DNA from: a virus
Virus record (IMG/VR): IMGVR_UViG_3300025929_000013
Span: 1-64,000 of that record
Length of the DNA stretch: 64,000 bases
Reading direction: 5' to 3' (one strand)
Part shown: piece by piece, positions 1 through 64,000 of the stretch
Layout of the letters: the number at the start of each line of letters is the position of its first letter
Numbering within the stretch: the stretch's first letter is position 1
Program-made: the position numbers and the translations under genes
The notes under the pieces: generated by a model
Told to the model about the DNA's origin: nothing
Databases searched by the model: none
The model's input: only the letters and a program-made list of their open reading frames with translations

Positions 1-29
1 TAAGCGACCGGACCGAGCGCGAGACCGAT

Positions 30-599
30 GTGCGCAATATGGCGCGCGTCGTGCGCAAGGTCGCCCGGGATATCGCGCAGATTCGGCGCGAAATCGCTGA
101 GGGGCTGGCGCACGATTTCCACTACATCGTGCGCGCATGGGACGCGGCCAAGTCCGCGTACGCGCAGTCCGGCGACTACGAAACCGCCTACTTGGCGTTT
201 CAAGATCTTCGCACGCGCAAAATCCAGGCTCTTCGCTGGGCCGACGCGCTAGAGGCGCGGGCGGTCGCCGGTGAGGTGACCTTGGTTGAGGCGCGCGTAA
301 TCGTCGCCAAGCGTCGCACGCTGGCCAAGCGCGCCAAGCTGACGCCGGTCATCGACGCGCAACGCGCGAAAGCCGCTCGCGAGCGGCCCGAATGGCTGAA
401 GGAAGCGGACGCGCGAGCGGACGTGATCCTGACGGATGACGAGCGTACGGCGCGCGCGGAAGCGGACGCGGCCTTGCGTGAGCAAATGCAGGTGAGCACG
501 GCGCGCGCGGTTTCCTTGGCGCCGGAAGCGATCTTCAAGGCGCCGGTCATGGCCGCGCCGACCGTGGACAGCAAGTACTTCACTCGCGGCACCGACTAG
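30..599 (+). CDS. hypothetical protein
   Basis: ORF track; first gene of the co-oriented run. Confidence 0.6.
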   Translation: MRNMARVVRKVARDIAQIRREIAEGLAHDFHYIVRAWDAAKSAYAQSGDYETAYLAFQDLRTRKIQALRWADALEARAVAGEVTLVEARVIVAKRRTLAKRAKLTPVIDAQRAKAARERPEWLKEADARADVILTDDERTARAEADAALREQMQVSTARAVSLAPEAIFKAPVMAAPTVDSKYFTRGTD

Positions 600-608
600 G
601 GGTTGATC

Positions 609-917
609 ATGAGCAGCGTATTCGACGTGCTCACCATCGTAAGCGCGAGCGGCGGCCGGGAACCCGCCCGGCATAGGGACGTCATCGTTCTCCGTACCCG
701 GTTTGAGCCGGACACGGTGGCGCGGGCCGACGCTCGGATCAGCAAGCTTTTCGCTTATCACGCACGCGGCCTCCTGTCGGACGGCGACCTTTACGCGGAG
801 CTCTGCCACGAGTACATGCGGCTTGACGACGAACTGGGATACCCCGTGAACCCCAGGGCGGCGGCCCAGTGTGCCGAAGAAAGAATGACCTGGGGTCCGC
901 TGCCTGAGGAGTACTAG
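609..917 (+). CDS. hypothetical protein
   Basis: ORF track; followed by a terminator hairpin. Confidence 0.6.
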   Translation: MSSVFDVLTIVSASGGREPARHRDVIVLRTRFEPDTVARADARISKLFAYHARGLLSDGDLYAELCHEYMRLDDELGYPVNPRAAAQCAEERMTWGPLPEEY

Positions 918-931
918 GCAGCACACGCCAG

Positions 932-956
932 AGCGCCCCTTTCGAGGGGCGCTTTC
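932..956 (+). terminator. hairpin terminator
   Basis: AGCGCCCCT-TTCG-AGGGGCGCT followed by TT. Confidence 0.65.
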
Positions 957-1559
957 GCGTACCCGCGCTCACTGACGGGCGCCGCTCTCTCCCCACACGC
1001 CTTGCCGCACCAGGGCGTTGAGAGCGGCGCCTCTCTGTTTGCCCGGACACGCCGAGAAATTGGGAGCTTGATCATGAACCCGGTCGTTTTCAGCACGTCC
1101 ACCGGTGGATACGTCACGCCGATTCGGGGTGACCGCCGGTACGTCAAGGACGAGTTGCGGGCACGGGGACTCGCGGCGGGATTCACGCCCGAGCAGATCG
1201 AATGGGCGATCAAGAAATTCCGCGCCGTCTGACGCGCGGAAAATCCGTGAACGTCGGCCCAGAAAATCCACGACGAGAGGGAGAGTCATGACGTATCGCG
1301 AGGCTATCTGGAATGCACTCTCGGACGCCGCTCGGGAGCGGCTGATGCTTTCCTACATACGCAGGATGCGAGTGAGGGGCCCGCGCTTCTGGACCGTGTC
1401 ACGCGCCTACTGGGAGACGTCCAAGGTCGAGTGGACGCGCATCTACCGCCAGCAGGCGAACGCGCTCAGCTGACTTATCCGTGTCCGCCCCGGCTCGAAT
1501 TTCGGGTCCGGGGTCGAATGCGTGTAATTCGGCGCAGACATCGAGACAGGGGAGAGACT

Positions 1560-2090
1560 GTGATCTCGAGTTTCAGCGGCCCGTGCGCGACGTCGGCGCC
1601 GGAAACGCTGGTCAGCAAGCTCGCGGACCGGATCGCCACGCTGGCCGCGTACAACGCGGTCGAGCCGTTCGAGTACACGAGCGCCGTGGCCCTGGCGGAC
1701 CGGCGCGTGTGGTGGGCCAGCAAGCGCAAGGCCGACGCGGAGAAGCGGCTGGCACGGCTGGTCAAGGGCACCGTGAAGTACACGAACCTGTGCAACAAGC
1801 TCTACGGGCAGGACACCGTTCCCACCGGCCCGGGAGTGAACCTCTTCGAGGTCGGCACGCTCGCGTACGTCGAGTCGCCGTCCAGCGACGGCTACGTCCT
1901 GGTGCCGTGCACGGTGGTCAAGGTGACCGAGGACGACGTGCAGGTCAAGATCAACACCGCGCGCTGCGGATACGCGCGGGGCACGCTCGTGAACACGGGG
2001 CACCGGGACGTGATCCCGCGCACGCGGGTCGAAAAGCCCAAGAGCCGCGACTACGTGATCAACCCCGGCTGGATCTGGGCGCAGAGCTGA
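1560..2090 (+). CDS. hypothetical protein
   Basis: GGAG RBS before GTG; stop overlaps next start. Confidence 0.65.
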   Translation: MISSFSGPCATSAPETLVSKLADRIATLAAYNAVEPFEYTSAVALADRRVWWASKRKADAEKRLARLVKGTVKYTNLCNKLYGQDTVPTGPGVNLFEVGTLAYVESPSSDGYVLVPCTVVKVTEDDVQVKINTARCGYARGTLVNTGHRDVIPRTRVEKPKSRDYVINPGWIWAQS

Positions 2091-2284
2091 TGCAGCGCGA
2101 AGGGACGCCGGTCGCCGAAATCAAGGTCGGCGATTCGTTCCGGCACTGGGCGCACGGCATCGTGACCGTGCGCGAAAAGGTCGAGGGGATTGGGCGCATC
2201 CTGCTCAGACTCGACACCGAGACCGGCCACACGGCGGATGCCTACCGGCCGGACGCCCGATTGAGACTGATCAAGGAGGGGTGA
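2090..2284 (+). CDS. small hypothetical protein
   Basis: TGATG coupling. Confidence 0.6.
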   Translation: MQREGTPVAEIKVGDSFRHWAHGIVTVREKVEGIGRILLRLDTETGHTADAYRPDARLRLIKEG

Positions 2285-2285
2285 C

Positions 2286-2648
2286 ATGGAACCGCCCAAG
2301 TGGCAGCACGGCTTTCGCAGCGTGATCACGATGACGTCCAGCGGCCTGCCGTGGCGCACAAGCGGCAAGCTCTACGTCGACCTGAAAGACCTCATCGAGG
2401 ACCAGATCAGGTTCGTGGGGGTCCAGTTGGAAGTGAGCAACAAGGAGGCCGAGGAAAAGTACTTCGCAAGCGCGTCGTACCTGCCCGGCAAGGAGCCTGA
2501 GTTCGAGGTGGCGCGTTGGAGGTTCACCCGCGAGATGGTGATCTTCAACGCCGATCGGTCGATCGTGATCAAGCGGGACGAGATCGCGTCGTTCAAGATG
2601 ACCCGGCGCGATGACGAGACCAACAAGATCTTCTGGGCGGGGGAGTGA
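2286..2648 (+). CDS. hypothetical protein
   Basis: AGGAGG RBS. Confidence 0.7.
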   Translation: MEPPKWQHGFRSVITMTSSGLPWRTSGKLYVDLKDLIEDQIRFVGVQLEVSNKEAEEKYFASASYLPGKEPEFEVARWRFTREMVIFNADRSIVIKRDEIASFKMTRRDDETNKIFWAGE

Positions 2649-2830
2649 TCATGCAGGCGCTCGCGGTCGACGACAATACCTGCCTGAGCTACAAGCGGCG
2701 CGAGGTAGCGCGGCTGACCGGAGTCTGGCACGGCAACGAGCCCGCCAGCGTCGTGAAGGACAGATACGCTGCACTCATGGCGGTCGGTGTCCCGGACCAG
2801 GTGGCGGCTCGCCGTCTCGTCGGAATCTGA
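2645..2830 (+). CDS. small hypothetical protein
   Basis: coupled ORF. Confidence 0.55.
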   Translation: MIMQALAVDDNTCLSYKRREVARLTGVWHGNEPASVVKDRYAALMAVGVPDQVAARRLVGI

Positions 2831-2841
2831 TCGGAGTAGCA

Positions 2842-3177
2842 ATGGCCATCGGTGAGTGCCTAGGCACCATCTGGGTGTGCGTCGGCTGCCTGATGATGGA
2901 GGCGAACGGCGAGAATATCGGCGACGGCGGGGACGGAATCCAGCCGCTCGCGATTATCGAGCCGCCGTATTTCCTCACGCTCGGCATGGGCTGGGAGGAC
3001 CACGCGACCGACTGCCTGATCTTCAAGGACAAGAATCGGGGCAACGTCGCGAATATCAAGGGCGGTTACGAATGCGAGTGCGAGACCAACACGTTCTCGA
3101 AATCGCAGTGTGAGGGCTGCGGCTCGTTCCTTGCAGGTGAGCGCCACGCAATGACGCTTTGGAAAAAGGAGGGCTGA
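2842..3177 (+). CDS. Cys-rich (CxxC) hypothetical protein
   Basis: CVGC, CEC, CEGC motifs; GGAG RBS. Confidence 0.7.
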   Translation: MAIGECLGTIWVCVGCLMMEANGENIGDGGDGIQPLAIIEPPYFLTLGMGWEDHATDCLIFKDKNRGNVANIKGGYECECETNTFSKSQCEGCGSFLAGERHAMTLWKKEG

Positions 3178-3494
3178 TGTATCCGCTCCCGCAATTCCCG
3201 CTGATCAACTTCTACGAGCCGCAAGTCCGGCGCGGCAAGACGAGTAAGACGGGCCGGGTGGACGCCGCGACGTTCAGCCTCTGCCTCGACGAGGACGAGA
3301 TCGGCGAGATCCGCAAGAAGCTGGCCACCGGCCTCTACGACGACGTCACGGTGATCGAGGCGTGCGAGGACGGTCAGGTCCGGCGCCGGTACACGGTCAA
3401 GGACGGCAAGATCGTCTCCGGCGTGCGCTTCAGCCGGATCGACTACGAGTGCCGCCGCCCGTTCCCCATCAACATCCCTGCGGAGGCATCGTGA
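3177..3494 (+). CDS. hypothetical protein
   Basis: AGGAGG RBS, TGATG coupling. Confidence 0.7.
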   Translation: MYPLPQFPLINFYEPQVRRGKTSKTGRVDAATFSLCLDEDEIGEIRKKLATGLYDDVTVIEACEDGQVRRRYTVKDGKIVSGVRFSRIDYECRRPFPINIPAEAS

Positions 3495-3952
3495 AGGCCA
3501 CGTACAAGATCGAGCCCTACCTGGACGACGCCATGGGCTACGCGGTGTTGGAGGTGGAGGGGGAGTTCGAGCATGAGCACCCGGTCGATGGCACGGATCT
3601 CGACGACCACACGATCGGCCCGCACGTCTCCGTCACCGGCATGCTGACCTGGCACGAGAACGGCGGGGAGATCGAATTCGAGTCCTACGGGAGCGGCCAC
3701 TTCCACTCGATCGACGAGGGCGCCGCGCTGCTGGAGTCCTTCACGCTCTCCACGGACAGCGGCGTCGGCGCCGACTACTGGGCCGACTGGACACCAGAAC
3801 AGATCGCGTGGCGCGACAAGCACGCGGAGTACGTGGACTCCATGCGGATGTGCGAGGGGGAGGACGACGAGGGCGCCGACAATCCGTGCGGCAAGCCGCA
3901 CCCGGACGGCTGCTATGGCCAGAGCCTCAAGCACCTACGGGCGGACGCCTAG
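3491..3952 (+). CDS. acidic hypothetical protein
   Basis: GGAGG RBS, GTGA coupling. Confidence 0.7.
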   Translation: MKATYKIEPYLDDAMGYAVLEVEGEFEHEHPVDGTDLDDHTIGPHVSVTGMLTWHENGGEIEFESYGSGHFHSIDEGAALLESFTLSTDSGVGADYWADWTPEQIAWRDKHAEYVDSMRMCEGEDDEGADNPCGKPHPDGCYGQSLKHLRADA

Positions 3953-4029
3953 AGCGGTAGGGGAGCGTGTCGGCGCGCGTTGATAGGCTCCAACGTCGTC
4001 CTAGAGCAGTCGAATCGAGAGGATTGATC

Positions 4030-4239
4030 GTGGCAAACGTGCTGGTGAAAGAGGACCTGCCGGACATGGTGTGGTCGGTGCACGTGGACGGCGAGATCAT
4101 CGCGACATTCATGAACGCCGATGAGGGCGTTATCACCTGGTACCCGAGCCACTCGAACGAGCCGGAGTACCTGGACGTCAACACCGCGAGTGCGCGGATC
4201 AAGTCCTACGGCGATGTCACGTGGGCGGAATTCAAATAG
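4030..4239 (+). CDS. small hypothetical protein
   Basis: GAGG RBS. Confidence 0.6.
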   Translation: MANVLVKEDLPDMVWSVHVDGEIIATFMNADEGVITWYPSHSNEPEYLDVNTASARIKSYGDVTWAEFK

Positions 4240-4247
4240 GAGGGGCG

Positions 4248-4565
4248 ATGCAGCCGACCACCATGATCACAGTCCAGGTGACCGCGCCCTGGCGCGAGGA
4301 GCCCTACGAAGTCGAATGGACGTTGTACGTCCAGCGGGAGGGCGCCCGGTATTTCTACCGACCTGAGCACATCGGCGATCTCGTGACGACCGTGGGCGAC
4401 TCCCGCCCCGGAGCGCGAGAGTCCGGCATGCGGGAGGTGGTCGCGGTCACCGACCACACGTGCACCGCGCTGACCGGTTGCGACGGCACGTGCGGCCGGG
4501 ACCACCTGTCCGACGAGTGCTGCGTCGAGGAAATCGACCTGCCCGACTACCGCGAGGAGGCCTGA
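4248..4565 (+). CDS. hypothetical protein
   Basis: AGGAGG RBS. Confidence 0.7.
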   Translation: MQPTTMITVQVTAPWREEPYEVEWTLYVQREGARYFYRPEHIGDLVTTVGDSRPGARESGMREVVAVTDHTCTALTGCDGTCGRDHLSDECCVEEIDLPDYREEA

Positions 4566-4843
4566 TGTACGGCGATTACGACCAGATGCGCGCGTGGGCT
4601 CGCGGGGAGGCCAACGGGACCTCGGTCGCGGACGAGTGGGACCGCAGCTGGACCGGCCCGGAACTGGCCGAGACGTTCGATCCGTACGACCCGGATCAGG
4701 CGCAAATCATGCGGGACGTGATCGAGACCGACGCGCGCACCGACCGCGAGATCCGCGAGCGGCAGCTGGTGCGGCGCGTCCAGGCGCTGTCCGCGCGGCT
4801 GGAAGAGATCGACCCGGAATTCGACCCTGACGAGGTGCTGTAG
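4565..4843 (+). CDS. acidic hypothetical protein
   Basis: GGAGG RBS, TGATG coupling. Confidence 0.7.
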   Translation: MYGDYDQMRAWARGEANGTSVADEWDRSWTGPELAETFDPYDPDQAQIMRDVIETDARTDREIRERQLVRRVQALSARLEEIDPEFDPDEVL

Positions 4844-5658
4844 TGGAAATCAAGGAATACACGCCGGACGAGTTCAAGCAGAGCCTCGTCGAGCTGTACG
4901 AGGGTGACCCGGCGGGGCTGGCCACGCTGGTGCTCCAGCTCAACAACTGGCTCAGCCGCGGTATGCGGATCGCCGAGTATCGCAACGGGATGCTCAGCCC
5001 GTCGTCCTACTTCGACCGGCGCTATCTGGGATATGCGGCCGGTGACGAGATGCCGCGCGAGATCCCGGACAGTCAGGGACTGAGCGCACGCTACATCCTG
5101 CACGCAACGGTCTCGGAAACCGGCTGGGTGCTGAACCTGCCCACGGTGCTCGGCGAGCTCAAGATTCCGCGCCCGGCGGTCGCGTATATCAACGCGGGAT
5201 ACGACGTGAACGGGGCCGACCGCAAGGGCTGGGCGATCTACCGGGACCAGAAGTTGATCGAGTTCGTCCCCGAGGTCAGCAACGAGCACGACGCGCGGCT
5301 GAAGGAACTCGGCGCCGACAAGGAATGGGCGACCGGCGAGATCTCGGTGTCCGAGGAGGTGTGGGAGGAGATCACCAACGAGGACAACTGGCCGCCGTCG
5401 GATCCGCACAAATTCTCCAGCCACCGCGCCGAACGGCTCTACGGCGAGACGCTGGAGTCCTTCCAAGACGAGGACCTGGGCGATTCGGACTGGGGCTGGT
5501 TCGCCCTGTTCAAGATCGAGCAGGCGATCCTGAACGTCGACTCGCAGGGGTTCGTCTCGGTCGACGTCTACGAGGACGACACCGAGATGACTCGCCAGTG
5601 GGAAGAGCTCTCCGAGGCGTGGGAGCAGTACAACGACGAGGACGAGGAGGACGCATGA
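4843..5658 (+). CDS. acidic hypothetical protein (271 aa)
   Basis: ORF track; very D/E-rich C-terminus. Confidence 0.75.
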   Translation: MEIKEYTPDEFKQSLVELYEGDPAGLATLVLQLNNWLSRGMRIAEYRNGMLSPSSYFDRRYLGYAAGDEMPREIPDSQGLSARYILHATVSETGWVLNLPTVLGELKIPRPAVAYINAGYDVNGADRKGWAIYRDQKLIEFVPEVSNEHDARLKELGADKEWATGEISVSEEVWEEITNEDNWPPSDPHKFSSHRAERLYGETLESFQDEDLGDSDWGWFALFKIEQAILNVDSQGFVSVDVYEDDTEMTRQWEELSEAWEQYNDEDEEDA

Positions 5659-6095
5659 GCACGAAGATTCTGGGCTGGCCGGAGCCGACCGAAGTCGGCG
5701 GACACATGGTCAAGCGGTCGGACGGCGACCTCAGCAACCGGCGCGCGGTGTTCACCTGCGTGGACTGCGGCCTGAAAGAAACGGGCAGCGTGCTCGCGTT
5801 CGAGATCGGCATCGACGGCTGTCCGATGCGGCCGGAGAGCCTGAATCACATCTCGATCGGCAGCCCGGCCGCGACCGAGGGGATGAGCGCGGAGGAGCGC
5901 GCCCGCGCCTCGGCGGCGCACTGGCTCGACTACGCCAAGCGCATCGGCCTGCCGGTCGACAGCTGGACGGAGGTCTATCACGACCCGTTCGTCTGCGCCC
6001 GCTTCGCCTGGGGCGCGGAGGTCTACGAACTGCGCTACGGCCAGCGCGGTTCGCACGGCTCGAACCACATCCACGCAATCAAGGTCGAGGACTGA
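5655..6095 (+). CDS. hypothetical protein
   Basis: GAGGAGG RBS, ATGA coupling. Confidence 0.7.
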   Translation: MSTKILGWPEPTEVGGHMVKRSDGDLSNRRAVFTCVDCGLKETGSVLAFEIGIDGCPMRPESLNHISIGSPAATEGMSAEERARASAAHWLDYAKRIGLPVDSWTEVYHDPFVCARFAWGAEVYELRYGQRGSHGSNHIHAIKVED

Positions 6096-6096
6096 G

Positions 6097-6495
6097 ATGG
6101 GATACAACAGGGACGCGCTGCTCGCACTGTTCGAGAACGTCACGCCCGACGACGAGGAGCGGGACAAGAGCGAGCTGGCCGAGCTGATCGACGAGCACGG
6201 CTATGACGTGGTCCGCGCGACGATCGAGTACGCCCCGGACGGAGACCCCTCCGTCGAGATCCACGACCTGCGCAGGAACCTGGAAAACCACTACCGGGGC
6301 GCGTACCGCACCTTCGGCGAGTTCGTGCGGCAAGAGAAGGTCGCGTACCTCAGCGGGAAGGCAGAGGAGATCTTCAACGAGCTCGTCGAATACGTGGACT
6401 GGGAGGAGTACAGCGAGCGGCCCGAGTGGTCGGGCTACAGAACGATCAAGCTGGACTCCGACGACGAGTCCGGGCCCGTCTACGTCTTCAGCTAG
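6097..6495 (+). CDS. ArdA-like antirestriction (DNA mimic) protein, paralog 1
   Basis: Acidic; ENHYRGAYRTFGEF...YVDWEEY...VYVF resembles the ArdA C-terminal YxGxYxSxxDFA...YFDYE pattern. Confidence 0.55.
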   Translation: MGYNRDALLALFENVTPDDEERDKSELAELIDEHGYDVVRATIEYAPDGDPSVEIHDLRRNLENHYRGAYRTFGEFVRQEKVAYLSGKAEEIFNELVEYVDWEEYSERPEWSGYRTIKLDSDDESGPVYVFS

Positions 6496-6508
6496 CGAGG
6501 AGCAAAAC

Positions 6509-6763
6509 GTGAGTGACACGCCTGAGGAAAACACCGAGTGGGTGCGCCAGTGGATCGTCGGCGGCGCCGACAACGAGGCCATGTATCGACAGGCCGTGGA
6601 TATCGCGGAGACCGGCGACAGCGACAAGCTGTGCGACTTCCTTACCCGAATCCTACGCGAGGCGCCGGAGGACACTCCCGCCTTCTACACCAACCGCGAC
6701 ATGAGCGACGCAGACATGGCGTCGGTCAACTGGGACGAGATCCGCGACAGCCTGCTGAACTGA
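6509..6763 (+). CDS. small acidic phage protein
   Basis: GAGGAG RBS; W..W...DNE.MY...VNWDEI pattern typical of small phage proteins. Confidence 0.65.
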   Translation: MSDTPEENTEWVRQWIVGGADNEAMYRQAVDIAETGDSDKLCDFLTRILREAPEDTPAFYTNRDMSDADMASVNWDEIRDSLLN

Positions 6764-6778
6764 GTGACAGAGAGAGCT

Positions 6779-7201
6779 ATGTCTGAGAAATACACGGTCG
6801 CGCAAATCCGCGAAGCGCTGGAGCGCGTCACCGCGCCGGACTACGAGATCGATTACGAGACGGCGCCGCCGCTGGAGGAAGTCCTCTATGAGCTGATCGA
6901 CGAGGGCACGGTGAGCGCGAACGGGCTGCGCGCCGGGCTCCAGTTCATGGAGTCGAACGACGACGGCCCGATGACGGCCACGCAGCTGCCCGATTACTGG
7001 AAGGACCACTACAAGCAGGCCTGGCCCTCCAAGGGCGCGTTCGCCCAGGACGACACCATGCAGTACTACGACGACGACACCGCCGAGGCGATCAAGAAAC
7101 TCGATGAGTGGATCAACTGGGAGGGTCTCGGCGACTCGTACACGTACAGCGATCACACCTTCATCGAGCTGGACGACGAACTCCACGTCTTCGGCCCCTG
7201 A
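6779..7201 (+). CDS. ArdA-like protein, paralog 2
   Basis: DHYKQAWPSKGAFA...WINWEGLG...HVF; acidic. Confidence 0.5.
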   Translation: MSEKYTVAQIREALERVTAPDYEIDYETAPPLEEVLYELIDEGTVSANGLRAGLQFMESNDDGPMTATQLPDYWKDHYKQAWPSKGAFAQDDTMQYYDDDTAEAIKKLDEWINWEGLGDSYTYSDHTFIELDDELHVFGP

Positions 7202-7242
7202 AACACACCACCCACGGCATAAATAACGGCTAATAGAAGGAG

Positions 7243-7809
7243 GTGCACGTGCGCGAGACCAAGCAGCAGTGGCAGCCCTGGCGTCATTACCGGGTGACCG
7301 AACTCGGCGGCAGCGTGCTGGAAGAGTACTTCACCCTGCCGAAGAACGCGGCGCGCGACACGGGAGCGCTGTTCACCGCACCGGACATCGACGCCGCACA
7401 CATCGGCGCGACCCTGATCCGGCTCGCGGAACTGTGGGGACCGGTGACGATCCGGCCGCTGGCGAAGACGCCCGACAGCATCACCGGCGCCAAAAGTCCG
7501 CACGCCGGGAGCAGGACCGTCGAGCGGCGGTGCAAGGACTCCGGATGCGACCAAACGGCCCACTACAGCTACGTGACCGAGTACGAGCGGCGCGAGCTGG
7601 AGGGGACGCCCTGGCACTGCTCCTCGATGTATCCGCCGTATCCGGACAGCGAGTCCGCCACCCGGCGGCATATCCGGTGCGCGCTGGCCGAGGCGGGCGC
7701 GCCGAATTCAGGGGAGCTGGCGGACGCCGTGCTGCTCGCGATCGGCGCGCAGCTCGACGAGCTGGAGACGTTCTGGCTCGCCCATTACGAGTGCACCAAG
7801 GAGGCCTGA
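7243..7809 (+). CDS. hypothetical protein
   Basis: AAGGAGG RBS. Confidence 0.7.
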   Translation: MHVRETKQQWQPWRHYRVTELGGSVLEEYFTLPKNAARDTGALFTAPDIDAAHIGATLIRLAELWGPVTIRPLAKTPDSITGAKSPHAGSRTVERRCKDSGCDQTAHYSYVTEYERRELEGTPWHCSSMYPPYPDSESATRRHIRCALAEAGAPNSGELADAVLLAIGAQLDELETFWLAHYECTKEA

Positions 7810-7810
7810 C

Positions 7811-8272
7811 ATGGGAGCGATCGGAAGCCACAAGCCGGACCCGCGGCTGCACCACCCGGACGGCTCGCATCGCACGACTGCGCGCAGCGCGAACGCCGCC
7901 GAGATGGCCTGGTTCGAGGAGCACGTGAAGGACCATGCGGAGCAGCACGAGATGCAGGCCGAGCAGTGGGCGCTCAGCCGCGCCCAGCTCTCACTGCTGC
8001 CGCAGGGTCACCGGCTCTACACCCGCGTCGTGAAGGTCAACGCCACCGACGGACGCGCGCATGTCATCGTCCGCTACCCGTGGGCGTCCGAGTTCGGGCT
8101 CACGATCCAGTGGGTGAACGTCGACCCGGCTCTGATCAGCTGCGAGCGCAGCCCGGAGGCGGGCGCGTACATCCTCGACGACTCCGGGATCGACGCCGGG
8201 GAGACGATCGTGATGCGCCTGGGCGAGGCGGTCCACGGCGACCGAGGCTACTTCTACCGGTACTCGCTCTAG
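7811..8272 (+). CDS. hypothetical protein
   Basis: AGGAGG RBS. Confidence 0.7.
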   Translation: MGAIGSHKPDPRLHHPDGSHRTTARSANAAEMAWFEEHVKDHAEQHEMQAEQWALSRAQLSLLPQGHRLYTRVVKVNATDGRAHVIVRYPWASEFGLTIQWVNVDPALISCERSPEAGAYILDDSGIDAGETIVMRLGEAVHGDRGYFYRYSL

Positions 8273-8277
8273 GAGGA

Positions 8278-8697
8278 ATGATCATGCCCGAGCAGGAGTA
8301 CACCGAGGACCAGGTCCACGCGAACTTCGAGAACATCCGCTTCTCGTGGGAGGAGCCGGACGGCGAGTTGGAGGAGGCGATCCTCGCCGTCTACCGGATG
8401 CCGACGGTCAACGAGGACGAGTCCGTCGTCGAGGCCGTGATCGCGTTCATGATGGAACACGAGGGCCCGACCTACACGCCCGAGCTGATCCGCGCGTACG
8501 GCGACCGGTACCAGATCAGCTACAAGGACGCGAATGAGCTCGCGGAGGAGGACCTGCGCAACGTGATCGGCGAGGAGATCGTGCGGTTCTTCACCTACAT
8601 CGATCTCGACCGGCTCGGCGGCGATCTCGTGAGTGACGACGCGACCCACTACTTCGAGCACGGCGGCCGGATCCACTATTTCGGATCCGAGGCCTGA
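8278..8697 (+). CDS. ArdA-like protein, paralog 3
   Basis: DRYQISYKDANELAEE...YIDLDRLGGDL...HYF; acidic. Confidence 0.55.
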   Translation: MIMPEQEYTEDQVHANFENIRFSWEEPDGELEEAILAVYRMPTVNEDESVVEAVIAFMMEHEGPTYTPELIRAYGDRYQISYKDANELAEEDLRNVIGEEIVRFFTYIDLDRLGGDLVSDDATHYFEHGGRIHYFGSEA

Positions 8698-8698
8698 C

Positions 8699-8968
8699 AT
8701 GGCCGAGGGAAGGACGCGGATCCGCGTCACGCTGCCCGTGCTGGCCACATTCGAGACGACACTCGACACGGCGGCCCTGCTGCACGTCGGCGACTGTGAC
8801 ATGGCTCTTATCAAGGAGATGTCGCCGCAAGAACTCGGCGCGATGGTTTTCGACCATGAGGATTTCCTCGGGATGACGCCATTTCGCTATGTGGTGAGCG
8901 CCGTCACATCCAGAGTGCATGGGGTCGAGCCGACCGCGCAGATCATCGAGGAGGGAGAAAATGGCTGA
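8699..8968 (+). CDS. hypothetical protein
   Basis: coupled ORF. Confidence 0.6.
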   Translation: MAEGRTRIRVTLPVLATFETTLDTAALLHVGDCDMALIKEMSPQELGAMVFDHEDFLGMTPFRYVVSAVTSRVHGVEPTAQIIEEGENG

Positions 8969-9248
8969 GTCCACGACGGTCGTCGTGTTCCGCAAGTGGC
9001 GCGACAAGAGCGTGATCGGGGACGGCGTGATCGCCCTGTTCCCCGAGATCGACGACGGGCGCGGGATGTGCTCCTCGTTCGAGCACGTCGGCCAGCACGG
9101 CGCCGCGGACTACGACGGCGTCATCTCACGTACCCGCGCGGCGGATCCGGCGGAGTACGCCGCGCTCAAGGCGGAGCTGGAGGCCGCGCCCTACAACTAC
9201 AAGCTGGATGTCCGCAAACGACGCAACGGGAGGGCCAATGCCTCTTAG
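8961..9248 (+). CDS. conserved phage hypothetical protein
   Basis: VVFRKW...VIALFP...HVGQHGAA...EYAALKAELE motif familiar from mobile elements. Confidence 0.75.
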   Translation: MAESTTVVVFRKWRDKSVIGDGVIALFPEIDDGRGMCSSFEHVGQHGAADYDGVISRTRAADPAEYAALKAELEAAPYNYKLDVRKRRNGRANAS

Positions 9249-9615
9249 ATACGACCTGAGCAAGATCGAGGGCTTCGAAGCCCTCTGCTACGTCGACACG
9301 CCCCTGGGACGCGTGCTCAACCCGGTTACCGAGGCATTGATTATCAACGACGTCGGCTACCGCGAAATCACCGCGATGAACTCGGCGGATTTCTTTCATC
9401 GGCACTGCCTGCTCGCGGCCGTCCTCGGCGCGCCGGTCATCAACGGCGACGGCTCCGACTGGTATTTCACGCAGGGCGACGTCAATGCGCATATCGGCCT
9501 GGTGACCAACCACACCCAGCTGACCGACAGCAAGTTCAAGGCGGCCGTCTGGCAGCTGGTGGAGGAGAAGGCCAGGAAGCTGCGCATCCAGCACCGGGTC
9601 AAGGTAGAGGCCTGA
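9238..9615 (+). CDS. hypothetical protein
   Basis: GGAGG RBS. Confidence 0.7.
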   Translation: MPLRYDLSKIEGFEALCYVDTPLGRVLNPVTEALIINDVGYREITAMNSADFFHRHCLLAAVLGAPVINGDGSDWYFTQGDVNAHIGLVTNHTQLTDSKFKAAVWQLVEEKARKLRIQHRVKVEA

Positions 9616-9617
9616 CC

Positions 9618-9971
9618 GTGTTCAGCGCGCGGTCTTCAGACCTCAAGCTGAAGGCCAAGCGGTCCTACACGGAAGGAGAGGAGTACATGATAATTCTCGG
9701 CATCCCGAAACTCGTCGAGGACGGCGAGTGGCGTATTCCGATGGTCGACCCCGATACCAAGGCGCGTTTCGGGCACGTCACCGCGTGGGAACCGGAAGGC
9801 GGCGATCCCGCTGCGACAACATGGGACGCCTGGCTCACGCTCGACTGCCTCGGGCGGGACGTGCTAGTCGGCAACGGTCTGAGCCACATCAAGGCGTTAC
9901 ATGCGCTGGCCGACGCACACCAGCGTTTCCAGGCCGGTAAGAATCCGGAGACCTTCGAGATCGTCCGCTAG
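9618..9971 (+). CDS. hypothetical protein
   Basis: ORF track. Confidence 0.6.
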   Translation: MFSARSSDLKLKAKRSYTEGEEYMIILGIPKLVEDGEWRIPMVDPDTKARFGHVTAWEPEGGDPAATTWDAWLTLDCLGRDVLVGNGLSHIKALHALADAHQRFQAGKNPETFEIVR

Positions 9972-9986
9972 ACAAGGGAGAGCAGC

Positions 9987-10436
9987 ATGAACAGGCCGCC
10001 GGGTATTTACGACGACTGGTTCGAGGACAGCGAGATCGAGGGTCTGCGCTTCCGCGTGGACGTGGCCACGGACGAAGAGACGAATCCCCGGAAGTTCGGC
10101 GACAGCATCACCCCGGAGCAGGTGCGCCGGTGGGAGCAGGGCCTGTGGGAGTTCGTCACCGTCACCGTCGTGCCCGTGTACGGTGACGTGGAGATCGACG
10201 AGTGCGCGGCGTCGCTCGGCGGCGTCGTCTCCGGGTTCTTCGACTCCGGCCAGGAGCGCATCGGCAGGGAGCAGCTGGCCGAATACCCGGTCACCGAGCT
10301 CGTGGACGAGGCCCTGGGCAAGCTGCGCGGTCCCGCCCTGGGATCCGCCGTCGCCGGGTTCCTCCAGGACGCGATCGACGCGCAGGAGGACGCGGACAAG
10401 CTGAAGGAACTCCAGGCCAGCCTGGCGGCGACATGA
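9987..10436 (+). CDS. acidic hypothetical protein
   Basis: GGAG RBS. Confidence 0.7.
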   Translation: MNRPPGIYDDWFEDSEIEGLRFRVDVATDEETNPRKFGDSITPEQVRRWEQGLWEFVTVTVVPVYGDVEIDECAASLGGVVSGFFDSGQERIGREQLAEYPVTELVDEALGKLRGPALGSAVAGFLQDAIDAQEDADKLKELQASLAAT

Positions 10437-10717
10437 CCGATAAGCGTCTGAGCGAGCTCAACGAGGAGCAGCGCAGAATCGACGAAGCCCGTGCGGAGCG
10501 CGAGACGCTGCTGGCCGATCCGGAATTCCAGCGCATCCGCGGCCTGTATCAAGACCTCCAGGCCGCCTTGGACGCGCTCGACGAGGCCGGGGAGCGCCCG
10601 GCCGACAGTGACGGATACGCCCTCTACATCGTCGGCAAGTCGTTCTCACTGGACAGCCGGGGCATTTCCGAAAATGACGAGGTCTGGAAGCGCCATATGC
10701 GAAAGGAGCGCACATGA
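10433..10717 (+). CDS. hypothetical protein
   Basis: ATGA coupling. Confidence 0.6.
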   Translation: MTDKRLSELNEEQRRIDEARAERETLLADPEFQRIRGLYQDLQAALDALDEAGERPADSDGYALYIVGKSFSLDSRGISENDEVWKRHMRKERT

Positions 10718-11169
10718 GCGAGCTGCACTACACCCACGGTGTCGCGGAAGGCGACGACCCGACGTGCCGCATCGGGGACATCGTGGCGTCCTGGGAGTTC
10801 GGCTACGGCGCCGCGGGCCACGTCTGCGGCATCGATCCGATGGCCCGGGTGCTCGAAGTCATCTGGGACGACGGCCGAGCCAAGGTGTGCACACGCGAGT
10901 GGAAGCACGTGGACAAGCTCGTTTTCCAGTACCACATCGACTCCAGCGAACCGCTGGAGTGCCTCGACGCCCACAAGGGGCCGTGCACCGGCGAGGTCGC
11001 ATACCGGCCGTCCCTGTCTCCCACCGGCAAGATGTTCGCGCGCTGCGACGGGCACTGGGAGCAGCGCGTAGACAAGCAGCAGGAGATCGACGCGCGCTAT
11101 CCTGCGACCCCACCGACGTGGTTCGACCCGGCGTACGCGGGCGAGGTCTGGGACGAAGAGGACTACTGA
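10714..11169 (+). CDS. hypothetical protein, Cys/His-containing C-terminal domain
   Basis: AAGGAG RBS; C..C..C..H and WFDPAYAGEVWDE. Confidence 0.75.
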   Translation: MSELHYTHGVAEGDDPTCRIGDIVASWEFGYGAAGHVCGIDPMARVLEVIWDDGRAKVCTREWKHVDKLVFQYHIDSSEPLECLDAHKGPCTGEVAYRPSLSPTGKMFARCDGHWEQRVDKQQEIDARYPATPPTWFDPAYAGEVWDEEDY

Positions 11170-11507
11170 TGTCCGTCGAGAAGCTGGACGTGCGCACCGA
11201 GACCCGGCGCGTCGCGCACTGGACCGTCAAGGATAAACCCGCGCTCGGAAACACCATGGGAACGAAATTCTTCCCGCGTACCGTGACCGCGGTCTGGATC
11301 CGTCACATGGCCGGGCATCCCTGGCTGCGCCCCGACTCGGTGGTGATCAGGGGCCCACTGGTCGGAAGCAAGGGGCAGCCGCTCAAGCACGAGACGCGGC
11401 GGACTTTCCTGTGCGGCGCGCCGGGCCCTTACTGGCCTGACTGGGTGCGCGAGCTGATCCACGAATTCGACCCCGACAAGGAGCCCGACACGAAAGAAGG
11501 GAGCTAA
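11169..11507 (+). CDS. hypothetical protein
   Basis: TGATG coupling. Confidence 0.65.
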   Translation: MSVEKLDVRTETRRVAHWTVKDKPALGNTMGTKFFPRTVTAVWIRHMAGHPWLRPDSVVIRGPLVGSKGQPLKHETRRTFLCGAPGPYWPDWVRELIHEFDPDKEPDTKEGS

Positions 11508-11509
11508 GA

Positions 11510-12121
11510 ATGCGCGAACCGTTGACCCCGGGCGAGTTCAAGGAATTCGTCCTCGACATCGCCCATTACCGGCAATGGCTCGATAAGGGTATCTCCTGGC
11601 AGAATTGTGCATTGCGGCGCGGCGGCGGTGTCGCGATCTATGTGCGCGCTGACTTCCCCGTGCGCCTGCTCGCGTTGAACTCGCGCGACGCCTACCGCCT
11701 CGATCTGTACGGGCACAAGCCCGACAAGGCGCGCCCCAAGACCTTGCACCCTTCTTCGGTGGACGTCGTCCCCTTCGCGCACTGCGCGGGCTACCGCGGC
11801 GCGCCGCTGGAGCTGACCGACGCCGAGCGCAAGACGGTGCCGCTCGGAACACGCGGCCCGGTGAACGGGTTCGACGGCGTGGGCTGGCTGGAGCGCCTGT
11901 GCGGGCCGGTGCCGCCCAAGGAGGTGTTCGACCGCACGACGACCCCGCTCGACGTCAAGCGCTACCCCCGCTTCTTTTTCACGGCCGGATACAGTCTCAC
12001 GACCGTCACCCGCTGCGACCACGGATATTTTCTGAATAGCTCCTGCGCCGGATGCGACGCCGACGAGGAGAACCGGCGCGGCGCGTGGGAGGGCGTCGAT
12101 GAGCTCGGCTACACCACCTGA
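11510..12121 (+). CDS. hypothetical protein
   Basis: GGAG RBS. Confidence 0.7.
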   Translation: MREPLTPGEFKEFVLDIAHYRQWLDKGISWQNCALRRGGGVAIYVRADFPVRLLALNSRDAYRLDLYGHKPDKARPKTLHPSSVDVVPFAHCAGYRGAPLELTDAERKTVPLGTRGPVNGFDGVGWLERLCGPVPPKEVFDRTTTPLDVKRYPRFFFTAGYSLTTVTRCDHGYFLNSSCAGCDADEENRRGAWEGVDELGYTT

Positions 12122-12151
12122 CCCGCCCAAGAGAATGGAGGAACCCGCAAC

Positions 12152-12463
12152 GTGAAGACCTACGCGATCGCGGACACGCTGGTCACCGTGGACGAGCTGC
12201 GCCCGAGCGGGCACGCGCTGAAGGGGCGCATCTTCGCCGACCCGAACACGCCGGACGAGCACACGGCGACCTACGAGCACATCATGCCCGGCGACCGGTA
12301 CGACGTCGAGGCGAACCCGCAGCACCCGAGCTATCCGTACGCGGCGAACCGCGGCGGATGCGCCCCCACCCTGCACGGGGCGGTGCGCACGGCCAAGAGG
12401 TGGGCCGACACGTACCTCGCCTCTCCCGACCGCGACAAGACCGACCAGGAGGAATCCGTATGA
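12152..12463 (+). CDS. hypothetical protein
   Basis: GGAGG RBS. Confidence 0.7.
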   Translation: MKTYAIADTLVTVDELRPSGHALKGRIFADPNTPDEHTATYEHIMPGDRYDVEANPQHPSYPYAANRGGCAPTLHGAVRTAKRWADTYLASPDRDKTDQEESV

Positions 12464-12873
12464 CCGACACCACCGCGAAGACATTCAGCTGGACCGACGT
12501 ACCGATCCACGTATCGCCCCAGGTCACCTACGACACGGCGACGCCGTACGGGCTCTTCGGATCCCACGCGCCCTGGTTCGACCTGGTCAGCGACTCCACC
12601 GACGGCTCCACGGCGCCGGACGACTGGAAGGTGGTGCTGCGCGAGTACGACCCCGACAACGACGCTCTCCTGCCCACCGAGTACGCGATCACCCACGAGG
12701 TCGTCATCAAGACCCTGATCGAGCTCGCGATGAACTCGGACTACGACCTCGACGACCGCGCGAAGTACCTCGCGCTGGTGATCGACCCCGAAAACTGGGA
12801 CACGCAGTTCGACGTCGAGGACGCCGACCGCATCCTCCAGCACGCCACCTGGGGCTCGGTGAAGTACGACTAA
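12460..12873 (+). CDS. acidic hypothetical protein
   Basis: AGGAGG RBS, ATGA coupling. Confidence 0.7.
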   Translation: MTDTTAKTFSWTDVPIHVSPQVTYDTATPYGLFGSHAPWFDLVSDSTDGSTAPDDWKVVLREYDPDNDALLPTEYAITHEVVIKTLIELAMNSDYDLDDRAKYLALVIDPENWDTQFDVEDADRILQHATWGSVKYD

Positions 12874-12890
12874 TCCGCCGCGCAGCTGAC

Positions 12891-12922
12891 AGGGCCGTTC
12901 CGTTCGCCGGACGGCCCTTTTT
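12891..12922 (+). terminator. intrinsic terminator
   Basis: AGGGCCGT...ACGGCCCT stem followed by a T run. Confidence 0.7.
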
Positions 12923-13011
12923 CGTGCCCTGATACGGGTCACCCATTTGCAGCAGCGCCCTACCGACAGCGGGCGCGGTGTACCGAGAGTAGAAACGAAA
13001 GGGAGGAACCA

Positions 13012-13653
13012 GTGTCCATACAACCGCAGGCGCTCGACCGCGACGCCGCAGACCGCAGCACGCGCACGGCGCCGATCCAAGCGCTGGCCAACACCGTGCT
13101 CAAGCACCTCGGCGACGGCTGGAGCTGGGACGACAGCGCGCAAACCGGCGTCTACCTGGACTTCCACGAGATCTTCCGGGTCCACCTGGAGGACGCGGGC
13201 TACGGCGTCGTGCGCGGCGCAGCGGTGATGCCGAGCAAGTTCATGCCCGCGCTGGGTTTCGAGCTGCTGATCGAGGACGGCGCGGCGGCGATCGCCGCCG
13301 AGATCCGCGGGCCGCTGCTGCGCAAGTACATGGCGGTCACCGAGATCGCGGTCGACCACGTGGAGTCCGGCAAGGCCTGGGAGGACGAGACCCGCGGCGT
13401 GTTCGCGGAGTTCACACAGATCGTCGGCTTCGCGCCCGACATCACCAAGGGCGTCGATCCGGACCTGAACCTGTGCGCCTGGTTCCGTCGCAGCATCGGC
13501 GACTCGTTCCGGCTCTACGCGGCGCCGGGGCAGGGGCCGAACGTGCACATCTACGTGCCCACGATGGACGCCATGCGCAGCTTCGTGCAGACGTGGGCAC
13601 TGCTCAGGCCCCCGGAGCCGGAATCGCACATGGTCGAGGAAGCCCCCGAGTAA
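13012..13653 (+). CDS. hypothetical protein
   Basis: GGAGG RBS. Confidence 0.7.
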   Translation: MSIQPQALDRDAADRSTRTAPIQALANTVLKHLGDGWSWDDSAQTGVYLDFHEIFRVHLEDAGYGVVRGAAVMPSKFMPALGFELLIEDGAAAIAAEIRGPLLRKYMAVTEIAVDHVESGKAWEDETRGVFAEFTQIVGFAPDITKGVDPDLNLCAWFRRSIGDSFRLYAAPGQGPNVHIYVPTMDAMRSFVQTWALLRPPEPESHMVEEAPE

Positions 13654-13727
13654 CACCCCTAAGCCCAGCGCCCCCGCCTGCCCCACGCTCGCGGGGGCGC
13701 TGCCTTTGTCACCGGAAGGAGGACCCT

Positions 13728-14330
13728 ATGAATCTCGGCGCATTGGTCAAGGAAATCGCCGGGATGTTGGGCAGCAGCTGGCGTCTGAAGAACGCCAACG
13801 GTGTACCGGTCATCACGCACCGGCGCGGCTGGCTCGTGTTCGACGACACCGACGAGAACAAGCTGCACATCACGTTCATGCACTTCGACGGCGGTTCGCA
13901 GTGGTGCGAGATGCCCCACGGACTCGGCATTGGAGAGACGACGCGGCGCATCCGCGAGCAGCTGGTCTACAGGCACCCGGAACCGGCCGACGACGCCGAA
14001 GAACGGCTGCACTGGCATGACGACTGGTGCGCCCTGTTCACGGCATGGGCGCAGGAACAGGACTTCCTCGTCGAATTCACGGCGGACGTGCACGAGGGCC
14101 GAATCCTCTCCCTGCGCGCCGATTTCGGTTCCGACGCCCGGATCGTGAACGGCTACATCGCATGCGCCCGGGACACGGCGTGGGGCTCGATCACAGTCAC
14201 CTACGACAGCTTCCCGGCGAAGGTCGAGCACTTCACCACCAAGGCCGCGATCGTCGAGCGCCTCGGCGTCGTGGAACAGCGCGTCATCGGATACACCCCG
14301 CGCCACGGAGATCGCCGCAAAGCGGCCTGA
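13728..14330 (+). CDS. hypothetical protein
   Basis: AAGGAGG RBS. Confidence 0.7.
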   Translation: MNLGALVKEIAGMLGSSWRLKNANGVPVITHRRGWLVFDDTDENKLHITFMHFDGGSQWCEMPHGLGIGETTRRIREQLVYRHPEPADDAEERLHWHDDWCALFTAWAQEQDFLVEFTADVHEGRILSLRADFGSDARIVNGYIACARDTAWGSITVTYDSFPAKVEHFTTKAAIVERLGVVEQRVIGYTPRHGDRRKAA

Positions 14331-14344
14331 GAAGGGAGGACCCC

Positions 14345-14764
14345 TTGAACATATACCTGCCCGACAGCGAGCTACCAGCCGACGCCGCGGGATGGTCGCG
14401 CGCCCCGGTGTGGGACTACGACTCCGCATCCGGCTACCAGGGCGAAGACCGCGTCGGGCGCGCGTTCGGCGCGCGGTACGTCAACGTCGAGCGGCAGCGC
14501 AACCTGGACCTGTGCGTGTACGTCGCCATGGCGCGCTTCGAGGACGGCGGCGCGCGCTACAGTGTCGCGCGCACCTACGAGCTGTACGAGCTGCGGCTAC
14601 CGCGCGAGGTCGAAATACCGGTCTCCTGGTCCGGCGACATCGAATACCGGTACCCCGGGAAGATCGACTGCGACAGTGCGATACAACCGCTGGAAGAGGC
14701 CCGTAAGCTCATCCTCGCCGACTTCCGGCAGGACCCCCTGTTCACCCGGTTCGCCGCCCTGTAG
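14345..14764 (+). CDS. hypothetical protein
   Basis: GGAGG RBS, TTG start. Confidence 0.65.
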   Translation: MNIYLPDSELPADAAGWSRAPVWDYDSASGYQGEDRVGRAFGARYVNVERQRNLDLCVYVAMARFEDGGARYSVARTYELYELRLPREVEIPVSWSGDIEYRYPGKIDCDSAIQPLEEARKLILADFRQDPLFTRFAAL

Positions 14765-14835
14765 AGCCCGCGGCCGTCAGTCACGCCCCATAGCCTGACG
14801 GCCAAGGGGTCCACAAGGACCAGAAAGGAGGAAAT

Positions 14836-15165
14836 GTGGCCTTCCCGTTTTACCGTGCCGTGGGAACCGGCAAAGCGTGGGCGCGCATACGCGCGTACGC
14901 GACAATCCGGGTAGACGTCGAAATGCTCGCGCAGATATGGCTGGACGGCTCCATCGAGAAGGGGCCCCCGCCAAGTAAGCGTCAGTTCGAGACGTTCGTC
15001 AGCGAGCAGGTACGGATACACGGCGAGCGCCTCCCCGAAAGGGTCGGCTATATCTGGAGCGACGAGGTCGAAGACGGCATGCTGAACGACCAGGATAGGG
15101 TCAAGGAAACGCTCGCGGCCACGATGACCAGAATCCGCGAGCTCTACGGAATCGAGGAGACATGA
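14836..15165 (+). CDS. hypothetical protein
   Basis: AAGGAGG RBS. Confidence 0.7.
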   Translation: MAFPFYRAVGTGKAWARIRAYATIRVDVEMLAQIWLDGSIEKGPPPSKRQFETFVSEQVRIHGERLPERVGYIWSDEVEDGMLNDQDRVKETLAATMTRIRELYGIEET

Positions 15166-15686
15166 CCGACAAGAAGATGCTGCTGCTGTTCGAGGGATAC
15201 GCCGGGGGACGCTGGGAGGAGTCCGGCGAACAGGAGGTCGTGCCGAACAAGTGGGGGCATCCGCATGATGTCGTGCGCGAGCACCTGGAGCGCCGTGCCG
15301 CGCAGGCCGCGAAAGAGCAAGAGCTCGCGGTGGCCGAGCTGGACAACGCCTTCCGCGTACGCGTGTGGGTCGGCGAGTTCACCGAGATCGACACCATGTG
15401 TTCCCCGCCGGAGCGGTGGCCTGACGCGATGGTCGTCTACCGCAAGCCGGACACCACGCTGCTGGACGCCGCGATGAAGGTGGCGGCCACCAGGTGGCGC
15501 CTCCACACGGACACACCCACGAGCGACATCCCGGCGCGCGGGCTCAGCCGCACCTACTACGACGGCGCGTTCCAGGCGGCCGATGCTGTGTACGCGGCGC
15601 ACCGCGCGCTGAACCCGACCTGGCAGGGGCCGGGGACCGCCGACCTGATCGGGCTGGCCGAGGCACTGCTGCCCGACCACCGATAA
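15162..15686 (+). CDS. hypothetical protein
   Basis: coupled ORF. Confidence 0.7.
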   Translation: MTDKKMLLLFEGYAGGRWEESGEQEVVPNKWGHPHDVVREHLERRAAQAAKEQELAVAELDNAFRVRVWVGEFTEIDTMCSPPERWPDAMVVYRKPDTTLLDAAMKVAATRWRLHTDTPTSDIPARGLSRTYYDGAFQAADAVYAAHRALNPTWQGPGTADLIGLAEALLPDHR

Positions 15687-15865
15687 TGGACTATGAGGAG
15701 GCGTACCGCCGGGCGAAGGAACTCGGCGGTCGCGCCGCCACGGCGTATAAGAGCCGCGCCGGATGGGTGCTGATGGACTGGGGCGACAACCTGACGTGGA
15801 TCGTGGTGGACTCGGCTAAGACCAAGGTCCTCGACGATGGCCGGGAGGAAAAGGAGCAAACATGA
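15686..15865 (+). CDS. small hypothetical protein
   Basis: TAATG coupling. Confidence 0.6.
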   Translation: MDYEEAYRRAKELGGRAATAYKSRAGWVLMDWGDNLTWIVVDSAKTKVLDDGREEKEQT

Positions 15866-16668
15866 CGGTCCGCGGGCGACTGCGAAACTACGGTGGCGCT
15901 ACCGGCGCGGCGGCGCGCTGGCTGCAAAAAGCCGATCCGGACTACGGCCTTCGTGATGCATGGGAGCGCCTGCCGCTCGACACGCTGGAGCATTTCACCC
16001 GCGCCGCAAAAGCCTGGCTCGGCGACCGTTCGGAGCTGCGGACCTCGACCATCGATAAAGCCAACTACGCCGAGCTGTTCAGATGGTTCCGCGAGCTCAA
16101 GGAGCTACCGCCACTCGACGAGGATCCTCAGCAGCCTGCCGATCTGGGGACGTCCGGCGGCCTCGGTGACCGCGAGGCCGCCATCGAGCAAGCGGTCACG
16201 CAGGCCGAGGAGGGGTACGACGCCGCCGCGCTCAAGCCGCGCATGGTGAAGATCCCCGGCCTCGGCCGCTCGGTGCAAGTGCGCGAGGAACCGCCTGCGC
16301 CGAAGAAAATCAACTCGCGGGCGCACATGATGCTCGACGGCTTCCCGGCGGGCCGGTACGCAGTCGAGATCGACGGGGTCACACACTGCCTCTGGTTCAA
16401 GTACAACGCGAAGACCTGCATGGAGGAGACGCGCTACCGCAAGGACGGCAAGTGGGTCTCGACCATGTGGTTCAACGAGCTGCGGGCCGCCATTAAAGCC
16501 ATCAAGGAGGACCCGTTCGCTGCGGCGGTCCGCTTCGGTCGGGAGACCGGCCACTGCTCCTCCTGCGGACGTAAATTAACCCGCGACAGTTCGCTCGCGG
16601 TCGGCCAGGGCCCGGACTGCGAGGCCCAAGAGCTGCACAGGGCACTACTAAAGGAGCTCTTCGGATGA
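15862..16668 (+). CDS. protein with C-terminal DUF6011-like zinc finger
   Basis: GRETGHCSSCGRKLTRDSSLAVGQGPDC. Confidence 0.7.
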   Translation: MTVRGRLRNYGGATGAAARWLQKADPDYGLRDAWERLPLDTLEHFTRAAKAWLGDRSELRTSTIDKANYAELFRWFRELKELPPLDEDPQQPADLGTSGGLGDREAAIEQAVTQAEEGYDAAALKPRMVKIPGLGRSVQVREEPPAPKKINSRAHMMLDGFPAGRYAVEIDGVTHCLWFKYNAKTCMEETRYRKDGKWVSTMWFNELRAAIKAIKEDPFAAAVRFGRETGHCSSCGRKLTRDSSLAVGQGPDCEAQELHRALLKELFG

Positions 16669-17198
16669 CCGAGCGCGTAATCAACTACACCTTCAAGGAC
16701 CGCGAGGCGGCGGCCCGTGAATTCGGCCACCTCGCCACCTGGTACTCCCAGATCATCCGCAAGGGCCTGTCCACGGTCAGGCTCAACGAGCAGCTGCTCT
16801 GGAAGGACCCCGGTTTCCTCGTCGAGGCCTACGACGACTTGACCCATGTGCACAGCCAGATGCGCGAGCTGACGGAGGCGCACCTGGCCAACTGGCTCTA
16901 CGCGACCTGGCCGGAGCGCTTCGACGCGGAGATCACCGCGGATATCAAGGCCGTGCTCACCCTGATCTCGCACACGGCGGCGGAGATCGGCTTCGCCTGC
17001 CACGTGGCCGGTGAATACGTCGAGAAGCAGATGCGCGACGCGCCGCGGGAGGCGCGCATGCCCTATGCCCAGAAGGTGGCATGGGCGGTCTACCGCGCGA
17101 CGCACGTTGACCGGGACAAGGGCTACGCGGACGACGGCGTGGTGTACCTGGACGTGATCGCCGACAAGATCTCGAAGGGCGCAGTGGAGACGCTGTGA
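16665..17198 (+). CDS. hypothetical protein
   Basis: AAGGAG RBS, coupled. Confidence 0.7.
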   Translation: MTERVINYTFKDREAAAREFGHLATWYSQIIRKGLSTVRLNEQLLWKDPGFLVEAYDDLTHVHSQMRELTEAHLANWLYATWPERFDAEITADIKAVLTLISHTAAEIGFACHVAGEYVEKQMRDAPREARMPYAQKVAWAVYRATHVDRDKGYADDGVVYLDVIADKISKGAVETL

Positions 17199-17533
17199 CG
17201 ACCGAGTGGGAGCAGCTCGAACGCACCGAGACGATCGTACGCACGGTCACCGCGACCTATCGTGCCCCCGAGGGCGTCGAGCCGATGCTCAAGCACCGAG
17301 CGAAGAAAATCCTCTTCCAGCCCACGAAGGTGATCGTCAGGCTCCAGTTCACGCCCACCGGCTCGACTGTGTACGTCACCGTCTCGGGGCCGGATCTGCG
17401 CGACCTGCCTTACGGGCACAACGATCCGGCAATGGCGTTCTTCGACGCCGACTCCCTGGACGCCGCGGGGCCAGAGCTGGACTGGCTGAAAAATGGCGTC
17501 GCCGACCTGATCATCGACGAGCACAACGACTAG
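17195..17533 (+). CDS. hypothetical protein
   Basis: GTGA coupling. Confidence 0.65.
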   Translation: MTTEWEQLERTETIVRTVTATYRAPEGVEPMLKHRAKKILFQPTKVIVRLQFTPTGSTVYVTVSGPDLRDLPYGHNDPAMAFFDADSLDAAGPELDWLKNGVADLIIDEHND

Positions 17534-17544
17534 AGGAAGAGCGC

Positions 17545-17832
17545 ATGCCCCGCAAGCCGCAACGTCCGGTGATCAGGGAGAGTCTGATCCCGGACACGAT
17601 CCTGACAAATCCTGACCTCGTGGAACGCATGGCCCAGCTCGACGCGCTCCCGAAACAGGCCGCGGCGGCGAAATACGAGATCCTCTACCGGCTGCTCGAT
17701 GAAGAGGGCGGCGCCGGTACACCGGGGGCTATTGCGGCCGTCGCGCGGCGCACCGGATATACCACCGAGACGCTGGCCAAGTGGTTCGAGCGGCACAACC
17801 CCCCGCCGCCGGATGTCACCCGTTCGGCCTAA
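17545..17832 (+). CDS. small HTH DNA-binding protein
   Basis: IAAVARRTGYTTETLAKW helix-turn-helix pattern. Confidence 0.6.
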   Translation: MPRKPQRPVIRESLIPDTILTNPDLVERMAQLDALPKQAAAAKYEILYRLLDEEGGAGTPGAIAAVARRTGYTTETLAKWFERHNPPPPDVTRSA

Positions 17833-17914
17833 CGCCCTGCCGCCGCTCTTGCGTCGATCGTAGGCTGCGAACACAGACGTTTGCACCCATCAGCACGACC
17901 GAAAGCGATCACGC

Positions 17915-19228
17915 ATGCCCACAAGCAACGACGTCAAGAAGGACACGAAGAAACTCATAGACGAGATCAGCCAGGCGATCGGCTGGCGCGTCGTCGACAT
18001 GACCAACGGCCATTACCAGGTCGTCAACCCGGACGGCGACTCTGTCACCACCAGCGGTACGCCCGGCCAGCAAAGCACCCTGCTCAGGTTCCGGGACGAC
18101 CTCAAAAAACATCTCGGCTGGGACGCGGCGAAAGAGAAGAGGCGGCGGCAGGCGGAGGCGAAGTTGCGCCTTGAGGCCGACAGGGCGAAGAACGACGCGG
18201 TGATGGCGAAGGCTGTCGCCGAGGCGAAAGAGCGCCACTGCGCAGAAATGGAACGCCTCAAGCAGACGCAACGCCCCGGCACGAAACTGCCCAACGGCGA
18301 GGTCGTCGACTACATCAGCAAACCGGTATTCTTCACCCGCATCGACGCGATCGCGGCATTGGAGACCAAGGGCAGGTGCGACTGCAACCTGCGCGCGCTG
18401 AGCGAGACCAACATCACCCGCCTGTTCGAGCCGATGCACGAGGGCGATTGGATGTACATGCCACACGGCCTGGACGTGTGCATCCACGGCAACTACGGCG
18501 ACGGCGCCCACCGTCTCGAAGCGCTCAAGCGGATGAGCGACGAAGAACTCATTGAGCTGTACGGCGAACCCGGCCTGTGGTTCAGGGTCACCTACGGTGT
18601 GCCGCCGGAAGTGCTCGACAACACCGACATGGGCAAGGCGCGCAGCCATGCCGACGTACTGATGCAGCACGGGTACAAGAGGAACCCGAAGGAGGTCGCC
18701 GCCGCGCTGAACATCCTGATCGCCTACGACGCGGGCACCCCCTGGCGACACTGGAGCCGCAAGGTCATCACCCACCGGCAGCGGCTTCGCGCTCTCAAGG
18801 GCGAGTATGCGGCGCTAGTCGCGCCCGGCAGCGAGAACACGATCATGACCGACGCGCTGAGGCTGCACAAAAGCAGGATGAAGATGACCCTGACCAGCGC
18901 CCTGGTCTTCTGCTTCCTGATCCAGCGCGAGGTGCCCTACCCGGTGTGGAATGCGTTCCTCACGCCGCTTCTTACGCTCAAGGACTTCGAGGACGACGAC
19001 CCGCGCGGCGCCCTCTACACCAACCTCATCAAGAAGGACCGCAAGCCGACCGAAGCGCGCCAGGGGATCCGAGAGCTCGGCATGGCGCTCAAGACCTGGA
19101 ACAAGTGGGCGACCGGGGAGCGCCAGGAGCTGGCGACGTTCAAGAAGACCGAGCCGATGCCGCGGATTTCAAAGATCACGCGCGAGATCCCGGCCCTCGC
19201 CAGCCTCAATACGCCGTTCAACGGCTAA
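17915..19228 (+). CDS. HicA-like N-terminal domain fused to a ParB-like domain
   Basis: GWRVVDMTNGHYQV..P.G..VTTSGTP (HicA-like); NLRALS...DGAHRLEAL...DMGKARSHADVL (ParB/Srx-like DGxHR). Confidence 0.6.
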   Translation: MPTSNDVKKDTKKLIDEISQAIGWRVVDMTNGHYQVVNPDGDSVTTSGTPGQQSTLLRFRDDLKKHLGWDAAKEKRRRQAEAKLRLEADRAKNDAVMAKAVAEAKERHCAEMERLKQTQRPGTKLPNGEVVDYISKPVFFTRIDAIAALETKGRCDCNLRALSETNITRLFEPMHEGDWMYMPHGLDVCIHGNYGDGAHRLEALKRMSDEELIELYGEPGLWFRVTYGVPPEVLDNTDMGKARSHADVLMQHGYKRNPKEVAAALNILIAYDAGTPWRHWSRKVITHRQRLRALKGEYAALVAPGSENTIMTDALRLHKSRMKMTLTSALVFCFLIQREVPYPVWNAFLTPLLTLKDFEDDDPRGALYTNLIKKDRKPTEARQGIRELGMALKTWNKWATGERQELATFKKTEPMPRISKITREIPALASLNTPFNG

Positions 19229-19293
19229 CGACCACCCGCACAGGCGCCCTGAATTTCGGGGCGCTTTGTGCTGTCCGGACAAGGAGGAAAGGT

Positions 19294-20193
19294 ATGGATA
19301 AACAGCAGCAGCTTCTGAGTGAGCTCCCCGAGCAGCTGCGGGAGCCGACGCGGGCGGCGCTCTCCCGCCTGAGCAAGAGCTCGGTCCGGGTCTACGCGGG
19401 CGACATCCTGCACTGGCTCGGCTACTGCGCAGCGAAAAAGATCGAGCTGCTCACGCCGACCCGGCCTCAGGTCGACCTCTACTGCGCGGCGCTGTCGAAG
19501 GGCCTCAAACCGGCGACCGTCAACCGGCACATGTCCGCGATCTCCGCCTGGTTCTCGTACCTCGTCGAGTGCGAGATCGCCGAGCGCAACCCGTTCAAGG
19601 GCCCCAAGCGCCCGCGCGTGGACAAGACCACCTCCACGACCCCGTGGCTGAGCCGGGAGGAGTGCAAAAGGCTGCTGGAGGCGGCCGAGGCGCAAACCGG
19701 GCCCCAGGCGCAGCGCGACGCCGCGATCATGTGGCTGCTGGTGACCGAAGGCGTGCGTGTCGCGGAGGTCGCCGAGCTCATGCAGAGCAGCCTTCGCGTG
19801 ACCGGCGGCCAGCGTGTGATCCGCGTGCGCGGCAAGGGCAACGTCATGGAGGACCGGGCGCTGCCGGGCAGGCTCGCGGCGCAGCTCGACGCCTACCTCG
19901 CGGCGCACCCGCACACCGGCCACCTGTTCGTGACCAGCACGGGCAACAAGCTGAGCCCCAGCTACATCTCCAAGCTGGTCGCCCGGTTCGCCAACGCCGC
20001 CGGGCTGCCGAACCCGCAGCAGTACACCGCGCACTCGCTGCGGCACACCTCCGCCACCATCGCCAAAGCAGAGGGCGCCACGGAGGAGGAGATCAGCAAG
20101 GGGTTGGGTCACTCCAGCCTCGAAACGACCCGCGGATATCTGCACAATCCGGCGGATGACCCCGCGCACCGCGTCGAGCAGGCGCTGCGCTAA
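19294..20193 (+). CDS. tyrosine recombinase (XerC/D-like)
   Basis: SAM-like N-terminus; GVRVAE, RGKG, HSLRH, LGHSS..TT.GY catalytic motifs intact. Confidence 0.92.
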   Translation: MDKQQQLLSELPEQLREPTRAALSRLSKSSVRVYAGDILHWLGYCAAKKIELLTPTRPQVDLYCAALSKGLKPATVNRHMSAISAWFSYLVECEIAERNPFKGPKRPRVDKTTSTTPWLSREECKRLLEAAEAQTGPQAQRDAAIMWLLVTEGVRVAEVAELMQSSLRVTGGQRVIRVRGKGNVMEDRALPGRLAAQLDAYLAAHPHTGHLFVTSTGNKLSPSYISKLVARFANAAGLPNPQQYTAHSLRHTSATIAKAEGATEEEISKGLGHSSLETTRGYLHNPADDPAHRVEQALR

Positions 20194-20214
20194 CCACAAC
20201 ACAAGGAGAACAGC

Positions 20215-20808
20215 GTGGAACACCGTTCCAGCGACGACATGCCGGAGCCTGGCCCGGCGCCCTTCTACCCGCAGTACGGCGCGACACCCCCGCCACCGCC
20301 GCGCAAGCGGCACACCGGCCGCTGGGTGGTCGGATCACTGTTCCTGCTCATCATCCTCGTCGCCCTCGTCACGGCGCTCGGGGGCACGAAGCAGGACAGC
20401 CCGGCCGCGGTGAGCACCACCTCGGCGCCGCCCGCACTGATCAGTCCCGCCGCGGGCGACGTGGCCAGCCAGGCGCCCGTCAGCGTCGCTCCGCCGAGCC
20501 CGACGCCGCCCGCCACGCAGGTGGTGCTCACGTTCACCGGCGACGGCACCAAGACCTCGAAGACGTTCACCACCGGCGACGACTGGTCGATCAAGTACAC
20601 CTTCGACTGCTCGACGTTCGGCAGCGCAGGCAACTTCCAGGTCTACACCTACACCGGCGGCAGCATGTCCGGCATACCCGTCAACGAACTGAAGAACAGC
20701 GGCAACGACACCACCTACCAGCACAACGACAGCGGCATGCACTACCTGGAGGTCAACTCCGAATGCGGCTGGACGGTCACCGTCACCGACGGCGACTCCG
20801 GCCAGTAG
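20215..20808 (+). CDS. single-pass membrane protein with Pro-rich linker and extracellular beta domain
   Basis: TM segment WVVGSLFLLIILVALVTALG. Confidence 0.75.
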   Translation: MEHRSSDDMPEPGPAPFYPQYGATPPPPPRKRHTGRWVVGSLFLLIILVALVTALGGTKQDSPAAVSTTSAPPALISPAAGDVASQAPVSVAPPSPTPPATQVVLTFTGDGTKTSKTFTTGDDWSIKYTFDCSTFGSAGNFQVYTYTGGSMSGIPVNELKNSGNDTTYQHNDSGMHYLEVNSECGWTVTVTDGDSGQ

Positions 20809-20912
20809 CGTCCACGGCGGCGCCCCCGGTGAATTTCCCGCCGGGGCGCATCGCTGTCGGCGGCGCGCGATAACCTCGCCACATATTCGAAACTCACAAG
20901 GAGAAGACGCCG

Positions 20913-21224
20913 ATGCACGCGTACATGCGCATCGAATACACCAAGGACGCGGCAAACGCGAAGCCGGAAGTCCTGCACGCCGCGCCGTTCAACTTCGCGG
21001 AGACCCACCTCATCTACGCCGCCCACGCATACCTGCGCGCGTACATGCCCAAGGAGGACGGCCTCGACCCGGCCGACGTGCGCCTCTATGTGTGGACGGC
21101 CGACCCCAGAGAGGCACCGGTCGAGGAGGAGCTGCTGCACGAGGACGCGATCCTGATCGTCCCGGCCACCCTCGTCACCGCGGAGCCGGACCTCGGCGAG
21201 ATGTATGACAACCCGTACCCGTAA
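20913..21224 (+). CDS. hypothetical protein
   Basis: AAGGAG RBS. Confidence 0.65.
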   Translation: MHAYMRIEYTKDAANAKPEVLHAAPFNFAETHLIYAAHAYLRAYMPKEDGLDPADVRLYVWTADPREAPVEEELLHEDAILIVPATLVTAEPDLGEMYDNPYP

Positions 21225-21233
21225 ATCGTCGAC

Positions 21234-21632
21234 ATGCTCCGCAAGGGCAGCTTCACCGAGGTCACCTCGCATCACGTGAACGTGCACGAAGACCTCACGG
21301 CGAAAACGTTCTTCTGGTACGGCTGGGGAGGTCTCGGAGGTCCCACGACCGGCGGCGAGACCGAGGAGTTCATGTGGCGTATGCAGGCGCACTCCGAGGG
21401 CTGGGACGCCGCGCACGATCCGAGCGCCGAGTGGAAGTACAACGTCGACAAGATCCGTGCCTCCGGCAATGAGGGCATCAAGGCCCAGCTCGAAACGGTG
21501 CTGGAGACCTACTACGAGAAGGCCCGAAACAACCCGGACCGGCAGAAGCTCAACAACAGGTACCGCGCGATGATCGGCGCCCTGCGCGCCGCGCTCGACA
21601 CCGCCGCCGCGGACAACGCCAAGGAGGACTGA
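21234..21632 (+). CDS. hypothetical protein
   Basis: ORF track. Confidence 0.65.
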   Translation: MLRKGSFTEVTSHHVNVHEDLTAKTFFWYGWGGLGGPTTGGETEEFMWRMQAHSEGWDAAHDPSAEWKYNVDKIRASGNEGIKAQLETVLETYYEKARNNPDRQKLNNRYRAMIGALRAALDTAAADNAKED

Positions 21633-22054
21633 TGGCCGAGACCGACTGGCCGAGTCTCGACGAGATCGGCCCGAACCCCGATCCGAACCTCTGGTTCATC
21701 AGGGAGATGATCGCGTCCGGGCTGCGCCTGTACTACTCCGAGGCCGACTACGGTGAGGGCAAGCACACCTTCGAGGTCGTCGAGAACATCCACCCCCAGG
21801 ACGGCGCCACCTTCTACCTCGTGCCGGTCAACTATGGCCAGCAGGCGGTCGGCGTCCACTTGGACCGCGCCGAGGCCGAAGCCCAGTACCGTAACGATGT
21901 GCTGGGTCTGCTGGACAACTGCGAGCCCGGCGAGGGCGCAGTCTCCGTGGACGTGAATAACTGGGGCCTGCCGCAGGCCGCGGACGCGAGGCTCCGCAAG
22001 CGCGTGGACCAGATCAACAACCCGGCCAGTAACGAGGAGGACAGCGAGAGCTGA
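21632..22054 (+). CDS. acidic hypothetical protein
   Basis: AGGAGG RBS, TGATG coupling. Confidence 0.7.
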   Translation: MAETDWPSLDEIGPNPDPNLWFIREMIASGLRLYYSEADYGEGKHTFEVVENIHPQDGATFYLVPVNYGQQAVGVHLDRAEAEAQYRNDVLGLLDNCEPGEGAVSVDVNNWGLPQAADARLRKRVDQINNPASNEEDSES

Positions 22055-22527
22055 TGCCCACACGCATTACCTGGAGGAGGGCAAAAACGCGTCGCCCCGA
22101 GTTCAAAGGTCTGGTCGGAGGAGTCACGCTCTTCCAAATCTGGCAAGAACCAGCGGACAAGCGCTGGTCCCTGCTGTCCGACCTCGGGAATTTCCCTGTT
22201 GAAAAACGCACTTTCGACACCGAAGCCGAAGCACGAGACAAGTGTGAGCGCACCCTGTCCTACTTCGTCCAAACGATCGGTGCCAAGTTCGTCACGCGCG
22301 TTCTCACCTGGAGCCCGACCAAGGAAGTCGACGGACAGTTCTTCACCGACGGCTACGTGGGGGACATGGTGTACTTCACACTGCGCACCCTCAACGGCTT
22401 CGGCGGACCGGTGTGGCTCGACGCCAAGATCAAGAAGTACGGCCCCGGTGTCGAGTGCGCGTCCTGGGGCAACGCCAAGAAGCTGGCCGCCGAACGTCTC
22501 AACCCCACTACAGAGAAAGAGTCCTGA
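22054..22527 (+). CDS. hypothetical protein (ITW-start paralog family)
   Basis: TGATG coupling. Confidence 0.65.
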   Translation: MPTRITWRRAKTRRPEFKGLVGGVTLFQIWQEPADKRWSLLSDLGNFPVEKRTFDTEAEARDKCERTLSYFVQTIGAKFVTRVLTWSPTKEVDGQFFTDGYVGDMVYFTLRTLNGFGGPVWLDAKIKKYGPGVECASWGNAKKLAAERLNPTTEKES

Positions 22528-22853
22528 TGGACCCGGTAACCCTGGCCACCGGTGCGGGCCTGCTGCTGTCCGGCGGCGTCCTGGACCGTCTCATACGCCC
22601 GCGTAAACACCAGCGCAAGGCAGTCTGCGGCTGCGAGCACCACCTTGCGCTGCACGCCGACGGCGGCATCGGACCGTGCCAGTATCTGGACGTCATCCAA
22701 GACCTGCGCGACGAACCGATGCTGGACCCGAAGAATCAGGTAATAACCAAGTCCGGAAGCGGCAACGTGCGCACCCACGAGGTCACCGTGATCGTCGACA
22801 AGATCCCGTGTCCGTGCACCGGGTACGTTGCCAAATATTCGCCGACCGGCTGA
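22527..22853 (+). CDS. membrane-anchored Cys/His protein
   Basis: Hydrophobic N-terminus; CGCEHH..H...C..CPC. Confidence 0.65.
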   Translation: MDPVTLATGAGLLLSGGVLDRLIRPRKHQRKAVCGCEHHLALHADGGIGPCQYLDVIQDLRDEPMLDPKNQVITKSGSGNVRTHEVTVIVDKIPCPCTGYVAKYSPTG

Positions 22854-22955
22854 CAGGTCCCCAGCGGCCGTGTAGTGTCCTGGTCGTGGGCGCGGCCTCA
22901 TTGCGTGAGAAACGTCGCCGCGAGGTGAATGGTCGAACCAGTCTCCGCGCCCACC

Positions 22956-22984
22956 TTGCTCCCCGCGCAGGCAGGGGTGGTCCG
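22956..22984 (+). repeat. solitary type I-E-like CRISPR repeat
   Basis: TTGCTCCCCGCGCAGGCAGGGGTGGTCCG closely resembles actinobacterial I-E repeats (GTGCTCCCCGCGCANGCGGGGATGGTCC). Confidence 0.7.
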
Positions 22985-23260
22985 TTCCTGTGAATGGACA
23001 ACATGTTGGCTCCGCATACACGGAGGTGGCGGCCTTTCGGGGCCGAGATTCGCAACTCTGTGTTGTACGTGGGTTGCTCAGCGACAGGGCCTGGGTCTCC
23101 GGATCCGGGCCTTATCGCTTTTCCGAATGCGTGCAGCTCACCCGTTCGGCCTAGCGCGCCAAATCTTCTGGAGTTCGCCGTAGCGCCCCTGGTAGATCTG
23201 CATACGTCACCACGTACGCCGGTCGCCGGGGGCGTTTCGGCATTTCAGGAGGAAACCAGC

Positions 23261-23992
23261 ATGACCAGACTCAGCCAGATCATCGCGGTCGAGAGGGGCG
23301 CGAAGGGCAAGGCCCTGGCCCGGCTCACCGCCGCCCATCACGCCGTCCAGAAGGCGCCCCTGCTCTCCGGGCTCTCGCGCACCTACCAGCCCAAGGACGA
23401 GGACGGCGACACCCTGCCGTCAGAGTCCACGAAGGTGCAGCTCAAGGTCGAGCAGGCGATCGAGGGGATCGTCGAGGACCTCACCCGCCTGTTCGACGTG
23501 ACCGCGACCAAGGACTGGACCAACTGCGTCGCGCGGGCCGACGTGAAGGTCGGCGACACCGTCCTGATCGAGGGCGCGCCGGTGACCTACCTGCTGTTCC
23601 TGGAGAAGCAGCTGGTCGACCTGAACGTCTTCGTGCGCAAGCTGCCGGTACTCGACCCCGCCGAGTCCTGGAGCCACGACCCCACGAGCGACACGTGGAA
23701 GACCGAGCCGGTCCAGACGGTCAAGACCAAGAAGGTCCCGCGCAACCACGTCAAGGCCGAGGCCACCGACCGGCACCCGGCGCAGGTCGAGATCTACCAC
23801 GAGGACATCCAGGTCGGCACCTGGACGACGGTGAAGTTCTCCGGCGCGCTGCCGCAGGTGCGCGTCAACGAGCTGCTGCACCGTGTCGAGACGCTCCAGG
23901 CCGCGGTGAAGTTCGCCCGCGAGGAGGCGAACGGGACGGTGGTCACCGACCAGAAGCCCGGCGAAGTTGTTCTCGACTACCTCTTCAGCTAA
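23261..23992 (+). CDS. conserved hypothetical protein (243 aa) upstream of tRNA-like RNAs
   Basis: AGGAGG RBS; L.QIIAVE.G...RTYQPKDEDG...YLLFLEKQL...LPVLDP...VKFAREEAN family seen in actinobacteria. Confidence 0.85.
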   Translation: MTRLSQIIAVERGAKGKALARLTAAHHAVQKAPLLSGLSRTYQPKDEDGDTLPSESTKVQLKVEQAIEGIVEDLTRLFDVTATKDWTNCVARADVKVGDTVLIEGAPVTYLLFLEKQLVDLNVFVRKLPVLDPAESWSHDPTSDTWKTEPVQTVKTKKVPRNHVKAEATDRHPAQVEIYHEDIQVGTWTTVKFSGALPQVRVNELLHRVETLQAAVKFAREEANGTVVTDQKPGEVVLDYLFS

Positions 23993-24040
23993 GATCGCTC
24001 GCGAGCACAGACTCAAGCTGATCCCTGAGATTCAGCACTG

Positions 24041-24118
24041 CCCGGCGAAAGTGGAGGTTCAACCCCTCCCTTGGGCGCCATCGGGCCCGAGTAGCCCAAT
24101 TGGTAGAGGCACGTCGGG
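24041..24118 (+). ncRNA. circularly permuted tRNA-like module 1 (YrlA/Y-RNA-like topology)
   Basis: T arm GGAGG-TTCAACC-CCTCC, acceptor CTTGGGC/GCCCGAG closed by a loop containing GCCA, then D arm TAGCCCAATTGGTAGAGGC; outer stem CCCGGCG/CGTCGGG. Confidence 0.75.
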
Positions 24119-24179
24119 CGCACGCAGACTCAGATTATTGCTCTAGATTCACGTATTGCAGCCGATCGCCGGATCGACC

Positions 24180-24289
24180 GGCCGTTGACGGTGAATGCCA
24201 GGGTTCCCGGTTCGAGCCCGGGGCCGCGCGCCACTCATGCGCGGCTAGCTCAATAGGCAGAGCACGGTACTTCAGAGTGATCAACGGCC
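24180..24289 (+). ncRNA. circularly permuted tRNA-like module 2
   Basis: T arm CCCGG-TTCGAGC-CCGGG, acceptor GCCGCGC/GCGCGGC with GCCA loop, D arm TAGCTCAATAGGCAGAGC; outer stem GGCCGTTGA/TCAACGGCC. Confidence 0.75.
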
Positions 24290-24375
24290 TTAAACGCCGT
24301 CGGCGTGACCATATAGCTGCTTCGTCAGCTGTCTGCTGAAAACAGATCAGCAAGTGACTGTTAATCACTGACACA

Positions 24376-24408
24376 GGGGCCCCACGGATGGCTACTCCGT
24401 GGGGCTCC
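24376..24408 (+). terminator. hairpin closing the ncRNA cassette
   Basis: GGGGCCCCACGGA...TCCGTGGGGCTCC. Confidence 0.55.
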
Positions 24409-24533
24409 GCCATGTTCGGGTGCGCGCTAGGCCGAACGGGTGACACCGCTACTCTCGCTGGGAACATGTTCGACCGGCTCATAGCATTTATCCCCGAGCG
24501 GCCCGAAGCCGCTTTCACCCCGAGGAGTACTGC

Positions 24534-24989
24534 GTGCTCAAGCGTCCGTTCAAGCCGAGCCGAGCGTACCCACACCCGTGGTGCCCGGTCGCCCATCTCA
24601 TCCCGGCGCCCGCTGCGTTTTTCGCACTCGGACGGCTCATATCCGCCGGGGTCTCCTTCGTCGCGGTCCTCGGCGTGGTGGGGGCGTTCATCGTTCTCGT
24701 CGCGCTCGTCCTGCGGCGGGAGTTCGCCATCCGCGCCGCGGACAAGGAACACGGAATCATCGTGCACGAGGACTGGGCGTTCTGCGCAGCCCTCGCAGAC
24801 ATACTGTTTATCGTCGCGACGTACGCCCTGCTCTGGGCCGTGCTGACAACACCCAAGCCGCTACAACCGGAAACCTGGAGCACCACGGACCTCGTCATCA
24901 GCCTGTTCGCCGGGGGGGTGACCGTCTTCGACTGGTACACGCACCGAAAGGCCGTGCAGCGCGCCCCCATGCCGACGGCCGAGACATGA
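24534..24989 (+). CDS. multi-pass membrane protein
   Basis: GAGGAG RBS; about 4 hydrophobic segments. Confidence 0.7.
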   Translation: MLKRPFKPSRAYPHPWCPVAHLIPAPAAFFALGRLISAGVSFVAVLGVVGAFIVLVALVLRREFAIRAADKEHGIIVHEDWAFCAALADILFIVATYALLWAVLTTPKPLQPETWSTTDLVISLFAGGVTVFDWYTHRKAVQRAPMPTAET

Positions 24990-25279
24990 GCAAGGGCCGC
25001 AAGCTGATCCAGGAGCACCACGGCATGCCGCCCGCGCCGGAAGGCGCCACGGCGCTGCTCATCGTCTCCCCGTCCTACACCCACTGCGGGCACTGCGGCG
25101 GCCGGGCCTTTCCCACCCAGCTCTCACACCAGACGCTCGCCGGACCCGGCAGGTCGGGACGCCCCGGCTGCGGCGCCGTGTTCACCGGCATCACCACCCG
25201 ATACGCCGACATCACCAACGACGATCTGCGGGGCGTGCGCGACGACCTGCCGATCGTGAGGAAGGAACCGCCTCCATGA
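24986..25279 (+). CDS. small Zn-binding protein
   Basis: CGHC...H...GCG; ATGA coupling. Confidence 0.65.
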   Translation: MSKGRKLIQEHHGMPPAPEGATALLIVSPSYTHCGHCGGRAFPTQLSHQTLAGPGRSGRPGCGAVFTGITTRYADITNDDLRGVRDDLPIVRKEPPP

Positions 25280-25698
25280 GCATGATCACCTGGAAGGGCA
25301 ACCTCGCCGTCGATGCCCGTCTGGAAGGCTTCATGGGCACCGCGCGTGTCGCGTCCATCAGACCCGACAACGGGGGCCTGCTCGTCGCATACACGCGCGG
25401 TCTGCAACCCGAGGTCCTCCCGGCCGCGAGCGTGAAGGAGGCCAAGCTCCTGGGCGACGAGTCGATGCGCGATTTCATGCTCGATATCCGCGTACGCCGC
25501 TACACCCCCGACGAGCTCGTGATCGTGCAGGCGATGCTCGACAACAAGGGCGAAGGTGCCGAGGCCCTGTGGATACGCCTGGCCCAGCTCTGGACACAGC
25601 AGCACTTCGACAACCAGAGGCTCATCGCCAACATCAAGGCCCGCCTCGCCGAGCTCCAGGCCGACCTCGCCCGCAGCCCGGAAAACGTGACCGCATGA
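25276..25698 (+). CDS. hypothetical protein (ITW paralog)
   Basis: AAGGA RBS, coupled. Confidence 0.65.
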   Translation: MSMITWKGNLAVDARLEGFMGTARVASIRPDNGGLLVAYTRGLQPEVLPAASVKEAKLLGDESMRDFMLDIRVRRYTPDELVIVQAMLDNKGEGAEALWIRLAQLWTQQHFDNQRLIANIKARLAELQADLARSPENVTA

Positions 25699-26123
25699 GC
25701 CGGATCACCTGGACGCCCGACAAGACCCTGAAGACCCGTGTCGTCGGCACGATCAACGAGGCCGTCGTCGCCCGGATCCTCACGATCGACGGCACGGAAT
25801 ACAGCCTCTGCTATACCAACGGTCTGCACGCCGGATTCGCCGACTTCACGACGTTCGAGGCCGCGCAAGAGGCGGCCGAGGAGCTAATCAACGCCTTCCT
25901 GGAGAAGATCGACGCGGACTTCCTGCCCGACGACGTCGTAGCGCTCATCAAGGACCTGCGCGCGGCCGGAAAGAACATACCGGGGCCCGCGGCGTGCGCG
26001 CGCGGCGAGAACGACCGGATGTGGGGCAGGGCCGTCCAACGCGCGAGCTACGGTACGTACCAGGCGCCCGCAGAACCCTCGGGCCCCATAGCCGACCCTG
26101 CGCCGAAAAAAGACACGCCATGA
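25695..26123 (+). CDS. hypothetical protein (ITW paralog)
   Basis: ATGA coupling. Confidence 0.65.
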   Translation: MSRITWTPDKTLKTRVVGTINEAVVARILTIDGTEYSLCYTNGLHAGFADFTTFEAAQEAAEELINAFLEKIDADFLPDDVVALIKDLRAAGKNIPGPAACARGENDRMWGRAVQRASYGTYQAPAEPSGPIADPAPKKDTP

Positions 26124-26268
26124 GGTGGTGGCCGCGCTGCCGCTACTGCAACAAACCGGTGCGCTGGCGGCACCTGCTGCACATGTTCTGCTACCACGGC
26201 ACGACGACGCACTACAGGTGCGAGCGCAAGATGCGGCGTGACGTGTTCGGCGTCCCCGAAGGCATGAG

Positions 26269-26619
26269 ATGACAGAACCCGCACAACCGCCCGCGCGGCC
26301 TCTCGTGGTCATCCCGATCAAGACCCGCAAGCCCGAGAAGTGGCGCTGGCACGATCTGGAGACCGGCGAGATCTGGCGCTGGCACGACGGGTGCTTCAAA
26401 CGGGAGCCGCCGTGGCCGAGCGCCGACTACGCCACCCAATGGCAGGTGCTGATCGGCTACGCCCAGCAGACCCGCGACGACGGCGAGAAAATCGAGCCCG
26501 CCGAGCTGCTTGAGCTGCTCGTCGAGCTGCGCCGCGAGGCCCTTCGGCCTGTCAAAGAGTGGATGGACGGGGTCGTTGACGGCTCAACGAATACGGATTC
26601 GAGCACGTCGCAGGGCTGA
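26269..26619 (+). CDS. hypothetical protein
   Basis: ORF track, coupled. Confidence 0.65.
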   Translation: MTEPAQPPARPLVVIPIKTRKPEKWRWHDLETGEIWRWHDGCFKREPPWPSADYATQWQVLIGYAQQTRDDGEKIEPAELLELLVELRREALRPVKEWMDGVVDGSTNTDSSTSQG

Positions 26620-26810
26620 GCGTTACTCCGAACGGGTTAACTGCTTCTCAGGCTGTACACGAACATGTTCCAGCGGGTAATGTCTTCCCCGCAGCACCCG
26701 GAAGGAAATCAGCCGGGTGATATGCAACCCGCCTGCGCGCACAGGCCACCATCTGTGTTTCCAGCTCAGGCGGGTCATATTCCTCGCAAGCCCTTGAGAG
26801 GGGGTGCAGC

Positions 26811-29036
26811 ATGCCCATCATCAGCCCTGGAAATCAGGAGTCGAACGCCGACGGCGCCATCGAGCTTCGGATCGCCGCGGATATCGATGAGACGACAGGC
26901 TGCACCTTCTCCGCCACGGGCCTGCCCGACGGGCTCGAATTCGAACGCAAGAAGTTCGAGGATGACGAGGAGCACACCTGGCAGACCGGCCGCATCATCG
27001 GAACTCCCAAGCGCGCCGGGATTTACCAGGTCACGGTCACCGCGATCGACAAGGCCGGAACCAAGACGACCGCGTCCTTCGTGTGGACCGTCTGCGCCAT
27101 GCGGGCGTACAGATTCGCACTGGACCTAAGCGACCCGCAGATCACGGCCATGCAGCAGCACGCGGGCACCGCGCGGTGGGCCTACAACAAGGCGCTGGAA
27201 GCCAAGGTCAACGCCCACAGGGCGTACACCGAACGGCTCAAGGCCCTGCTCGCCTCTGGACTGACGCCACAGCAGGCGAAGGCCCAGATGAAAAAGGAGA
27301 GCGCGGCGCTCAAGGCGCAGACCGCGATCTGGGAGCACCACCGCCAGTGCCTGACCGCCATGAACCTGGGCAGGGCACTGCCCGCCAAAACACCGCGCGG
27401 ACCGCAGGAACTGATCGACGACCTCGCCGCGATCCGGGCGATGGTGCCCGACGGCGTCGACCCCGCGCTGCTCACCCTGGTGGGCAACTGGAAGGGACAG
27501 CCGCCCACGGCGCTGTGCTGGGCGCGCGACCGCCACGAGGCACGCCAGAAGTGGATTAAAACCCACCTCGTCATGGCGCGCCAGACCGTCACGCACCTCA
27601 AGCAGCAACTGTTCGACCTCGGCGACACGATCCCCAACATGATCGAGAACCTGGCGAACTGGCGCAACACACGCGACCTTCCCAAGGAAGAGGGCGGCTC
27701 GCCGTGGTGGCAGGAGGTCAGCTCCTACGTGTTCTCCGGCGGCATGGGCCGCGCGGACGCCGCGTGGAGCAACTGGCTCAAGTCCCTCAGCGGACAGCGC
27801 GCCGGTAAAGCCGTCGGATACCCGCGGTTCAAGAAGCGCGGCCAGTGCGCCGACTCGTTCCCGCTCTTCCACGACGTCACCAATCCATCGATACGCATCG
27901 AGGGATACCGGCACCTGCGCCTGCCGAATATCGGAGAGGTGCGCGTCCACAACTCCGGGCACCGCTCCGGTACACGCAACCGCGTCACCGCGACCAACGC
28001 GAAGGGCGTCAAGCGCACCGTCAGCGGCCAGAGCAAGGGCCGCCTCGGTTCGACCAAGCGCCTGGTGCGCATGATCGAGCGCGGCGACGCGATCGTGCAG
28101 TCCGTGACCGTCGTGCGCGGCGGACACCGCTGGTATGCCAATGTCCTGGTCAAGCTCACCCCTGAGGCGATGCGCCAGCGTGAAATGGTGGCGCGCGCCC
28201 ATCAGAAGGTCTCCAAGAAGCGCGCCCAGGGCCGCGGGAACGTCGGCGTCGAGTGGGGTGTGCGCACCCTGGCCACCCTCTCGAACGGGGAATCGTTCGC
28301 GAACCCCAAGCCGGGCAAGAAGAACCAGCGACGCCTGCGCGTCGCGTCCCAGAAGGTCAGCCGCAAACCGCACAAGCGCGGCCAGCCGATCTCCGCGAAC
28401 CGCGCGGCGGCGATCCGCCAGCTCGGCAGGGTCCACCACGAGATCGCCGAGACGCGCAAGGGCAACCACCACCAGATCTCCGCCGCGATCTCGCTCGGCT
28501 ACCGCGGCGTCGCCGTACGGGGCCTGGACGTGAAGTCCATGACCAAGTCAGCGAAGGGCACGGTCGAAAAGCCCGGCAAGCACGTGAAGGTCAAGTCGAC
28601 CTTCAACCGCGCGGCCCTGGACGCGGCGCCGGGCATGCTGCAAAACCAGATCAGCTACAAGACAACCCAGTACGGCGCGAAATTCGGGGTCGCCCCGAAG
28701 GACCTGCCGTCCAGCCAAACCTGCTCAGCGTGTGGGTGGCGAGATCCAAGCATCCCCCTGACGCAGATGACCTTCCGGTGCGGAAACGTAGAGTGCGGCA
28801 AGAAAATCGACCGCGAGGTCAACGCCGCACGCAACATCCGCAACTCAGTATTTCCCGTGGCCTCAGACAGTGGGGACACGTTAAACGCCTGCGTAGATGG
28901 CATAGGACCCCCGGGCAGCCGAGGGCAGCCGTCGCCAAAACAGGAAGACCCCGAGCCCCATCCCCCACCGGAGGATGGACCCGCGGAGGGTCATTCCGGG
29001 GAAGCGATTCCCCGGCGTTCTCACACCCCGGGCTGA
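26811..29036 (+). CDS. tnpB: TnpB/Cas12-like RNA-guided protein, predicted nuclease-dead, with N-terminal putative Ig (He_PIG-like) domain
   Basis: MRAYRFAL...HAGTARWAYN.AL (IS605 OrfB HTH), GYPRFKK, LRLPNIGEV, RuvC-I VGVEWG, RuvC-II VAVRGL, Zn ribbon CSACG...CGNVECG, RuvC-III DREVNAARNI; N-terminus FSATGLPDGL...GRIIGTP..AG.Y.VTVTA.D. Confidence 0.9.
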   Translation: MPIISPGNQESNADGAIELRIAADIDETTGCTFSATGLPDGLEFERKKFEDDEEHTWQTGRIIGTPKRAGIYQVTVTAIDKAGTKTTASFVWTVCAMRAYRFALDLSDPQITAMQQHAGTARWAYNKALEAKVNAHRAYTERLKALLASGLTPQQAKAQMKKESAALKAQTAIWEHHRQCLTAMNLGRALPAKTPRGPQELIDDLAAIRAMVPDGVDPALLTLVGNWKGQPPTALCWARDRHEARQKWIKTHLVMARQTVTHLKQQLFDLGDTIPNMIENLANWRNTRDLPKEEGGSPWWQEVSSYVFSGGMGRADAAWSNWLKSLSGQRAGKAVGYPRFKKRGQCADSFPLFHDVTNPSIRIEGYRHLRLPNIGEVRVHNSGHRSGTRNRVTATNAKGVKRTVSGQSKGRLGSTKRLVRMIERGDAIVQSVTVVRGGHRWYANVLVKLTPEAMRQREMVARAHQKVSKKRAQGRGNVGVEWGVRTLATLSNGESFANPKPGKKNQRRLRVASQKVSRKPHKRGQPISANRAAAIRQLGRVHHEIAETRKGNHHQISAAISLGYRGVAVRGLDVKSMTKSAKGTVEKPGKHVKVKSTFNRAALDAAPGMLQNQISYKTTQYGAKFGVAPKDLPSSQTCSACGWRDPSIPLTQMTFRCGNVECGKKIDREVNAARNIRNSVFPVASDSGDTLNACVDGIGPPGSRGQPSPKQEDPEPHPPPEDGPAEGHSGEAIPRRSHTPG
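28857..29025 (+). ncRNA. putative omegaRNA/tracr-like scaffold overlapping the 3' end of tnpB
   Basis: Sequence after NAARNI resembles actinobacterial TnpB right-end scaffolds (TTAAACGCC...GGAAGACC...GGGTCA) and ends in the hairpin CCGGGGAA-GCGA-TTCCCCGG (28996-29015). Confidence 0.5.
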
Positions 29037-29080
29037 TTGAAAAATCAACAGTGGATGCGCATACGCGCAGGTCGCACAGT

Positions 29081-30529
29081 GTGCGCCCCGCGGGCGTGTG
29101 GAATGGTCGCACGCTCCACCGGTGGTGAGGGACGTGAGTACGTGCGCCCCGCGGGCGTGTGGAATGGTCCGCACCGTTCCTCGACCACGCATGGGTCGCG
29201 CCGTGCGCCCCGCGGGCGTGTGGAATGGTCGTAGTGCAGTACGGCGAAACAGCCCGCTAGAGCGTGCGCCCCGCGGGCGTGTGGAGCGGTCGACGGCGTC
29301 AGTGCGGTGGCATACATAGTGGCGCTGCGCCCCGCGGACGCGTGAGACGGTCATCGGTAAGCTGACTTCCCAGAGCGCGTGAAATGGGCGCCCCGCGGAG
29401 CGTGGAACGGTCGCAAGGATGCTTACTCGGCTCCTACTGAAGGCCGTGTGCCTTGCGGGCGCGTGAGACGGTCCATCCACCCAGATGACGAGCGAGCAGA
29501 AGCCCAGGTGCGTGGAATGGTTCGGGGACTCCAATTGGTAGGAGCCAACAAGGGTTTCCCCCGCGGGCGCGTGAGACGGTCGTGACGGCAGTCGTTATGG
29601 CACAGAGTCCGCATAGGCGCGTGGGATGGTCTCAGACTCACGTATTACAGCCAGGCCGCGCAGCGGAGTGCGCCCCGCGCACACGTGAGGCGGTTCTGAC
29701 GCAGGGCGTTGAGTCACCCCGTGCACACAGAGAACGGTCCGCCTGGTGGGCGGTGGCATGAGTTGGGAAATTATGTGCCCCGCAGATGCGTGAGACGGTC
29801 GGGTCGAATGTCCATGGTTGTGGCGCAGGTCGCACAGGGTGCGCCCCGCGAGCGCGTGGGACGGTCGTGAAAATACCAGCAGGGCTTTGACCGAGGGCAG
29901 TGCGCCCCGCGGGCGCGAGGAATGGTCGACCCGTCTGGGCTGCTGTCCGTGGACAGCAGCGTGCAGCCCGCGGGCGCGTGGGTCGGTCTGAGTCAGGAGG
30001 CCACGATGGACGCTGTCGGCGGTGCGCCCCGCGGGCACGTGGGTCGGTCGTTTGAGTCCGAAGGAACCGCCCGATGAACGTCGTGCGCCCCGCGAGCGCG
30101 TGGGTCGGTCGGATCTACATGGACCAACCGTACAGACGGAGCGGTGCGCCCCGTGGGCGCGTGGAACGGTCGTGGCCCGGTCGCGTAGGCGGCGCAGGTC
30201 GCACAGGGTGCGCCCCGCGGGCGCGAGAAATGGTCGGTTACGTACGACAGGTCACCCATCAACAGCAGGTGCGCCCCGCGGGCGCGAGAAATGGTCGTGG
30301 TGTAGGGTGCCCGCACTCGAACACTGCGAGTGCACCCCGCGGGCGCGAGAAATGGTCGGAAGAGCTCTCGGTTGATACTGTCCCCCTGCGTCTGCGCACC
30401 TCGGGTATGCGCGGGACGGTCAGAGTGCCAGTGAAAGTTCTCGTCAACGTTCTGATGCTCCCCGCGGGCATGTGGAACGGTCCAGGTATGCTGCTGGTCA
30501 GATACACCCCGTGCACACCGGGAACGGTC
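29081..30529 (+). CRISPR. CRISPR array with type I-E-derived 28-bp repeat (consensus about GTGCGCCCCGCGGGCGYGTGGAAYGGTC), about 25 repeats, mostly 33-nt spacers
   Basis: Repeats start at 29081, 29142, 29203, 29264, 29325, 29386, 29446, 29554, 29668, 29773, 29839, 29900, 29961, 30022, 30083, 30144, 30208, 30269, 30330, 30394, 30455 plus degenerate or truncated copies; 61-bp period; unique spacers. Confidence 0.93.
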
Positions 30530-30558
30530 TGGTGCATTACCAGTCAAGCAGTACGCCG

Positions 30559-31329
30559 GTGCGCGCAGAAAACGGTCGCCCTGGAAAGCTGCGGTGTGCG
30601 CGGAACGGTCGGCCCTGCTCTCTCAGTCGCGCAGAACGGTCAGCCTGGTACATGTACCACCGCGCTAGGGAACGGTCGGGAGCAGCGCGTGCCCGGGAAC
30701 GGTCCATGTCCATGATGTCGGTGAGATGAAGGACGGTCAGGTCCTATCGGGCGGGCTGAGAACGGTCGGAAAAGAATGTACGGGCGCAGCGGTGGATGAT
30801 GCTCCTCGCTCATCCACCGGCGAACGGTCTCCCCCGAAGTGTGCGGTCTACATGCCGCGGATGCGCAGAACGGTCCGCTTCCCGAGAGAAAGCGCAGAAC
30901 GGTCAAGGCTGGTTAGCTCCGGGCGCGAGAACGGTCTGGGCTCAGAATAAGGGTGCGCAGAACGGTCCAGTGTGAATGACGGTCAAGTGTCTGCCAGGGG
31001 CCAGCATGTGAAGAACGGTCATACGCCTGAAGAACGGTCATACGCCTTTGAGTACGAACGCATCCCAGGGGCGACGGTCGATGACCATGGCCTGCGGTGA
31101 ACGGTCCGGAGAGACCCCGGTGCCGAGCGGTCCAAGAAGTGGTGAACGGTCCAGGTCTGTGTCGGGCGAACGGTCCTTGAGCCATTCGAACCCGGCGCCG
31201 GGAGAACGGTCATCCAAGTATGCCGAGCACGGTCTGACAGTCACAGCTACGCGCGTAGAACGGCCTAGTTGTCGGCGGGGCAAGAGAACGGTCCAGGTCT
31301 CCCGAGATCATCAAGGCGCTACAATGGTC
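30559..31329 (+). repeat. array of about 26 mini-units retaining only the repeat 3' end (GAACGGTC) separated by short unique sequences
   Basis: ACGGTC-type motifs end at 30577, 30610, 30641, 30677, 30704, 30738, 30767, 30829, 30875, 30904, 30936, 30967, 30984, 31020, 31039, 31079, 31106, 31151, 31175, 31211, 31234, 31293 and others. Confidence 0.85.
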
Positions 31330-31395
31330 ATGGTGCGGGGCATGGTGCCCGGGGAGATCCCGTGGACGGGTTCATGAAACACCCTGCACCCTCGA

Positions 31396-31470
31396 TGCGG
31401 GGTAGCGCAGCTCGGTAGCGCGCTGGGCTCATATCCCAGAGGTCGCTCGGTTCAAATCCGGCCCCCGCTA
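31396..31470 (+). tRNA. tRNA-Met (CAT), initiator-type
   Basis: Cloverleaf; anticodon arm CTGGG-CTCATAT-CCCAG with three G-C pairs; 1:72 mismatch; TTCAAAT T loop; no encoded CCA. Confidence 0.88.
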
Positions 31471-31477
31471 CAGCAAC

Positions 31478-31512
31478 AGCCCCCTCCTATCACCGGGTAG
31501 GAGGGGGCTTCT
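31478..31512 (+). terminator. terminator hairpin between convergent genes
   Basis: AGCCCCCTCCTA...TAGGAGGGGGCT. Confidence 0.75.
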
Positions 31513-31518
31513 CTGCGT

Positions 31519-31734
31519 TTACGGCTCGACGCCGGTCAGAGCCTGCACCTGGGCGACCGTGATGCCCTCACGACTCAGCGCCTTGAGCCGCGCGATCCGC
31601 AGCTCGTCACGCACGCGCTCCTTCTTGAGCCGCTGGAACTCCACCATCGACCGCAGCATCATCGGCAGGCAGACCGGGAGCGCTACGAGGAACAGGCTCA
31701 GGCAGACGAGCAGCATCACGGTGGGCCAAGACAT
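31519..31734 (-). CDS. small membrane protein
   Basis: TM N-terminus MSWPTVMLLVCLSLFLVALPV plus charged helix. Confidence 0.55.
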   Translation of the reverse strand: MSWPTVMLLVCLSLFLVALPVCLPMMLRSMVEFQRLKKERVRDELRIARLKALSREGITVAQVQALTGVEP

Positions 31735-31839
31735 ACAGCAAGTGTAGTGACGAACACAGGCGCCGGGGAGAGTGGGCCGAACGGATGACCCTGACAGAGA
31801 CAGTGGAGATCCACGAGACGGTCCGCCTAGCGTGTGATC

Positions 31840-32256
31840 ATGGATATTACACAGGCCCAGACCTGGGCAGACATCGCCGAGATCGAATTTCCCAAGGAGC
31901 TGAAGCTCATGGGGCTCCCGCCGCGGGAGCGCCCGAGGCCCGACCTTCCAGCGGTGCTGGAGACGGTCGACCTGATCTTCAAGAACCGCGAGAAGGAGCC
32001 CGACTGGACCACCACGGTTCACCTCGCTGCGTGGCTCGCTCCGAAGTTCGGTATGACGAGCAGGGATTCCGAGATCCAGGAAGCGCTTGCCAAGATCCGC
32101 TCACCTGAGCGGGACGGTGCGTTCACCGCGATGGCGATGGAGACGATGCTGAAGATTCACTTCGGCTACCACCTCATCGCGTTCATCCGGGAGAACGGGT
32201 TCGCAGACCTGCGCGCCTTGATCGAAGCCACGGAGCTCGACCCGACAACCCCCTGA
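31840..32256 (+). CDS. hypothetical protein
   Basis: ORF track; followed by a hairpin. Confidence 0.65.
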   Translation: MDITQAQTWADIAEIEFPKELKLMGLPPRERPRPDLPAVLETVDLIFKNREKEPDWTTTVHLAAWLAPKFGMTSRDSEIQEALAKIRSPERDGAFTAMAMETMLKIHFGYHLIAFIRENGFADLRALIEATELDPTTP

Positions 32257-32667
32257 TAGCAGCAAGAGGCCCCCGTCCTCTGGTGTGCGGCGGGGGCTTC
32301 TCTGCGTTTGCGGCGAGCCTCCTGGCATCGCCACTTCGGTAGCTGCCATAGTTCAGCTTCATGCCAAGCCTTCCACCGGAGTCCACGCAAGACCGGCTCG
32401 TCCGCCGTATAAAGTCCGCCACTGGCGTTGACTGCACGATCTTCGACGGGCGCACCGTGGCACTTGACGAGCGTGAGCTCTACCATCTCCTGTCCGTGCT
32501 GGCCTGTGATGCCGAAGATCCCAAGAGCGCCGCCCTACTGGCAAAACTGCTGCCCATGCCACAAGCTACAGGTCAACGGCCTGGGGATGTGTGTGTGTTT
32601 GACACCACATCGCGAACGCGGTGTACTCTCAAACACGTACATCCGCGATCTAGGGAGAGCGTGTGGC

Positions 32668-34356
32668 ATGCCCCCTGTAGATACACCGCTAAGAAGACCA
32701 GCTCGATGCAAGCGCGCCATCATCTACGTACGTGTATCCAAGGCACGCGAGGTGATGTACAGCCCCGAGCAGCAGATCATGCGCTGCGAGCAGTACGCCA
32801 AGCAGCACAACATCCAGATCGTCGACATCGTGCGGGACCTTAACCTCAGCGGCCGGACCTTCGAGAAGCGCAAGGTCATCGAGATCATCGAGCGCATCCA
32901 GAACGGTGAGGCCGAGATCGTCCTGGTGTGGAAGTACAGCCGCTTCGGACGATCGAAACTGAAGAACGCGGTGCACATCGTCCTGGTGGAAAAGGCTGGC
33001 GGCCAAGTGATCAGTGCCACCGAGGGTGGCAATGAGAAGACCAACGTCGGACGCCTGAACCGCAACATCATCATGTCTGTGGACGAGTTCTACTCCGGCG
33101 TGATGGGCGACACGTGGAAGGACACCCACGAGCGGCGTCGCAACAGCGGTCTCCCGCACACCGGTAAACCCCGTCTGGGGTACATGCGCTGTCCGAAGTG
33201 CGAACGAGACGAGGAAAACCCGACCAAGTACAAACCCTGCGAGTGCGGCGGCGTTTTCGTCCCCGATCCTGAGCGCGCGTGGGCGGTCAAGGAGGTATAC
33301 ACGCGTTTCACCGAAGGTGAGGGGCTACGCAAGGTCATTGCCGATGTAGCCTCCCGCGGAGTCACCACGACTGTTGACGGGGCGCCTCTTACGTGGGGGC
33401 ACTGGACCACCGCGCTCGACTCCGGATTCGCGGCCGGTTGGCTGCGCGCAAAGAGCGAGGAGGCCAAGGAGGAGAACCCCAATGGGCGGCGCATCGACGA
33501 TTACGACGTCTGGGTTAAAGGTAAGCACGATGCGCTGATCTCCGAGGAAATCTGGCAAAAATACAGGAAGCGCCGCATGGCGCGTGAGCGACTCCCCCCG
33601 AAGGCTCGCGAGCCCAAGCACTCCCTAAGTGGTTTCATCCGGTGTGGCGGTCGCAATTCCGATGGGGAACTATGCCTGCGCGTGATGACTGCGGCGAGGG
33701 GTGGCCGTAAAGGCGAGAAATACGTAGTTTTTCGGTGTCCCGTCCACGCCGACACCGGCGCATGTACCGGAAGCTCGATCGGCCTGATCACGACCGAGAA
33801 GATCGTACGCCGGTGGATCCGAGACAACGCGAAGGATGACGGTCGACGCCAGCGTGCACTCGACGAGATGCTTACGTCCGAACAAAACGCAGGCGAGCTT
33901 AGGCATGCACGCGCCCGCGTGGCGCAGCTAGATGAGAAGCGAACGAAACTCGCAAGCGGTTGGGCCTCTGGGCTTCTGAAAGATGATCTCTACCGAACGC
34001 TCTCGGAAGAGCTCGACGTCGAACTTGATGTGGCGCATGCCACTGTGGCGAAGTTGGAAAGGGCAACCACCCGCATCGAGCTGGGCCCAGAGGTTTTCCT
34101 GCCCATCGCGGAGCAATGGGATGGCCTTCCACCCGCAGCTAAAAACGAAGCTCTGCAACATGTGGTCGACCACATTATTTCGATTCCGATGCCCGGACGC
34201 GCCCGTACTATGGCACGCGTTGTCGGACTTGGTGAGGCGTATGACTATGCATTGCCATCCCGCGGTGTATCGCGTGTCCGGGCGCGGCGCAATGCCTCTC
34301 TCGCCAAGACGCACCAGAACGCGTCCCAATCCGGAGTGACGCCAGGCGAGGAGTAG
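32668..34356 (+). CDS. large serine recombinase (integrase)
   Basis: IIYVRVS catalytic Ser, D..LSG, SRFGRS, recombinase domain, Zn ribbon (LSGFIRCG...C...RC...C), coiled coil. Confidence 0.93.
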   Translation: MPPVDTPLRRPARCKRAIIYVRVSKAREVMYSPEQQIMRCEQYAKQHNIQIVDIVRDLNLSGRTFEKRKVIEIIERIQNGEAEIVLVWKYSRFGRSKLKNAVHIVLVEKAGGQVISATEGGNEKTNVGRLNRNIIMSVDEFYSGVMGDTWKDTHERRRNSGLPHTGKPRLGYMRCPKCERDEENPTKYKPCECGGVFVPDPERAWAVKEVYTRFTEGEGLRKVIADVASRGVTTTVDGAPLTWGHWTTALDSGFAAGWLRAKSEEAKEENPNGRRIDDYDVWVKGKHDALISEEIWQKYRKRRMARERLPPKAREPKHSLSGFIRCGGRNSDGELCLRVMTAARGGRKGEKYVVFRCPVHADTGACTGSSIGLITTEKIVRRWIRDNAKDDGRRQRALDEMLTSEQNAGELRHARARVAQLDEKRTKLASGWASGLLKDDLYRTLSEELDVELDVAHATVAKLERATTRIELGPEVFLPIAEQWDGLPPAAKNEALQHVVDHIISIPMPGRARTMARVVGLGEAYDYALPSRGVSRVRARRNASLAKTHQNASQSGVTPGEE

Positions 34357-34370
34357 AAGGTCTCGATCAG

Positions 34371-34409
34371 GCGCCCGGACTTATCCCCGTCGGTGGGTCC
34401 GGGCGCTTC
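34371..34409 (+). terminator. hairpin after the integrase
   Basis: GCGCCCGGAC...GTCCGGGCGC followed by TT. Confidence 0.6.
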
Positions 34410-34700
34410 GTCGTAGGTCAGCTCGTCCATCGCCCTCTGCCTTCGTCGCGGTCTGCGACGTTCCCCTGGGGGCGGGGCGATTCGTTGTCCATCCTGCACT
34501 GCGTCGGCGCGTCAAAAAAAGCGTTCTGAGCTGTGGGTTTGATGGGTTGACATGTGGGTGCGGGGTTCGGGGGATAGGGCGTGAGCTGCGGCGCGCTGGG
34601 GTGCAGGGTCACCCGGATGGGCTAGTGCCCTGTTGACAGGGCGTCAGGCGGCTCAAGATCGGGTGTGCGCTATCCGAATTTTCTGCTCAGGAAGAGAACC

Positions 34701-36467
34701 ATGACCGATGTGGATACACGCGACCCTGCGATCGTCGAGCTGGCCCGGAAATTGTTGACGGGGGCGGCGAAGATCAAGGGGGCGTCCGTCTACCGGTTCG
34801 ACCTTCAGGGTTTCGTCTCGGACGGCGCAGCGGCGTTTCCGGACCAGCCCGGCGATGTCCTGCTGGACGAGAGGGAGGGCGTCGGGAAGGCGATCAAGCG
34901 GCTGATGGTGCTGGCGGTGCGCCGCGGGACGCAGGAGATCCAGGACGTCGCGACGGTGTCGTGCGTGCTGCGCGTGCCGCACAAGACGGGTGTGTGGCTG
35001 CTGCATGCGGCGACCGGGGAGCCGTGGACGGTGGAGCTGGCGCAGCAGCTGCTGGAGGCGTGCTGTGTGCGTCCGGATCTGGCCATGGACATCACCCAGG
35101 CGGTCCCCTTCGGCCGGGTGGGCGTTATCCACGGGCGCGGGGACCTGGAACGGATGACGACGGTCGCCTCGGGGTTCCACCGGACGATCGGAATCCTGGC
35201 GCACGCCCCGACGCGCGTGGTGGTGCGCCAGCACGAGCGGCTGCTTTCGCCGTACGCGATGCGGTACCGGGGGATGCTGTGCATCGCGGTGCACGACGAT
35301 CCTTCGGGGCGGGTGCGGAAATATTACGGCGAGCAGACCTTCACCGACCTGTTCAATAGAACCCACCACGTGGCGATGCCACCGCTGGGCGGGATGCGGG
35401 TGATGCTGCCGCTGGAGTATCCGCGCTCTGCGATCCCGCCGGATCTGCCAGTCACGCTGGACAAGCGGGAGGCGGCGGATGACAAGACGGTCGCCGCGTG
35501 GCTGGAGCGCTGCGCCGCGCTGATGCTGCATCCGGCGCATGCGCCGGACCCTGATGCGCACAAAATCGTCAAGGACTTCGAGCCGCGATTCGCGCGGGAC
35601 ATCGCCGCGGACACGACGGTCTCGGTGTTCCAGGAGCTGGTGGACACCCGGCAGCGGGAGGCGGAGCTGCGGGACAAGCTGAAGGGTTTCATCGCGGCGG
35701 GCGACGAGCTGCGCGCGCATGCGCACCAGACGCAGGAGATGTGGGAGGCGGAGCAGCGCAAGAACGCCGAGAAGGACAGGGAGATACGCGGCCTGCGCGC
35801 CGAGCTGGCCACGACGCGCGCGCAGCTTGCCGAGGCGCGGGCGGCAGACGGCGGCGGGCAGGAGCACGTGGCCGCGGTGACCGGGGAGCGGGACCGGGCG
35901 CGCGCCCTGCTGGCCGAGCGCGTGGAGGATCTGGAGGTCCTGCGCGAGACGCTGACGACGCTCAAGACCCGTCCGGAGGCGGTGGTGCCGCGCGAGTGGC
36001 GCCAGCTGTTCCCGTTCGCGGGGATCTTCACGTACGTGGACGTGCCGGACTGGGCGGTCAGACCGGCGTACGGGGTGCTTGACCGGGGCCAGGAGTCGCT
36101 GGGGTGGCTGGTGCGCGCGTGGACGGTGCTCACGAAGTTGGACGAGTACGCGGCGGCGAAGATCGAGGGCGGCGCGGGCGGGGTGTGCGCGAATTTCCGC
36201 ACGTATGTGACCGAGTTCCCGGCGAGCGGGGTCACGCCGCGCCATGTGGTGCTGGGGGAGTCCGAGGCCGTGAGCAAGCATCCTCAGCTGCGCGGGATGC
36301 GCACGTTCGACACTCCGATGGGGCCGCGGTTCTTCTCGGAGCACGTGGCGATCGGGTCGGGGGCTCCTCCGGCGCCGCGCCTGTACTACTACGACGCGGT
36401 GCGGGAGATCGGGAAGGTCCTGGTGGCTTACATCGGGCCGCATTTGAAGAACACGCTGACGAATTAG
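34701..36467 (+). CDS. coiled-coil protein with C-terminal RelE-like domain
   Basis: Central coiled coil; C-terminus FSEHVAIG...PRLYYYD...VLVAYIGPHLKNTLTN. Confidence 0.6.
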   Translation: MTDVDTRDPAIVELARKLLTGAAKIKGASVYRFDLQGFVSDGAAAFPDQPGDVLLDEREGVGKAIKRLMVLAVRRGTQEIQDVATVSCVLRVPHKTGVWLLHAATGEPWTVELAQQLLEACCVRPDLAMDITQAVPFGRVGVIHGRGDLERMTTVASGFHRTIGILAHAPTRVVVRQHERLLSPYAMRYRGMLCIAVHDDPSGRVRKYYGEQTFTDLFNRTHHVAMPPLGGMRVMLPLEYPRSAIPPDLPVTLDKREAADDKTVAAWLERCAALMLHPAHAPDPDAHKIVKDFEPRFARDIAADTTVSVFQELVDTRQREAELRDKLKGFIAAGDELRAHAHQTQEMWEAEQRKNAEKDREIRGLRAELATTRAQLAEARAADGGGQEHVAAVTGERDRARALLAERVEDLEVLRETLTTLKTRPEAVVPREWRQLFPFAGIFTYVDVPDWAVRPAYGVLDRGQESLGWLVRAWTVLTKLDEYAAAKIEGGAGGVCANFRTYVTEFPASGVTPRHVVLGESEAVSKHPQLRGMRTFDTPMGPRFFSEHVAIGSGAPPAPRLYYYDAVREIGKVLVAYIGPHLKNTLTN

Positions 36468-36475
36468 GAAGTGCG

Positions 36476-36670
36476 ATGGGCTCTGGTCATTGGATCCACA
36501 TCGCCGTGGCGGTGGGCAGCGCGGCGATCAGCGGTGGGTGCACGGCGTATTTCGTGCGCCGTGGCAGCCGCAGGTATGTCAACCGCGAGCATTTCAGCTC
36601 GCCGTTCGTTGTCGAGGAGGACGTCGAGGGGGACGACGACGAACCGAGGGGCGCGCACCGTCATGTATGA
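36476..36670 (+). CDS. small membrane protein
   Basis: Hydrophobic N-terminus, acidic tail. Confidence 0.45.
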   Translation: MGSGHWIHIAVAVGSAAISGGCTAYFVRRGSRRYVNREHFSSPFVVEEDVEGDDDEPRGAHRHV

Positions 36671-36744
36671 GGTGTGCCCGCGGCGGGGTTGGGAATATAC
36701 GCTGCGGCGCTGGCAGCCGCACCGACACGCGTGAGGGGTTTTCC

Positions 36745-37059
36745 GTGAGCGACAGGCCGGTCAGCTACACCGTGCACCCCTACCTGGAGCGCAACTCCGG
36801 CAGCCCCTATGTGCTGCCGGAGTTCGAGCGCATCGTGTCGGGGCATCCGCTCGACCGCTGTGAGACGGAGGCGGGGGTGGTGCGGCTGGTGCGCTATACC
36901 CCGCCGGGTTGCGAGGTGTTCCGTTTCGCGGTGCACACGGTGCTGCGCGACGGTCGGGCCACGGCGACCAGTTATAGGCTGCTGGCCGGGGCGCGGGTGG
37001 ATTATGACGGCGCTGTGGTGGTGCTGGGTGGGCAGGGGGCGCAGGCGCAGGAGGCCTGA
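36745..37059 (+). CDS. hypothetical protein
   Basis: GAGGGG RBS. Confidence 0.55.
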   Translation: MSDRPVSYTVHPYLERNSGSPYVLPEFERIVSGHPLDRCETEAGVVRLVRYTPPGCEVFRFAVHTVLRDGRATATSYRLLAGARVDYDGAVVVLGGQGAQAQEA

Positions 37060-37209
37060 CGTGCGTCAGCCCCGCGTCACGATTCTCCGCGCGAGAGACA
37101 TTTGATGCGGGGCTGGTGCGGGCACCCGTCCCCGGGACGGTGCTTGGCGGCCAGCCTAGTCAGGCGTGCGGGATTCTTGCGGCGTTCGCGGATTTTTCCC
37201 CGGTGCGGC

Positions 37210-39480
37210 TTAGGCGGTCTTCGCGGTGCGCCCGCCGAGCAGGGCGATGGTGTTGCTGGCGCTGGCCGCGCTCCAGGTGAACGCGATGGCCAGGGTGCGC
37301 GCGACGTTGGAGACCACGGTGATCGGGCCGGTGGCGGTGGCGATGTAGCTCTGGGCGGAGCCGGTGGTGGTGTTGGTCACCAGGCGCAGGATGAAGGTGG
37401 CCAGGACCGAGGTGGGGGAGCGGAAGTTGAGCAGCAGCTCGTATTCGTAGGGGGCGTTGGTGATGCCGCTGGTGGCGGTGATCGCGGGGATGGACACCAG
37501 TCCGGTCGCCGCCCAGAAGACCGCGAACGCCAGGGTGGGGGTGCCGGTGACGCTGTAGACGCCGTTGCCCTTCATGACGTAGACCGAGCCGTTGTAGGGC
37601 TCGTTCGCAGGCACGGTGTAGGAGTGCAGCGTCGTGGTGGTGGTGGTGTTGGAGATCGTGGCGGTGGAGTTGACGGGGGCGTTGTCGTTGAGGTTCGGGG
37701 TGTTGCCCGCGTAGAGGGTGCCGGTGTTCGCCTGCGCGTTGGTGACCTGGACGGCGCCGGTCTGGGTGCCGTAGTTGATCAGGGCGCCGGTGGGGGCGGT
37801 GCCCCAGGTGCCGGTGATGTTCTGGGCGACGACGGTGTTGCCGGAGGTGGGGGCGTTGATCGTGATGCCGTTGGCGACCGTGGCGGTGCCGCCGTTGGAC
37901 AGGGTGACGTCGTCCAGGGTGCCGAACTGGGGGCCGAAGACGATCAGGTCCTGGGCGGTGGAGTAGCCGCCGGTGAATCCGCCGCTGTAGCAGTACAGGT
38001 GCTTGGCATAGACGTCGCGGCTGTTGGCGTCCACGCTCAGGTGGGGGCCGCCGTTGATGTTCGAGGACTCCATCTTGCAGTCGGTGATGAAGATGGAGTT
38101 GGGTCCGGCGCTGTTGCCCAGGCCCTGGGCGACCCAGACGGCGCCGGTATGAAATGCCTCCAGGCGGCATCCGTGCAGGTAGAAATTGTTCACGGTGTCG
38201 GTGGAGTTGCCGAAGCCGGAAGCGGCGGCGCTGTTGCGCAGGTAGAAGACCGGGGTGCTCGCGTTCGCCGTGGTGGAGCCGCAGCTCTCGGCCACGATGT
38301 TGTACGCCCGTGAATCCCAGCACTCCGCGGTGTCGCAGACGATGTCCAAGTTGGAGGTGACGAACACGTCGCGCAGCAAGATGTTGTCGGCGTAGTAGCA
38401 CTGGAAGACCAGGCCGCTCTGCCCGTTGCCGTTGACGCCAAGGGATTCCACGGTGCAGTAGCGGCAGTGGGTGGCGCCGGTCAGGTCGGATGCGGGGCCG
38501 GAGAGCTGGATGAGGGCTCCGTTGGCGGTCTTTTTCAGCGTCGAGGCGCGCGCGCCCGCGCCGACCAGGCGCACGCCGGTCATCCCGAGCAGGGAGATGC
38601 CGACCGAGGGGCTGCCGGTGGGGGTGACGACGTAGATCCCCTCTGGGAAATAGACCACACCGCCGCCCGCGGTGTGGCAGGCGTTGATCGCGGCCTGGAT
38701 CGCGGCGGTGTCGTCGGTCGAGCCGTCGCCCTTGGCGCCGTAGACCTTGACGTTGAACCAGTCGCTCACCCCGCGCGCGCTGACGGTCGCCGTGGAGGGG
38801 ATCGCGATGCCGCCGGTGAAGGTCTTCAGGCCCGCCGCGGACTGCGCGCTGGTCAGGTCGAGGAAGTTCTGGGTGGTGCTGCCGGTGCCGCCGTTGGCCA
38901 GGGACAGCGGGACGCTCGCGGTGGCCAGGGCGCTCAGCCCCAGGTTGGTGCGGGCGGTCGCCGCGGTGGCAGTGAGTTCGCTCAGGTCGTTGGCGGTGAG
39001 CAGGAAGTTCGGGGCGGTAAGGCCGCCGCTGAACGTCACCGCGCCGGAGAAGGTGTTGATTCCCGTCCAGGTGTTGTTCAGCGCCAGGCCGCCGTAGCCG
39101 GGCGCGACGATTCCCGAGGGGATCACGGCGGGGGAGCCGTCGAGGTTGGGGACGGGGGTGAGGCTGGAGAGGTCCGCGGTCATACCGAGGCTGTGCGGGA
39201 CGTAGATCGGGTAGGTGCGGGTGCCGCGGATGTTCTCGATGACCGTGTAGTACCAGCCCACCGGTAGCAGGGCACTGTTGTCGGTGCATATCAGGGTCAC
39301 GCTGAAATGTCCGCTTGAGTCCAGCGTCGCGGTGACCGGCGTCGCGTACATGATCGCGTTGGCCGGGTCCACGAGCTCGGGCGGCGGGGTGAAGCTGATG
39401 TTCCCGCTCAGGGCCACGCCAGTGGAGTCCAGAAAAGTCCCGGTCAGGGTGATCGTGTTGATATTGCTGGGCAGCGGCAT
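37210..39480 (-). CDS. tailspike/depolymerase-like protein (pectate lyase 3-type beta helix)
   Basis: FNVKVYGAKGDGSTDDTAAIQAAIN...VYFPEG.Y; shared N-terminal MPLP domain; T/G/N-rich. Confidence 0.8.
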   Translation of the reverse strand: MPLPSNINTITLTGTFLDSTGVALSGNISFTPPPELVDPANAIMYATPVTATLDSSGHFSVTLICTDNSALLPVGWYYTVIENIRGTRTYPIYVPHSLGMTADLSSLTPVPNLDGSPAVIPSGIVAPGYGGLALNNTWTGINTFSGAVTFSGGLTAPNFLLTANDLSELTATAATARTNLGLSALATASVPLSLANGGTGSTTQNFLDLTSAQSAAGLKTFTGGIAIPSTATVSARGVSDWFNVKVYGAKGDGSTDDTAAIQAAINACHTAGGGVVYFPEGIYVVTPTGSPSVGISLLGMTGVRLVGAGARASTLKKTANGALIQLSGPASDLTGATHCRYCTVESLGVNGNGQSGLVFQCYYADNILLRDVFVTSNLDIVCDTAECWDSRAYNIVAESCGSTTANASTPVFYLRNSAAASGFGNSTDTVNNFYLHGCRLEAFHTGAVWVAQGLGNSAGPNSIFITDCKMESSNINGGPHLSVDANSRDVYAKHLYCYSGGFTGGYSTAQDLIVFGPQFGTLDDVTLSNGGTATVANGITINAPTSGNTVVAQNITGTWGTAPTGALINYGTQTGAVQVTNAQANTGTLYAGNTPNLNDNAPVNSTATISNTTTTTTLHSYTVPANEPYNGSVYVMKGNGVYSVTGTPTLAFAVFWAATGLVSIPAITATSGITNAPYEYELLLNFRSPTSVLATFILRLVTNTTTGSAQSYIATATGPITVVSNVARTLAIAFTWSAASASNTIALLGGRTAKTA

Positions 39481-39538
39481 GAACGGCCTCCTCGCCTACA
39501 CAGCAAGCCTAGAATCTCAAGACCTTCCTATATGAGGG

Positions 39539-41707
39539 TCAGCCGCCGAGCGTCGTCCAGGACCAGGAGGGGGCCACCGAGTAGGTCAGGGTGATCGTCT
39601 TGCCCGAGGGCACGATGAACGTCCCCGAGGTCAGCAGCTTGTTCGCGCCGTCGATCGCGATCTGGGTGACGGTGCCGCCCGCGACCGTGACCTCCGCGTG
39701 GCGCCAGAAGGGGTTCTGCAACGGGGTGCCGCTGGAGGGAATCGCCGGGGCGGTCACGGCGCCGATCGCCATGTCGAGGTTGATGACCTCCAGGCCCAGC
39801 GGCCCGTTGGCCACCAGGACCGAGGTCGGGTCGGTGGAGAGCGCGGCGGCCAGGGAGTTGCCGTCGCCGCCGTTGGAGCCGAGCCCGATGCGCCCGATGC
39901 TGGGGGTGGCACCCACGTCGTGGATGATGTGGCCGCCACCCCACTCGATGTCGCAGACGTCGATGTTCAATTTGTTCATGGCCCCGGCCAGGACGATCGG
40001 CTGCTGACAGCCCTCGATGGAGAGGTAACTGAAGTGGCTTCGGTGGGGGAAGCCGCTGGAGGACCAGGACACCAGGCCGTCGAAGCAGTCGATGATGCGC
40101 ACGCTTTCGGCCTGGACGTGCTCATAGACGATCAGGCCATAGACCATGCCCTCGACGCTGAAATAGCCGATGTTGCAGTTGTCATTGTTATTAGCTACGG
40201 GCATTGCCAAACCGAAAGACCAGTTCGCGGGCGGCACGGCGGGAGCACCGGTGACCAATGAAGTGGCCAGGACACCGGCGTTAGGGACGTTGGCCTCGCC
40301 GATGCAGCGGAAGTCGAACCCGCAGCAGTTGAAGTCAGAGATCTCCACGCCGATGCCGTCCACGACCACGAGCAGGTTGTCCCAGGTGGAAGGCGGGTCG
40401 CCCTTGTAGTGGAACGTCGGGCCGCCGATCACGGATACCTCGCCGCTGACGGGGATCGTGTCGCCCGCGTTGTACGTACTGCGCAGCACGGTACCGGCGC
40501 GCTGCGGGGTGGTCTGGTGCCAGTGGTACAAAGCTGTCTGGTCGGTGGTGCCCTGGAAGACCAGGATCCCCTTCTGGGCCGTCTCCGCGATCACCGGCAG
40601 GGGGATCAGGGCATTGCCCTGGGTGGCGCCGCCGGTGGTGGGGTTGCCCGCCAGCAGATAGGTCTTCGGATCGAACAACACCTTGGCGTATCCGTGGGCG
40701 GACAGGTAGGTGCCCGCGGCGGTGACGGCGGCGTTGATCGCGGCGGTGTCGTCGGTCGTGTTGTCCCCGGCGGCGCCGTAGTCGGCGACGTGGAATTCCC
40801 AGGGCTGGTGGGGGTGGCGGTGCCCGGCGTCGGCGAGCTTGTTGACGGCCCCGGCCGCGGGTGTGCCGGTGGGCTGGAAATCGGCGGCGGTGGCGTCGAC
40901 ATCCAGGACCGCGCTCGTCCCGAGACCCAGCTGGGTGCGCGCGCCCGCGGCGGTCGCGGCGTTGGTGCCGCCCTGCGCGAGAGGCAGCGGGGAGCCGAGG
41001 TGGGTGGCGGTGACGGTGGGGCTGCCCAGGGTGCCGCCCAGATCCCCGCCGATCTGCACGCCGCCGGTGGTGGGCGTCGCCCAGGTGGCCGCACTGGTGG
41101 AGGTGGCGGTGAGGACCTGTCCGGTGGCCGGGGTGCCGGAGACGGCGACGCCCTTGACGGCGGAGACCGTGGGGCCGGGGTAGGTGCCGCTCAGATCGCC
41201 GCTGGCGCTTGATCCGGTGGCCAGGTACCCGGACAGCGTGACGGGTCCTGAGAAGACCGTGGTGCCGGTGTAGGTGTTGCTGCCGGACCAGGTCTGGCTG
41301 TAGGCCAGGCCCCCGTATCCCGGCGCGACGACGCCGGACGGGATGATCGCGGGCACGCCGGTGACCGAGGGGATCGGGGTGACGGTGGAGAAGTCGACGC
41401 TGCTGCCCAGGGTGTGCGGCAGGAAGACCTGGTAGATGCGGGGCGCGGCGCCCGCGATGCGCTCGGTCACCGTGTAGGACCAGCCCACCGGGACCAGCGG
41501 CGGATTATCCGTGCACACCAGGGAGACGGAGAACGAGCCGGTCGAGTCCAGGTTCGCGCTGACCGGGCGCGAATAGATCACCGAGCTGCCCGGGTCGACC
41601 AGCACCGGCGGCGGCGCGAAGGTGATCGAGCCCTGCGAGGGGTTGTCGAAGCTGTCCAGGAACGTTCCGTGGACGGTGATGTAGACGATCCCCCCGGGCA
41701 GCGGCAT
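39539..41707 (-). CDS. tailspike/depolymerase-like protein 2
   Basis: FHVADYGAAGDNTTDDTAAINAA; same N-terminal domain; GDLSGTYP.PTV fiber repeats. Confidence 0.8.
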   Translation of the reverse strand: MPLPGGIVYITVHGTFLDSFDNPSQGSITFAPPPVLVDPGSSVIYSRPVSANLDSTGSFSVSLVCTDNPPLVPVGWSYTVTERIAGAAPRIYQVFLPHTLGSSVDFSTVTPIPSVTGVPAIIPSGVVAPGYGGLAYSQTWSGSNTYTGTTVFSGPVTLSGYLATGSSASGDLSGTYPGPTVSAVKGVAVSGTPATGQVLTATSTSAATWATPTTGGVQIGGDLGGTLGSPTVTATHLGSPLPLAQGGTNAATAAGARTQLGLGTSAVLDVDATAADFQPTGTPAAGAVNKLADAGHRHPHQPWEFHVADYGAAGDNTTDDTAAINAAVTAAGTYLSAHGYAKVLFDPKTYLLAGNPTTGGATQGNALIPLPVIAETAQKGILVFQGTTDQTALYHWHQTTPQRAGTVLRSTYNAGDTIPVSGEVSVIGGPTFHYKGDPPSTWDNLLVVVDGIGVEISDFNCCGFDFRCIGEANVPNAGVLATSLVTGAPAVPPANWSFGLAMPVANNNDNCNIGYFSVEGMVYGLIVYEHVQAESVRIIDCFDGLVSWSSSGFPHRSHFSYLSIEGCQQPIVLAGAMNKLNIDVCDIEWGGGHIIHDVGATPSIGRIGLGSNGGDGNSLAAALSTDPTSVLVANGPLGLEVINLDMAIGAVTAPAIPSSGTPLQNPFWRHAEVTVAGGTVTQIAIDGANKLLTSGTFIVPSGKTITLTYSVAPSWSWTTLGG

Positions 41708-41711
41708 GGCG

Positions 41712-42056
41712 CTAGACCTGCGAGGCCGGGGCGATGGTGGACAGGTCCACCGTGGAGCCGAGGGTGTGCGGCAGAGTCAGCGGGTAGCTTCTCAGGCCCC
41801 GGACATTCTCTGTGACGATGTACACCCAGCCCTGCGGCGCCAGGTTCGCGTTGTCCGTACATGGAAGTACGACGCTGAAGTGGCCGTTGGAGTCGAGCTG
41901 CTCGGTGATGGGGCCGGGCGAGAGGAACGTGGTCCCGGCGACGTCGATCAGCTCGGCGGGGGGTGTGAAGGTGACGCTGCCGGACATCGCGACGCCGTTG
42001 AAATCAACGTACGTGCCGGTGACCGTGATCGTGTTGATGTTGCCGGGAAGCGGCAT
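41712..42056 (-). CDS. stand-alone copy of the tailspike N-terminal domain
   Basis: MPLPGNINTITVTGT...FTPP..L.D...LDS.GHFSV.L.CTDN..L.P.GW.Y.V.E. Confidence 0.8.
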   Translation of the reverse strand: MPLPGNINTITVTGTYVDFNGVAMSGSVTFTPPAELIDVAGTTFLSPGPITEQLDSNGHFSVVLPCTDNANLAPQGWVYIVTENVRGLRSYPLTLPHTLGSTVDLSTIAPASQV

Positions 42057-42197
42057 GGCCATGCCCTCTCGCCTGTGATCGCTACGTCAACCGTAGAATC
42101 ACAAGTGCTTACAATGAGAGGGCTCCGGGCGGAGACGACGAAGCCCCCCGCTACCCGGGTGGATCGGGCGGCAGGGGGGCCTCAGTGCGTTACAGCG

Positions 42198-42395
42198 CTA
42201 CAGCTGCACGGGGATCCATTCGCCGGTGCGCGCCGCGTCAAGAGCCGCTTCCCACTCGCGGCGGGTGAACTTGAGCACGGGGCCGTGGGGGTCCTTGGTG
42301 TCGCAGACCTCGAAACCGTCGGGCGTCTCGCGCACCGCTACGCAGTCGCCACCGTTGTCACCGCTCTTGGCGGGTTTCATCCATTGGCCTTGCAT
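42198..42395 (-). CDS. DUF397 family protein
   Basis: W.K..S...GGDCVAV...V.DTKDP.GPVL.F...EW. Confidence 0.88.
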   Translation of the reverse strand: MQGQWMKPAKSGDNGGDCVAVRETPDGFEVCDTKDPHGPVLKFTRREWEAALDAARTGEWIPVQL

Positions 42396-43243
42396 CAGTT
42401 GGCCGTCTCCTTGATCCGTCGTTCGATGAACTTGAGTGATTCCGCTTCGGACAGCGCCTCCTGAGTGACCCTGCCGATCACGCGCCTGGCCTGGGTGACC
42501 TCCAAATCTCCGTCATGCTTGATGTACCCGAATGTCGTCTCGGTGTACACGACCGCGGGGCCGCCGCTGTGGAATTCGAGGAGCTGCACCTGCCAGAACA
42601 CCACCGGTGTGTCGAGCGTGACCACCCGGATGCTGACGTTGGGCAGCTCGACCACCTCCCGCAGGTACTTGAGCTGCGTGTGGAACACCGGCTGGCCGCC
42701 GTACGGCTTGCGCAGTGCGGCCTCTCCGATGACGGCTCGCAGCTCCAATGGCTCCGGCTCGGTGAGCCTGCGCTGCCGCAGCATGCGCACGGTGATCAGT
42801 GCCTGGACGCGGTCCGGATCGGTGACCATGGCGCTGCCCGCGTAGAGGCCGCGCGCATAGTCCGTTGTCTGGAGCTGGCCCGGGATGAGAACCGGCTGGA
42901 TCGTACTCAGGCGCTGTGCTTCGTTCTCGTAGCCGATGTACTCCTGGTGCCGGGCCCCGATCTCCCCGCCGAAGCGTTCCCACCAGGCGTCCGTACGCGT
43001 GGCGATCGCCATCTCGCACAGGCGCTCGGTCTCCACTTGCGCAACCCCGTAGAGCGCACACAGCTTTACCACGTCCCGAGGCTCGACCTGAACCTCGCCG
43101 CGCTCGATGCGTTGCAGCTTCACCCTTCCGAACCCGACAATATTGGCCGCCGCCTCGATCGACAGGTTGTCCGGGTGCTGCTTGCGCAGCTCGACAAGCC
43201 GCCTGGCGACCTGCTCTTGCGTCCACGAAGCGCTAAAGGCCAT
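42395..43243 (-). CDS. Xre-family HTH regulator with DUF5753-like domain (WhiJ/Scr1-like)
   Basis: HTH KLQRIERG; WW; E.EA; IPGQLQT.DYAR; LRRQ.RL; EAALR. Confidence 0.88.
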   Translation of the reverse strand: MAFSASWTQEQVARRLVELRKQHPDNLSIEAAANIVGFGRVKLQRIERGEVQVEPRDVVKLCALYGVAQVETERLCEMAIATRTDAWWERFGGEIGARHQEYIGYENEAQRLSTIQPVLIPGQLQTTDYARGLYAGSAMVTDPDRVQALITVRMLRQRRLTEPEPLELRAVIGEAALRKPYGGQPVFHTQLKYLREVVELPNVSIRVVTLDTPVVFWQVQLLEFHSGGPAVVYTETTFGYIKHDGDLEVTQARRVIGRVTQEALSEAESLKFIERRIKETAN

Positions 43244-43469
43244 GTGGCCTCCCTTCCCGAGAACATCATGCCCGGTGGAAGCGCGCTGTGTTGGTAACGA
43301 ATGTATTACGACGCGAACTAGTTCTTGCACATGTTCTGCGACAGGGCCACTCTCGTCTTAGCAGCTGACGGTGAGTCACGAAGTGACAGCTCGTAGCGTA
43401 CAACGTGGACCGCCAGTGCACCCGCAAATGCAGCATCTCGTGCACACCGGCATCCCCTGGGACGAGATC

Positions 43470-43931
43470 ATGAGCGCTGTAACCGTCGTGGAAGCTTTCG
43501 ACACCCGTGTCAGCCGGGCTGACGCCTCCGCAGACATTTCACTCCCCGTACGCCAGAGATCCACCGGCGAGCTGGCCCGGCGTCACACCGAGGCGTGGCT
43601 CGCGGAGTGGGACCTGAGCGAGTGCGCCGACGTCGTCAAGACGATCATCGGCGAACTGATCCAGAACGTGGTCAAACACACCGACAGCGCGCTGGTCACC
43701 GTCGTCCTGGCCTGGCATACAAACGACCACCGCCTATTGATCACAGTCGGCGACACCGGTAGGGCGATGCCCGGGACGCATGGTCCGTGGGTGCGCCGCT
43801 GCGGTGCGACCGCCGAGTTCGGGCGAGGGCTTGCGCTTGTCGCTGACTTAACCGAGCAAGCCTGGTTCAAGGCCAAACCGGACGCCGGGCTCAACCGCTA
43901 TGCCCTGCTCAACCTGGACGGGCCGTCATGA
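43470..43931 (+). CDS. HATPase_c (anti-sigma-like) ATP-binding protein
   Basis: ARR....L..W.L...ELIQNVVKH...V.D...EFGRGL.LV; divergent from the Xre gene. Confidence 0.82.
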   Translation: MSAVTVVEAFDTRVSRADASADISLPVRQRSTGELARRHTEAWLAEWDLSECADVVKTIIGELIQNVVKHTDSALVTVVLAWHTNDHRLLITVGDTGRAMPGTHGPWVRRCGATAEFGRGLALVADLTEQAWFKAKPDAGLNRYALLNLDGPS

Positions 43932-44494
43932 CATCACACGATCACACCGCGTACGACCCCACCGTGCACGACTACGCCGAGCGCGTCTACGACCTCGCGG
44001 AGAAGCTCAAGGCTCTGCGCGACATGTCGCAGAGCTTGGGCGATGAGATGAACGCCAACGCGCGCCAGCAGTCACTGGCACTGCTGCACTCCGCGATAGG
44101 TCCGTGGCTGGACCGGGCGCCCATCGCCCACCTGCTCAACACCGCGTTCGCGATCCTGATCTACGCCGCGCACAACCACGAGCCGCCCGGCCCGGCGACC
44201 CGAGAGGCCGTCAAGTACCTTCAGCGCAACATGCGGGAACTGCCCGACGGTGAGAAACGCATGCTGGGCGTCACGGAGTTCGAAGCGTCGCATCCGGAGC
44301 CCCCGAAGCCGCTCGCGCTCACACCCCGCGGGCTACCGCGCCGCCCGGTACGCAACGCGCTCGAAAACACCGTGGACATCCGAGCGCACGGCGGCCTGCG
44401 TCTCGCACAGCCGGGCGACGCGGGTGACCTCGCGCGATTGGCCGAGGAGATCGACGCGTTCAACGCGATGCCGCCGGTGTCCCGAGCGGGCTAA
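43928..44494 (+). CDS. hypothetical protein
   Basis: ATGA coupling to the ATPase. Confidence 0.65.
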   Translation: MTSHDHTAYDPTVHDYAERVYDLAEKLKALRDMSQSLGDEMNANARQQSLALLHSAIGPWLDRAPIAHLLNTAFAILIYAAHNHEPPGPATREAVKYLQRNMRELPDGEKRMLGVTEFEASHPEPPKPLALTPRGLPRRPVRNALENTVDIRAHGGLRLAQPGDAGDLARLAEEIDAFNAMPPVSRAG

Positions 44495-44748
44495 TCCGCT
44501 CCCCCTAGACCGGGCCCCCTCCCCGCGGTGTGCCGCATCCACGCCGTTGGGGAGGGGAGGCCCACCAAGCCGCCGTCCGCGTATGCTCCCACCCCCTGCT
44601 GCGCGGGCGGCCCCCTTAGACCTCGCCGAGACGATCTCTTCGGCGTTGCCGGGCTTCTTACGCTGATCCGCCCGGTCCGGCCGCCCCGTGTGCTACCACC
44701 AGTTGGCGCACGGGGCGCCTTTTTCATGTCCGGGCGCGCCGAAGATAG

Positions 44749-46224
44749 TTACTCGCTCTCCTCCGGCAGGACCTCGGCGTCCAGGATGCCGAGCTGCTCG
44801 TAGACGGTCGGCACGGGGGGCGGCGGGGCGATCGCGGGGGGCGGGGATCCGAACATGCGCGAGAGGAATCCGGTCTCCGCGCCGCTGGCCGCGCCGCGCT
44901 GGCTGACCTTGATCGTGAAGCCCGAGGTGTTCATGTCGCTGCGCAGCTTCAGCAGCCTGCTGATATTCGCGCGGCCCCGCACCGTGCGGGAGTGGTCGCC
45001 CCCGCCCAGCAGCTCCTCCTCCCAGCGTTCGCGCAGGTAGTCGGCGGTTTCGTGCTCCAGGATCAGCCGCAGCAGGGCGTCGAGCTGCTCCTCGGTGGAC
45101 AGGTCGACCGGCACGTCGTACGCGCAGGCCGCCTTGGGTTCGTACTTGGGGCACACGTCTTTGACGTAGCAGGTGTCGCAGGCTCTTAGGGTGCCGCCGG
45201 TGTTGCGCAGCAGGGGCAGTTCGCGGATCTCGCGGGCGCCGTCCTCGTCGGTGCGCTCGTGCGCGAACTTCTCGACGCCGATGCCGGGAAGCGGCTCGAC
45301 GGGGCGCTGGCGGGGGCCTGTAGTAACTATCGGGTTCCGCGCCCCAGGGGGGTCGATCTCAACATCGTCCGGGTCGTTTTCCGTGTTCTGCCCGCAAGGC
45401 GTTTCGGGGGTGATGGTTACTTTGTTGACGGCTTCGAGCTGCTTGGTCCATGCCCACAGGGATACCTTCAGTACCTCTGCGGTGTCGTCCTCCAGCACGG
45501 CCTGGGCGTCGAAACCGGCCATCTCAATCTCGGTTCGGTGCCGCCGACGCGCGACGTCCTTCTGCCGGGAGTGGTAGCGGCGCAGCTCCCCGCGGCTCCA
45601 CACGACGGTGTCGCCGTATTGCGAGGGGCTGAGCCATGAGGTGGAGTGCACGCTGTACCAGGGGATGGCGGCCATCACCGACGGCTTGGTCATCGCCAGT
45701 CCGAAGAGCTTGACCCCGTCGCGCGCGAGGGAGACCAGGGTGGGGGTGAGGTCTCTGCCTTCGAGTTCGACGGCGGCCAGGGCGATGTTGCGGTGCCGCT
45801 CGGCCATGAGCATCAGCTCGGCGAGCCCGTCCTGGGGGTGCCAGACGGCGACCGCCTTGTCCCCCGCCAGATCCCTCAGGGTGTCGCGGTGGCTCCTAAG
45901 AAGCGCAGGGCCCAGGGCGAGGGCGTCCATCTCCAGGACGTAGTCGACGGCGCCGGTGTTGTAGCCCACGAAGTCCTCGTAGCGCTCCACCAGTTCGCGC
46001 AGCTCGCTCTCGCCGGGGGGCGTGGGGGAGTTGTTGAGGCTGTAGGCGCCGGAGTCCAGCAGGATATTCTGGCCCGCGTCGAAATGCTCTGCGATGAGCC
46101 ACGGCTTGGTGAATTTGACCTTGCGCGCCAGCCCGATGTAGCTCATCGCGACGTCGGGGATTTCCTGGTCGGCCAATAGCCGCCGCCAGGCGGAGACCTC
46201 AGCGCCCGCGAACCAGAGCCTCAT
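44749..46224 (-). CDS. TGT/DpdA-like TIM-barrel protein with C-terminal Cys cluster
   Basis: LLDSGAYS, EMD, VWH, FGLA.T, WYSVHSTSW; CDTC....CP.....AC. Confidence 0.6.
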   Translation of the reverse strand: MRLWFAGAEVSAWRRLLADQEIPDVAMSYIGLARKVKFTKPWLIAEHFDAGQNILLDSGAYSLNNSPTPPGESELRELVERYEDFVGYNTGAVDYVLEMDALALGPALLRSHRDTLRDLAGDKAVAVWHPQDGLAELMLMAERHRNIALAAVELEGRDLTPTLVSLARDGVKLFGLAMTKPSVMAAIPWYSVHSTSWLSPSQYGDTVVWSRGELRRYHSRQKDVARRRHRTEIEMAGFDAQAVLEDDTAEVLKVSLWAWTKQLEAVNKVTITPETPCGQNTENDPDDVEIDPPGARNPIVTTGPRQRPVEPLPGIGVEKFAHERTDEDGAREIRELPLLRNTGGTLRACDTCYVKDVCPKYEPKAACAYDVPVDLSTEEQLDALLRLILEHETADYLRERWEEELLGGGDHSRTVRGRANISRLLKLRSDMNTSGFTIKVSQRGAASGAETGFLSRMFGSPPPAIAPPPPVPTVYEQLGILDAEVLPEESE

Positions 46225-46226
46225 GA

Positions 46227-46646
46227 TCAGTCTCCGGTGGAGGTGCCCAGGATCCGCCACGGCGTGGCTGGCGGCGCCGCGGTGATCCAGAAATTCGTCG
46301 CGATCGTCGGGTTACGCAGCAGCGCCTCCCACGCAGTGACCAGGGCCGTGTTGGAGAGGCTGGTGGCGACTTCGTAGTTCACCCGCGCCTGCTGCGGCGC
46401 AGGAGGGCGCCCCAGCTCGAAGTCGAGGCACCGTTCGAACTCCTCGTTCCATTTCTCCTTGTGTTCGGCCGCCTCGAACGCCTCCGGGTCGGCCAGCGCG
46501 ACGTCGAAGATCGCGGCCAGTTTGCGGGCGACGCAGTCGCAGGCGCAGGTCGCCTCGGTGTACGGGGAGTCGCAGCAGGCGCAGACATCGCCGCAGGTCT
46601 CGACGCCGCGCGCGCAGTCGCAGTCTTCCAGGGTCGTCGCGGTCAT
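46227..46646 (-). CDS. Cys-rich hypothetical protein
   Basis: Multiple Cys at the N-terminus. Confidence 0.55.
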   Translation of the reverse strand: MTATTLEDCDCARGVETCGDVCACCDSPYTEATCACDCVARKLAAIFDVALADPEAFEAAEHKEKWNEEFERCLDFELGRPPAPQQARVNYEVATSLSNTALVTAWEALLRNPTIATNFWITAAPPATPWRILGTSTGD

Positions 46647-47126
46647 CTATTCCTCCGTGGCTTTGGCGGCGCGCGCCATGGCGGACAGGTCGCGCTGGCG
46701 GTCCACCTCAGCCTCCAGCAGGTCCCAGGCGCTCGGGGTGGCGTTGAAGTCCGGGCGCCAGTGCGGGCGGGCGAAGGACGGCGACAGGAACGGCAGCACG
46801 GTGAATCCGTCGGCGAACGCGTGCGCGCAGCGGCGGGTGTCGGCGTCGATGACGAGGTCCAGGACGCCGGTGGTGCGCAGGGCGCCGAGGGTGCGCCGCA
46901 GTGTGCCGTCGCGCTGGTCCAGGCCGTGGATCTGGGTCAGCGTGATGTACCCGGGCAGCGCGTTGTATTTGAGCCAGTCCTCCAGCAGCTTGTCGCGCTG
47001 TTCGCTCAGCAGGTGCAGGCGGTGTTCCACCTCGACCAAGGCCTTATAGAGGCCGGTTCCGGCGGGGATGGGGGCCTCCGACGAGGGCGCCTTCATGACG
47101 CCCTCGACGACCATCGCGATATTCAT
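46647..47126 (-). CDS. hypothetical protein (possible HAD-like fold)
   Basis: IAMVVEGV...GLY..L...LLS...WL...VIDAD pattern. Confidence 0.55.
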   Translation of the reverse strand: MNIAMVVEGVMKAPSSEAPIPAGTGLYKALVEVEHRLHLLSEQRDKLLEDWLKYNALPGYITLTQIHGLDQRDGTLRRTLGALRTTGVLDLVIDADTRRCAHAFADGFTVLPFLSPSFARPHWRPDFNATPSAWDLLEAEVDRQRDLSAMARAAKATEE

Positions 47127-47130
47127 GCGT

Positions 47131-47523
47131 CTAGTTCAGGCCGAGCTCGGTGGCCAGCTGCGCGTCGGCGGCCTGGCGCTGCATGGCGGCGGCGGTCTGC
47201 ATGGAGGTGGCCACGATGCCCTGGATGAGCATGGAGTCGTGGATGCGCTCGCGCACATACCCGCAGGCCATGAGCATTTCCTGGATGCTGGCCGGGTGCT
47301 GCGGGGAGTACTTGGCCAGCGCGGCGAGGTCCTGGATGGCGACGGCGACGCCGGGCTCGGTGACGACGACGAGGAACGCGGTGGGCACGCTCTGCCCGGC
47401 GGGGGTGCCGGTGGACTCGGCCAGCGCCTCCAGGTCGCGCCGGTCGCGCTCGCTCAGGCGCTCGAAGCGGGGGCTGCCGTTGGATCCGCCGCCGAGGGGG
47501 ACGGCGCCCTGGGTGTTGGGCAT
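47131..47523 (-). CDS. hypothetical protein
   Basis: AGGAG RBS. Confidence 0.65.
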   Translation of the reverse strand: MPNTQGAVPLGGGSNGSPRFERLSERDRRDLEALAESTGTPAGQSVPTAFLVVVTEPGVAVAIQDLAALAKYSPQHPASIQEMLMACGYVRERIHDSMLIQGIVATSMQTAAAMQRQAADAQLATELGLN

Positions 47524-47533
47524 GGGGATGCTC

Positions 47534-48034
47534 CTAGTTGTAGAGCCCTGCCTTGCGGCGGGCTGCTTCGACAACGAGTGAATGAACGGGGCAGAATTCG
47601 CAGAGATATCTGCTCAGCGAGCTGCGGAATTTGCCCATGCCCAGCTCTTTGCGCTCCTGCTGCGTGGCGGGCGTCAGCTTCTTGCGATCAGATTTGTATT
47701 CGTTGCACGCCGGGTTGCGGTGGTGCGCGGCCCAGCAGGCGAGGGCGTCCTCGGTGAAGGTGTCCCGCGTGGTGTAGAACTCCGGGTCCAGGCCCGTGTG
47801 TCCGCTGGCCTCGCGGATGCGCGCGACGATCGCCTCACGGGCGCAGGGGGAGTCCCAGAACCGCTTCTCGACCAGGTAGGTCAGGCCCTTGTGCGTCAGG
47901 CCGCTGCGCTCGGTGTGCCGGGTTTCTATCAGGTGCGCGAGGACTTCGTCCTGCTCAGGCGGCCCTTCATAGTCGGGCAGAGGCTCGACCGTGAGACAGT
48001 CGTCGCACCGCAGCAGCCTGATGTTCTCAGCCAT
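47534..48034 (-). CDS. Zn-binding hypothetical protein
   Basis: CDDC...H...C..HH...C...CEFCP. Confidence 0.7.
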   Translation of the reverse strand: MAENIRLLRCDDCLTVEPLPDYEGPPEQDEVLAHLIETRHTERSGLTHKGLTYLVEKRFWDSPCAREAIVARIREASGHTGLDPEFYTTRDTFTEDALACWAAHHRNPACNEYKSDRKKLTPATQQERKELGMGKFRSSLSRYLCEFCPVHSLVVEAARRKAGLYN

Positions 48035-48117
48035 GTGTCATCCGAGGGTCGCGAAAGAGAGCGGCGACATTCCCTCGGAGACGGGGCGATTCGAGATCCA
48101 CTCTAGCAGCGGTACGG

Positions 48118-49227
48118 CTATGCGGCGGCGGTCAGCTGACCCCAGGTCACCGGGCCGATCACACCGTCCTGCGCGATCTTGCGCGCGCCCTGGAAGCGCT
48201 TGGTCGCGGCGGCGGTGTGCGGGCCGTAGACGCCGTCGATCCCGGCGGGGTCGAAGCCGAGCAGCCAGAGCATGGCCTGGGCGCGCTGCACGTGGGCGCC
48301 CTGGCTCCCGCTGGCCAGGATGAGGCCGGGGTAGTGCAGATCGACACGGTGGGCGCCGAGGCAGCCCCAGGTGATCGGGCCGACGACGCCGTCCACGGCC
48401 AGGTCCCAGGCGCCCTGCGCGTGCTGCACGGCGGCCAGGGTGCGGAAGCCGAACTGCCCGTCGATGCCCTGGCTGTCATAGCCCAGGGCCGAGAGCAGAC
48501 TCTGTGCGGCGCGCACGTCGTCGCCGCCCATGCCGATGCTCAGGGTGCGGTGCACGCCGGTGGTGTTGGGCACGGCGTCGGTGACCGGCTCGCCGAGCAT
48601 GGCCGCGAACTCGGCCGCGGTGCCGCGGTAGGCGTTGAAGTCGACCTTCTGGCCCTGCTCATTGGCGGCGTCGGTGTACTGCCACAGCGCCGGTGTCATG
48701 CCGCCGTAGGGATTCCAGCCCACGCCGCCGTCTCCGCCGTCCGCCTCGTACTGGGACAGGCCCGTGCCCGCGGCGCCGGGGTAGTTGGAGGAGATCAGGA
48801 ACATCCCGCGATCGCGCAGGGGCTTCAGGTCGACCGAGCCCCAGTACTGCTGCCAGTACCATTTGGGCAGGTAGAGCAGCTTGATGCGCAGGCCGCGGGC
48901 GTGGGCCTCGTCGATGATGTTGCAGACCAGTGCGAGGCTGGGGGCCTTGCCTGCCACGACCTCCACGTCCAGCATGCCCGGCAGGCTCTTGTCCCCGACG
49001 TGGTTGGCCATGTTCTGGGCCTGGGCTGCGGCGGAGTCGGCGACCGTGGCGAAGTGGTACCAGATGCCCGGCCTGCCCGCCTTGGTGACCTGCGCCATCC
49101 ACGCCGGGTAGAACGGATCTACGTAAGACGCGCCCTGCGTCGCCTTGACCAGGTAGAAGTCGCCGTCCGGCAGGGGCAGTACGAGTCCCTGCTGGTAGCT
49201 GGCGATGTCCGGTCCGCGCAGTGTCAT
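48118..49227 (-). CDS. endolysin: GH25 muramidase plus two peptidoglycan-binding domains
   Basis: DIASYQ, VKATQG, YHF, LDVE, WQYT, VDFN; two DG.FG/YG..T..AV..Q...DGVVGP.TW repeats. Confidence 0.9.
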   Translation of the reverse strand: MTLRGPDIASYQQGLVLPLPDGDFYLVKATQGASYVDPFYPAWMAQVTKAGRPGIWYHFATVADSAAAQAQNMANHVGDKSLPGMLDVEVVAGKAPSLALVCNIIDEAHARGLRIKLLYLPKWYWQQYWGSVDLKPLRDRGMFLISSNYPGAAGTGLSQYEADGGDGGVGWNPYGGMTPALWQYTDAANEQGQKVDFNAYRGTAAEFAAMLGEPVTDAVPNTTGVHRTLSIGMGGDDVRAAQSLLSALGYDSQGIDGQFGFRTLAAVQHAQGAWDLAVDGVVGPITWGCLGAHRVDLHYPGLILASGSQGAHVQRAQAMLWLLGFDPAGIDGVYGPHTAAATKRFQGARKIAQDGVIGPVTWGQLTAAA

Positions 49228-49297
49228 GACAAACCCCCGGGCTTGTTCGAGTCTTTTCATCCATGCTCGAACGATTTCCCGGGGGTCTGTTAGGTGC

Positions 49298-49474
49298 TTA
49301 TTGCGGCGGGCGCCGGATACTCCAGCCGGTGCCGACGCCGAGCAGGTGCACCGCGAGGCAGAAGAGGCCAGCGAGCGCGAGGCTCAGCGGGCTGAACCAG
49401 GCGTTGGTCGACGTGCCGCTGCCGTTGATGATGAACGCGACGGCGAACAGGATCGCTGCGATCAGTCCGAACAT
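49298..49474 (-). CDS. 58-aa two-TM membrane protein (holin candidate)
   Basis: Translated by hand: MFGLIAAILFAVAFIINGSG...LALAGLFCLAVHLLGVG; directly upstream of the endolysin. Confidence 0.6.
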   Translation of the reverse strand: MFGLIAAILFAVAFIINGSGTSTNAWFSPLSLALAGLFCLAVHLLGVGTGWSIRRPPQ

Positions 49475-49476
49475 GC

Positions 49477-49722
49477 TCAGCCCCAGGGGTCGGCGGGCGG
49501 GGTGGCGCAGTACGCCTGGGTGCGCACCGGGCCGCGGGTGGGGGCCTGCTTGACCTCGGCCTCGTGGATGCCGAAATATAGGTCGTGCAGGTCGCTACGG
49601 GATTCCTGGGTCATGGCGTCAACCTGGAGGCCGCCGCGGTCGCGCACGACCTTCTTGTAGGTCCCGTCGGTCAATCCGCTGTCGAGCTCGCGGTTCATCG
49701 AGCGCAGCTGGGGCAGTCCCAT
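49477..49722 (-). CDS. hypothetical protein
   Basis: ORF track, internal ATG. Confidence 0.6.
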   Translation of the reverse strand: MGLPQLRSMNRELDSGLTDGTYKKVVRDRGGLQVDAMTQESRSDLHDLYFGIHEAEVKQAPTRGPVRTQAYCATPPADPWG

Positions 49723-49723
49723 C

Positions 49724-49957
49724 TCACGCCCCCTTTCCAGGAGAGCCGGGGGCCGCGGGGACCTTGGGTGCGGCGGGCATGCGGGTGGCGATCGCGTGCT
49801 CCCCGGCGGCGACCTTGAACGTGGAGGCCTGCGAGACCGCGGCGGTGCTCGCCTGCTTGGCCCGGGGCCTATGGGTATGAATGGCGAAAGCACCGTTGTC
49901 ACCGTTGCCTGTGTGGCGCGCGTCGAACGTCCCCTTCGGATGCGGCTTGACAGCCAT
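49724..49957 (-). CDS. small basic hypothetical protein
   Basis: coupled ORF. Confidence 0.55.
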   Translation of the reverse strand: MAVKPHPKGTFDARHTGNGDNGAFAIHTHRPRAKQASTAAVSQASTFKVAAGEHAIATRMPAAPKVPAAPGSPGKGA

Positions 49958-50259
49958 CACATCACCCCCAGGGTCGGGTAGCTAGTGCCGCTGTATCCGG
50001 CCTGCGAGCCGGTGTAGTCCACGCGCGGCAGCGGGAACTTGGAGTCCACCGCGAGCACGTCCGCGATGGTCGGCTGCTGGCACGGGCCGTATCCGAAGCG
50101 GGGCGGCGCGGGCTTGCCGATGTTCGCGATCGGCGGGCGGATCGCCTCGATCGCCGCGGTCGAGAGCCTGGCCTGGCCGCTCAGTGCGCGGCTGACCTGG
50201 TTCTCCTGCAAGCTCTGCCACGGCTTGGTGGTGTCGTAGACCGTATTCGAGTTCTGCAT
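49957..50259 (-). CDS. hypothetical protein
   Basis: coupled ORF. Confidence 0.6.
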   Translation of the reverse strand: MQNSNTVYDTTKPWQSLQENQVSRALSGQARLSTAAIEAIRPPIANIGKPAPPRFGYGPCQQPTIADVLAVDSKFPLPRVDYTGSQAGYSGTSYPTLGVM

Positions 50260-50262
50260 CAC

Positions 50263-50790
50263 TTAGCTCCACGCCGGTCGCAGGTGCGCGAGCTGCGCGA
50301 CCCGCCTGGGATTGGTCTGGCCGAGGGCGTTGGGGTCCTCGGGGTAGCTCACCTGCTTCATCCGGTACATCTCGGCCGGGCTGGCGGCCGGGACCTTGCC
50401 CAGGTGCGCCAGGCGCTCGACCTCGTTGCCGTGCGCGGTCCAGCGCTCGCCGCCGCGCTGCTGGGCCTCGATGCCGGACATCAGGTTCAGCTCGGGACGC
50501 CAGAAATAGTCGTTGAGGTCAATGCGCTCACCCTTGTGCACGCCGCGCTGGTACTGGCGCTGGGTCAGGCGACCCTGCACGTTGAGCATCACCCGGTCCT
50601 GGCGCCGGTCTATCAGGGTACCGATATAACCGTCTGGATACTGTGCCTGGGGGGCGCGGCCGGTCTGCATCATGCGCCGGGCGTCCTGGATGGAGCGCCC
50701 GCCGATCAGCGGCACGCCGCCGTTGGCGTTCTGGACGACAGAGCCCTGCTGACCCACGCCCATCGGCGGGTTGTACATCCAGTTCGGCAT
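50263..50790 (-). CDS. hypothetical protein
   Basis: YPDGYIGT...YQRGVHKGERID..DY.W looks like a conserved motif. Confidence 0.7.
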   Translation of the reverse strand: MPNWMYNPPMGVGQQGSVVQNANGGVPLIGGRSIQDARRMMQTGRAPQAQYPDGYIGTLIDRRQDRVMLNVQGRLTQRQYQRGVHKGERIDLNDYFWRPELNLMSGIEAQQRGGERWTAHGNEVERLAHLGKVPAASPAEMYRMKQVSYPEDPNALGQTNPRRVAQLAHLRPAWS

Positions 50791-50974
50791 GGGTCACCCC
50801 CTTACATCGAGGACTTGCGGGCCGCCTGGTCGGCGGTCGGCATGGGGCTGATCGGCGAGGCGCCCGGGGCAGGTGCCGGATGAGCGCGCACGCCCGGCTG
50901 GCCCTGTGCGGCGAGCGAGGTGGAGAACTGGTGCGGGCTGATCGGCGCGGCGCCGGAGGTGTCGTAGCCGGACA

Positions 50975-51301
50975 TCAGTTCGGCTCCGGACCGAGGCCGT
51001 CGAACCCGGCGCGCCAGGTGTCCTTCTGGCCGTGGCTGGAGGGCAGCATGTAGACGTTGCGGCCCAGGCCCTCGGCGGGGGCGGGGTAGGCGCGGGTGGC
51101 GGTGACCACGTTGCAGGCGCCGGAGGTCTCCTTGGTCTGGGAGCGGCGGCCGACCGGCTGGCGGGTGGGGTCCTTGGTCTTGCCCGAGCCCTTCTTGGGC
51201 ACGAGGGTGCCGCCCTTGACCCCGACGGCGCGCGAGGACGTGGCGTCCGAGGTGCCGATCAAGGGCCCCATCGGCGAGATCTCGTTGCGGCTCTTGGCCA
51301 T
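50975..51301 (-). CDS. small basic hypothetical protein
   Basis: GGAGG RBS; TATACT upstream on the - strand. Confidence 0.6.
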   Translation of the reverse strand: MAKSRNEISPMGPLIGTSDATSSRAVGVKGGTLVPKKGSGKTKDPTRQPVGRRSQTKETSGACNVVTATRAYPAPAEGLGRNVYMLPSSHGQKDTWRAGFDGLGPEPN

Positions 51302-51379
51302 GGACGTGCCTCCGACATGAGCGGCCTAAGTGCGAGCGGGTGACGATCGGCCCTGCCCACAGTATAAAGACGTGGATGC

Positions 51380-51697
51380 CTAAGCCGTGAGTGAGGCTTC
51401 GCGGCGGCGATCGCTGCCCCAGCCCCCGCCCACGGCCTCCACCCGGAAGCTCAGGGCGCTGACGCTGCCCTCGGCGACCTGCGCGTCGGTGAACGCGATC
51501 GTGGTGATCACTGTGAGGCCCCGCTGGGCGAGGTAGCCCTGGGCGATGGGCACGGACTTCGCAGCCTGGTTCACGGCGCTCGGCCCGATGGCGCGCATCT
51601 CGACGGTGCGCCCGTCGGCCAGGGCGTGCGCGACCGCGCTGCCCAGCTCGACGGCGGGGGTTCCGCTCTTGACGCGGAAGACGCGCGGCGCGGCCAT
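51380..51697 (-). CDS. spoVS: stage V sporulation protein S family
   Basis: FRVKSGT...GSAVA.AL...VEMRAIGPSAVNQAAKSVPIAQGYL...AF. Confidence 0.88.
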   Translation of the reverse strand: MAAPRVFRVKSGTPAVELGSAVAHALADGRTVEMRAIGPSAVNQAAKSVPIAQGYLAQRGLTVITTIAFTDAQVAEGSVSALSFRVEAVGGGWGSDRRREASLTA

Positions 51698-51766
51698 GGT
51701 GCTCCAAATCCGGTACTTCAGATACGAGTCCTTGTACTGAAGGTACGGCCGGGCCCTGCGGCGGTG

Positions 51767-52351
51767 TTACGCCGCCCGCGCGGTGCGCTTCATCTCGGTG
51801 TGCGGCGTGAGGGTCTGGCGCATGCGCACGTCGCGCGGCTCGTCGCCGCGGGTGGACATCGCCTTGGCGATACGGGCGAGCACGTAGGCGTCGGCGGCGT
51901 TATCGGCCTGCGCCTTGGTCATCTCCTTGGCGAAGTCGATGCCCCACAGGCCCTTGACGGAGGCGATGACGATGTCCTTGGGCGCGCGCCCGGTGCCGGA
52001 GACGAACTTCTTGAGCGTGGGCGGAGGCACGAGGGTGGGGTAGCACACGGGGGAGTCCAGGGTCATGCGCAGCACGGTCTTGACCACCGCGCCCAGCTCC
52101 CCGGCCTCCTCGCGCCCGTGGCTGGCGCCGTAGGCGTAGCCCTCCATGCACACGTGGGCGACGTAGTAGCCGTGGCGGGTGTGGGTGATCTGCTCGGTCA
52201 GCCAGCGGCCGATCGCGTTGAGCCGGTCGACGCCGCTGCCATAGCTGCCCGGGGGGAACGCGGTGACCGTGGTGGTGTGCCCGTGAGGCCGCAGGATGCT
52301 CAGGCCGAATCCGCTGTAAGACTGGTCGATGCCGATCCAGCACTCGCTCAC
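51767..52351 (-). CDS. RuvC-like Holliday junction resolvase
   Basis: IGIDQS, MEGY, ELG.VVK, P.TLKKF..G.G.A.K, DNAADA. Confidence 0.85.
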   Translation of the reverse strand: MSECWIGIDQSYSGFGLSILRPHGHTTTVTAFPPGSYGSGVDRLNAIGRWLTEQITHTRHGYYVAHVCMEGYAYGASHGREEAGELGAVVKTVLRMTLDSPVCYPTLVPPPTLKKFVSGTGRAPKDIVIASVKGLWGIDFAKEMTKAQADNAADAYVLARIAKAMSTRGDEPRDVRMRQTLTPHTEMKRTARAA

Positions 52352-52653
52352 GGCACGTCCCGGAATTTGGAGACGCTGTGGACGCGCATGTACAGCTCCG
52401 GTCCGAAGCGGCTTTCGACCGTGTCGAAATACACCTCGAAGCGCACCACACGGCGCCCGAGCAGGCCCGCGCTCTCGTAGGAATGGCTGAGCATGCGCCC
52501 CAGGCTGTAGCGCAGGGCGTCGGGCACGCCGAACCGGTCTATGCGGTCGTCGAGGAACTCGGACGGAAAGACCTCGCGGCACACCATCAGCCCGTGGGGA
52601 TCATCCTTCTCGGGCATGCGCACGGTGTCGTCGGGCACGATCACGGGTTCCAC
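52348..52653 (-). CDS. hypothetical protein
   Basis: coupled ORF. Confidence 0.6.
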   Translation of the reverse strand: MEPVIVPDDTVRMPEKDDPHGLMVCREVFPSEFLDDRIDRFGVPDALRYSLGRMLSHSYESAGLLGRRVVRFEVYFDTVESRFGPELYMRVHSVSKFRDVP

Positions 52654-53113
52654 CTTCCGGTCCGGGTTTCTCTGTCGTGTCGTGCGGTGCGCCGGGTCAG
52701 CTCCCGGGAGACGACGGCGCCGCTGCGTTCGGCGTTGTCGCGCGCCACGGCGGCGAATCCGCGGCTGGCGCGCACGAACTGGTGCTCGCCGTCTAGCTGC
52801 TCCACGGCCGCGTCCGAGAGGGCGGCGGCCTTCTGGGCGGCGACCGTGCGCAACTCCGGACGGCGCAGGGACGCGGCGGCCCTCTCCCGGTTCAGCGCCG
52901 TCTCCAGATCCTTCTCGTCGCTCTCGTATCGGCGGCGACCGCGGCGGCGAACGCCGTCCAGGCGCCGTAGACCACCAGCAGGCGCATCAGCTCGTCGTCG
53001 GACAGCTCGGTGATGTCCTGCGGCAGCTCGGGCATGTCGCCGTCGGGCTCGACCGGCAGGCGCAGGCCGCGGTTCTCCACCGCGCGCGCGGCTCTGCGGG
53101 TGACCGGCCTCAC
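52641..53113 (-). pseudogene. helical protein (possibly UvsY-like) split by a frameshift near 52928
   Basis: Frame 1 reads ...WTAFAAAVAAD; a 1-nt shift continues YESDEKDLETALNRE...SRELTRR. Confidence 0.5.
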
Positions 53114-54018
53114 GTGAGGGCCTCGCAGTCGCGGCACGCGCCGGGGAAGCGGCACGCCGGATCGGGTCCGACGCCGTCCAGAGCCAGCTTGATCTGCGCG
53201 GCGCCGGTCAGGATCGGTTTGATCAAGCTCTTGTCGTACTTGACGGAGAATTCCTTCGCGTCCTGCGACAGCTTGGAGTCGTAGAGGTAGACCATGCGGT
53301 CGACCGGGATTCCCATGGTGCGCGCGAGGTAGAGGTAGATCTGGCCCTGGCGCAGGTGCGCGACGAACGGCTTGTGGATCGCGTCCCACAGGCCCTTGAG
53401 GTCCAGGACCGTGCCGCGGGGGGTGTCGTAGGTGTGCCGCTCCAGCAGGGCGGGGTCGGCGTAGCGCACGGTGCCCTCGCCGACCGTCTTGATCTCCACC
53501 AGGCAGTGGCGCTCGGGCACGTATCCGTCGGTGCGCCCCTCGATCATCAGGTCGGGGTCTTGCAGGGGCAGCTCGTCGTAGACCAGCAGCGCGCTGCCGC
53601 AGTCGCACCATTTCGGGGCGCGCGCGTAGAAGCGCGACTCGCACGCCAGGCAGCGCCAGTAGCCCTCCAGCAGGCTCATCTGGGTCATCCAGCGCTGCCA
53701 GCGGGCGTGCGCGTCGTGTCCGTAGGTGAAGACGGCCTCGCGGGAGAAGGTCTGGCGCTCGCGGGTGCTCACGCTGCCGCGCAGACGCTCAAGGTTGGCG
53801 CGGGGGCACCAGCCGGTGCGGCAGATGTCGCTGGGATGTAGAGCGTGAGGGTTGCGCTCGGGGTCGGGCTTGCGGGCCGCGTCGAGGACGTGGGCGCGGA
53901 TGTCGGCGAGCAGGACGGTGGGGATTTTTCGGTTGGCGAGAAGCTCGGCGAGGCCGCGGGCGCCCCCCGTCGGCGCCGCTTTCGCCGTGTTGGTGCGGTG
54001 GGGGGTCGCCATTGCCAT
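53110..54018 (-). CDS. Cas4-like PD-(D/E)XK exonuclease
   Basis: HPSDIC..WCPR, G...H, E..L, GRTDG...EIKT, Q.QIY, terminal Cys cluster. Confidence 0.85.
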   Translation of the reverse strand: MAMATPHRTNTAKAAPTGGARGLAELLANRKIPTVLLADIRAHVLDAARKPDPERNPHALHPSDICRTGWCPRANLERLRGSVSTRERQTFSREAVFTYGHDAHARWQRWMTQMSLLEGYWRCLACESRFYARAPKWCDCGSALLVYDELPLQDPDLMIEGRTDGYVPERHCLVEIKTVGEGTVRYADPALLERHTYDTPRGTVLDLKGLWDAIHKPFVAHLRQGQIYLYLARTMGIPVDRMVYLYDSKLSQDAKEFSVKYDKSLIKPILTGAAQIKLALDGVGPDPACRFPGACRDCEALT

Positions 54019-54311
54019 TTCTCCGGCTCGTCGGGGTTCTCGCGTTTGATCGCCTTGCGGTCGTGCTGCTGGAGCCCGCCCCACACACCCCAGGACTCGT
54101 TGTTGAGGATCGCTCGCTTCAGGCAGCGCTGGCGCATGGGGCACACCGGGCCGCCGGAGTCGCCGTTGCAGATCGCCATGGCCTGGGGGGCGGAGTCGAA
54201 CCAGGGGTCCGCGCCGAAACGGGGGCGAGGGAATTTGCGGCACAGGGCCTCGCGCAGCGGGTCGTCGCCGCGCGACCAGTCCACCGCGCGATCCCTGGAC
54301 ATCAACACCAT
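53769..54311 (-). CDS. whiB: WhiB-family transcription factor
   Basis: ALC...WF...A.AIC...CP.R..CL..A...E.WGVWGG. Confidence 0.85.
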   Translation of the reverse strand: MVLMSRDRAVDWSRGDDPLREALCRKFPRPRFGADPWFDSAPQAMAICNGDSGGPVCPMRQRCLKRAILNNESWGVWGGLQQHDRKAIKRENPDEPEKWQWRPPTAPTRRKRRRRGAPAASPSFSPTEKSPPSCSPTSAPTSSTRPASPTPSATLTLYIPATSAAPAGAPAPTLSVCAAA

Positions 54312-54619
54312 TACCCGCCCCCTGTCAGTTCGAGGAAGTGGTCCTTGGTGATCACCGCGTACTCGCGGCCCGCGAGGTCGACCATGACCACCGGCTCGCG
54401 CCCGTCGAGCAGCGCCTGGCGCTCGACCGTCTCCAGCACGTCGCGGCGCAGGCTGAAGCTGCGCGACGCGGTCGTCTTGTACTCGAAGGAGTGGTAGCGG
54501 TTGCGCGCGTCGTTCTTCGCGACCCAGCCGTTGCCGGAGCCGGGCGTCAGGGTGCTGCCGGTCTCGCGGGCGCCGTTGCGCTCCTGCTTGCGGCTGCGCC
54601 GCTGTCCCGGGGTGCTCAT
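54311..54619 (-). CDS. small PD-(D/E)XK nuclease (Hjc-like)
   Basis: QE......G...PGSG.....ND.....FEYK. Confidence 0.7.
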   Translation of the reverse strand: MSTPGQRRSRKQERNGARETGSTLTPGSGNGWVAKNDARNRYHSFEYKTTASRSFSLRRDVLETVERQALLDGREPVVMVDLAGREYAVITKDHFLELTGGG

Positions 54620-54933
54620 GCCTCGATCCACTTTCCGCCGGTGATCCAGCCGTGGTTGCCGCAGTGCGGGCACAGCAGCGAGGGCACGACCGTGAGCGGG
54701 TCCTGGCACACCAGCTCGTGCTTGGAGCGCGCCAGGTGCCCGGGGACGTTGGTGAACCCGATCCACCCGCCGCACCAGTGCTCGTCGGCGGCGTTCCAGT
54801 GCCAGGTCATCAGGCCGACGCGGGCGGCGGTGCCGGACTGGGTCTCCCAGTCGGCGTACTGATCGTCCCCGAGCGGAAAGACGCTCTCGTTGCCGGGCCA
54901 TGTGGTCGGCGGCGTGTCGTGTTCCCTGATCAT
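54616..54933 (-). CDS. DUF6527-like protein
   Basis: PLTVVPSLLC..C..HGWITGGKW. Confidence 0.6.
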   Translation of the reverse strand: MIREHDTPPTTWPGNESVFPLGDDQYADWETQSGTAARVGLMTWHWNAADEHWCGGWIGFTNVPGHLARSKHELVCQDPLTVVPSLLCPHCGNHGWITGGKWIEA

Positions 54934-55319
54934 CGCGCCACCGCCTCGGGTGCGTCGGCCGCGGTCAGGTGCACCGGGCGCAGGCCGTCGGGGTGGTCGG
55001 TCAGGGTGTCGCGTGCGATGCGCAGCCCGTCCTGGTAGGCGCTCCAGCGCTGTCCCAGGCCCGGATCGGCGCGCTCCATCTCGGCGTAGCGCCCGGCGGC
55101 CTCGTACTCCCGGCACAGCGCGGTGACCGCGCCGTGGTAGCGCGAGCGCAGCGCCTGGAGCTCGTCGACCAGATAGCCGATCTCGTCGTTGTCGTGGCTC
55201 CAGCCGCGTTCGGCGTCCAGCAGCGCGGTGACGACCTCGGCCAGCGACGGGTACGCGGGCGAATCCGGGGAGGTGTTGCGCAGGCGGTAGGTCAGGCGGC
55301 GCAGGTCGTTCAGGCTCAT
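54930..55319 (-). CDS. hypothetical protein
   Basis: coupled ORF. Confidence 0.6.
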   Translation of the reverse strand: MSLNDLRRLTYRLRNTSPDSPAYPSLAEVVTALLDAERGWSHDNDEIGYLVDELQALRSRYHGAVTALCREYEAAGRYAEMERADPGLGQRWSAYQDGLRIARDTLTDHPDGLRPVHLTAADAPEAVAR

Positions 55320-55606
55320 CGCGCGCCCCCCGTGCAGCGCGGGTCGTTCGCGACCACCGCGATGCCGCCGTAGGGGCTGTCGTTGTGGTAAATGGTGTAC
55401 ACCATGTCGGGGCCGTCGCATTTGCGCGACCAGTTGCTAAAGCCGTCGGGCATGTTGCCGACGGTCGCCGGGCTGTCGTTCTGCACGCGGGTGCGCTGGG
55501 CGTCGTTGTACGGCTGCTGTGCCTTGTTCGAGCAGGCGACCGCGGTCGACAGGACGGTGCACACGACGCCGATCGCGCCGACAATGAGCGTGGTCTTGGG
55601 GATCAT
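55316..55606 (-). CDS. small lipoprotein
   Basis: Signal peptide with AVAC lipobox; MPDGFSN...KCDG. Confidence 0.7.
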   Translation of the reverse strand: MIPKTTLIVGAIGVVCTVLSTAVACSNKAQQPYNDAQRTRVQNDSPATVGNMPDGFSNWSRKCDGPDMVYTIYHNDSPYGGIAVVANDPRCTGGAR

Positions 55607-56646
55607 CGGGTTCCCTCCGGGAAGGCGCGGGTCAGGATCTGCTTGCGCAGCTGCTCCTGGGCGGTCAGGTCGCCGCGCAGCAGGTCGACGAGCGCGTCCT
55701 TGCCCTTCACCCGTACACCGGTGACCGTGTAGTAGGCCCCGGACCGCTCGATCGCCTCGTAGAGCACGCCCATGGTCACCAGCTCCTTGACCTCGTCGTA
55801 CTCGCCCTGGCGAAAGCCCAGCAGCGGGGCGTCATCGAAATAAAAATCGATGGTTGCGATGCGGTGCGGCGCCGCGCTCTTGTTCTTGATCGTCCTGGCT
55901 TTGATCGTCTGGCCGACACGGGCGGCGCCCTTGCCGGGGCGCGTCTCGTCGATGTACTCCGCCCGCGCCACCTCGACCCGCGCGTAATACGCGTAGTTCT
56001 TTGCGTTTCCGCCCGGTGATGTACGGGGGGTGCCCTGGGGGGAGTAGCCGCCGATCTTGTCGCGCCACTGGTTGATGATCAGCCCGAGCAGCGGGCGCTC
56101 CGTGCCGGTCATGGCCCTGGCCGTGGATGTTCCGGCCTTGCGAAAGAATTTCCCGGTCAGGCGCGCGCCGAGGGCCACCTGGAGCTCGTCGATGCCCTTC
56201 TCCTCCTCCTGGTCGGGGATCAGGGCGGGGTAGGAGTCCAGGACGATGGTGTCCACGGCGCGGGAGGCGGCGGCCTCCAGCATCGCCGAGTAGGCCTCTT
56301 CCATCGAGTTGGTGGGGTGCAGCAGGACCCTGTGGTTGTCCACGCCGAGAGCGGCGGCCCAGGCCTCGTCGTATCCCTCGGCGGCGACCCACCAGCAGGT
56401 GAATGCGGGGTCGACGCGCTGGTTCTCGGCGATGGTCTTGAGGACGACGGCGGTCTTGCCGGAGCTTTCCTGGCCGATGACCTCGGTCCACTGGTTGCCC
56501 GGCCAGCCGCCGCCCAGGGCGATGTCCAGGGACAGGGAGCCGCTGGGGAAGCGGGGGGCCGCGGGGACGTCGGCGGCCAGGACGAGGGTGTTCTCGCCGT
56601 ACTTCTTGTTGATCTTCGCGATCAGAGCGGTGACGACCGGGTCCAT
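55603..56646 (-). CDS. recA: RecA-like recombinase
   Basis: SGSLSLDIALGGG.P, E..GQESSGKT, IVLDS, INQWR.KIG, PGGNA. Confidence 0.93.
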   Translation of the reverse strand: MDPVVTALIAKINKKYGENTLVLAADVPAAPRFPSGSLSLDIALGGGWPGNQWTEVIGQESSGKTAVVLKTIAENQRVDPAFTCWWVAAEGYDEAWAAALGVDNHRVLLHPTNSMEEAYSAMLEAAASRAVDTIVLDSYPALIPDQEEEKGIDELQVALGARLTGKFFRKAGTSTARAMTGTERPLLGLIINQWRDKIGGYSPQGTPRTSPGGNAKNYAYYARVEVARAEYIDETRPGKGAARVGQTIKARTIKNKSAAPHRIATIDFYFDDAPLLGFRQGEYDEVKELVTMGVLYEAIERSGAYYTVTGVRVKGKDALVDLLRGDLTAQEQLRKQILTRAFPEGTR

Positions 56647-56753
56647 GCCTTCTCCGAATCAGAGTTCGAGGAAGGCGTTTCGGCTGCGTACAGGGCCGAC
56701 GATCCCGGTGTTACGATGCGCTGCGACGATAGTGTACTGCGCCGGGGGCTAGT

Positions 56754-57137
56754 TCACTTGATCCGGCCGATGATCTGTTGCGGCCGGTAGCCGCCCTCCT
56801 TGTTGACCTGCCGGGAGGGCGTGGCGGCGGTGCGGTCGGTGGAGACCATGCCGGAGGTCGTGTGCAGCACCGGGTAGCCGCAGGTGTAGCAGCGCGGTTT
56901 GGTCTCCGGGGTGGGCTTGAAGTAGTCGCCGGAGGTGCACGCCGGGCAGCGGTCGACCAGGCTCGCGGACTGCGCCTGGCGCGGCGCCGGAGGGGGCTCC
57001 TCGCTCTGCTGCGGCACCGGCGCAGCGGGCGCTGGCGGGGCGAGTGGGCGCGGCGCCCACCAGGCGTCGAGCGGGGCCTGGTCGCGCGCGGGTGCGGGCG
57101 GGGTGGCGGCGCCGACGGCGCGTTCCCAGAAGCCCAT
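56754..57137 (-). CDS. Pro-rich zinc-ribbon protein
   Basis: CPAC...CYTCGYP. Confidence 0.65.
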   Translation of the reverse strand: MGFWERAVGAATPPAPARDQAPLDAWWAPRPLAPPAPAAPVPQQSEEPPPAPRQAQSASLVDRCPACTSGDYFKPTPETKPRCYTCGYPVLHTTSGMVSTDRTAATPSRQVNKEGGYRPQQIIGRIK

Positions 57138-57300
57138 CAGGTTCCCTCCTTCTCGCGTTCGCCCTCCACGGGCCTGGTGTCGAAGAATCCTGCATCGCAG
57201 TACTCGCCACCGCCGCGAGGGAAATGGCAGGACAGGAATCCGTTCTTCTTGATCGGCGTGGACTGCCCGCACAGGGGACAAGTGCCTCGGGGGCGCCTCA

Positions 57301-57651
57301 TCACTCGCCCCACGCGACCCAGTCGTCCAGCAGGGAGATGCGGCGCAGCCGCTCATACTTCTCGGCGGTGCTGTGCCCGTCCCACACGGCATCGGCGTTG
57401 TGGCGCACGTGGACGAACAGTGGCCAGTCGGCGGGTGCGATGTGCCAGGTGAGCTGGCCCGCGGGGCTGTAGACGTACACCACGCGCCAGCCGGGGTTGT
57501 CCGCGTCGTCGGCCCATTCGCTGGGCCAGCCGCGGGTGAGCAGGGCGACGAGTTCGGCGCGTTCGCGGTAGACGGCGTTGAGAGAGGCCAGGGCCTTGTT
57601 GCGCTCGGCCTCAAGCTTCGTGAGCTGCACGTAGGCTTCGGGGATGTCCAT
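57301..57651 (-). CDS. conserved phage protein (WDGH motif)
   Basis: YRER..LV..L...GQLTWH...WDGHST.EKY. Confidence 0.75.
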   Translation of the reverse strand: MDIPEAYVQLTKLEAERNKALASLNAVYRERAELVALLTRGWPSEWADDADNPGWRVVYVYSPAGQLTWHIAPADWPLFVHVRHNADAVWDGHSTAEKYERLRRISLLDDWVAWGE

Positions 57652-57652
57652 C

Positions 57653-57946
57653 TCAATCCCATTCCACCGTGTGGTCGTCGATGGTTGTGATGTGCCGCTC
57701 CTGCGGCGGATGCCCGAGGGTGCGCACGCAGCGGTGCTCGCGGAAGCCGTGGGCGTCGTGGGAGCGCAGCTGCACCTCGCAGATCTCGCGCGTCGGTTTG
57801 ATCCGGAACTCGACGTCGGTGATCCTGTTGGTGCCGTAGCCGATGTGCACCCCGGCGTCCTCGTCCACGTCCATCCACTGGTGGGTGTGGCCGTTCTTGC
57901 CGAGCGTGTAGCGCCACTGATAGACGACCGGCGGTTCGTCGCTCAC
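57653..57946 (-). CDS. hypothetical protein
   Basis: AAGGAG RBS. Confidence 0.6.
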   Translation of the reverse strand: MSDEPPVVYQWRYTLGKNGHTHQWMDVDEDAGVHIGYGTNRITDVEFRIKPTREICEVQLRSHDAHGFREHRCVRTLGHPPQERHITTIDDHTVEWD

Positions 57947-58119
57947 GAGGTCAGCTCCTTGCGCAGCTTCGCCGTGATCTCGGCCAGCAGCTTCCAGGCC
58001 ATGTCGCGCTGCTGCTCGGTGACGTCCTCGCGCCGCTGGTACTCCATCAGGGCGTCGCGCAGCACGCGCGTCTCCTCGATGTCCGGCAAGATCTGGATGT
58101 AACGCCGTCTAGGGTGCAT
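57943..58119 (-). CDS. small hypothetical protein
   Basis: GGAG RBS, coupled. Confidence 0.55.
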   Translation of the reverse strand: MHPRRRYIQILPDIEETRVLRDALMEYQRREDVTEQQRDMAWKLLAEITAKLRKELTS

Positions 58120-58130
58120 GGGTTCTCCGG

Positions 58131-60065
58131 TTATTTCGCTTCGGCCCAGCTGTCGCAGACGACGAGGTCGCTGGTCAGGGGCAAGTTGATCAGTTTCTGG
58201 ATGTCGGGGCCGAGCATCGCCTCGCGCACGATCGCGGCGCATTCCTCGGCCAGCGGGGCGGGGGTCTCGGTGACCAGCTCGTCGTGCACGGTCAGCACCA
58301 GGCGCATCCCGGAGTGCAGCTGCCGGTGCAGGCGCACCATGGCGAGCTTGATCAGGTCCCCAGCGGAGCCCTGGATCAGGGAGTTGACGGCCTGGCGTTC
58401 GGCCAGGGCGCGCAGCTCGCTGTTGCGATAGCGGATCTCCGGCAGGCGCCGGTGGCGCCCGAGCAGGGTCACGATGTGCGGGTCCGGACGCGAGCGGCAG
58501 GTGCGGATCACGCTCTCGCGGAACCTGTAGATCTCCGGGAACTGGCGGCGGTGCACTTCGAGCACGCGCTTGGCCTCGGCGAGGGGGATCTTCGCCATCG
58601 CGGCCACGCGCGCGGGTCCGGCGCCGAACACGATCGCGAAGGCGATGGCCTTGGCGACCTGGCGCATGTCCTTGGTGACCTGCTCGGCGGTGACGCCGAA
58701 CACCTGCATCGCGGTCGCCGTGTGCGCGTCGATGCCCGCCCAGAAACCCTCGTACAGGGCCCCCATCCCGAGGTAGTGAGCGAGGATGCGCAGCTCGATC
58801 TGGCCGTAGTCGGCAACCACCAGGCGGTAGCCCTCGGTCGCGGTGAACAGGGAGCGCACCTGTCTGGCCAGCTTCTCCCCGGGACGCGGCACGTTCTGGA
58901 GGTTCGGGTCGCGCGAGGAGAATCTGCCGGTGCGCGTCCCATACTGCACGAAATCGGTGTGGATACGGTCATTGATGAGGACCCCGGGCTTGTCGTCGGT
59001 GCCGAGGTAGGAGCGCACGTAGGTGGTGTCGATCCGCTCCAGCTCCTGGTACGCCTCCAGGGCCTGCACGACCGGCTGGTCCGCGTAGGGCTCCAGGGCC
59101 TCGGAGCTGGTGGAGTAGTCGCTGATGGTCAGCTTCGCGCCGAGTTTCGCCTTGGCCTCGCCGCCCTTGGTGGGCAGCAGGGGTTTAAGGCCCAGGCCTC
59201 CTTCGGCGGGCTTGGCGTAGAGCAGCTGCTGTTTCTGCGGCACGCTGTTCAGGTTGAAGATTCTTCCGGCGGCGGCGTAGAGGTTCTCGCGGGCGTTGTC
59301 CAGTACCGGGGTGATCTCGTCGGCCAGTCTCTGAAGGGCCGCGGTGTCCACATGGGCGCCGTCGCGGCGCATGTGCGCGACGACTTCAAGGACCTGCATC
59401 TCCAGGTCCATCAGCTCGTCGAACCCCTGCGCGCTCAGTGCCTTGGCGACGCGGCGATAGAGCAGCCAGTCGTAGCGGGCGTCGAAGAACCCGTAGCGTC
59501 CGACGGCGGAGATGGAGTGGCGCTCGACCGCCTTGCCGGTCTCCTCGCGGTCGTAGGTCACCCCGTACGTATTGGTGATCAGGTCCTTGAGTCTCTTGGA
59601 GCGCAGGTTCTCGTCCAGGATCCAGACGCCCACGATGGTGTCGTGGTAGGGGGGCGCGGGGATCGCCGGGAGGTGCTTGGCGACGGAGACCAGGTCGATC
59701 GTGGCGTTGTGCGCGATCTTCGTGCGGCCGGACGCCATCAGGGGGGCCAGGGCCTCGAACACGCGCTCGCGTTCCAGCTGTTTGGGCGGGGCGTCCCAGA
59801 GCGGGGGGTGGGTGACGAATTTCCCGGTGGCGCGGTCCTTGCGGCGCACCGCGGGGGCCAGCAGGGTGTCGCCGTTGGGGTGGCCGAACGGGATCGAGCA
59901 GGCGAACCCGTAGGTGGCCAGGGAGATCCAGGTGACCTCGTTGTAGACCGGGTGCCCGCGCCTGGGGCCGGTGGACTCGATGTCGAACGCGAACGCGTCG
60001 GCGGCCTCAAGGCGCGCCACGGTGTCACGCAGTTGTTCTTCGGTGAGCACGAGCGCGGGGAACAC
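58131..60065 (-). CDS. polA: family A DNA polymerase with 3'-5' exonuclease domain
   Basis: FDIES, HNA..D, TRTGRFSS..PNLQN, ADYGQIELRILAH, IQGSA.D, VHDE. Confidence 0.95.
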   Translation of the reverse strand: MFPALVLTEEQLRDTVARLEAADAFAFDIESTGPRRGHPVYNEVTWISLATYGFACSIPFGHPNGDTLLAPAVRRKDRATGKFVTHPPLWDAPPKQLERERVFEALAPLMASGRTKIAHNATIDLVSVAKHLPAIPAPPYHDTIVGVWILDENLRSKRLKDLITNTYGVTYDREETGKAVERHSISAVGRYGFFDARYDWLLYRRVAKALSAQGFDELMDLEMQVLEVVAHMRRDGAHVDTAALQRLADEITPVLDNARENLYAAAGRIFNLNSVPQKQQLLYAKPAEGGLGLKPLLPTKGGEAKAKLGAKLTISDYSTSSEALEPYADQPVVQALEAYQELERIDTTYVRSYLGTDDKPGVLINDRIHTDFVQYGTRTGRFSSRDPNLQNVPRPGEKLARQVRSLFTATEGYRLVVADYGQIELRILAHYLGMGALYEGFWAGIDAHTATAMQVFGVTAEQVTKDMRQVAKAIAFAIVFGAGPARVAAMAKIPLAEAKRVLEVHRRQFPEIYRFRESVIRTCRSRPDPHIVTLLGRHRRLPEIRYRNSELRALAERQAVNSLIQGSAGDLIKLAMVRLHRQLHSGMRLVLTVHDELVTETPAPLAEECAAIVREAMLGPDIQKLINLPLTSDLVVCDSWAEAK

Positions 60066-60150
60066 GAGCGGACTCCGAGTGGTGTGGAGCGACGCCCCCG
60101 CCGGGGTGTGGATGCGGACACTCGTCCGGCGGGGGCGTCAGATCGGGGTG

Positions 60151-60834
60151 CTATTTGGTGAGCTCGGCGACCAGCTCGCGCAGCTCCTCGACGGTGGGGA
60201 TGTCCTCGACCGAGGAGCCGATCTCGTAGGCCTGCGCGCGGAACTCGGCGAGCTGCTCGTCGCTCAGGGCGGTGATGTCCCAGTCGTCCTTCAGGTCGCG
60301 CATCTTGATGACCTCGGCCTGGTATTCGGTGTTGGTGCCCTTGCCGGTGGCGTGGATCGCGACGTACAGCCGGGGGTCGTCCAGGCCCTCGAACCGGCGG
60401 TCACCGGCGATGCCCTCCAGCTTGCGCGCCAGGCGTGCTCCGGCCTGGATGTATTCGAAGCTGGGGTTCTCCGGGTCCGCGAAGCTCACGACGTTGAAGC
60501 ACACCGCCATGGCGGCGGGCTGGTCTCCGAACGGATCGCAGAGCGGACAGTCGCCGGACAGGTGCCGGTAGCTCTTGCGCCCGGTCTTCTCGATCCAGTG
60601 GCTTCGATAGCTGTCGAACGGTTCGGCATCCAAGAACTTGACGACAATCGGCTCTTCGCCGTCGGTGAATTTCAGGGGCCGCGCGAACCCGCCGCCCTCG
60701 GCCAGGGTGCTCTTCATCCCGCCCCATCCGCCGGATCCGCCGCCGCTGGGGCGCTTGGCGGGTGCGGTGTTACGGCGGCCCGGGGTCTCCTGCGGTTCAG
60801 CCTCGGGCAGTGCGCGGCGGCGCTTGGTTTCCAT
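60151..60834 (-). CDS. phage ssDNA-binding protein (gp32-like)
   Basis: LKF..GE...VKFL...HW...CPLC...G.GTNT.Y; acidic C-terminus; next to the polymerase. Confidence 0.65.
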   Translation of the reverse strand: METKRRRALPEAEPQETPGRRNTAPAKRPSGGGSGGWGGMKSTLAEGGGFARPLKFTDGEEPIVVKFLDAEPFDSYRSHWIEKTGRKSYRHLSGDCPLCDPFGDQPAAMAVCFNVVSFADPENPSFEYIQAGARLARKLEGIAGDRRFEGLDDPRLYVAIHATGKGTNTEYQAEVIKMRDLKDDWDITALSDEQLAEFRAQAYEIGSSVEDIPTVEELRELVAELTK

Positions 60835-61069
60835 GTGATCTCCTGCTCAGCGCGGGATGGGCGTGAAGCACCGAGTTGTCCTCGGTGGTAAGGCCCTGAT
60901 AGCGCTCGCGTTCCGGCCGAAGCAGGCGATCGATGGCGTTGCGGAAGTACTCGACGGGGTCCACGTCCCCGTCTTCGAAGTCAGCTGTCACCGTGGCCGA
61001 ATATTCGGCCCATTCATAGGAGCCCAGGTTCACGTGCTCGGTGACCGTGCGCGTGATCTGGATCTTCAC
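60797..61069 (-). CDS. hypothetical protein
   Basis: VNLGSYE motif, coupled. Confidence 0.6.
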   Translation of the reverse strand: MKIQITRTVTEHVNLGSYEWAEYSATVTADFEDGDVDPVEYFRNAIDRLLRPERERYQGLTTEDNSVLHAHPALSRRSHGNQAPPRTARG

Positions 61070-61551
61070 TGGTCCGCCTTGGCGGCCTGGGCCTCGGCGT
61101 TGGCGGTGCGCACGAACAGCTCGTAGATGCGCGCGCGGAAGTTGGTCTTGTGGATGTTGCGGCCGTGGGGGCTCAGGACCCCCTCCTCCCGCGCTATCTC
61201 GATCATCGCCTCGATCAGCGCGCGGGAATAAAGGCGCTGCCTTCCGCGCACGTCGGTGGACGGCGAGCGCCAGAAGGTGACCGGCAGGATGCCGTCCTGC
61301 TCCCAGCGCCGCACGGTGGTGACCTTGCGGTTAAGGGCCTTGGCCAAGGCGCCGATCGGAAAGAACTCGACCGTCTTGCCGCGCACCATGTACTTGCGCG
61401 GGTAGGAGTCCCAGCGCTCGCGGGAGGCGACGGGGGCGGCCAGCTCGGTCGGGCGCGAGGCCACGATCTGGCGGTTGGTGCCGGGGTACAGCCCGGTTTC
61501 CGGGTCGGGCGTGCGGATGAACGGGCCACCGGCGCAAGAGCTCTTGGTCAC
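61066..61551 (-). CDS. MerR-like HTH DNA-binding protein
   Basis: IGALAKALNRKVTTVRRWEQDGILP...RLYS. Confidence 0.75.
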   Translation of the reverse strand: MTKSSCAGGPFIRTPDPETGLYPGTNRQIVASRPTELAAPVASRERWDSYPRKYMVRGKTVEFFPIGALAKALNRKVTTVRRWEQDGILPVTFWRSPSTDVRGRQRLYSRALIEAMIEIAREEGVLSPHGRNIHKTNFRARIYELFVRTANAEAQAAKADQ

Positions 61552-62012
61552 AGCGCCTCCGCCTCCGGCTTGAACGCCCAGCTGACCCGGGTGTCGAACA
61601 GGTCGTCGATCTCGCGCTCGGTCAGCAGGCCCTGCTGGTAGAGGACGTAGAGCTCGTCCTGATCGAAGGTGGGCCTCGCCGGGAACAGCCGACCGACCAC
61701 GCCCTTGGCCATGGCCAGGGCCTCGGCGCGCTCCTCGTTGACCAGGCGTGAGACGCGCCGCTCGCGCTTGATGCCCTCGTAGCGGCGCCCGGCGTACTCG
61801 AAGGGGCGCCCGATCGCCAGGCGCAGGTGCCCGGACTCGTCGCTCTCGCCGTAGCGCTCGACGTCCGCGCTGATGTCGTCTCGCAATTGGTTGAGCTGGC
61901 TCGTGAGGCGGTCGACCTGGGCCTTGAGATAGACCCACATTTTCAGCTTCTCGGTAAGCTCCTTACCCGGCACCGTGCCGGGGTCGTCACACTGCATCAC
62001 AGATGTCTCCAC
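61548..62012 (-). CDS. hypothetical phage protein
   Basis: ORF track; coiled N-terminus. Confidence 0.7.
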   Translation of the reverse strand: METSVMQCDDPGTVPGKELTEKLKMWVYLKAQVDRLTSQLNQLRDDISADVERYGESDESGHLRLAIGRPFEYAGRRYEGIKRERRVSRLVNEERAEALAMAKGVVGRLFPARPTFDQDELYVLYQQGLLTEREIDDLFDTRVSWAFKPEAEAL

Positions 62013-62195
62013 GGTTGTATCCGCGCAGCCTGATAGAAGCGGTCTGAGAAGACCGTGCTGCTATCGGGGGAACTGCTAGCGACCGTAGGTCCACCCGGCC
62101 AAGAAGCCAAGGGTTGGCGCACTGCAAGTGACTATGGATTTGATGTGGTCAACTAATCGACCAATTGTTGGGGGGACGCACCCTCATCTGGACGT

Positions 62196-62816
62196 TTAAG
62201 CGGTGGCCTGGCGGTAAATGTTGCGCAGGCTTCCCTCGGAGCGCTCCAGGCCGCGCTCGGTGAGCCAGGGGGCGGCGATCTGGCGCGCGAAGGCGACGCC
62301 GGTTGCGTTCGGGTTGGCCGCGTACGCGACGGCGAGCTTCTCCAGCTCCTGGCGCACGGCGCTGCGCGGCTTCGTGGCACCCTTGGCGCGGGCGGGCTTG
62401 GTCTTCGTCGCGGGCTTCACCTCGGGCTCCTCGCGGTGCGCCGAGAAGTGCGACAGCAGGGTGTTGACGACGAAGGCGGCGCTGGGCAGCACGGCGACGA
62501 AGTATCCGACCAGGTCGTGCACGGGTGCGTCGAACAGGTTCGCCGCGAGGGAGATGCCGCAGAAGAGGGCGAACACGAACCACGCGAGCATGCGCACGCC
62601 GCCGGACAGGGTGCGGTCCAGGACCTTGCGCAGGGCGTACACGGTGACCGCGTCGACCGCGACGGGGTAGAGGTCGGCCTGCCACTGGCCCTGTCCGGCG
62701 CGCAGGGCCAGGTCCCTGATGTGGCTGAAGCTCAGGGCGCCGGTCACGACGGCCAGGAACACGGTCGCGCCGTGCTCGGCGATTTTCTGCGTGATCTCGC
62801 TCAGCCAGCGCATCAT
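62196..62816 (-). CDS. DUF2637-like membrane protein
   Basis: LSFSHIRDLA..AG....A.LYPVAVD...SLAAN; about 4 TM segments. Confidence 0.75.
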   Translation of the reverse strand: MMRWLSEITQKIAEHGATVFLAVVTGALSFSHIRDLALRAGQGQWQADLYPVAVDAVTVYALRKVLDRTLSGGVRMLAWFVFALFCGISLAANLFDAPVHDLVGYFVAVLPSAAFVVNTLLSHFSAHREEPEVKPATKTKPARAKGATKPRSAVRQELEKLAVAYAANPNATGVAFARQIAAPWLTERGLERSEGSLRNIYRQATA

Positions 62817-62965
62817 TTCCCCACCCGATTCCCTGAATCAGTGCACCGTATTTCGACAGGGTAGGAGAGTGCTGCGCATTGTGCAAACTATTCTACCGCT
62901 TGTGAACTTGTGCACCCTGTGTGGGATCGTGGTGTGTGCACATCTGGGCGGTTCGTGCACGCACG

Positions 62966-64000
62966 TCATTCACCCGTTCGGCCCCACGCCGGTGTGCGTG
63001 ATGCGTGCAGGTGTGCGGTGAGTGATCCGCGTTTGTGCGTGCGCTTGTGTGCACGGTCGTCGACCGAGGCGAGCATGACCTGTTGTGCACCGAGCATCCG
63101 TGCATGCACGTGCTCCTCGATGCTGTGCACGGTGACCATGTCGTCCACGTGCACGGTGCGGTGCACCGAGGATGCACGGGTGTGCCGGGTGCAGCGCTGC
63201 ATCCATGCACCCACCCCGCCGGGCGCGTCGTAGTTGATCACGTGGGAGGCGACGGGCAGGTCGACGCCGCTGCCCCCGGCGTCCGTGCTCAGGAACACCC
63301 GGCACGTGAAGCTGGTGCAGAAGCGGGCCACGGCCGCGGCGCGGGCCGCCGCGTCAAGCTCTCCGTGGTACAGGACGCTCTGATAGGCCCCCAGGGCTTC
63401 TTGCAGCAGCGGGAGCATCTCACGGAACGCGGTGAACACCACGACCTTGTGGGAGGGCTCGACGAGGGCTGCGTCGACCAGCTGGAGCAGGACGTCGAGC
63501 TTCTCCCCGCCCGCCTGCTCGGGAATCGCGCCCGCGTCGACCAGCTTGCGGGCGTAGGCGCTGCCGATGCCCTTGCCCTTGCCCTTGCCCGCGCTGCGGT
63601 GTTTGGCCGCGGAGACGTGCAGCAACCGCGGGTCGCACAGCAGCAGCCGCGCGGCGAGCATGCACGCGCTGACCCGGCCGAGCGCCGCGCTGCCGTGCTG
63701 TGCACCGCCCGCGTACAGTGCGGCGACGTCCACGTGCGCACGACCCTCGTCGCGGGCACGCTCCAGTGCATGCTCCAGGTCGCGTTCGATACGTGCATAC
63801 ACCGCGCGGGTGTGCACACCCAGATGCACCGGGACCGTACGGTGCACGACGGCGGGCATGCACGCGGCCACGTCCGGATCGTGCACGGTGCGCCGGTGCA
63901 TCGCCGGGGCGAGCGTGTCGTGCATGACGTCGAGGTTCCGGTAGGCCACGGGGCGCCCGTACTCGTTGCGCACGACGTAGGCGCGGTCGTATAGGTCCCA
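62966..64000 (-). CDS. SNF2-family helicase, C-terminal part (5' end outside the window)
   Basis: KL..L, KVVVFT.F, YHG, FLSTDAGGSGVDL..ASHVINYD.P...QR..R. Confidence 0.8.
   Translation of the reverse strand, partial: WDLYDRAYVVRNEYGRPVAYRNLDVMHDTLAPAMHRRTVHDPDVAACMPAVVHRTVPVHLGVHTRAVYARIERDLEHALERARDEGRAHVDVAALYAGGAQHGSAALGRVSACMLAARLLLCDPRLLHVSAAKHRSAGKGKGKGIGSAYARKLVDAGAIPEQAGGEKLDVLLQLVDAALVEPSHKVVVFTAFREMLPLLQEALGAYQSVLYHGELDAAARAAAVARFCTSFTCRVFLSTDAGGSGVDLPVASHVINYDAPGGVGAWMQRCTRHTRASSVHRTVHVDDMVTVHSIEEHVHARMLGAQQVMLASVDDRAHKRTHKRGSLTAHLHASRTPAWGRTGE

Follow-up and report, generated by a model that had tools for sequence, protein, structure and literature searches.

A probable Cas12n-lineage type V CRISPR locus on a phage, with an altered RuvC site and a likely role in RNA-guided DNA binding

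The locus and its effector

What does a TnpB-like protein do in a phage when its RuvC catalytic positions are altered and a CRISPR array follows its gene? The question was raised by a locus in the window, a 64,000-nt stretch of viral DNA to which all positions refer. The locus had been described as phage-borne, and its carrier is indeed a temperate phage (109 kb) whose hosts are high-GC soil bacteria. CheckV completeness is 100%, and the genes include those for tail fibres, an endolysin, DNA polymerase I and a large serine integrase. We propose that the locus is probably a type V CRISPR system from the Cas12n (V-N) lineage and probably binds DNA under RNA guidance without cutting it, acting against rival mobile elements. 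The effector gene, a scaffold at its 3′ end, the leader and the array would all be read in one direction.

The effector gene (26811-29036, + strand) is open over its whole length and encodes a Cas12n-like protein of 741 aa with a TnpB fold. Its third-position GC (GC3) was 0.85-0.89 up to residue ~680, the N-terminal 96 codons included. Pfam assigned a He_PIG Ig domain (residues 5-94), HTH_OrfB_IS605 (98-135), OrfB_IS605 (467-580) and a Cas12f1-like TNB zinc ribbon (608-676), while the NCBIfam guided_TnpB model scored 180 bits (cut-off 100). The Ig-like domain (26811-27098, + strand; PF05345, E 2e-11; GC3 0.85) is fused in frame, and residues 10-96 were modelled by AF2 as a beta-sandwich. The same fusion recurs in three relatives (P0003, P0004 and P0005), two of which lack a Met at the TnpB start, and no second copy of the domain was found in the phage genome. 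The AF2 model (pLDDT 79) gave TnpB, Cas12f, Cas12m and Cas12n as top Foldseek matches, and the best match among solved structures was RdCas12n (9J09, E 7e-56). Motif inspection and Pfam agreed with the initial annotation that the HTH, PRFKK (within YPRFKK), NAARNI and the zinc ribbon (C638, C641, C657 and C662) are intact. The helical insertion reported after the HTH was also recovered by alignment and in the model (~110 aa, residues ~163-275) and is present in some relatives; an extra insertion covers residues 383-412.

The RuvC site is altered throughout one clade

The catalytic positions were placed by residue-by-residue alignment to RdCas12n (9J09) and ISDra2 TnpB (8H1J). As previously claimed, all three are altered, since E481, R570 and E669 fall where both proteins have the catalytic D, E and D. 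E481 (28251-28253, + strand) lies in the RuvC-I motif VGVEWG, compared with GVDLG in RdCas12n and GVDVG in ISDra2 TnpB; R570 (28518-28520, + strand) lies in the RuvC-II motif VAVRGL, compared with FEDL in RdCas12n and the E of ISDra2 TnpB; and E669 (28815-28817, + strand) lies in the RuvC-III motif DREVNAA, compared with DRDLNAA and DRDENAA. Alignment with nine canonical actinobacterial homologs confirmed the three positions. Two of the three positions still carry a carboxylate after the Asp-to-Glu changes, which calls for caution on loss of cleavage.

Neutral decay had been a concern. Instead, the altered triad is conserved: E/R/E was invariant in 16 aligned members (mean column identity 54%), together with more than 100 other positions, and the 17 E/R/E proteins formed one monophyletic clade (ultrafast bootstrap 100, SH-aLRT 100; one tree was built with 17 clade proteins and another with 16). 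This clade is separate from Cas12n and sits on a long stem. The sampled cellular relatives carry D at RuvC-I in all cases, and those in which all three motifs were located have D/E/D. On these alignments and trees, the nuclease site of the lineage was altered once.

Because Glu-Arg-Glu replaces Asp-Glu-Asp throughout the clade, we infer that the complex would locate complementary DNA and stay bound to it rather than cleave it. Binding without cutting has precedents in Cas12m2 (PMC10442227), TldR (10.1101/2023.11.30.569447) and the V-U branches with altered sites (PMC10691335). Alternatively, Glu-Arg-Glu could be a rearranged working site, with DNA cut or nicked in a conventional nuclease defence against rivals, or with RuvC used only to process the effector's own pre-crRNA. 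We regard this as unlikely, although two of the three substitutions are conservative, strict invariance fits functional constraint better than a dispensable site, conserved altered catalytic arrangements may stay active, as Altae-Tran et al. caution (PMC10691335), and Cas12m2 retains RNA processing despite a non-canonical triad (PMC10442227). Against it, an Arg takes the place of the metal-binding RuvC-II Glu and its guanidinium is expected to exclude Mg2+; a Glu-Arg-Glu salt bridge stabilising a metal-free pocket would explain the invariance equally; and in the alignments of clade and canonical homologs no clade-specific new conserved acidic residue was seen near the RuvC motifs.

A candidate tracrRNA-like scaffold in the C-terminal tail

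The last 62 codons of the effector ORF show a GC3 drop to 0.63, and residues 685-741 were modelled with a pLDDT of ~30. This disordered tail probably contains a tracrRNA-like scaffold (28861-29036, + strand), whose sequence is conserved between the phage and two relatives, L001 and L002. The Cas12n tracrRNA is known to sit inside such a tail (PMC12216341; 10.64898/2026.03.27.714800). All three loci share an 8-bp hairpin with a GNRA loop (CCGGGGAA GCGA TTCCCCGG; 28996-29015, + strand), the stem of which shows compensatory changes among them.

Directly after the hairpin lies a candidate anti-repeat (CGTTCTCACAC; 29016-29026, + strand), so called for its complementarity to the repeat 3′ end. Within it, CGTTCTC is the exact reverse complement of GAGAACG in the consensus of the truncated repeats (mini-units) described below. 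The predicted duplex with the block-1 repeat had an energy of -15.9 kcal/mol, and the equivalent segment co-varies with the repeat in L001 and L002; in the pairing test, one non-cognate pair outscored its cognate pair. In the scheme suggested by the sequences of these three loci, the repeat 3′ end (GGAAYGGTC, or GAGAACGGTC in the mini-units) would pair with the anti-repeat just past the GNRA hairpin and the sequence after each repeat would serve as guide.

In three rhizosphere metatranscriptome runs, we found 100%-identical contigs over the ORF, the tail plus array start, and the mini-unit region, which are no proof of transcription given that DNA may occur in such libraries, and whose depth cannot rank the regions. 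Contigs started at 28861 in two runs and at 28865 in one contig of the third. Another 100%-identical contig spans 30834-31111, minus one copy of a 19-nt tandem unit that lies at 31009 in the mini-unit tail.

The array grades into mini-units

The leader (29037-29080, + strand) carries near its end the 15-mer GCGCAGGTCGCACAG (29065-29079), which occurs again at 29823-29837 and 30192-30206, and L001 has a similar motif ahead of its first repeat. Between the stop codon and the first repeat, which starts at 29081, lie 44 bp, in agreement with the initial annotation. The array (29081-30529, + strand) holds ~25 recognisable repeat-spacer units, as had been claimed, with repeats of 28-29 nt and spacers of ~32 nt. 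The 61-bp period, claimed for the whole array, holds inside three blocks (29081-29352, 29838-30171 and 30207-30357) that differ in their repeat variant; behind each block come repeats that are degenerate or truncated.

Full units then grade into a tail of 25 mini-units (30560-31329, + strand; median spacing 31), which retain just the last 8-10 nt of the repeat (consensus GAGAACGGTC, complementary to the candidate anti-repeat) followed by ~10-28 unique nt. A search of the 109-kb genome for the handle GAACGGTC gave 22 copies on the + strand, confined to a 1.9-kb stretch (29405-31293), and a single copy on the opposite strand, compared with one copy per strand for a control pattern. Since this 8-nt handle is exact in its 22 copies while the flanks have diverged and the tail is otherwise unique in sequence, selection appears to act on the handle.

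Relatives and the origin of the lineage

Homologs beside arrays were found both inside and outside the clade. L001 is a clade member (46% identical) that lies on a viral contig of 202 kb and has the layout of the phage locus; it is followed by eight 29-nt repeats of period 61 and then by Cas1e (322 bits) and Cas2e (73 bits), above the curated cut-offs. Its position on the other sub-branch from the phage effector places arrays in both sub-branches, and both clade loci read at the DNA level, out of 17 clade proteins, are array-associated. L002, an active relative that branches outside the E/R/E clade, carries a mini-array of three repeats ending GGAACGGTC.

The claim that the array derives from type I-E is supported by Cas1e and Cas2e right after the L001 array. 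The phage array resembles type I-E arrays in repeat length, spacer length and period, and its repeat shares a CCCCGCG core and orientation with the E. coli type I-E repeat. In contrast to type I-E systems, the effector is of type V and no adaptation gene was detected in the phage. As to the reported lack of flanking cas1, cas2, cas6 and Cascade genes, Cas1 was not detectable anywhere in the phage genome, the ORFs adjoining the locus gave no Pfam or PHROG match to Cas2, Cas6e or Cascade, and the ORFs scanned beside the phage locus and L001 gave no Pfam match to Cas3, Cascade or Cas6e. Without a detectable cas1, the array would either be frozen or depend on a host type I-E system acting in trans.

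These comparisons do not support the independent TnpB-to-CRISPR transition that had been proposed. Phylogeny bore out one conserved clade with an altered triad and spoke against a transition private to this phage. Because Cas12n is the closest solved relative, the tail and scaffold are of Cas12n type, and arrays are found in both sub-branches and in L002, the phage locus is one member of an existing CRISPR-associated lineage.

Comparison with known systems

Cas12n (V-N, formerly V-U4 or C2c9; RdCas12n 9J09/9UDI and AcCas12n), the best match among solved structures, shares with the phage effector a TnpB-like core with expanded REC, an array directly downstream, an actinobacterial lineage (P0019 of Actinomadura craniellae is 45% identical to the effector) and a tracrRNA-like scaffold in the DNA for a disordered C-terminal tail (PMC12216341; 10.64898/2026.03.27.714800). 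However, Cas12n enzymes have D/E/D and cut double-stranded DNA, whereas the phage-borne E/R/E effector belongs to its own clade, has an N-terminal Ig domain and the insertion 383-412, and is followed by an array that grades into mini-units. Cas12m is not known to require a tracrRNA, and its RuvC carries out crRNA processing. It matched the effector at fold level only, no sequence match being obtained at E <= 1 in the solved-structure search. As an analogy of function, Cas12m is the best for the phage effector: it is a compact type V protein (V-M; Cas12m2, PDB 8HHL) with a non-canonical RuvC that silences by tight DNA binding (PMC10442227).

TldRs are similarly TnpB-derived proteins with a deteriorated RuvC triad, occur on temperate phages and have been demonstrated to repress transcription through RNA-guided binding (10.1101/2023.11.30.569447). 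Unlike the phage locus with its array, each TldR has one adjacent guide RNA, and TldR relatives are without Cas1-Cas2; their published clades are linked with fliC or oppF, in Enterobacteriaceae and Enterococcus, and the zinc-finger/RuvC C-terminus, intact in the phage effector, is often missing. V-U24, V-U43 and V-U44 are CRISPR-associated TnpB derivatives with catalytic residues replaced in large branches (Altae-Tran et al. 2023, PMC10691335), and the E/R/E clade may or may not already be among the V-U branches of that study.

Probable targets and remaining alternatives

The bound complex would block transcription or replication of its target, as shown for Cas12m and TldR. Rival phages or plasmids in the lysogen are the most likely targets, given the large and varied spacer set and the presence of Cas1e-Cas2e in relatives. 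No credible spacer target was found in the phage's own genome, in phage and plasmid collections, or in 401 large actinobacterial genomes, which represent one large-genome genus that may not be the host's. A TldR-like regulator, whose fixed guides would repress host or phage promoters in lysogeny rather than foreign elements, would fit a temperate phage with a serine integrase and no detectable adaptation gene, a mini-unit tail resembling a hard-wired guide set, and the repression of host genes by TldRs on temperate phages (10.1101/2023.11.30.569447). We consider it quite unlikely, as guide matches to the phage's own genome did not exceed chance, the 401 genomes yielded no credible match either, Cas1e-Cas2e kept in L001 fits open-ended spacer capture, and the leader-proximal array unit varies between populations. 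A locus in decay, now functionless and made up of a dead insertion-sequence gene and an eroding orphan array, might explain the largely degenerate array, the absence of cas1 and the frame shift after residue 530 in the effector of a near-identical genome (P0002), but this already disfavoured reading is highly improbable given the intact ORF with normal codon bias, a triad that is invariant along with over 100 further positions, the conserved scaffold hairpin, the 22 exact handles between diverged flanks and the presence of the locus in RNA libraries.

Downstream of the array lie a tRNA-Met (CAT; 31396-31471, + strand; ARAGORN and Rfam) and a strong hairpin with a T-rich tail (31480-31520), which may belong to the same transcription unit as the locus. 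The large serine integrase follows as context (32428-34356, + strand; phrog_95, E 4e-78; Pfam Resolvase and Recombinase). By analogy with Cas12k in CRISPR-associated transposons, a non-cutting effector might direct this integrase, or a partner recruited by the Ig domain, to RNA-specified sites, which seems very improbable to us: large serine integrases are known to act without a guide, the nine ORFs scanned up to 10 kb from the L001 homolog include no integrase, and the guides match neither the tRNA gene nor the sequence around it. In its favour are the succession of effector, array with truncated units, tRNA-Met and integrase within 3.4 kb, the reported homing of Cas12k elements to tRNA sites via truncated repeat-spacer units (10.1101/2021.02.06.429022), and the report of inactivated TnpBs beside phage integrases (PMC10691335). 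The serine integrase also gave a weak, sub-cut-off Zn_ribbon_recom match.

A Cas12n-like effector encoded by a phage

The virus record, of which the window is the first 64 kb, comprises 108,847 bp (CheckV completeness 100%) and encodes tail fibre/spike proteins, an endolysin, DNA polymerase I, a UvsX-like recombinase and a large serine integrase, in agreement with the phage origin proposed in the initial annotation. Since its DNA polymerase is 47-48% identical to those of Streptomyces phages of 112-116 kb, such as Alone3 and BRock, the host is probably a high-GC actinomycete. The effector gene (26811-29036, plus strand, 741 aa) is present as a single copy in the phage genome. Its product carried Pfam matches to an N-terminal He_PIG Ig domain, an OrfB/TnpB helix-turn-helix, an OrfB_IS605 RuvC core and a Cas12f1-like zinc-ribbon TNB, and scored above the cut-off of the NCBIfam guided_TnpB model. 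The codon bias was that of a real gene up to residue ~680, including the Ig part, and collapsed in the last 62 codons. The in-frame Ig domain was shared with three homologs (P0003, P0004 and P0005) and is thus conserved within this sub-branch; no other copy was found in the phage genome. The protein also contains a helical REC insertion of ~110 aa, likewise present in a group of ~590-aa Streptomyces TnpBs, and a basic, poorly modelled insertion at residues 383-412.

The best PDB sequence match of the effector was the solved Cas12n RdCas12n (9J09; E 7e-56, residues 292-680). Next came ISDra2 TnpB (E about 6e-23) and, scoring similarly, an AI-designed RNA-guided nuclease; no Cas12m chain was retrieved at E <= 1. 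The AlphaFold model (pLDDT 79, pTM 0.70; pLDDT about 30 for residues 685-741) matched TnpB, Cas12f, Cas12m2 and RdCas12n structures in Foldseek. The effector therefore differs from Cas12m (type V-M), which it matches by fold only and not by sequence. Cas12n, classified as type V-N (previously V-U4), is a CRISPR nuclease of actinobacteria that closely resembles TnpB; its hallmarks are a dispensable disordered C-terminal tail and a tracrRNA overlapping that part of the ORF (PMC12216341; 10.64898/2026.03.27.714800). Like Cas12n, the effector has a TnpB-like core (WED, REC, RuvC and zinc-ribbon TNB), closest to known Cas12n, and its gene is adjoined by a CRISPR array, which starts 44 bp after the stop codon, as arrays also adjoin the genes of two relatives at the loci L001 and L002. 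Its tail is likewise disordered, with a candidate tracrRNA-like scaffold and anti-repeat in the coding DNA near its end. Unlike Cas12n, which cuts double-stranded DNA under RNA guidance, it lacks an intact RuvC Asp-Glu-Asp triad and carries E481, R570 and E669 instead. The Cas12n PAM is A-rich and 5′ (AAN). The window thus holds a further member of a known lineage with unusual extras, not a new kind of system; the features special to its copy are the Ig domain, the REC insertion, the insertion at 383-412, the absence of a detectable cas1, and an array of three blocks with a tail of mini-units. In the literature searched, we found no description of a Cas12n-like clade combining this altered triad, type I-E adaptation genes and residence in a phage; V-U branches with altered catalytic sites do exist (PMC10691335), and the clade may or may not be one of V-U6 to V-U45.

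The altered RuvC site is conserved in a single clade

HMMER alignments to solved structures placed E481 on the RuvC-I Asp (VGVEWG versus GVDLG in RdCas12n and GVDVG in ISDra2 TnpB), R570 on the RuvC-II Glu and E669 on the RuvC-III Asp, confirming the three altered positions that had been read from the sequence. An alignment with 19 homologs split into one group with these residues (E/R/E) and 9 other actinobacterial relatives with D at RuvC-I, all but one of which had the full D/E/D. Among 16 members of the altered group (mean column identity 54%), E/R/E was invariant, together with more than 100 other positions. In the phylogeny that the initial annotation had proposed, the altered proteins were monophyletic: 16 of them formed one clade in a quick tree (SH-aLRT 100), as did 17, including that of L001, in a careful tree (ultrafast bootstrap 100 / SH-aLRT 100). 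Since the residues are invariant within a single well-supported clade, these comparisons indicate that the E/R/E change arose once and was kept, and the alternative of a decaying remnant, raised at the outset, is disfavoured. In a tree that did not contain the RdCas12n sequence, the clade was sister to an active actinobacterial group including one Actinomadura craniellae protein. The clade is small: when 1.84 billion representative proteins were searched with a profile, only three or four representatives had E/R/E, including a 290-aa fragment and a frameshifted protein.

The replacement of a metal-binding Glu by Arg argues for loss of the two-metal centre, and the RuvC site of the effector is accordingly predicted to be inactive. 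A salt bridge in place of the metals could explain why Glu-Arg-Glu is so strictly conserved. Residual or altered RuvC activity is nevertheless conceivable, a caveat that holds for conserved altered sites (PMC10691335). Proteins of the same radiation (P0104, P0108, P0111, P0127, P0133 and P0141) carried other replacements in RuvC, among them N/Q/G and, at RuvC-III, His or Thr, so the site has been altered more than once in the lineage. In the homolog P0002, from a near-identical genome (96,690-bp contig), residues 1-530 are those of the effector and are followed by another frame up to 770 aa; this sister genome either carries a frameshifted allele or was misassembled at this point.

Related loci carry arrays and, in one case, type I-E adaptation genes

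Scanning IMG/VR, metagenomes and GTDB genomes with the two most conserved motifs of the clade yielded two informative loci. L001 lies on a 202-kb viral contig, which was also recovered from a metagenome as a contig of 193 kb; the clade member encoded there has 595 aa, is 46% identical to the effector and carries VGVEWG and DREVN. An array of eight 29-nt repeats with a period of 61 bp starts 35 bp after this gene, and 3′ of the array lie Cas1e (TIGR03638, 322 bits versus a cut-off of 216) and Cas2e (TIGR01873, 73 bits versus 33). In the tree, the L001 protein belongs to the other main sub-branch of the clade than that of the window; with arrays in both sub-branches, the array association spans the clade, as far as DNA is available. 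A SNF2-family helicase is encoded upstream of the L001 locus (L001 2863-5238), and several large ORFs nearby had no Pfam match. L002, in an Actinomycetota MAG, encodes an active D/E/D relative from outside the clade, followed by three repeats ending GGAACGGTC, like those of the window. Whether homologs also lie beside arrays, a point left to be checked by the initial annotation, was thus answered positively for a clade member and for an active relative.

The window array shares the geometry of type I-E (29-nt repeats and 32-nt spacers). No Cas1 was detected in the whole phage genome, as the initial annotation had read for the flanks of the locus, whereas the relative L001 has both Cas1e and Cas2e. 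Ordinary cellular relatives in 401 sampled Actinomycetota genomes had D at RuvC-I, and no arrays were present at five cellular-relative loci checked for repeats. When these 401 genomes were searched with the clade profile, the only close relative was in the genome of L002 and the clade itself was not found. Among isolated phages, tblastn of the effector retrieved only ordinary TnpBs (<=28% identity), and megablast/blastn of the locus and array gave no match in the phage or the plasmid collection.

A candidate guide-RNA scaffold under the disordered tail

The DNA that encodes the disordered tail is conserved among the window, L001 and L002. All three loci contain an 8-bp hairpin with a GNRA loop (28996-29015 in the window), which RNAalifold retained with compensatory changes. 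The segment right after the hairpin reads CGTTCTC in the window, CTTCCC in L001 and CGTTCC in L002, and complements the 3′ ends of the respective repeats (GGGAACG or GAGAACG, GGGAAG and GGAACG). We therefore consider it a candidate anti-repeat, drawn from the comparison of three loci, in which one non-cognate duplex outscored its cognate one; a genome-wide RNA duplex search was uninformative in such GC-rich DNA. Neither the array nor the scaffold region matched any Rfam family, even with the threshold relaxed to E <= 1, and a promoter scan found nothing above chance.

The array and its mini-units

The main array (29081-30529, plus strand) consists of ~25 units with 28-29-nt repeats (consensus GTGCGCCCCGCGGGCGCGTGGAACGGTC) and ~32-nt spacers. 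It is organised in three blocks with their own repeat variants, each preceded by the 15-nt leader-end motif GCGCAGGTCGCACAG (29065, 29823 and 30192). Degenerate or truncated repeats follow two of the three blocks, and block 2 runs straight into the third leader motif. Further 3′, at 30560-31329 on the same strand, lie 25 mini-units that keep the last 8-10 nt of the repeat (consensus GAGAACGGTC, median spacing 31 nt), with unique sequence between the handles. The pattern GAACGGTC occurred 22 times on the plus strand, always within 29405-31293, and once on the other strand, while a control pattern occurred once on each. Neutral erosion would not spare exactly the part that pairs with the candidate anti-repeat, which suggests selection, current or recent, on the mini-units as guide modules. 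With only 8-10 nt of repeat left, they offer a natural test of the minimal crRNA repeat. A tRNA-Met and a strong hairpin with a T-rich tail end the region. Within the mini-unit tail, a perfect 19-nt tandem duplication (TGAAGAACGGTCATACGCC twice) was observed at 31009-31047; an RNA-library contig with just one copy indicates that slippage alters the tail.

A joint reading of these features can be put forward, although we think it unlikely. The mini-units would be working guides: as a handle, the last 8-10 nt of the repeat would suffice for the effector and its tracr-like RNA, and selection would have compacted old units into dense, hard-wired modules of ~30 nt behind a still growing I-E-type array. 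A type I-E Cas1-Cas2 of the host would supply this array with new spacers in trans. Through the Ig fusion, the effector would be anchored to the virion or to some other protein, allowing it to act at infection.

RNA libraries and population variation

The stretch was found whole in a microbial-fuel-cell metagenome, its probable source, and parts of it were present in runs from rhizosphere, soil and groundwater, among them metatranscriptomes of the rhizosphere. In three RNA runs compared with positions 20000-38000, contigs were 100% identical to the window over parts of the ORF, and one contig of run X2 covered 30834-31111. Another RNA-run contig extended from 28861 (28865 in the third run) to 29080, where it was joined to 29142 and continued to ~29248; two RNA contigs started exactly at 28861, where the tail and scaffold begin. 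Because contigs show no RNA ends, strand or level and RNA libraries may contain DNA, they hint only weakly at transcription of the scaffold and the array start. Likewise, neither the uncovered parts (e.g., 31419-36226) nor the higher depth of the 28861-29248 contig ranks expression. The 61-nt skip (29080-29142), seen in three rhizosphere RNA-library runs, corresponds to the absence of the leader-proximal repeat-spacer unit. Phage populations therefore differ at the leader end, and the skip could stem either from a recent gain at that end or from a loss between identical repeats.

Putative targets and comparison with RNA-guided repressors

The spacer searches suggested in the initial annotation revealed no credible target in the phage, plasmid or actinobacterial collections. 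Specifically, the guides had only chance matches of 11-15 nt in the phage's own genome, and the 23 weak matches of the array in 401 genomes of a large-genome actinobacterial genus spanned repeat-spacer borders or fell in GC-rich genes, none being a protospacer or an array. In IMG/VR, 18-nt seeds of three leader-proximal spacers gave four matches ending at 18-20 nt, about the chance number, and the repeat pattern only single chance matches. Given the Cas1e-Cas2e pair in the relative and the large number of unrelated spacers, rival mobile elements are more likely targets than a fixed host regulon.

The TnpB of an IS607/IS605 transposon was rejected as an identity for the effector, which is single-copy, scores 207 bits against the IS607_TnpB cut-off of 350, has an altered triad and is accompanied by an array in place of a single guide. 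TldR is an RNA-guided repressor carried by phages (10.1101/2023.11.30.569447). Like TldR, the effector is TnpB-like, with conserved, putatively inactivating RuvC substitutions and no tnpA; as had been noted initially, no small IS607 or IS605 transposase was present among its neighbouring ORFs. Unlike TldR, which has one adjacent omega-RNA-like guide and a fixed target in the promoter of a linked host gene, the window contains ~50 guide units, and no TldR-type self or host guide match was found in the phage genome or 401 actinobacterial genomes. In the mechanism that we consider most likely, the effector would bind DNA under RNA guidance without cutting it; its functional analogues are TldR and Cas12m2, which silences through binding (PMC10442227).

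If so, the few type V effectors that bind DNA instead of cutting it (Cas12k, Cas12m, Cas12c, TldR and sigma-associated dCas12f) would gain a phage-borne, array-equipped branch, within which one lineage would have joined a transposon-derived effector with a type I-E adaptation module and array. As a compact, putatively non-cutting, tracrRNA-guided DNA binder from a high-GC source, the effector could be of practical interest for repression tools in actinomycetes, and it would bear on how temperate phages counter rivals without DNA damage.

Other genes of the window

A 332-aa protein encoded at 22994-23992 had a very strong match to DUF7873 (364 bits), and RNA-library contigs lay over 23738-24008. 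An exonuclease gene on the minus strand (53110-54243; phrog_2506), near the UvsX-like recombinase, showed a weaker match to a PHROG annotated as "CRISPR/Cas system associated"; its product is probably a recombination nuclease rather than a component of the CRISPR locus. The minus strand also carries a queuine tRNA-ribosyltransferase-like gene (44749-46260; phrog_887, E 4e-41); in phages, such genes are often a sign of 7-deazaguanine DNA modification.

Follow-up and report, generated by a model that had tools for sequence, protein, structure and literature searches.

Organization of the locus

The window, a stretch of 64,000 nucleotides from a soil phage (IMG/VR virus record IMGVR_UViG_3300025929_000013, positions 1 to 64,000), contains an open reading frame for a He_PIG domain joined to a predicted RuvC-dead TnpB/Cas12-like protein, followed by a CRISPR-like array that starts 44 bp past the stop codon of this gene, a tRNA-Met gene and a gene for a large serine integrase (Table 1). 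The array decays downstream into GAACGGTC mini-units, which can be followed up to about position 31310. The TnpB-like gene lies among small accessory genes beside the integrase and outside any structural module.

Table 1. Positions of the features of the locus within the window.
Feature	Position	Strand	Remarks
Shine-Dalgarno-like GAGAGGGGGTG	26796..26806	+	4 nt upstream of ATG 26811
Whole ORF, He_PIG + predicted RuvC-dead TnpB/Cas12-like protein	26811..29036	+	741 aa plus stop; no internal stops
N-terminal He_PIG/cadherin-like Ig domain, residues 1-96	26811..27098	+	Pfam match 26823-27092
Charged 11-residue loop insertion in Ig domain, RKKFEDDEEHT, about residues 46-56	26946..26978	+
TnpB core, residues 97-687: WED beta1, REC with large helical insertion, WED, RuvC, TNB zinc finger	27099..28871	+
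Basic beta-hairpin insertion in WED, about residues 380-415, GHRxGxR...GRxGS	27948..28055	+
RuvC position E481	28251-28253	+
RuvC position R570	28518-28520	+
RuvC position E669	28815-28817	+
Disordered C-terminal tail, residues 688-741	28872..29036	+	pLDDT below 50
CRISPR-like array, 19 recognisable 29-nt repeats	29081..30483	+	mostly 61-nt period, 32-nt spacers
tRNA-Met	31396
Large serine integrase, 642 aa, Recombinase domain	32428-34356		3.4 kb from TnpB-like gene

The adjacency of gene and array that is typical of type V systems is found here and in the relative L002, in which the stop codon is followed after 33 bp by a clean array of 8 repeats with a 61-nt period; in the relative L004 three repeats follow the gene. 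Cas1 is encoded directly after the array in L002 (55.5 bits) and is absent from the 108.8-kb genome of the phage, and Cas2 was not found among the ORFs tested. The adjacent TnpA and the multiple copies that mark IS200/IS605 or IS607 transposons are both missing: the phage has no Y1_Tnp, its sole resolvase-domain gene encodes the integrase-type large serine recombinase and the TnpB-like gene is present in a single copy. When the spacers were compared with the phage's own genome, no significant match was obtained (longest exact match, 15 nt), blastn searches with the spacers and the array against a phage database gave no match, and neither did megablast with 20 kb of the window against a phage collection. 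The ten neighbouring ORFs received no PHROG or Pfam assignment and contained no partner candidate, PHROGs and Pfam likewise revealed no partner candidates among the ORFs flanking the L002 gene, and tblastn of the window ORFs against L002 and L004 detected no synteny around the gene apart from TnpB itself.

A He_PIG domain precedes a predicted nuclease-dead TnpB-like core

Comparison of the ORF with Pfam gave, in this order, He_PIG (residues 5-94), HTH_OrfB_IS605 (98-135), OrfB_IS605, which represents the RuvC domain (467-580), and the Cas12f1-like TNB zinc finger (608-676), the last three all scoring above the Pfam cut-offs. The He_PIG match (PF05345) covers profile positions 6-95 of 96 and, when the 96-residue piece was analyzed alone, reached 49.6 bits (E 5.6e-13), the Pfam cut-off being 24; a chance match can be discounted. 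Used as a query against a representative library of 1.84 billion proteins, the same piece retrieved 2112 proteins at E<=1e-3, mostly giant He_PIG proteins with many repeats, and the closest solved structure by sequence was that of the cadherin-like modules of SraP from S. aureus (4m03, E 1e-7). AF2 predicts a seven-strand beta-sandwich, for which the top Foldseek matches were again SraP structures (4m02, 4m00 and 4m03; TM 0.65-0.71, E down to 1e-6). An earlier note on this DNA, made from the sequence, had read residues 1-96 as an Ig-like domain of the He_PIG type fused in frame to TnpB; the Pfam score and the SraP-like predicted fold bear out the domain, and the 741-residue ORF runs from it into the core without a stop codon or a linker. 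In agreement with the same note, no signal peptide is visible by inspection, the first 30 residues being polar or acidic without a hydrophobic stretch. A search of the ESM Atlas in the follow-up of the Ig-TnpB fusion did not return a usable match.

He_PIG/cadherin-like modules are extracellular and usually occur as tandem stalk or spacer units of secreted proteins. The Ig domain of the phage shares Pfam family and fold with the SraP modules (4m00-4m03) and with Ig domains of dystroglycan and glycoside hydrolases, and the motifs LPxGL and TGxIxGxP are common to it and to He_PIG/cadherin-like modules, but its setting is not the usual one. It is the only He_PIG domain that a six-frame scan detected in the phage genome (48.4 bits), it lacks a signal-like stretch and it is attached to a TnpB core of the cytoplasmic, nucleic-acid-binding type.

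The full-length AF2 model had a mean pLDDT of 86.2 and a pTM of 0.82, and its best fold matches were TnpB, Cas12p, Cas12f, TranC and Cas12m, with E values down to 2e-18 for the structures 8iaz, 8h1j and 8exa. At the positions of the RuvC D/E/D triad, which active relatives retain, the protein has E481, R570 and E669. Each of the 16 clade members has this replacement, whereas neighbouring clades have D/E/D or D/E/H, and the protein, called a "dead" TnpB in the earlier note, is predicted to be a nuclease-dead TnpB/Cas12-like protein. The Ig domain joins WED strand beta1 directly, with a linker of zero length, and in the model one strand is continuous over the junction from residue 85 to residue 105. 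Block means of pLDDT in the Ig domain were 75-94 in the full-length model versus 51-82 for the domain folded alone, in which residues 48-57, corresponding to the charged loop, had low pLDDT. Low pLDDT was also obtained for the basic hairpin in the WED domain, with predicted strands at residues 389-395 and 401-407.

Translation start and RNA-library contigs

Translation most likely initiates at the ATG at 26811, to judge from several features of the sequence. The duplex of GAGAGGGGGTG with the anti-Shine-Dalgarno sequence has a predicted energy of -18.4 kcal/mol and is stronger than those of all other gene starts examined (24/24; median -8.3), whereas at the internal ATG at 27099 pairing amounts to -3.0 kcal/mol, which is background (in-ORF mean -3.8). 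The contrast between the two codons drawn in the earlier note, a ribosome-binding site at the first and none at the second, is thereby given numbers. An in-frame stop codon lies at 26718-26720 and no ATG, GTG or TTG occurs between it and 26811; GC3 rises from 0.52 just upstream to 0.854 in the Ig-coding part, close to the 0.867 of the TnpB-coding part. All four fused proteins known to us (see below) start at one aligned position with M-x-[IL]-I-x-P, and residue 97, the internal methionine here, is leucine in the relatives P0003 and P0004. It is scarcely credible that the Ig-coding stretch is untranslated and the protein begins at M97, with the frame open owing to the rarity of stop codons at 67% GC: an ATG is present at 27099, the shared RAYRF motif follows a few residues after the start of non-fused relatives and high-GC DNA does give long open frames, but a significant He_PIG match in exactly that frame, here and in three relatives, the leucine at position 97 in two of these, the GC3 of the Ig stretch and the placement of the strongest Shine-Dalgarno sequence of the tested gene starts in the window at 26811 and not at 27099 already contradict this start, which the earlier note had named as fatal to the fusion. 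A scan for sigma-70 promoters returned a single site, which overlaps the start codon and was judged implausible.

Contigs at least 99% identical to the phage were present in two rhizosphere metatranscriptomes and covered 26699-26969 and 26842-27147, and so bridge the start codon as well as the junction between Ig and TnpB, although such RNA-library contigs neither prove transcription nor fix the 5' end. Within the Ig domain the contigs show a single variant (26963 T>C), which codon reading indicates to be synonymous. No RNA-library contig covered 26000-26698 or most of the array beyond 29312, and this lack of cover was given no weight. Depth was 27 and 25 for the contigs at 28861-29080 and 29142-29248, versus 2.4-5.7 across the body of the ORF, and the DNA encoding the C-terminal tail overlaps this most abundant region. 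High-depth RNA contigs that touched 26904-26936 alone came from He_PIG genes of other organisms (LPDGLEF motif) and were disregarded.

The fusion occurs in diverged relatives

The earlier note would have been overturned by the absence of the fusion from all relatives; however, three diverged metagenomic proteins of 57-70% identity, P0003, P0004 and P0005, carry a He_PIG domain at the identical junction, with scores of 36.9, 43.1 and 43.6 bits that lie above the Pfam cut-off. Together with the phage protein (P0001) this gives four fused sequences in 5.8 billion clusters, all of them metagenome singletons. When the clade alignment was run against viral, metagenome and genome contigs, it yielded non-fused relatives only, and word-based searches with residues 1-140 as the query, at near and at shorter lengths, retrieved no additional form, be it fused, split or stand-alone.

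The fused Ig domains are mutual best or near-best matches among 149 He_PIG proteins, although they have diverged to about the background level of the family and their invariant residues are only the family-typical core residues. In deep pairs the Ig domains share 35-48% identity versus 56-68% for the cores, so the Ig domain evolves faster; the four lineages differ at 30-44% of core positions, and the Ig domains contain neither stops nor truncations. In the four fused proteins the Ig domain is acidic (pI 4.2-5.3; 4.59 in the phage protein) and the core basic (pI 10.3-10.8). The charged Ig loop is present in P0001 and P0003 only and is missing from P0004, P0005 and SraP. All Ig-fused proteins (4/4) have the basic WED hairpin, which every aligned non-fused relative lacks, whether from the dead clade or active.

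In a phylogeny obtained by a quick IQ-TREE search, the clade with the E-R-E replacement is monophyletic with 100% support. The nearest non-fused relative, P0006, which has neither the Ig domain nor the hairpin, is sister to P0001, P0003 and P0004 (97% support), and P0005 sits in a basal polytomy. We infer a single origin of the fusion within the dead clade; because of the position of P0005, two independent gains are possible. As both the Ig domain and the hairpin are missing from the closest non-fused relative, the Ig module is an add-on that lies outside the core RNA-guided machinery, and the lack of a linker, the acidic charge, the co-occurrence with the hairpin and the joint loss in P0006 show that the core fold can do without it. 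That the fusion is real and has been kept by selection is very probable.

Possible function of the Ig domain

The best overall explanation, to which we assign a probability of roughly 0.55, is that the Ig domain is a selectively kept module on an array-guided dead effector and provides a surface for docking a partner. The He_PIG domain would thus be a genuine, translated and retained N-terminal part of a phage nuclease-dead TnpB/Cas12-like protein that cooperates with the CRISPR-like array just past its gene, and the core would bind DNA by means of guides from the array without cutting it, forming a CRISPRi-like roadblock. Because the locus adjoins tRNA-Met and a large serine integrase, exclusion or regulation encoded by the prophage is a possible purpose. 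The Ig domain, mounted rigidly, may offer a surface for protein contact close to the TAM/PAM-proximal end of the R-loop and would dock a phage or host partner protein onto the complex once it is bound to DNA; the likeliest contact site is the variable charged loop. In ISDra2 TnpB, beta1 (residues 1-12) is part of the WED barrel, and N4 is stacked against the first base pair between guide and target (PMC10097598). Taken separately, the partner-docking role is tentative and stands somewhat below even odds, and it is rather doubtful that the Ig domain serves as an inbuilt adaptor through which RNA-guided DNA binding is coupled to another protein. For such an adaptor, possible partners are the host RNA polymerase, a defence factor, some other protein of the phage or the virion itself.

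A role within the protein itself is unlikely, but it accounts for several of the same observations. The Ig domain would then be an extension of the WED domain that buttresses or charge-balances the co-acquired basic hairpin and has no external partner; under this reading the hairpin would grip either the RNA handle that derives from the repeat or the duplex at the TAM/PAM-proximal end. The absence of a linker, the strand continuous through the junction, the higher confidence of the Ig model in the full-length protein, the opposite charges of Ig domain and core and the gain and loss of Ig domain and hairpin together all agree with it, as does the structure of ISDra2 TnpB, in which beta1 is placed where the heteroduplex begins and WED strands beta4/beta5 touch stem 4 of the omega-RNA (PMC10097598). 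However, the Ig domain evolves faster than the core and its invariant residues are merely family-typical, an acidic domain is improbable as a nucleic-acid contact, and non-fused relatives have arrays of 61-nt period without an Ig domain. The zero-length linker and the co-occurrence with the hairpin suit this structural role as well as they suit partner docking, and when charge and loss are also considered, an accessory protein-contact module and a structural module fit the data equally well.

It is improbable that the Ig domain is a neutral passenger, the leftover of an accidental fusion, for example with a fragment of a tail-fibre or surface protein, that is translated and tolerated without having a function. 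The fused family is tiny, the domain diverges fast, P0006 apparently lost it and kept the rest of the protein, and viral Ig folds, found mainly in tail-fibre and 'Ig' virion proteins, offer a plausible pool of donors; but a full-length He_PIG domain above the cut-off in four lineages with conserved fold-defining residues, a strong dedicated Shine-Dalgarno sequence and GC3 held at the coding level argue against mere tolerance. Still less probable is a use of the Ig domain for oligomerisation, as in Cas12f-like pairing, or for loading into the virion and delivery with the DNA: phage Ig-like folds are typically on virion proteins, and Cas12f acts as a dimer and TnpB as a monomer (PMC10097598), but the phage has no second He_PIG domain for pairing, the gene is beside the integrase and not in the structural module, and the non-fused relatives do without the domain.

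Comparison with known systems

The remark of the earlier note that it knew of no described RNA-guided protein with this domain agrees with our literature search, in which no description of an Ig-TnpB architecture was found; it is absent from PMC10691335 and PMC13622181. TldRs are TnpB-like nuclease-dead repressors (Wiegand et al.; bioRxiv 10.1101/2023.11.30.569447; PMC13622181), some of them encoded by prophages, which are thought or shown to bind DNA by guide RNA and to block RNA polymerase sterically (PMC13622181). The phage protein resembles them as a TnpB descendant with a disabled RuvC domain, but differs in its multi-spacer array of 61-nt period, its N-terminal Ig domain, its Actinomycetota-like host range and the replacement pattern E/R/E. 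Cas12m (type V-M), V-U24/43/44 and Cas12k are TnpB-derived, array-associated and bind without cleavage of dsDNA (PMC10691335, PMC10442227). Insertions in REC relative to TnpB are shared by the phage protein and this inactivated type V group, and the Cas12m structures 8hhl and 8pm4 are among its fold matches; however, an N-terminal Ig-like domain is not reported for the group, and the phage has 29-nt repeats with 32-nt spacers, a type I-E-like spacing, and a genome without Cas1. The function of the RpoE/sigma-E-associated dCas12f and of Cas12p-TrxA depends on the docking of a second protein (PMC13472631; PDB 9jfs), which is a separate polypeptide bound by the effector's own surface, whereas the phage protein has an extra domain in cis.

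Dead descendants of TnpB/Cas12 such as TldR, Cas12m, Cas12k and sigma-E-associated dCas12f at present offer the main view of how RNA-guided nucleases are converted into regulators. To our knowledge, all described dead effectors either act alone, by steric block, or bind a partner encoded separately. A conserved Ig module fused in cis would add a third route, the accretion of a domain for protein contact, and would offer a compact, naturally occurring template for engineering effector fusions. If the adaptor role were true, this would be the first TnpB/Cas12-type effector from nature in which an exchangeable module for protein recruitment is fused to the protein, in effect a 'dCas-fusion' that a temperate actinophage evolved naturally; if the domain is only structural, it is a modest architectural curiosity. 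The Ig fusion also marks a sub-lineage of a rare family of phage-borne, array-associated, predicted dead effectors. With the Ig-like domains of phage virions (tail fibres and 'Ig' decoration; BFVD matches) the domain shares the same general fold (TM 0.59-0.68), although those domains are on structural proteins of the virion surface and this one is on a TnpB-like protein encoded in the accessory region by the integrase.

An Ig-Like Domain Is Joined in Frame to a TnpB-Like Protein

The earlier note had read the first 96 residues of the window's own protein (P0001) as an Ig-like domain running without a stop into a dead TnpB, and this observation proved correct in every testable detail by Pfam, sequence and fold matches. 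With a Pfam cut-off of 24 bits, the He_PIG profile reached 49.6 bits (E 5.6e-13) on residues 1-96 alone and 44.5 bits on the full protein, and the domain is followed directly, within one open frame, by HTH_OrfB_IS605. The window covers the first 64 kb of an IMG/VR virus record that has 108,847 bp, a GC content of 66.7% and a CheckV completeness of 100%, and the Ig domain of P0001 is the only He_PIG domain of the phage.

Features of the Ig-TnpB gene and its surroundings
Feature	Position (nt)	Strand	Residues	Remarks
Ig-TnpB ORF	26811-29036	+	741	no stop
He_PIG (PF05345)			5-94	Pfam; profile positions 6-95 of 96
HTH_OrfB_IS605			98-135	Pfam; immediately after He_PIG
Basic beta-hairpin insertion, WED domain	27948-28055	+	~380-415	alignment; GHRxGxR...GRxGS
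OrfB_IS605			467-580	Pfam
Cas12f1-like TNB zinc finger			608-676	Pfam
CRISPR-like array	29081-31310			starts 44 bp after gene end; 19 recognisable 29-nt repeats
tRNA-Met	31396-31471			between array and recombinase gene
Large serine recombinase, integrase type	32428-34356		642	Resolvase and Recombinase domains

With the 96-residue piece as sole query, 2112 proteins of a 1.84-billion-protein library were matched at E<=1e-3, the best matches being giant proteins with 5-46 matched repeats each. The closest solved relatives by sequence were the two cadherin-like modules of the Staphylococcus aureus adhesin SraP (4m03, E 1e-7). Modelled alone, the domain showed seven strands (pLDDT 70.8) and SraP entries were also its top fold matches (TM 0.65-0.71), followed by He_PIG-type accessory domains of Bacteroides glycosidases and dystroglycan Ig-like domains. 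When predicted viral structures were compared, the closest folds were Ig-like domains in virion proteins of the tail-fibre, tail-collar and 'Ig' types.

Translation Start and Expression

The upstream in-frame stop lies at 26718-26720 and no ATG, GTG or TTG occurs between it and 26811, so that translation can start no further upstream than 26811. Within the 20 nt preceding this ATG lies GAGAGGGGGTG, whose anti-Shine-Dalgarno pairing of -18.4 kcal/mol exceeds that at each of 24 further gene starts tested in the window (median -8.3), whereas the corresponding 20 nt of the internal ATG (27099) reach -3.0, the same as the in-ORF background (mean -3.8); a ribosome-binding site had been noted earlier for the first ATG only, as is borne out here. 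Third-position GC in the same frame is 0.52 upstream of 26811, 0.854 over the Ig stretch and 0.867 over TnpB. At residue 97, P0001 shares its Met with P0005, one of three fused metagenomic relatives, and the other two (P0003 and P0004) have Leu; the internal start is thus not conserved. Together, the first possible start, the Shine-Dalgarno pairing, the third-position GC and residue 97 speak against a start at 27099; the fusion is real, 26811 is almost certainly where its translation begins, and it is highly improbable that the Ig stretch, in spite of the Met just after it, goes untranslated.

Contigs of at least 99% identity were found in two rhizosphere metatranscriptome libraries from different studies. 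One of them (26699-26969) carries a leader of 112 nt and continues across the start codon, another (26842-27147) crosses the Ig/TnpB junction, and both have a depth similar to that of the remaining ORF; such contigs do not define RNA ends and may include DNA carry-over. In the same libraries, the contig over the 3' end of the gene and the first repeats is 5-10 times deeper, which is hard to reconcile with DNA carry-over alone. The sole variant inside the Ig domain, 26963 T>C, is synonymous (GAT to GAC). Ahead of the gene lie 191 nt of intergenic DNA (26620-26810) with a lower GC content (58.7%), inside which an RNA-library contig begins at 26699. This region is likely the promoter or leader of the gene; no convincing sigma-70-type promoter was found in it.

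The Fusion Is Shared by Relatives Within a Clade of Dead Proteins

Among 5.8 billion protein clusters, this set of four Pfam domains recurred in three further proteins, namely P0003 (736 aa, 69% identity), P0004 (720 aa, 60%) and P0005 (604 aa, 57-61%). In a separate Pfam scan, their He_PIG scores were 36.9, 43.1 and 43.6 bits, respectively, and P0006, P0010 and the protein of phage record L002, all of them non-fused relatives, gave no He_PIG match. A frameshifted, near-identical copy of the window's protein, P0002, was not counted as independent; this protein of 770 aa, encoded on a contig of 96,690 bp, shifts to another frame after residue 535 or so and continues into the array region, which reflects either misassembly or a broken allele in a second assembly of that phage.

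All four fused proteins begin at one aligned position (M-x-[IL]-I-x-P-[GA]-[ND]), and in the alignment two residues separate the last Ig strand (F-x-W/M-T-[VI]) from the conserved RAYRF of TnpB strand beta1. Absence of the fusion from all relatives, which would have spoken against it, was therefore not found, since P0003, P0004 and P0005 share both domain and junction. When tested together with 149 He_PIG proteins of multi-repeat type, the Ig domains of the fused proteins were mutually best or near-best matches, that of P0003 being the top match for the other three; with the identical junction, these sequence matches favour a single fusion event. Deeper pairs share 35-48% identity in the Ig domain versus 56-68% in the core, and the invariant Ig positions are mostly fold-defining positions of the He_PIG family, so that the domain looks as if retained as a fold under looser or shifting constraint. 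As the fold persists in lineages with core differences at 30-44% of positions, a neutral passenger, with which the low Ig identity might agree, is improbable.

The three RuvC positions read E/R/E in 16/16 closest relatives (motifs VGVEWGVR, R-[DGEQ]-[LI] and DRE[VIL]N), and D/E/D or D/E/H in the next clades. In a quick IQ-TREE analysis of core sequences, the dead clade was monophyletic (100% support); P0001, P0003 and P0004 formed a clade (98%) with the non-fused P0006 as sister (97%), and the fused P0005 fell in the basal polytomy. Ig presence on this tree requires two changes, either one gain and a loss in P0006 (possibly elsewhere) or two gains. The N-terminus of P0006 reads MSEEETAEPGN and then directly TLRAYRF, its PGN being placed by MAFFT opposite the PGN of the Ig N-terminus, and this junction could conceivably be a deletion scar. 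The Ig domain is an add-on: dead-clade proteins, and their arrays too, occur without it.

The nearest named TnpB clade consists of Streptomyces/Kitasatospora relatives (P0018 and P0022-P0045) with D/E/H and a RuvC-III motif HRHEN; several members carry G, A or H at RuvC-I, and these chromosomal Streptomyces TnpBs may have a rearranged or decaying catalytic site.

Structure and Possible Role of the Ig Domain

The AF2 model of the full-length protein (pLDDT 86.2, pTM 0.82) best matched TnpB (8iaz, 8h1j, 8exa), Cas12p, Cas12f, TranC and Cas12m. Block means of pLDDT for the Ig domain were higher in this model (75-94) than when it was folded alone (51-82). According to DSSP, residues 85-105 form one uninterrupted strand, and thus the last Ig strand passes into WED beta1 with zero linker. 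In ISDra2 TnpB, the WED barrel has its strand beta1 at residues 1-12, with N4 stacked on the first guide:target base pair, and its strands beta4/beta5 touch an omega-RNA stem (PMC10097598). By inference, the Ig domain would be held rigidly by the WED domain, close to the R-loop end that is proximal to the TAM/PAM.

The basic WED hairpin tracks the Ig domain exactly, occurring in 4/4 fused proteins and missing in P0006 as well as in all other aligned non-fused relatives, and it probably enlarges the nucleic-acid-binding face of the WED domain. The pI is 4.2-5.3 for the Ig domains (net charge about -6 in P0001) and 10.3-10.8 for the cores; direct nucleic-acid binding by so acidic a domain beside a very basic core is therefore unlikely. 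An extra, highly charged loop of 11 residues (RKKFEDDEEHT), modelled at low confidence, occurs in P0001 and P0003, is missing in P0004, P0005 and SraP, and is a candidate lineage-specific contact site.

With its guide, the dead core would form an RNA-guided complex that binds DNA and does not cut. Our tentative reading, with a probability of about 0.4, is that the Ig domain, anchored on WED, most likely offers such a complex a surface for protein contacts; the genes neighbouring Ig-TnpB include none with recognisable function and no partner candidate. The main rival, an intramolecular role in which the Ig domain supports the co-acquired hairpin, would agree with the strict co-occurrence of the two and is rather unlikely. 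Oligomerisation or virion loading, as the earlier note had suggested, is quite improbable even taken together.

A full-text literature search for TnpB or Cas12 with an Ig-like or He_PIG domain gave nothing relevant, and a TnpB/Cas12 census names helical accretions and a 'lid' domain and no Ig-like fusion (PMC10691335), in keeping with the claim that no RNA-guided protein with this domain is known. Dead TnpB/Cas12-like effectors are known, and the N-terminal Ig-like accessory domain appears to be unreported. This architecture is rare, with four known sequences, and both unexpected and conserved; the more striking feature of the locus, separate from the fusion, is a phage-borne dead effector with its own array.

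The Array and Its Genomic Setting

The array has a period of mostly 61 nt with spacers of 32 nt and decays downstream into about 25 irregular mini-units ending in GAACGGTC; its spacers matched neither the phage itself nor a public phage collection. In three rhizosphere metatranscriptome libraries, one contig (28861-29248) joins the 3' end of the gene to the first repeats, at depths of 27, 25 and 4 versus 2.4-5.7 over the ORF body, and jumps from 29080 to 29142, leaving out precisely one 61-nt repeat-spacer unit. Abundant guide or scaffold RNA and a strain one spacer short could account for this, or else collapse by the assembler.

In L002, an IMG/VR record of 202,490 bp, the locus at 9965-13339 encodes a dead relative that lacks the fusion (595 aa, 46% identity); behind it lie a clean array of eight repeats with 61-nt period (repeat GTCTGGCCCGCGAGCGCACGGGAAGATCT) and then a Cas1-domain ORF (399 aa, 55.5 bits), and no Cas2 was found among the L002 ORFs tested; through this array and Cas1, the dead clade is CRISPR-associated in at least one jumbo-size phage. 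Another non-fused relative, from an Actinomycetota MAG (L004/L009), has three repeats ending in GGAACGGTC.

The genome of the window's phage has no Cas1 and no Y1 transposase, and the serine recombinase is its only resolvase-domain gene. The phage is probably temperate, with the dead-effector locus beside its integration module, and the Ig-TnpB protein is a single-copy, immobilised, array-associated dead effector in an integration/accessory region. Within the array, the 15-mer GCGCAGGTCGCACAG stands before a repeat three times.

Follow-up and report, generated by a model that had tools for sequence, protein, structure and literature searches.

We propose, at a probability of roughly 0.55, that the last ~770 bp of a phage CRISPR array constitute a compacted set of working minimal crRNA modules, used by a Cas12n-like effector that binds DNA without cutting it. 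The array lies in a 64,000-nt window, which opens a viral record of 108,847 bp rated complete by CheckV (window G+C 67%). Judging from the sequence comparisons described below, this tail would be the older, compacted part of a type I-E-derived array that serves the phage's own Cas12n-like (type V-N-like) effector, a protein without nuclease residues. Each crRNA would dock on a scaffold RNA from the end of the effector gene through only the last nine bases of the repeat, with repeat positions −9 to −4 pairing with a six-base anti-repeat just after a GNRA hairpin and positions −3 to −1 entering a pseudoknot with the 5′ hairpin loop of this scaffold. Deletions would have removed the repeat palindrome and part of the spacer from each old unit, and selection would have retained the nine docking bases followed by ~20 unique bases, leaving each mini-unit as a minimal crRNA module, ~30 nt long where a full unit has 61. 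With a dead RuvC domain, the complexes would bind and silence DNA rather than cut it; we infer transcription, assembly with the scaffold, guide function and silencing by the mini-units. The locus and its surroundings comprise the following features:

26811-29036, + strand: gene for a 741-aa Cas12n-like (TnpB-derived) effector, assigned by Pfam, NCBIfam and a family profile
29027-29079, + strand: leader, read from the sequence, with a small AAAA-loop hairpin and then the 15-mer GCGCAGGTCGCACAG (29065-29079)
29080-30482, + strand: main array of 24 units, mostly 61 nt (range 59-66), with units 8, 10 and 12 partly truncated
30483-30577, + strand: two transitional units, 25 and 26 (47 and 48 nt), with the repeat partly deleted
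30578-31329, + strand: 25 mini-units, or 26 if unit 26 is included, the series then starting at 30530
31009-31047, + strand: tandem duplication of one mini-unit (TRF: period 19, 2.1 copies, 100% identity)
31396-31471, + strand: tRNA-Met gene (ARAGORN; Rfam tRNA, 56.6 bits), 66 nt after the last mini-unit, where the array region ends
32428-34356: large serine recombinase gene

Type V-N Cas12n, formerly V-U4/C2c9, is exemplified by RdCas12n (PDB 9J09) and AcCas12n. The effector gene of the window, which the earlier note on this DNA had rightly expected to be of TnpB/Cas12 type, encodes a protein with Pfam matches to HTH_OrfB_IS605, OrfB_IS605, Cas12f1-like_TNB and He_PIG and NCBIfam matches to guided_TnpB and IS607_TnpB. 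A profile built from the effector and 15 relatives matched RdCas12n (PDB 9J09; PMC12216341) over its full length (profile positions 6-480; E 6e-86). The RuvC triad is replaced: E481, R570 and E669 align with D191, E278 and D361 of ISDra2 TnpB, and this E/R/E combination is invariant in all 16 proteins of the family set. The effector is therefore, by sequence, Cas12n-like (type V-N) and very probably unable to cut DNA. More distant relatives (P0019, L012, L073 and L074) keep D/E/D, among them the Actinomadura craniellae homologue P0019, which is 45% identical to the effector; the closest relatives are P0003 (69% identical), P0004 and P0005. The N-terminal Ig-like He_PIG domain (aa 5-94; 26811-27098) is common to P0003-P0005, and a ~110-aa insertion (~27350-27690) is shared with P0003, P0004 and P0006; both are absent from ~500-aa relatives. 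In a near-identical 96,690-bp contig (P0002), the reading frame of the effector gene shifts after residue ~531 and continues into the array, reflecting either a broken allele or an assembly error in this sister genome. A search for Cas1 (PF01867) gave no match in the 108.8-kb genome.

Within the window, GAACGGTC occurs 23 times against 3.2 expected, a count that none of 100 shuffles reached. Twenty-two copies are on the + strand (29405-31293), and across the entire 108,847-bp genome every + strand copy falls within the array. Cutting the region after each (N)GGTC gave 51 units, which are thus motif-defined. A full unit combines a 28-nt I-E-like repeat, GTGCGCCCCGCGGGCGYGWGRAAYGGTC, which has a palindromic core, with a ~33-nt spacer; a mini-unit combines a unique segment with a terminal 9-nt handle, AGAACG followed by GTC. 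The earlier note had described compact units recurring around the 3′ end of the repeat, one of them tandemly duplicated, and truncated repeats inside the main array that keep the same end. All of this was borne out: 18 copies of GAACGGTC fall within 30559-31329, the 26 mini-units span 17-62 nt with a median of 30 nt, the duplication is the 19-nt one listed above, and the shortened units 8 (ending at 29522), 10 (29631) and 12 (29739) retain the repeat's 3′ end. Its further statement that the 5′ part of the repeat is lost needs correcting: several mini-units carry a 5′ remnant, GTGCGC, joined directly to (G)AGAACGGTC.

A typical mini-repeat thus resembles a full repeat without its palindrome, and the fused sequence is the product expected if the palindrome was lost by slippage between the flanking GCGC direct repeats. 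Palindrome loss covers ~11 nt, and the remaining shortening must derive from the spacers; median unit length minus the handle is 21 nt, and four mini-units leave guide room of only 8-10 nt. The 19-nt duplication is recent, as one copy is missing from a contig of another sample (run X2). Units 1-24 follow a constant-length repeat/spacer pattern with a 61-nt period, whereas 30530-31329 does not, and guide sets of this kind escape standard array finders. Protein coding of the tail was considered and rejected, the unit lengths not being multiples of three. The leader's 15-mer GCGCAGGTCGCACAG recurs directly before units 14 (~29823-29837) and 20 (~30192-30206), dividing the array into blocks with their own repeat variants, a pattern that recombination could have produced by stacking complete arrays, each with its leader end.

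Handle conservation was quantified as per-position information content, a check that the earlier note had named. Across the 26 mini-units, positions −8 to −1 carry 1.0-2.0 bits, −9 carries 0.4 bit and positions further upstream at most 0.7 bits; bases −8 to −1 are retained in 21-26 of the 26, and −13 to −10 are near random. In full units, −8 to −5 carry only ~1.0 bit and are less uniform than in mini-units. A handle more uniform in shrunken than in intact units is the opposite of what decay predicts. Outside the handles, segments are no more similar to one another than shuffled sequences, the one known duplicate excepted, and because the mini-spacers are mutually unique, handle uniformity does not come from recent amplification. 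The earlier argument that random decay should not preserve the same bases so often thus gains from both comparisons, and the sequence data support a conserved handle under constraint.

These observations bear directly on the possibility that the tail is a dead relic, in which old units lost function and were whittled by deletions, slippage across the palindrome preferentially removing the 5′ part. The mini-units do lie at the leader-distal, oldest end, with a gain of unit 1 seen between samples at the effector side, and graded intermediates exist (units 8, 10, 12, 25 and 26). Neutral decay, however, should blur the handle like its neighbours, and the contrast between −8 to −1 and −13 to −10, together with a handle more uniform than in young full repeats, speaks against it. 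On the relic view the high motif count would be a matter of appearance, the units being motif-defined, but 26 motifs per 800 bp amount to twice the density of a 61-nt array and would call for many deletions all sparing the same nine bases. A relic would also suit the prevalence of GTGCGC+(G)AGAACGGTC as the expected palindrome-deletion product, the lower G+C of the tail (0.62 versus 0.68), the lost G at +1 discussed below, the lack of identified targets and a phage without Cas1. On balance, and with the docking and L073 comparisons that follow, we regard a dead relic as unlikely.

The bases kept in the mini-units can be matched to a candidate RNA partner. The elements of this RNA in the window are:

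28861-29026, + strand: predicted tracr-like scaffold RNA, overlapping the 3′ end of the effector ORF, with hairpins conserved in seven distinct loci
28861-28875, + strand: scaffold 5′ hairpin, loop GACAG
28998-29013, + strand: scaffold GNRA hairpin, with compensatory changes across loci
29016-29021, + strand: scaffold anti-repeat CGTTCT, extendable to 29026

Docking was compared across seven distinct loci (the window, L010, L012, L014, L071/L072, L073 and L074). In all seven, the loop of the 5′ hairpin begins with three bases complementary to repeat positions −3 to −1, and a hexamer 2 nt after the GNRA hairpin is complementary to positions −9 to −4:

Window (+ strand): anti-repeat CGTTCT with repeat AGAACG; loop GAC with repeat end GTC
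L010: anti-repeat CTTCCC with repeat GGGAAG; loop GAT with repeat end ATC
L012 (5′ hairpin picked less objectively than those of the other loci): anti-repeat CGTTCC with repeat GGAACG; loop GAC with repeat end GTC
L014: anti-repeat CCATCC with repeat GGACGG, one mismatch; loop GAG with repeat end CTC
L071 and L072: anti-repeat CAGCCC with repeat GGGCTG; loop GGT with repeat end ACC
L073: anti-repeat ACACCC with repeat GGGTGT; loop GGA with repeat end TCC
L074: anti-repeat CCTTCC with repeat GGAAGG; loop GAC with repeat end GTC

The anti-repeat was first spotted by seeking the complement of the motif, and its support therefore comes from the fixed position and the covariation at other loci, not from a p-value. 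Given that the rule holds with compensatory changes in seven loci, both scaffold contacts would be made by the last nine repeat bases, and the nine bases kept by the mini-units coincide exactly with these two predicted contacts, which again weighs against a relic. Mini-unit handles also pair better with the scaffold than full repeats do: a perfect (6/6) Watson-Crick match to the anti-repeat is present in 11/26 mini-units and 0/20 full units, and a match at five or more positions in 21/26 versus 3/20 (Fisher p 1.6e-5). The sole 6/6 match within the main array belongs to truncated unit 12, and five of the 26 handles form four or fewer Watson-Crick pairs. One reading is that wobble pairs in the lower stem are no longer tolerable once a unit has lost the upper stem. 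The z-score for folding the scaffold by itself was weak (−1.88). We discarded another candidate anti-repeat, GGTCATTCC (28988-28996), as it is not complementary in L010 and sits in a conserved long-range stem; a scan for promoter and terminator consensus sequences yielded nothing useful.

The elements compared are those published for RdCas12n, whose tracrRNA is 170 nt long and overlaps the end of the ORF and whose crRNA has 40 nt, with a pseudoknot formed by repeat positions −4 to −2; only about −11 to −1 of the repeat part is ordered, and the upper repeat:anti-repeat stem (stem 5; −39 to −12) is disordered and tolerates modifications (PMC12216341). Cas12n guides are 20 nt long (PMC12216341), and for TldR proteins, which are dead TnpB relatives, 9-16 nt of guide suffice (10.1101/2023.11.30.569447); the median mini-unit segment of 21 nt would fit both.

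The base following each handle is harder to accommodate. A G at +1 is found in 14/24 full units and in 5/27 mini-units; in full units it fits, as an indirect sign, I-E-type (AAG-type) acquisition, and its loss may mean that the retained segments are very old or are not intact PAM-proximal spacer ends. The proposal of the earlier note, a minimal guide made of the repeat's 3′ handle plus the start of the spacer, thus fares unevenly: handle constraint, the docking coincidence and guide length speak for it, and the depleted +1 G speaks against the spacer-start part. Further points count against minimal guides, namely the weakly pairing handles, the guides of 8-10 nt, the lack of targets and the short contact, 6-7 bp plus a 3-bp pseudoknot, on which assembly in trans would depend.

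The +1 composition, differing from that of Cas1e-type units, could also arise if mini-units were made at mini size by copying, either as re-inserted DNA copies of mature crRNAs or through acquisition independent of Cas1-Cas2. Their median size of 30 nt equals handle plus guide, and their consensus at −9 is A (16/26), with G in all full repeats. Yet unit lengths vary widely (17-62 nt), graded intermediates and repeat 5′ remnants favour deletion, and no reverse transcriptase or alternative integrase is linked to the locus, as judged at the level of the locus. We consider such copying very improbable, and compaction by deletion remains our preferred account of how the mini-units arose.

Related loci provide an independent view of this compaction. 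On a 155,226-bp viral contig (L073) with an effector 39% identical to that of the window and an intact D/E/D triad, ~8 units of 55-61 nt are accompanied by ~17 units of 13-48 nt, and the short units retain GGGTGTTCC, the docking nonamer of that locus. The same compaction in different letters argues for a property of the RNA system rather than of one phage's DNA-binding site, and it is likewise unfavourable to a dead relic.

L073 also informs the idea that the handles are selected for something other than guiding, such as an RNA sponge or buffer titrating scaffold or effector, processing punctuation, or a DNA-binding array (iteron, centromere or packaging site). A short motif repeated many times in one orientation beside a tRNA gene and an integrase region would be in keeping with such roles, but the motif of L073 differs and still matches its own anti-repeat, which links the handle to the scaffold RNA rather than to a protein that binds DNA. 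The earlier note had itself raised an iteron as the competing possibility; spacing in the tail is irregular (17-62 nt), in contrast to that of iterons and centromere repeats, a Pfam search of nine neighbouring ORFs gave no Rep or Par domain, and the motif continues the 3′ end of the CRISPR repeats in the same orientation and is absent from the rest of that strand. A decoy would be served equally well by perfect complementarity to the anti-repeat, and no targets were found; a sponge, however, needs no unique inserts of ~20 nt, and the unique segments are guide-like in length. Taken together, a non-guide role for the handles appears quite improbable.

The origin of the array is clarified by a 202-kb viral contig (L010; locus 7788-9644) of the same dead clade (E/R/E), whose effector is 46% identical and which has a homologous leader and a clean eight-repeat array with Cas1e and Cas2e directly after it. 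This association identifies the array type as I-E-derived, and L010 can be read as a complete adaptive system around a putatively non-cutting Cas12n-like protein. The L010 record holds several further TnpB homologues. At L012 (7517-7730), a Cas12n/TnpB-like gene with intact D/E/D precedes just three repeat units of ~66 nt, which diverge in their 5′ parts but share a conserved terminal stretch of 11-13 nt (GAGGAACGGTC), almost the same as the window handle. Protein-pattern scans for the dead clade recovered only L010/L011 (IMG/VR and JGI), L012/L016 and L013-L015, and a search of 401 genomes of one phylum returned nothing new. GenBank phages contain only distant TnpBs, and megablast and blastn searches of the locus and array against them gave no match. 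Two motif scans were discarded: IMG/VR matches to three spaced GAACGGTC motifs proved to be coding tandem repeats with non-unique inserts, and three matches to the repeat core were judged to be chance.

The expectation that sequences after the motif would match targets beside a shared TAM was not borne out in the phage itself, in GenBank phages or with three IMG/VR seeds. For full and mini spacers alike, 10-12-nt seed matches within the phage genome stayed at control level, with no common flanking motif, and searches against GenBank phages returned no target. In the IMG/VR scan with 20-nt seeds, spacer 2 and mini-unit 29 had no match. The one match to spacer 1 (L067, 7693-7712) covers 20 of 33 bases, lacks an AAG flank and was set aside as probably chance. 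On L067, a 44.9-kb viral contig, the first 20 nt of spacer 1 are matched exactly inside a small ORF with the 5′ flank GCT and no further identity.

Sequence variation and RNA-library contigs offer a glimpse of the locus in other samples. Three rhizosphere metatranscriptome libraries share a contig that starts at 28861 or 28865 and ends at ~29228-29248 within the array; as Logan contigs rather than reads, these show presence and a recurring boundary but neither strand, processing nor level, and DNA carry-over is possible. The shared start corresponds to the scaffold 5′ hairpin, 28861 being its first base. Mini-units 34-43 (30834-31111) are covered by one low-depth RNA-library contig, which differs by one substitution and lacks the 19-nt duplicate. 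This near identity of the mini region in a contig from a different habitat (259 nt, one substitution and one 19-nt indel) and the shared scaffold start both count in favour of minimal guides. Unit 1 (29080-29141) is absent from the three RNA-library contigs and from one rhizosphere DNA run, seen as a 61-nt skip from 29080 to 29142, and this points to gain at the effector-proximal end. Unit 1 is thus polymorphic in a phage without Cas1.

The locus was compared with several known systems. As in Cas12n, the array adjoins the effector gene, a tracr-like RNA overlaps the ORF end, and the crRNA takes its handle from the 3′ portion of the repeat, a pseudoknot immediately preceding the guide (PMC12216341); RdCas12n is also the closest solved structure by sequence. 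For the A-rich 5′ PAM (AAN) of Cas12n, the target searches gave no protospacer to compare. Unlike Cas12n, an RNA-guided dsDNA nuclease with an intact D/E/D triad, the window effector has an E/R/E triad, an N-terminal Ig-like domain and a ~110-aa insertion, the system is borne by a phage without Cas1/Cas2, and half of the array is cut to 9-nt handles, a state that we did not find described for Cas12n arrays in the literature searched.

The resemblance to TldR (Wiegand et al., 10.1101/2023.11.30.569447) lies in a TnpB-derived protein with inactivated RuvC, carriage by temperate phages, possible use of short guides (9-16 nt) and an expected action through RNA-guided DNA binding and repression. 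TldRs, however, belong to other TnpB clades and have one fixed, scaffold-fused guide, whereas the window, on the Cas12n branch, has ~50 guides in a CRISPR-type array, and its relative L010 even has Cas1e/Cas2e. Where a TldR would direct a single guide to a nearby promoter, we found an array of ~50 units with no self-matches above chance.

Type V-M Cas12m binds DNA and blocks transcription, and it occurs on plasmids and some prophages, where it likely acts against rival elements (PMC11656645). It thus resembles the window system, for which DNA binding is predicted from sequence, in pairing a non-cutting DNA-binding effector with a CRISPR array on a mobile element; the two differ in that protein similarity is weak (UnCas12m4a, E 4e-4) and the window has a tracr-like scaffold and I-E-type repeats. 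TranC (LaTranC, PDB 9JFO/9JFQ) likewise has a TnpB-like effector and an omega-RNA functionally split into scaffold and repeat-guide units, and the relative L012, with its active TnpB and three repeats, looks like such a transposon-CRISPR intermediate. LaTranC is nonetheless a distant match (E 1e-16), and the window array is large, I-E-derived and compacted. Leader-distal repeats are known to degenerate, and phage repeats that resemble host type I-E repeats are known from viral mini-arrays and solitary repeat units acting as RNA anti-CRISPRs (PMC11656645, PMC10651486); the window, by contrast, has ~26 units with a uniform nonamer rather than one decayed repeat, and its mini-units lack the hairpin (palindrome) that a solitary Cas6e-binding mimic needs.

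For phage Cas12n-like systems at large, we see an even chance that they keep "handle-only" libraries, in which a nine-base handle acting on a shared scaffold is joined to a ~20-base guide within ~30 bp instead of 61; here, a dead effector with more than 25 fixed mini-guides and ~24 ordinary guides would silence genes of the host or of rival elements. We found no paper describing handle-only arrays in the literature searched. Should the mini-units prove functional, the minimal crRNA of a miniature type V effector would already be set by nature at nine repeat bases making two scaffold contacts, which would be useful for dense multiplex guide arrays in compact Cas12n/TnpB tools. Arrays on size-limited phage genomes would then compact under selection rather than merely decay, and the presence of a naturally dead effector beside them points to a multi-target silencing system encoded by the phage. 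Handles at other loci can be predicted, and hidden guides found, with the covariation rule of anti-repeat and loop pseudoknot.

Downstream of the array, an exact 18-nt direct repeat, GGGGGCTTCTCTGCGTTT, is present at 31503-31520 and 32292-32309, each copy after a G+C-rich hairpin. They enclose 0.8 kb containing two small ORFs, in the interval from the tRNA-Met gene to the serine recombinase gene.
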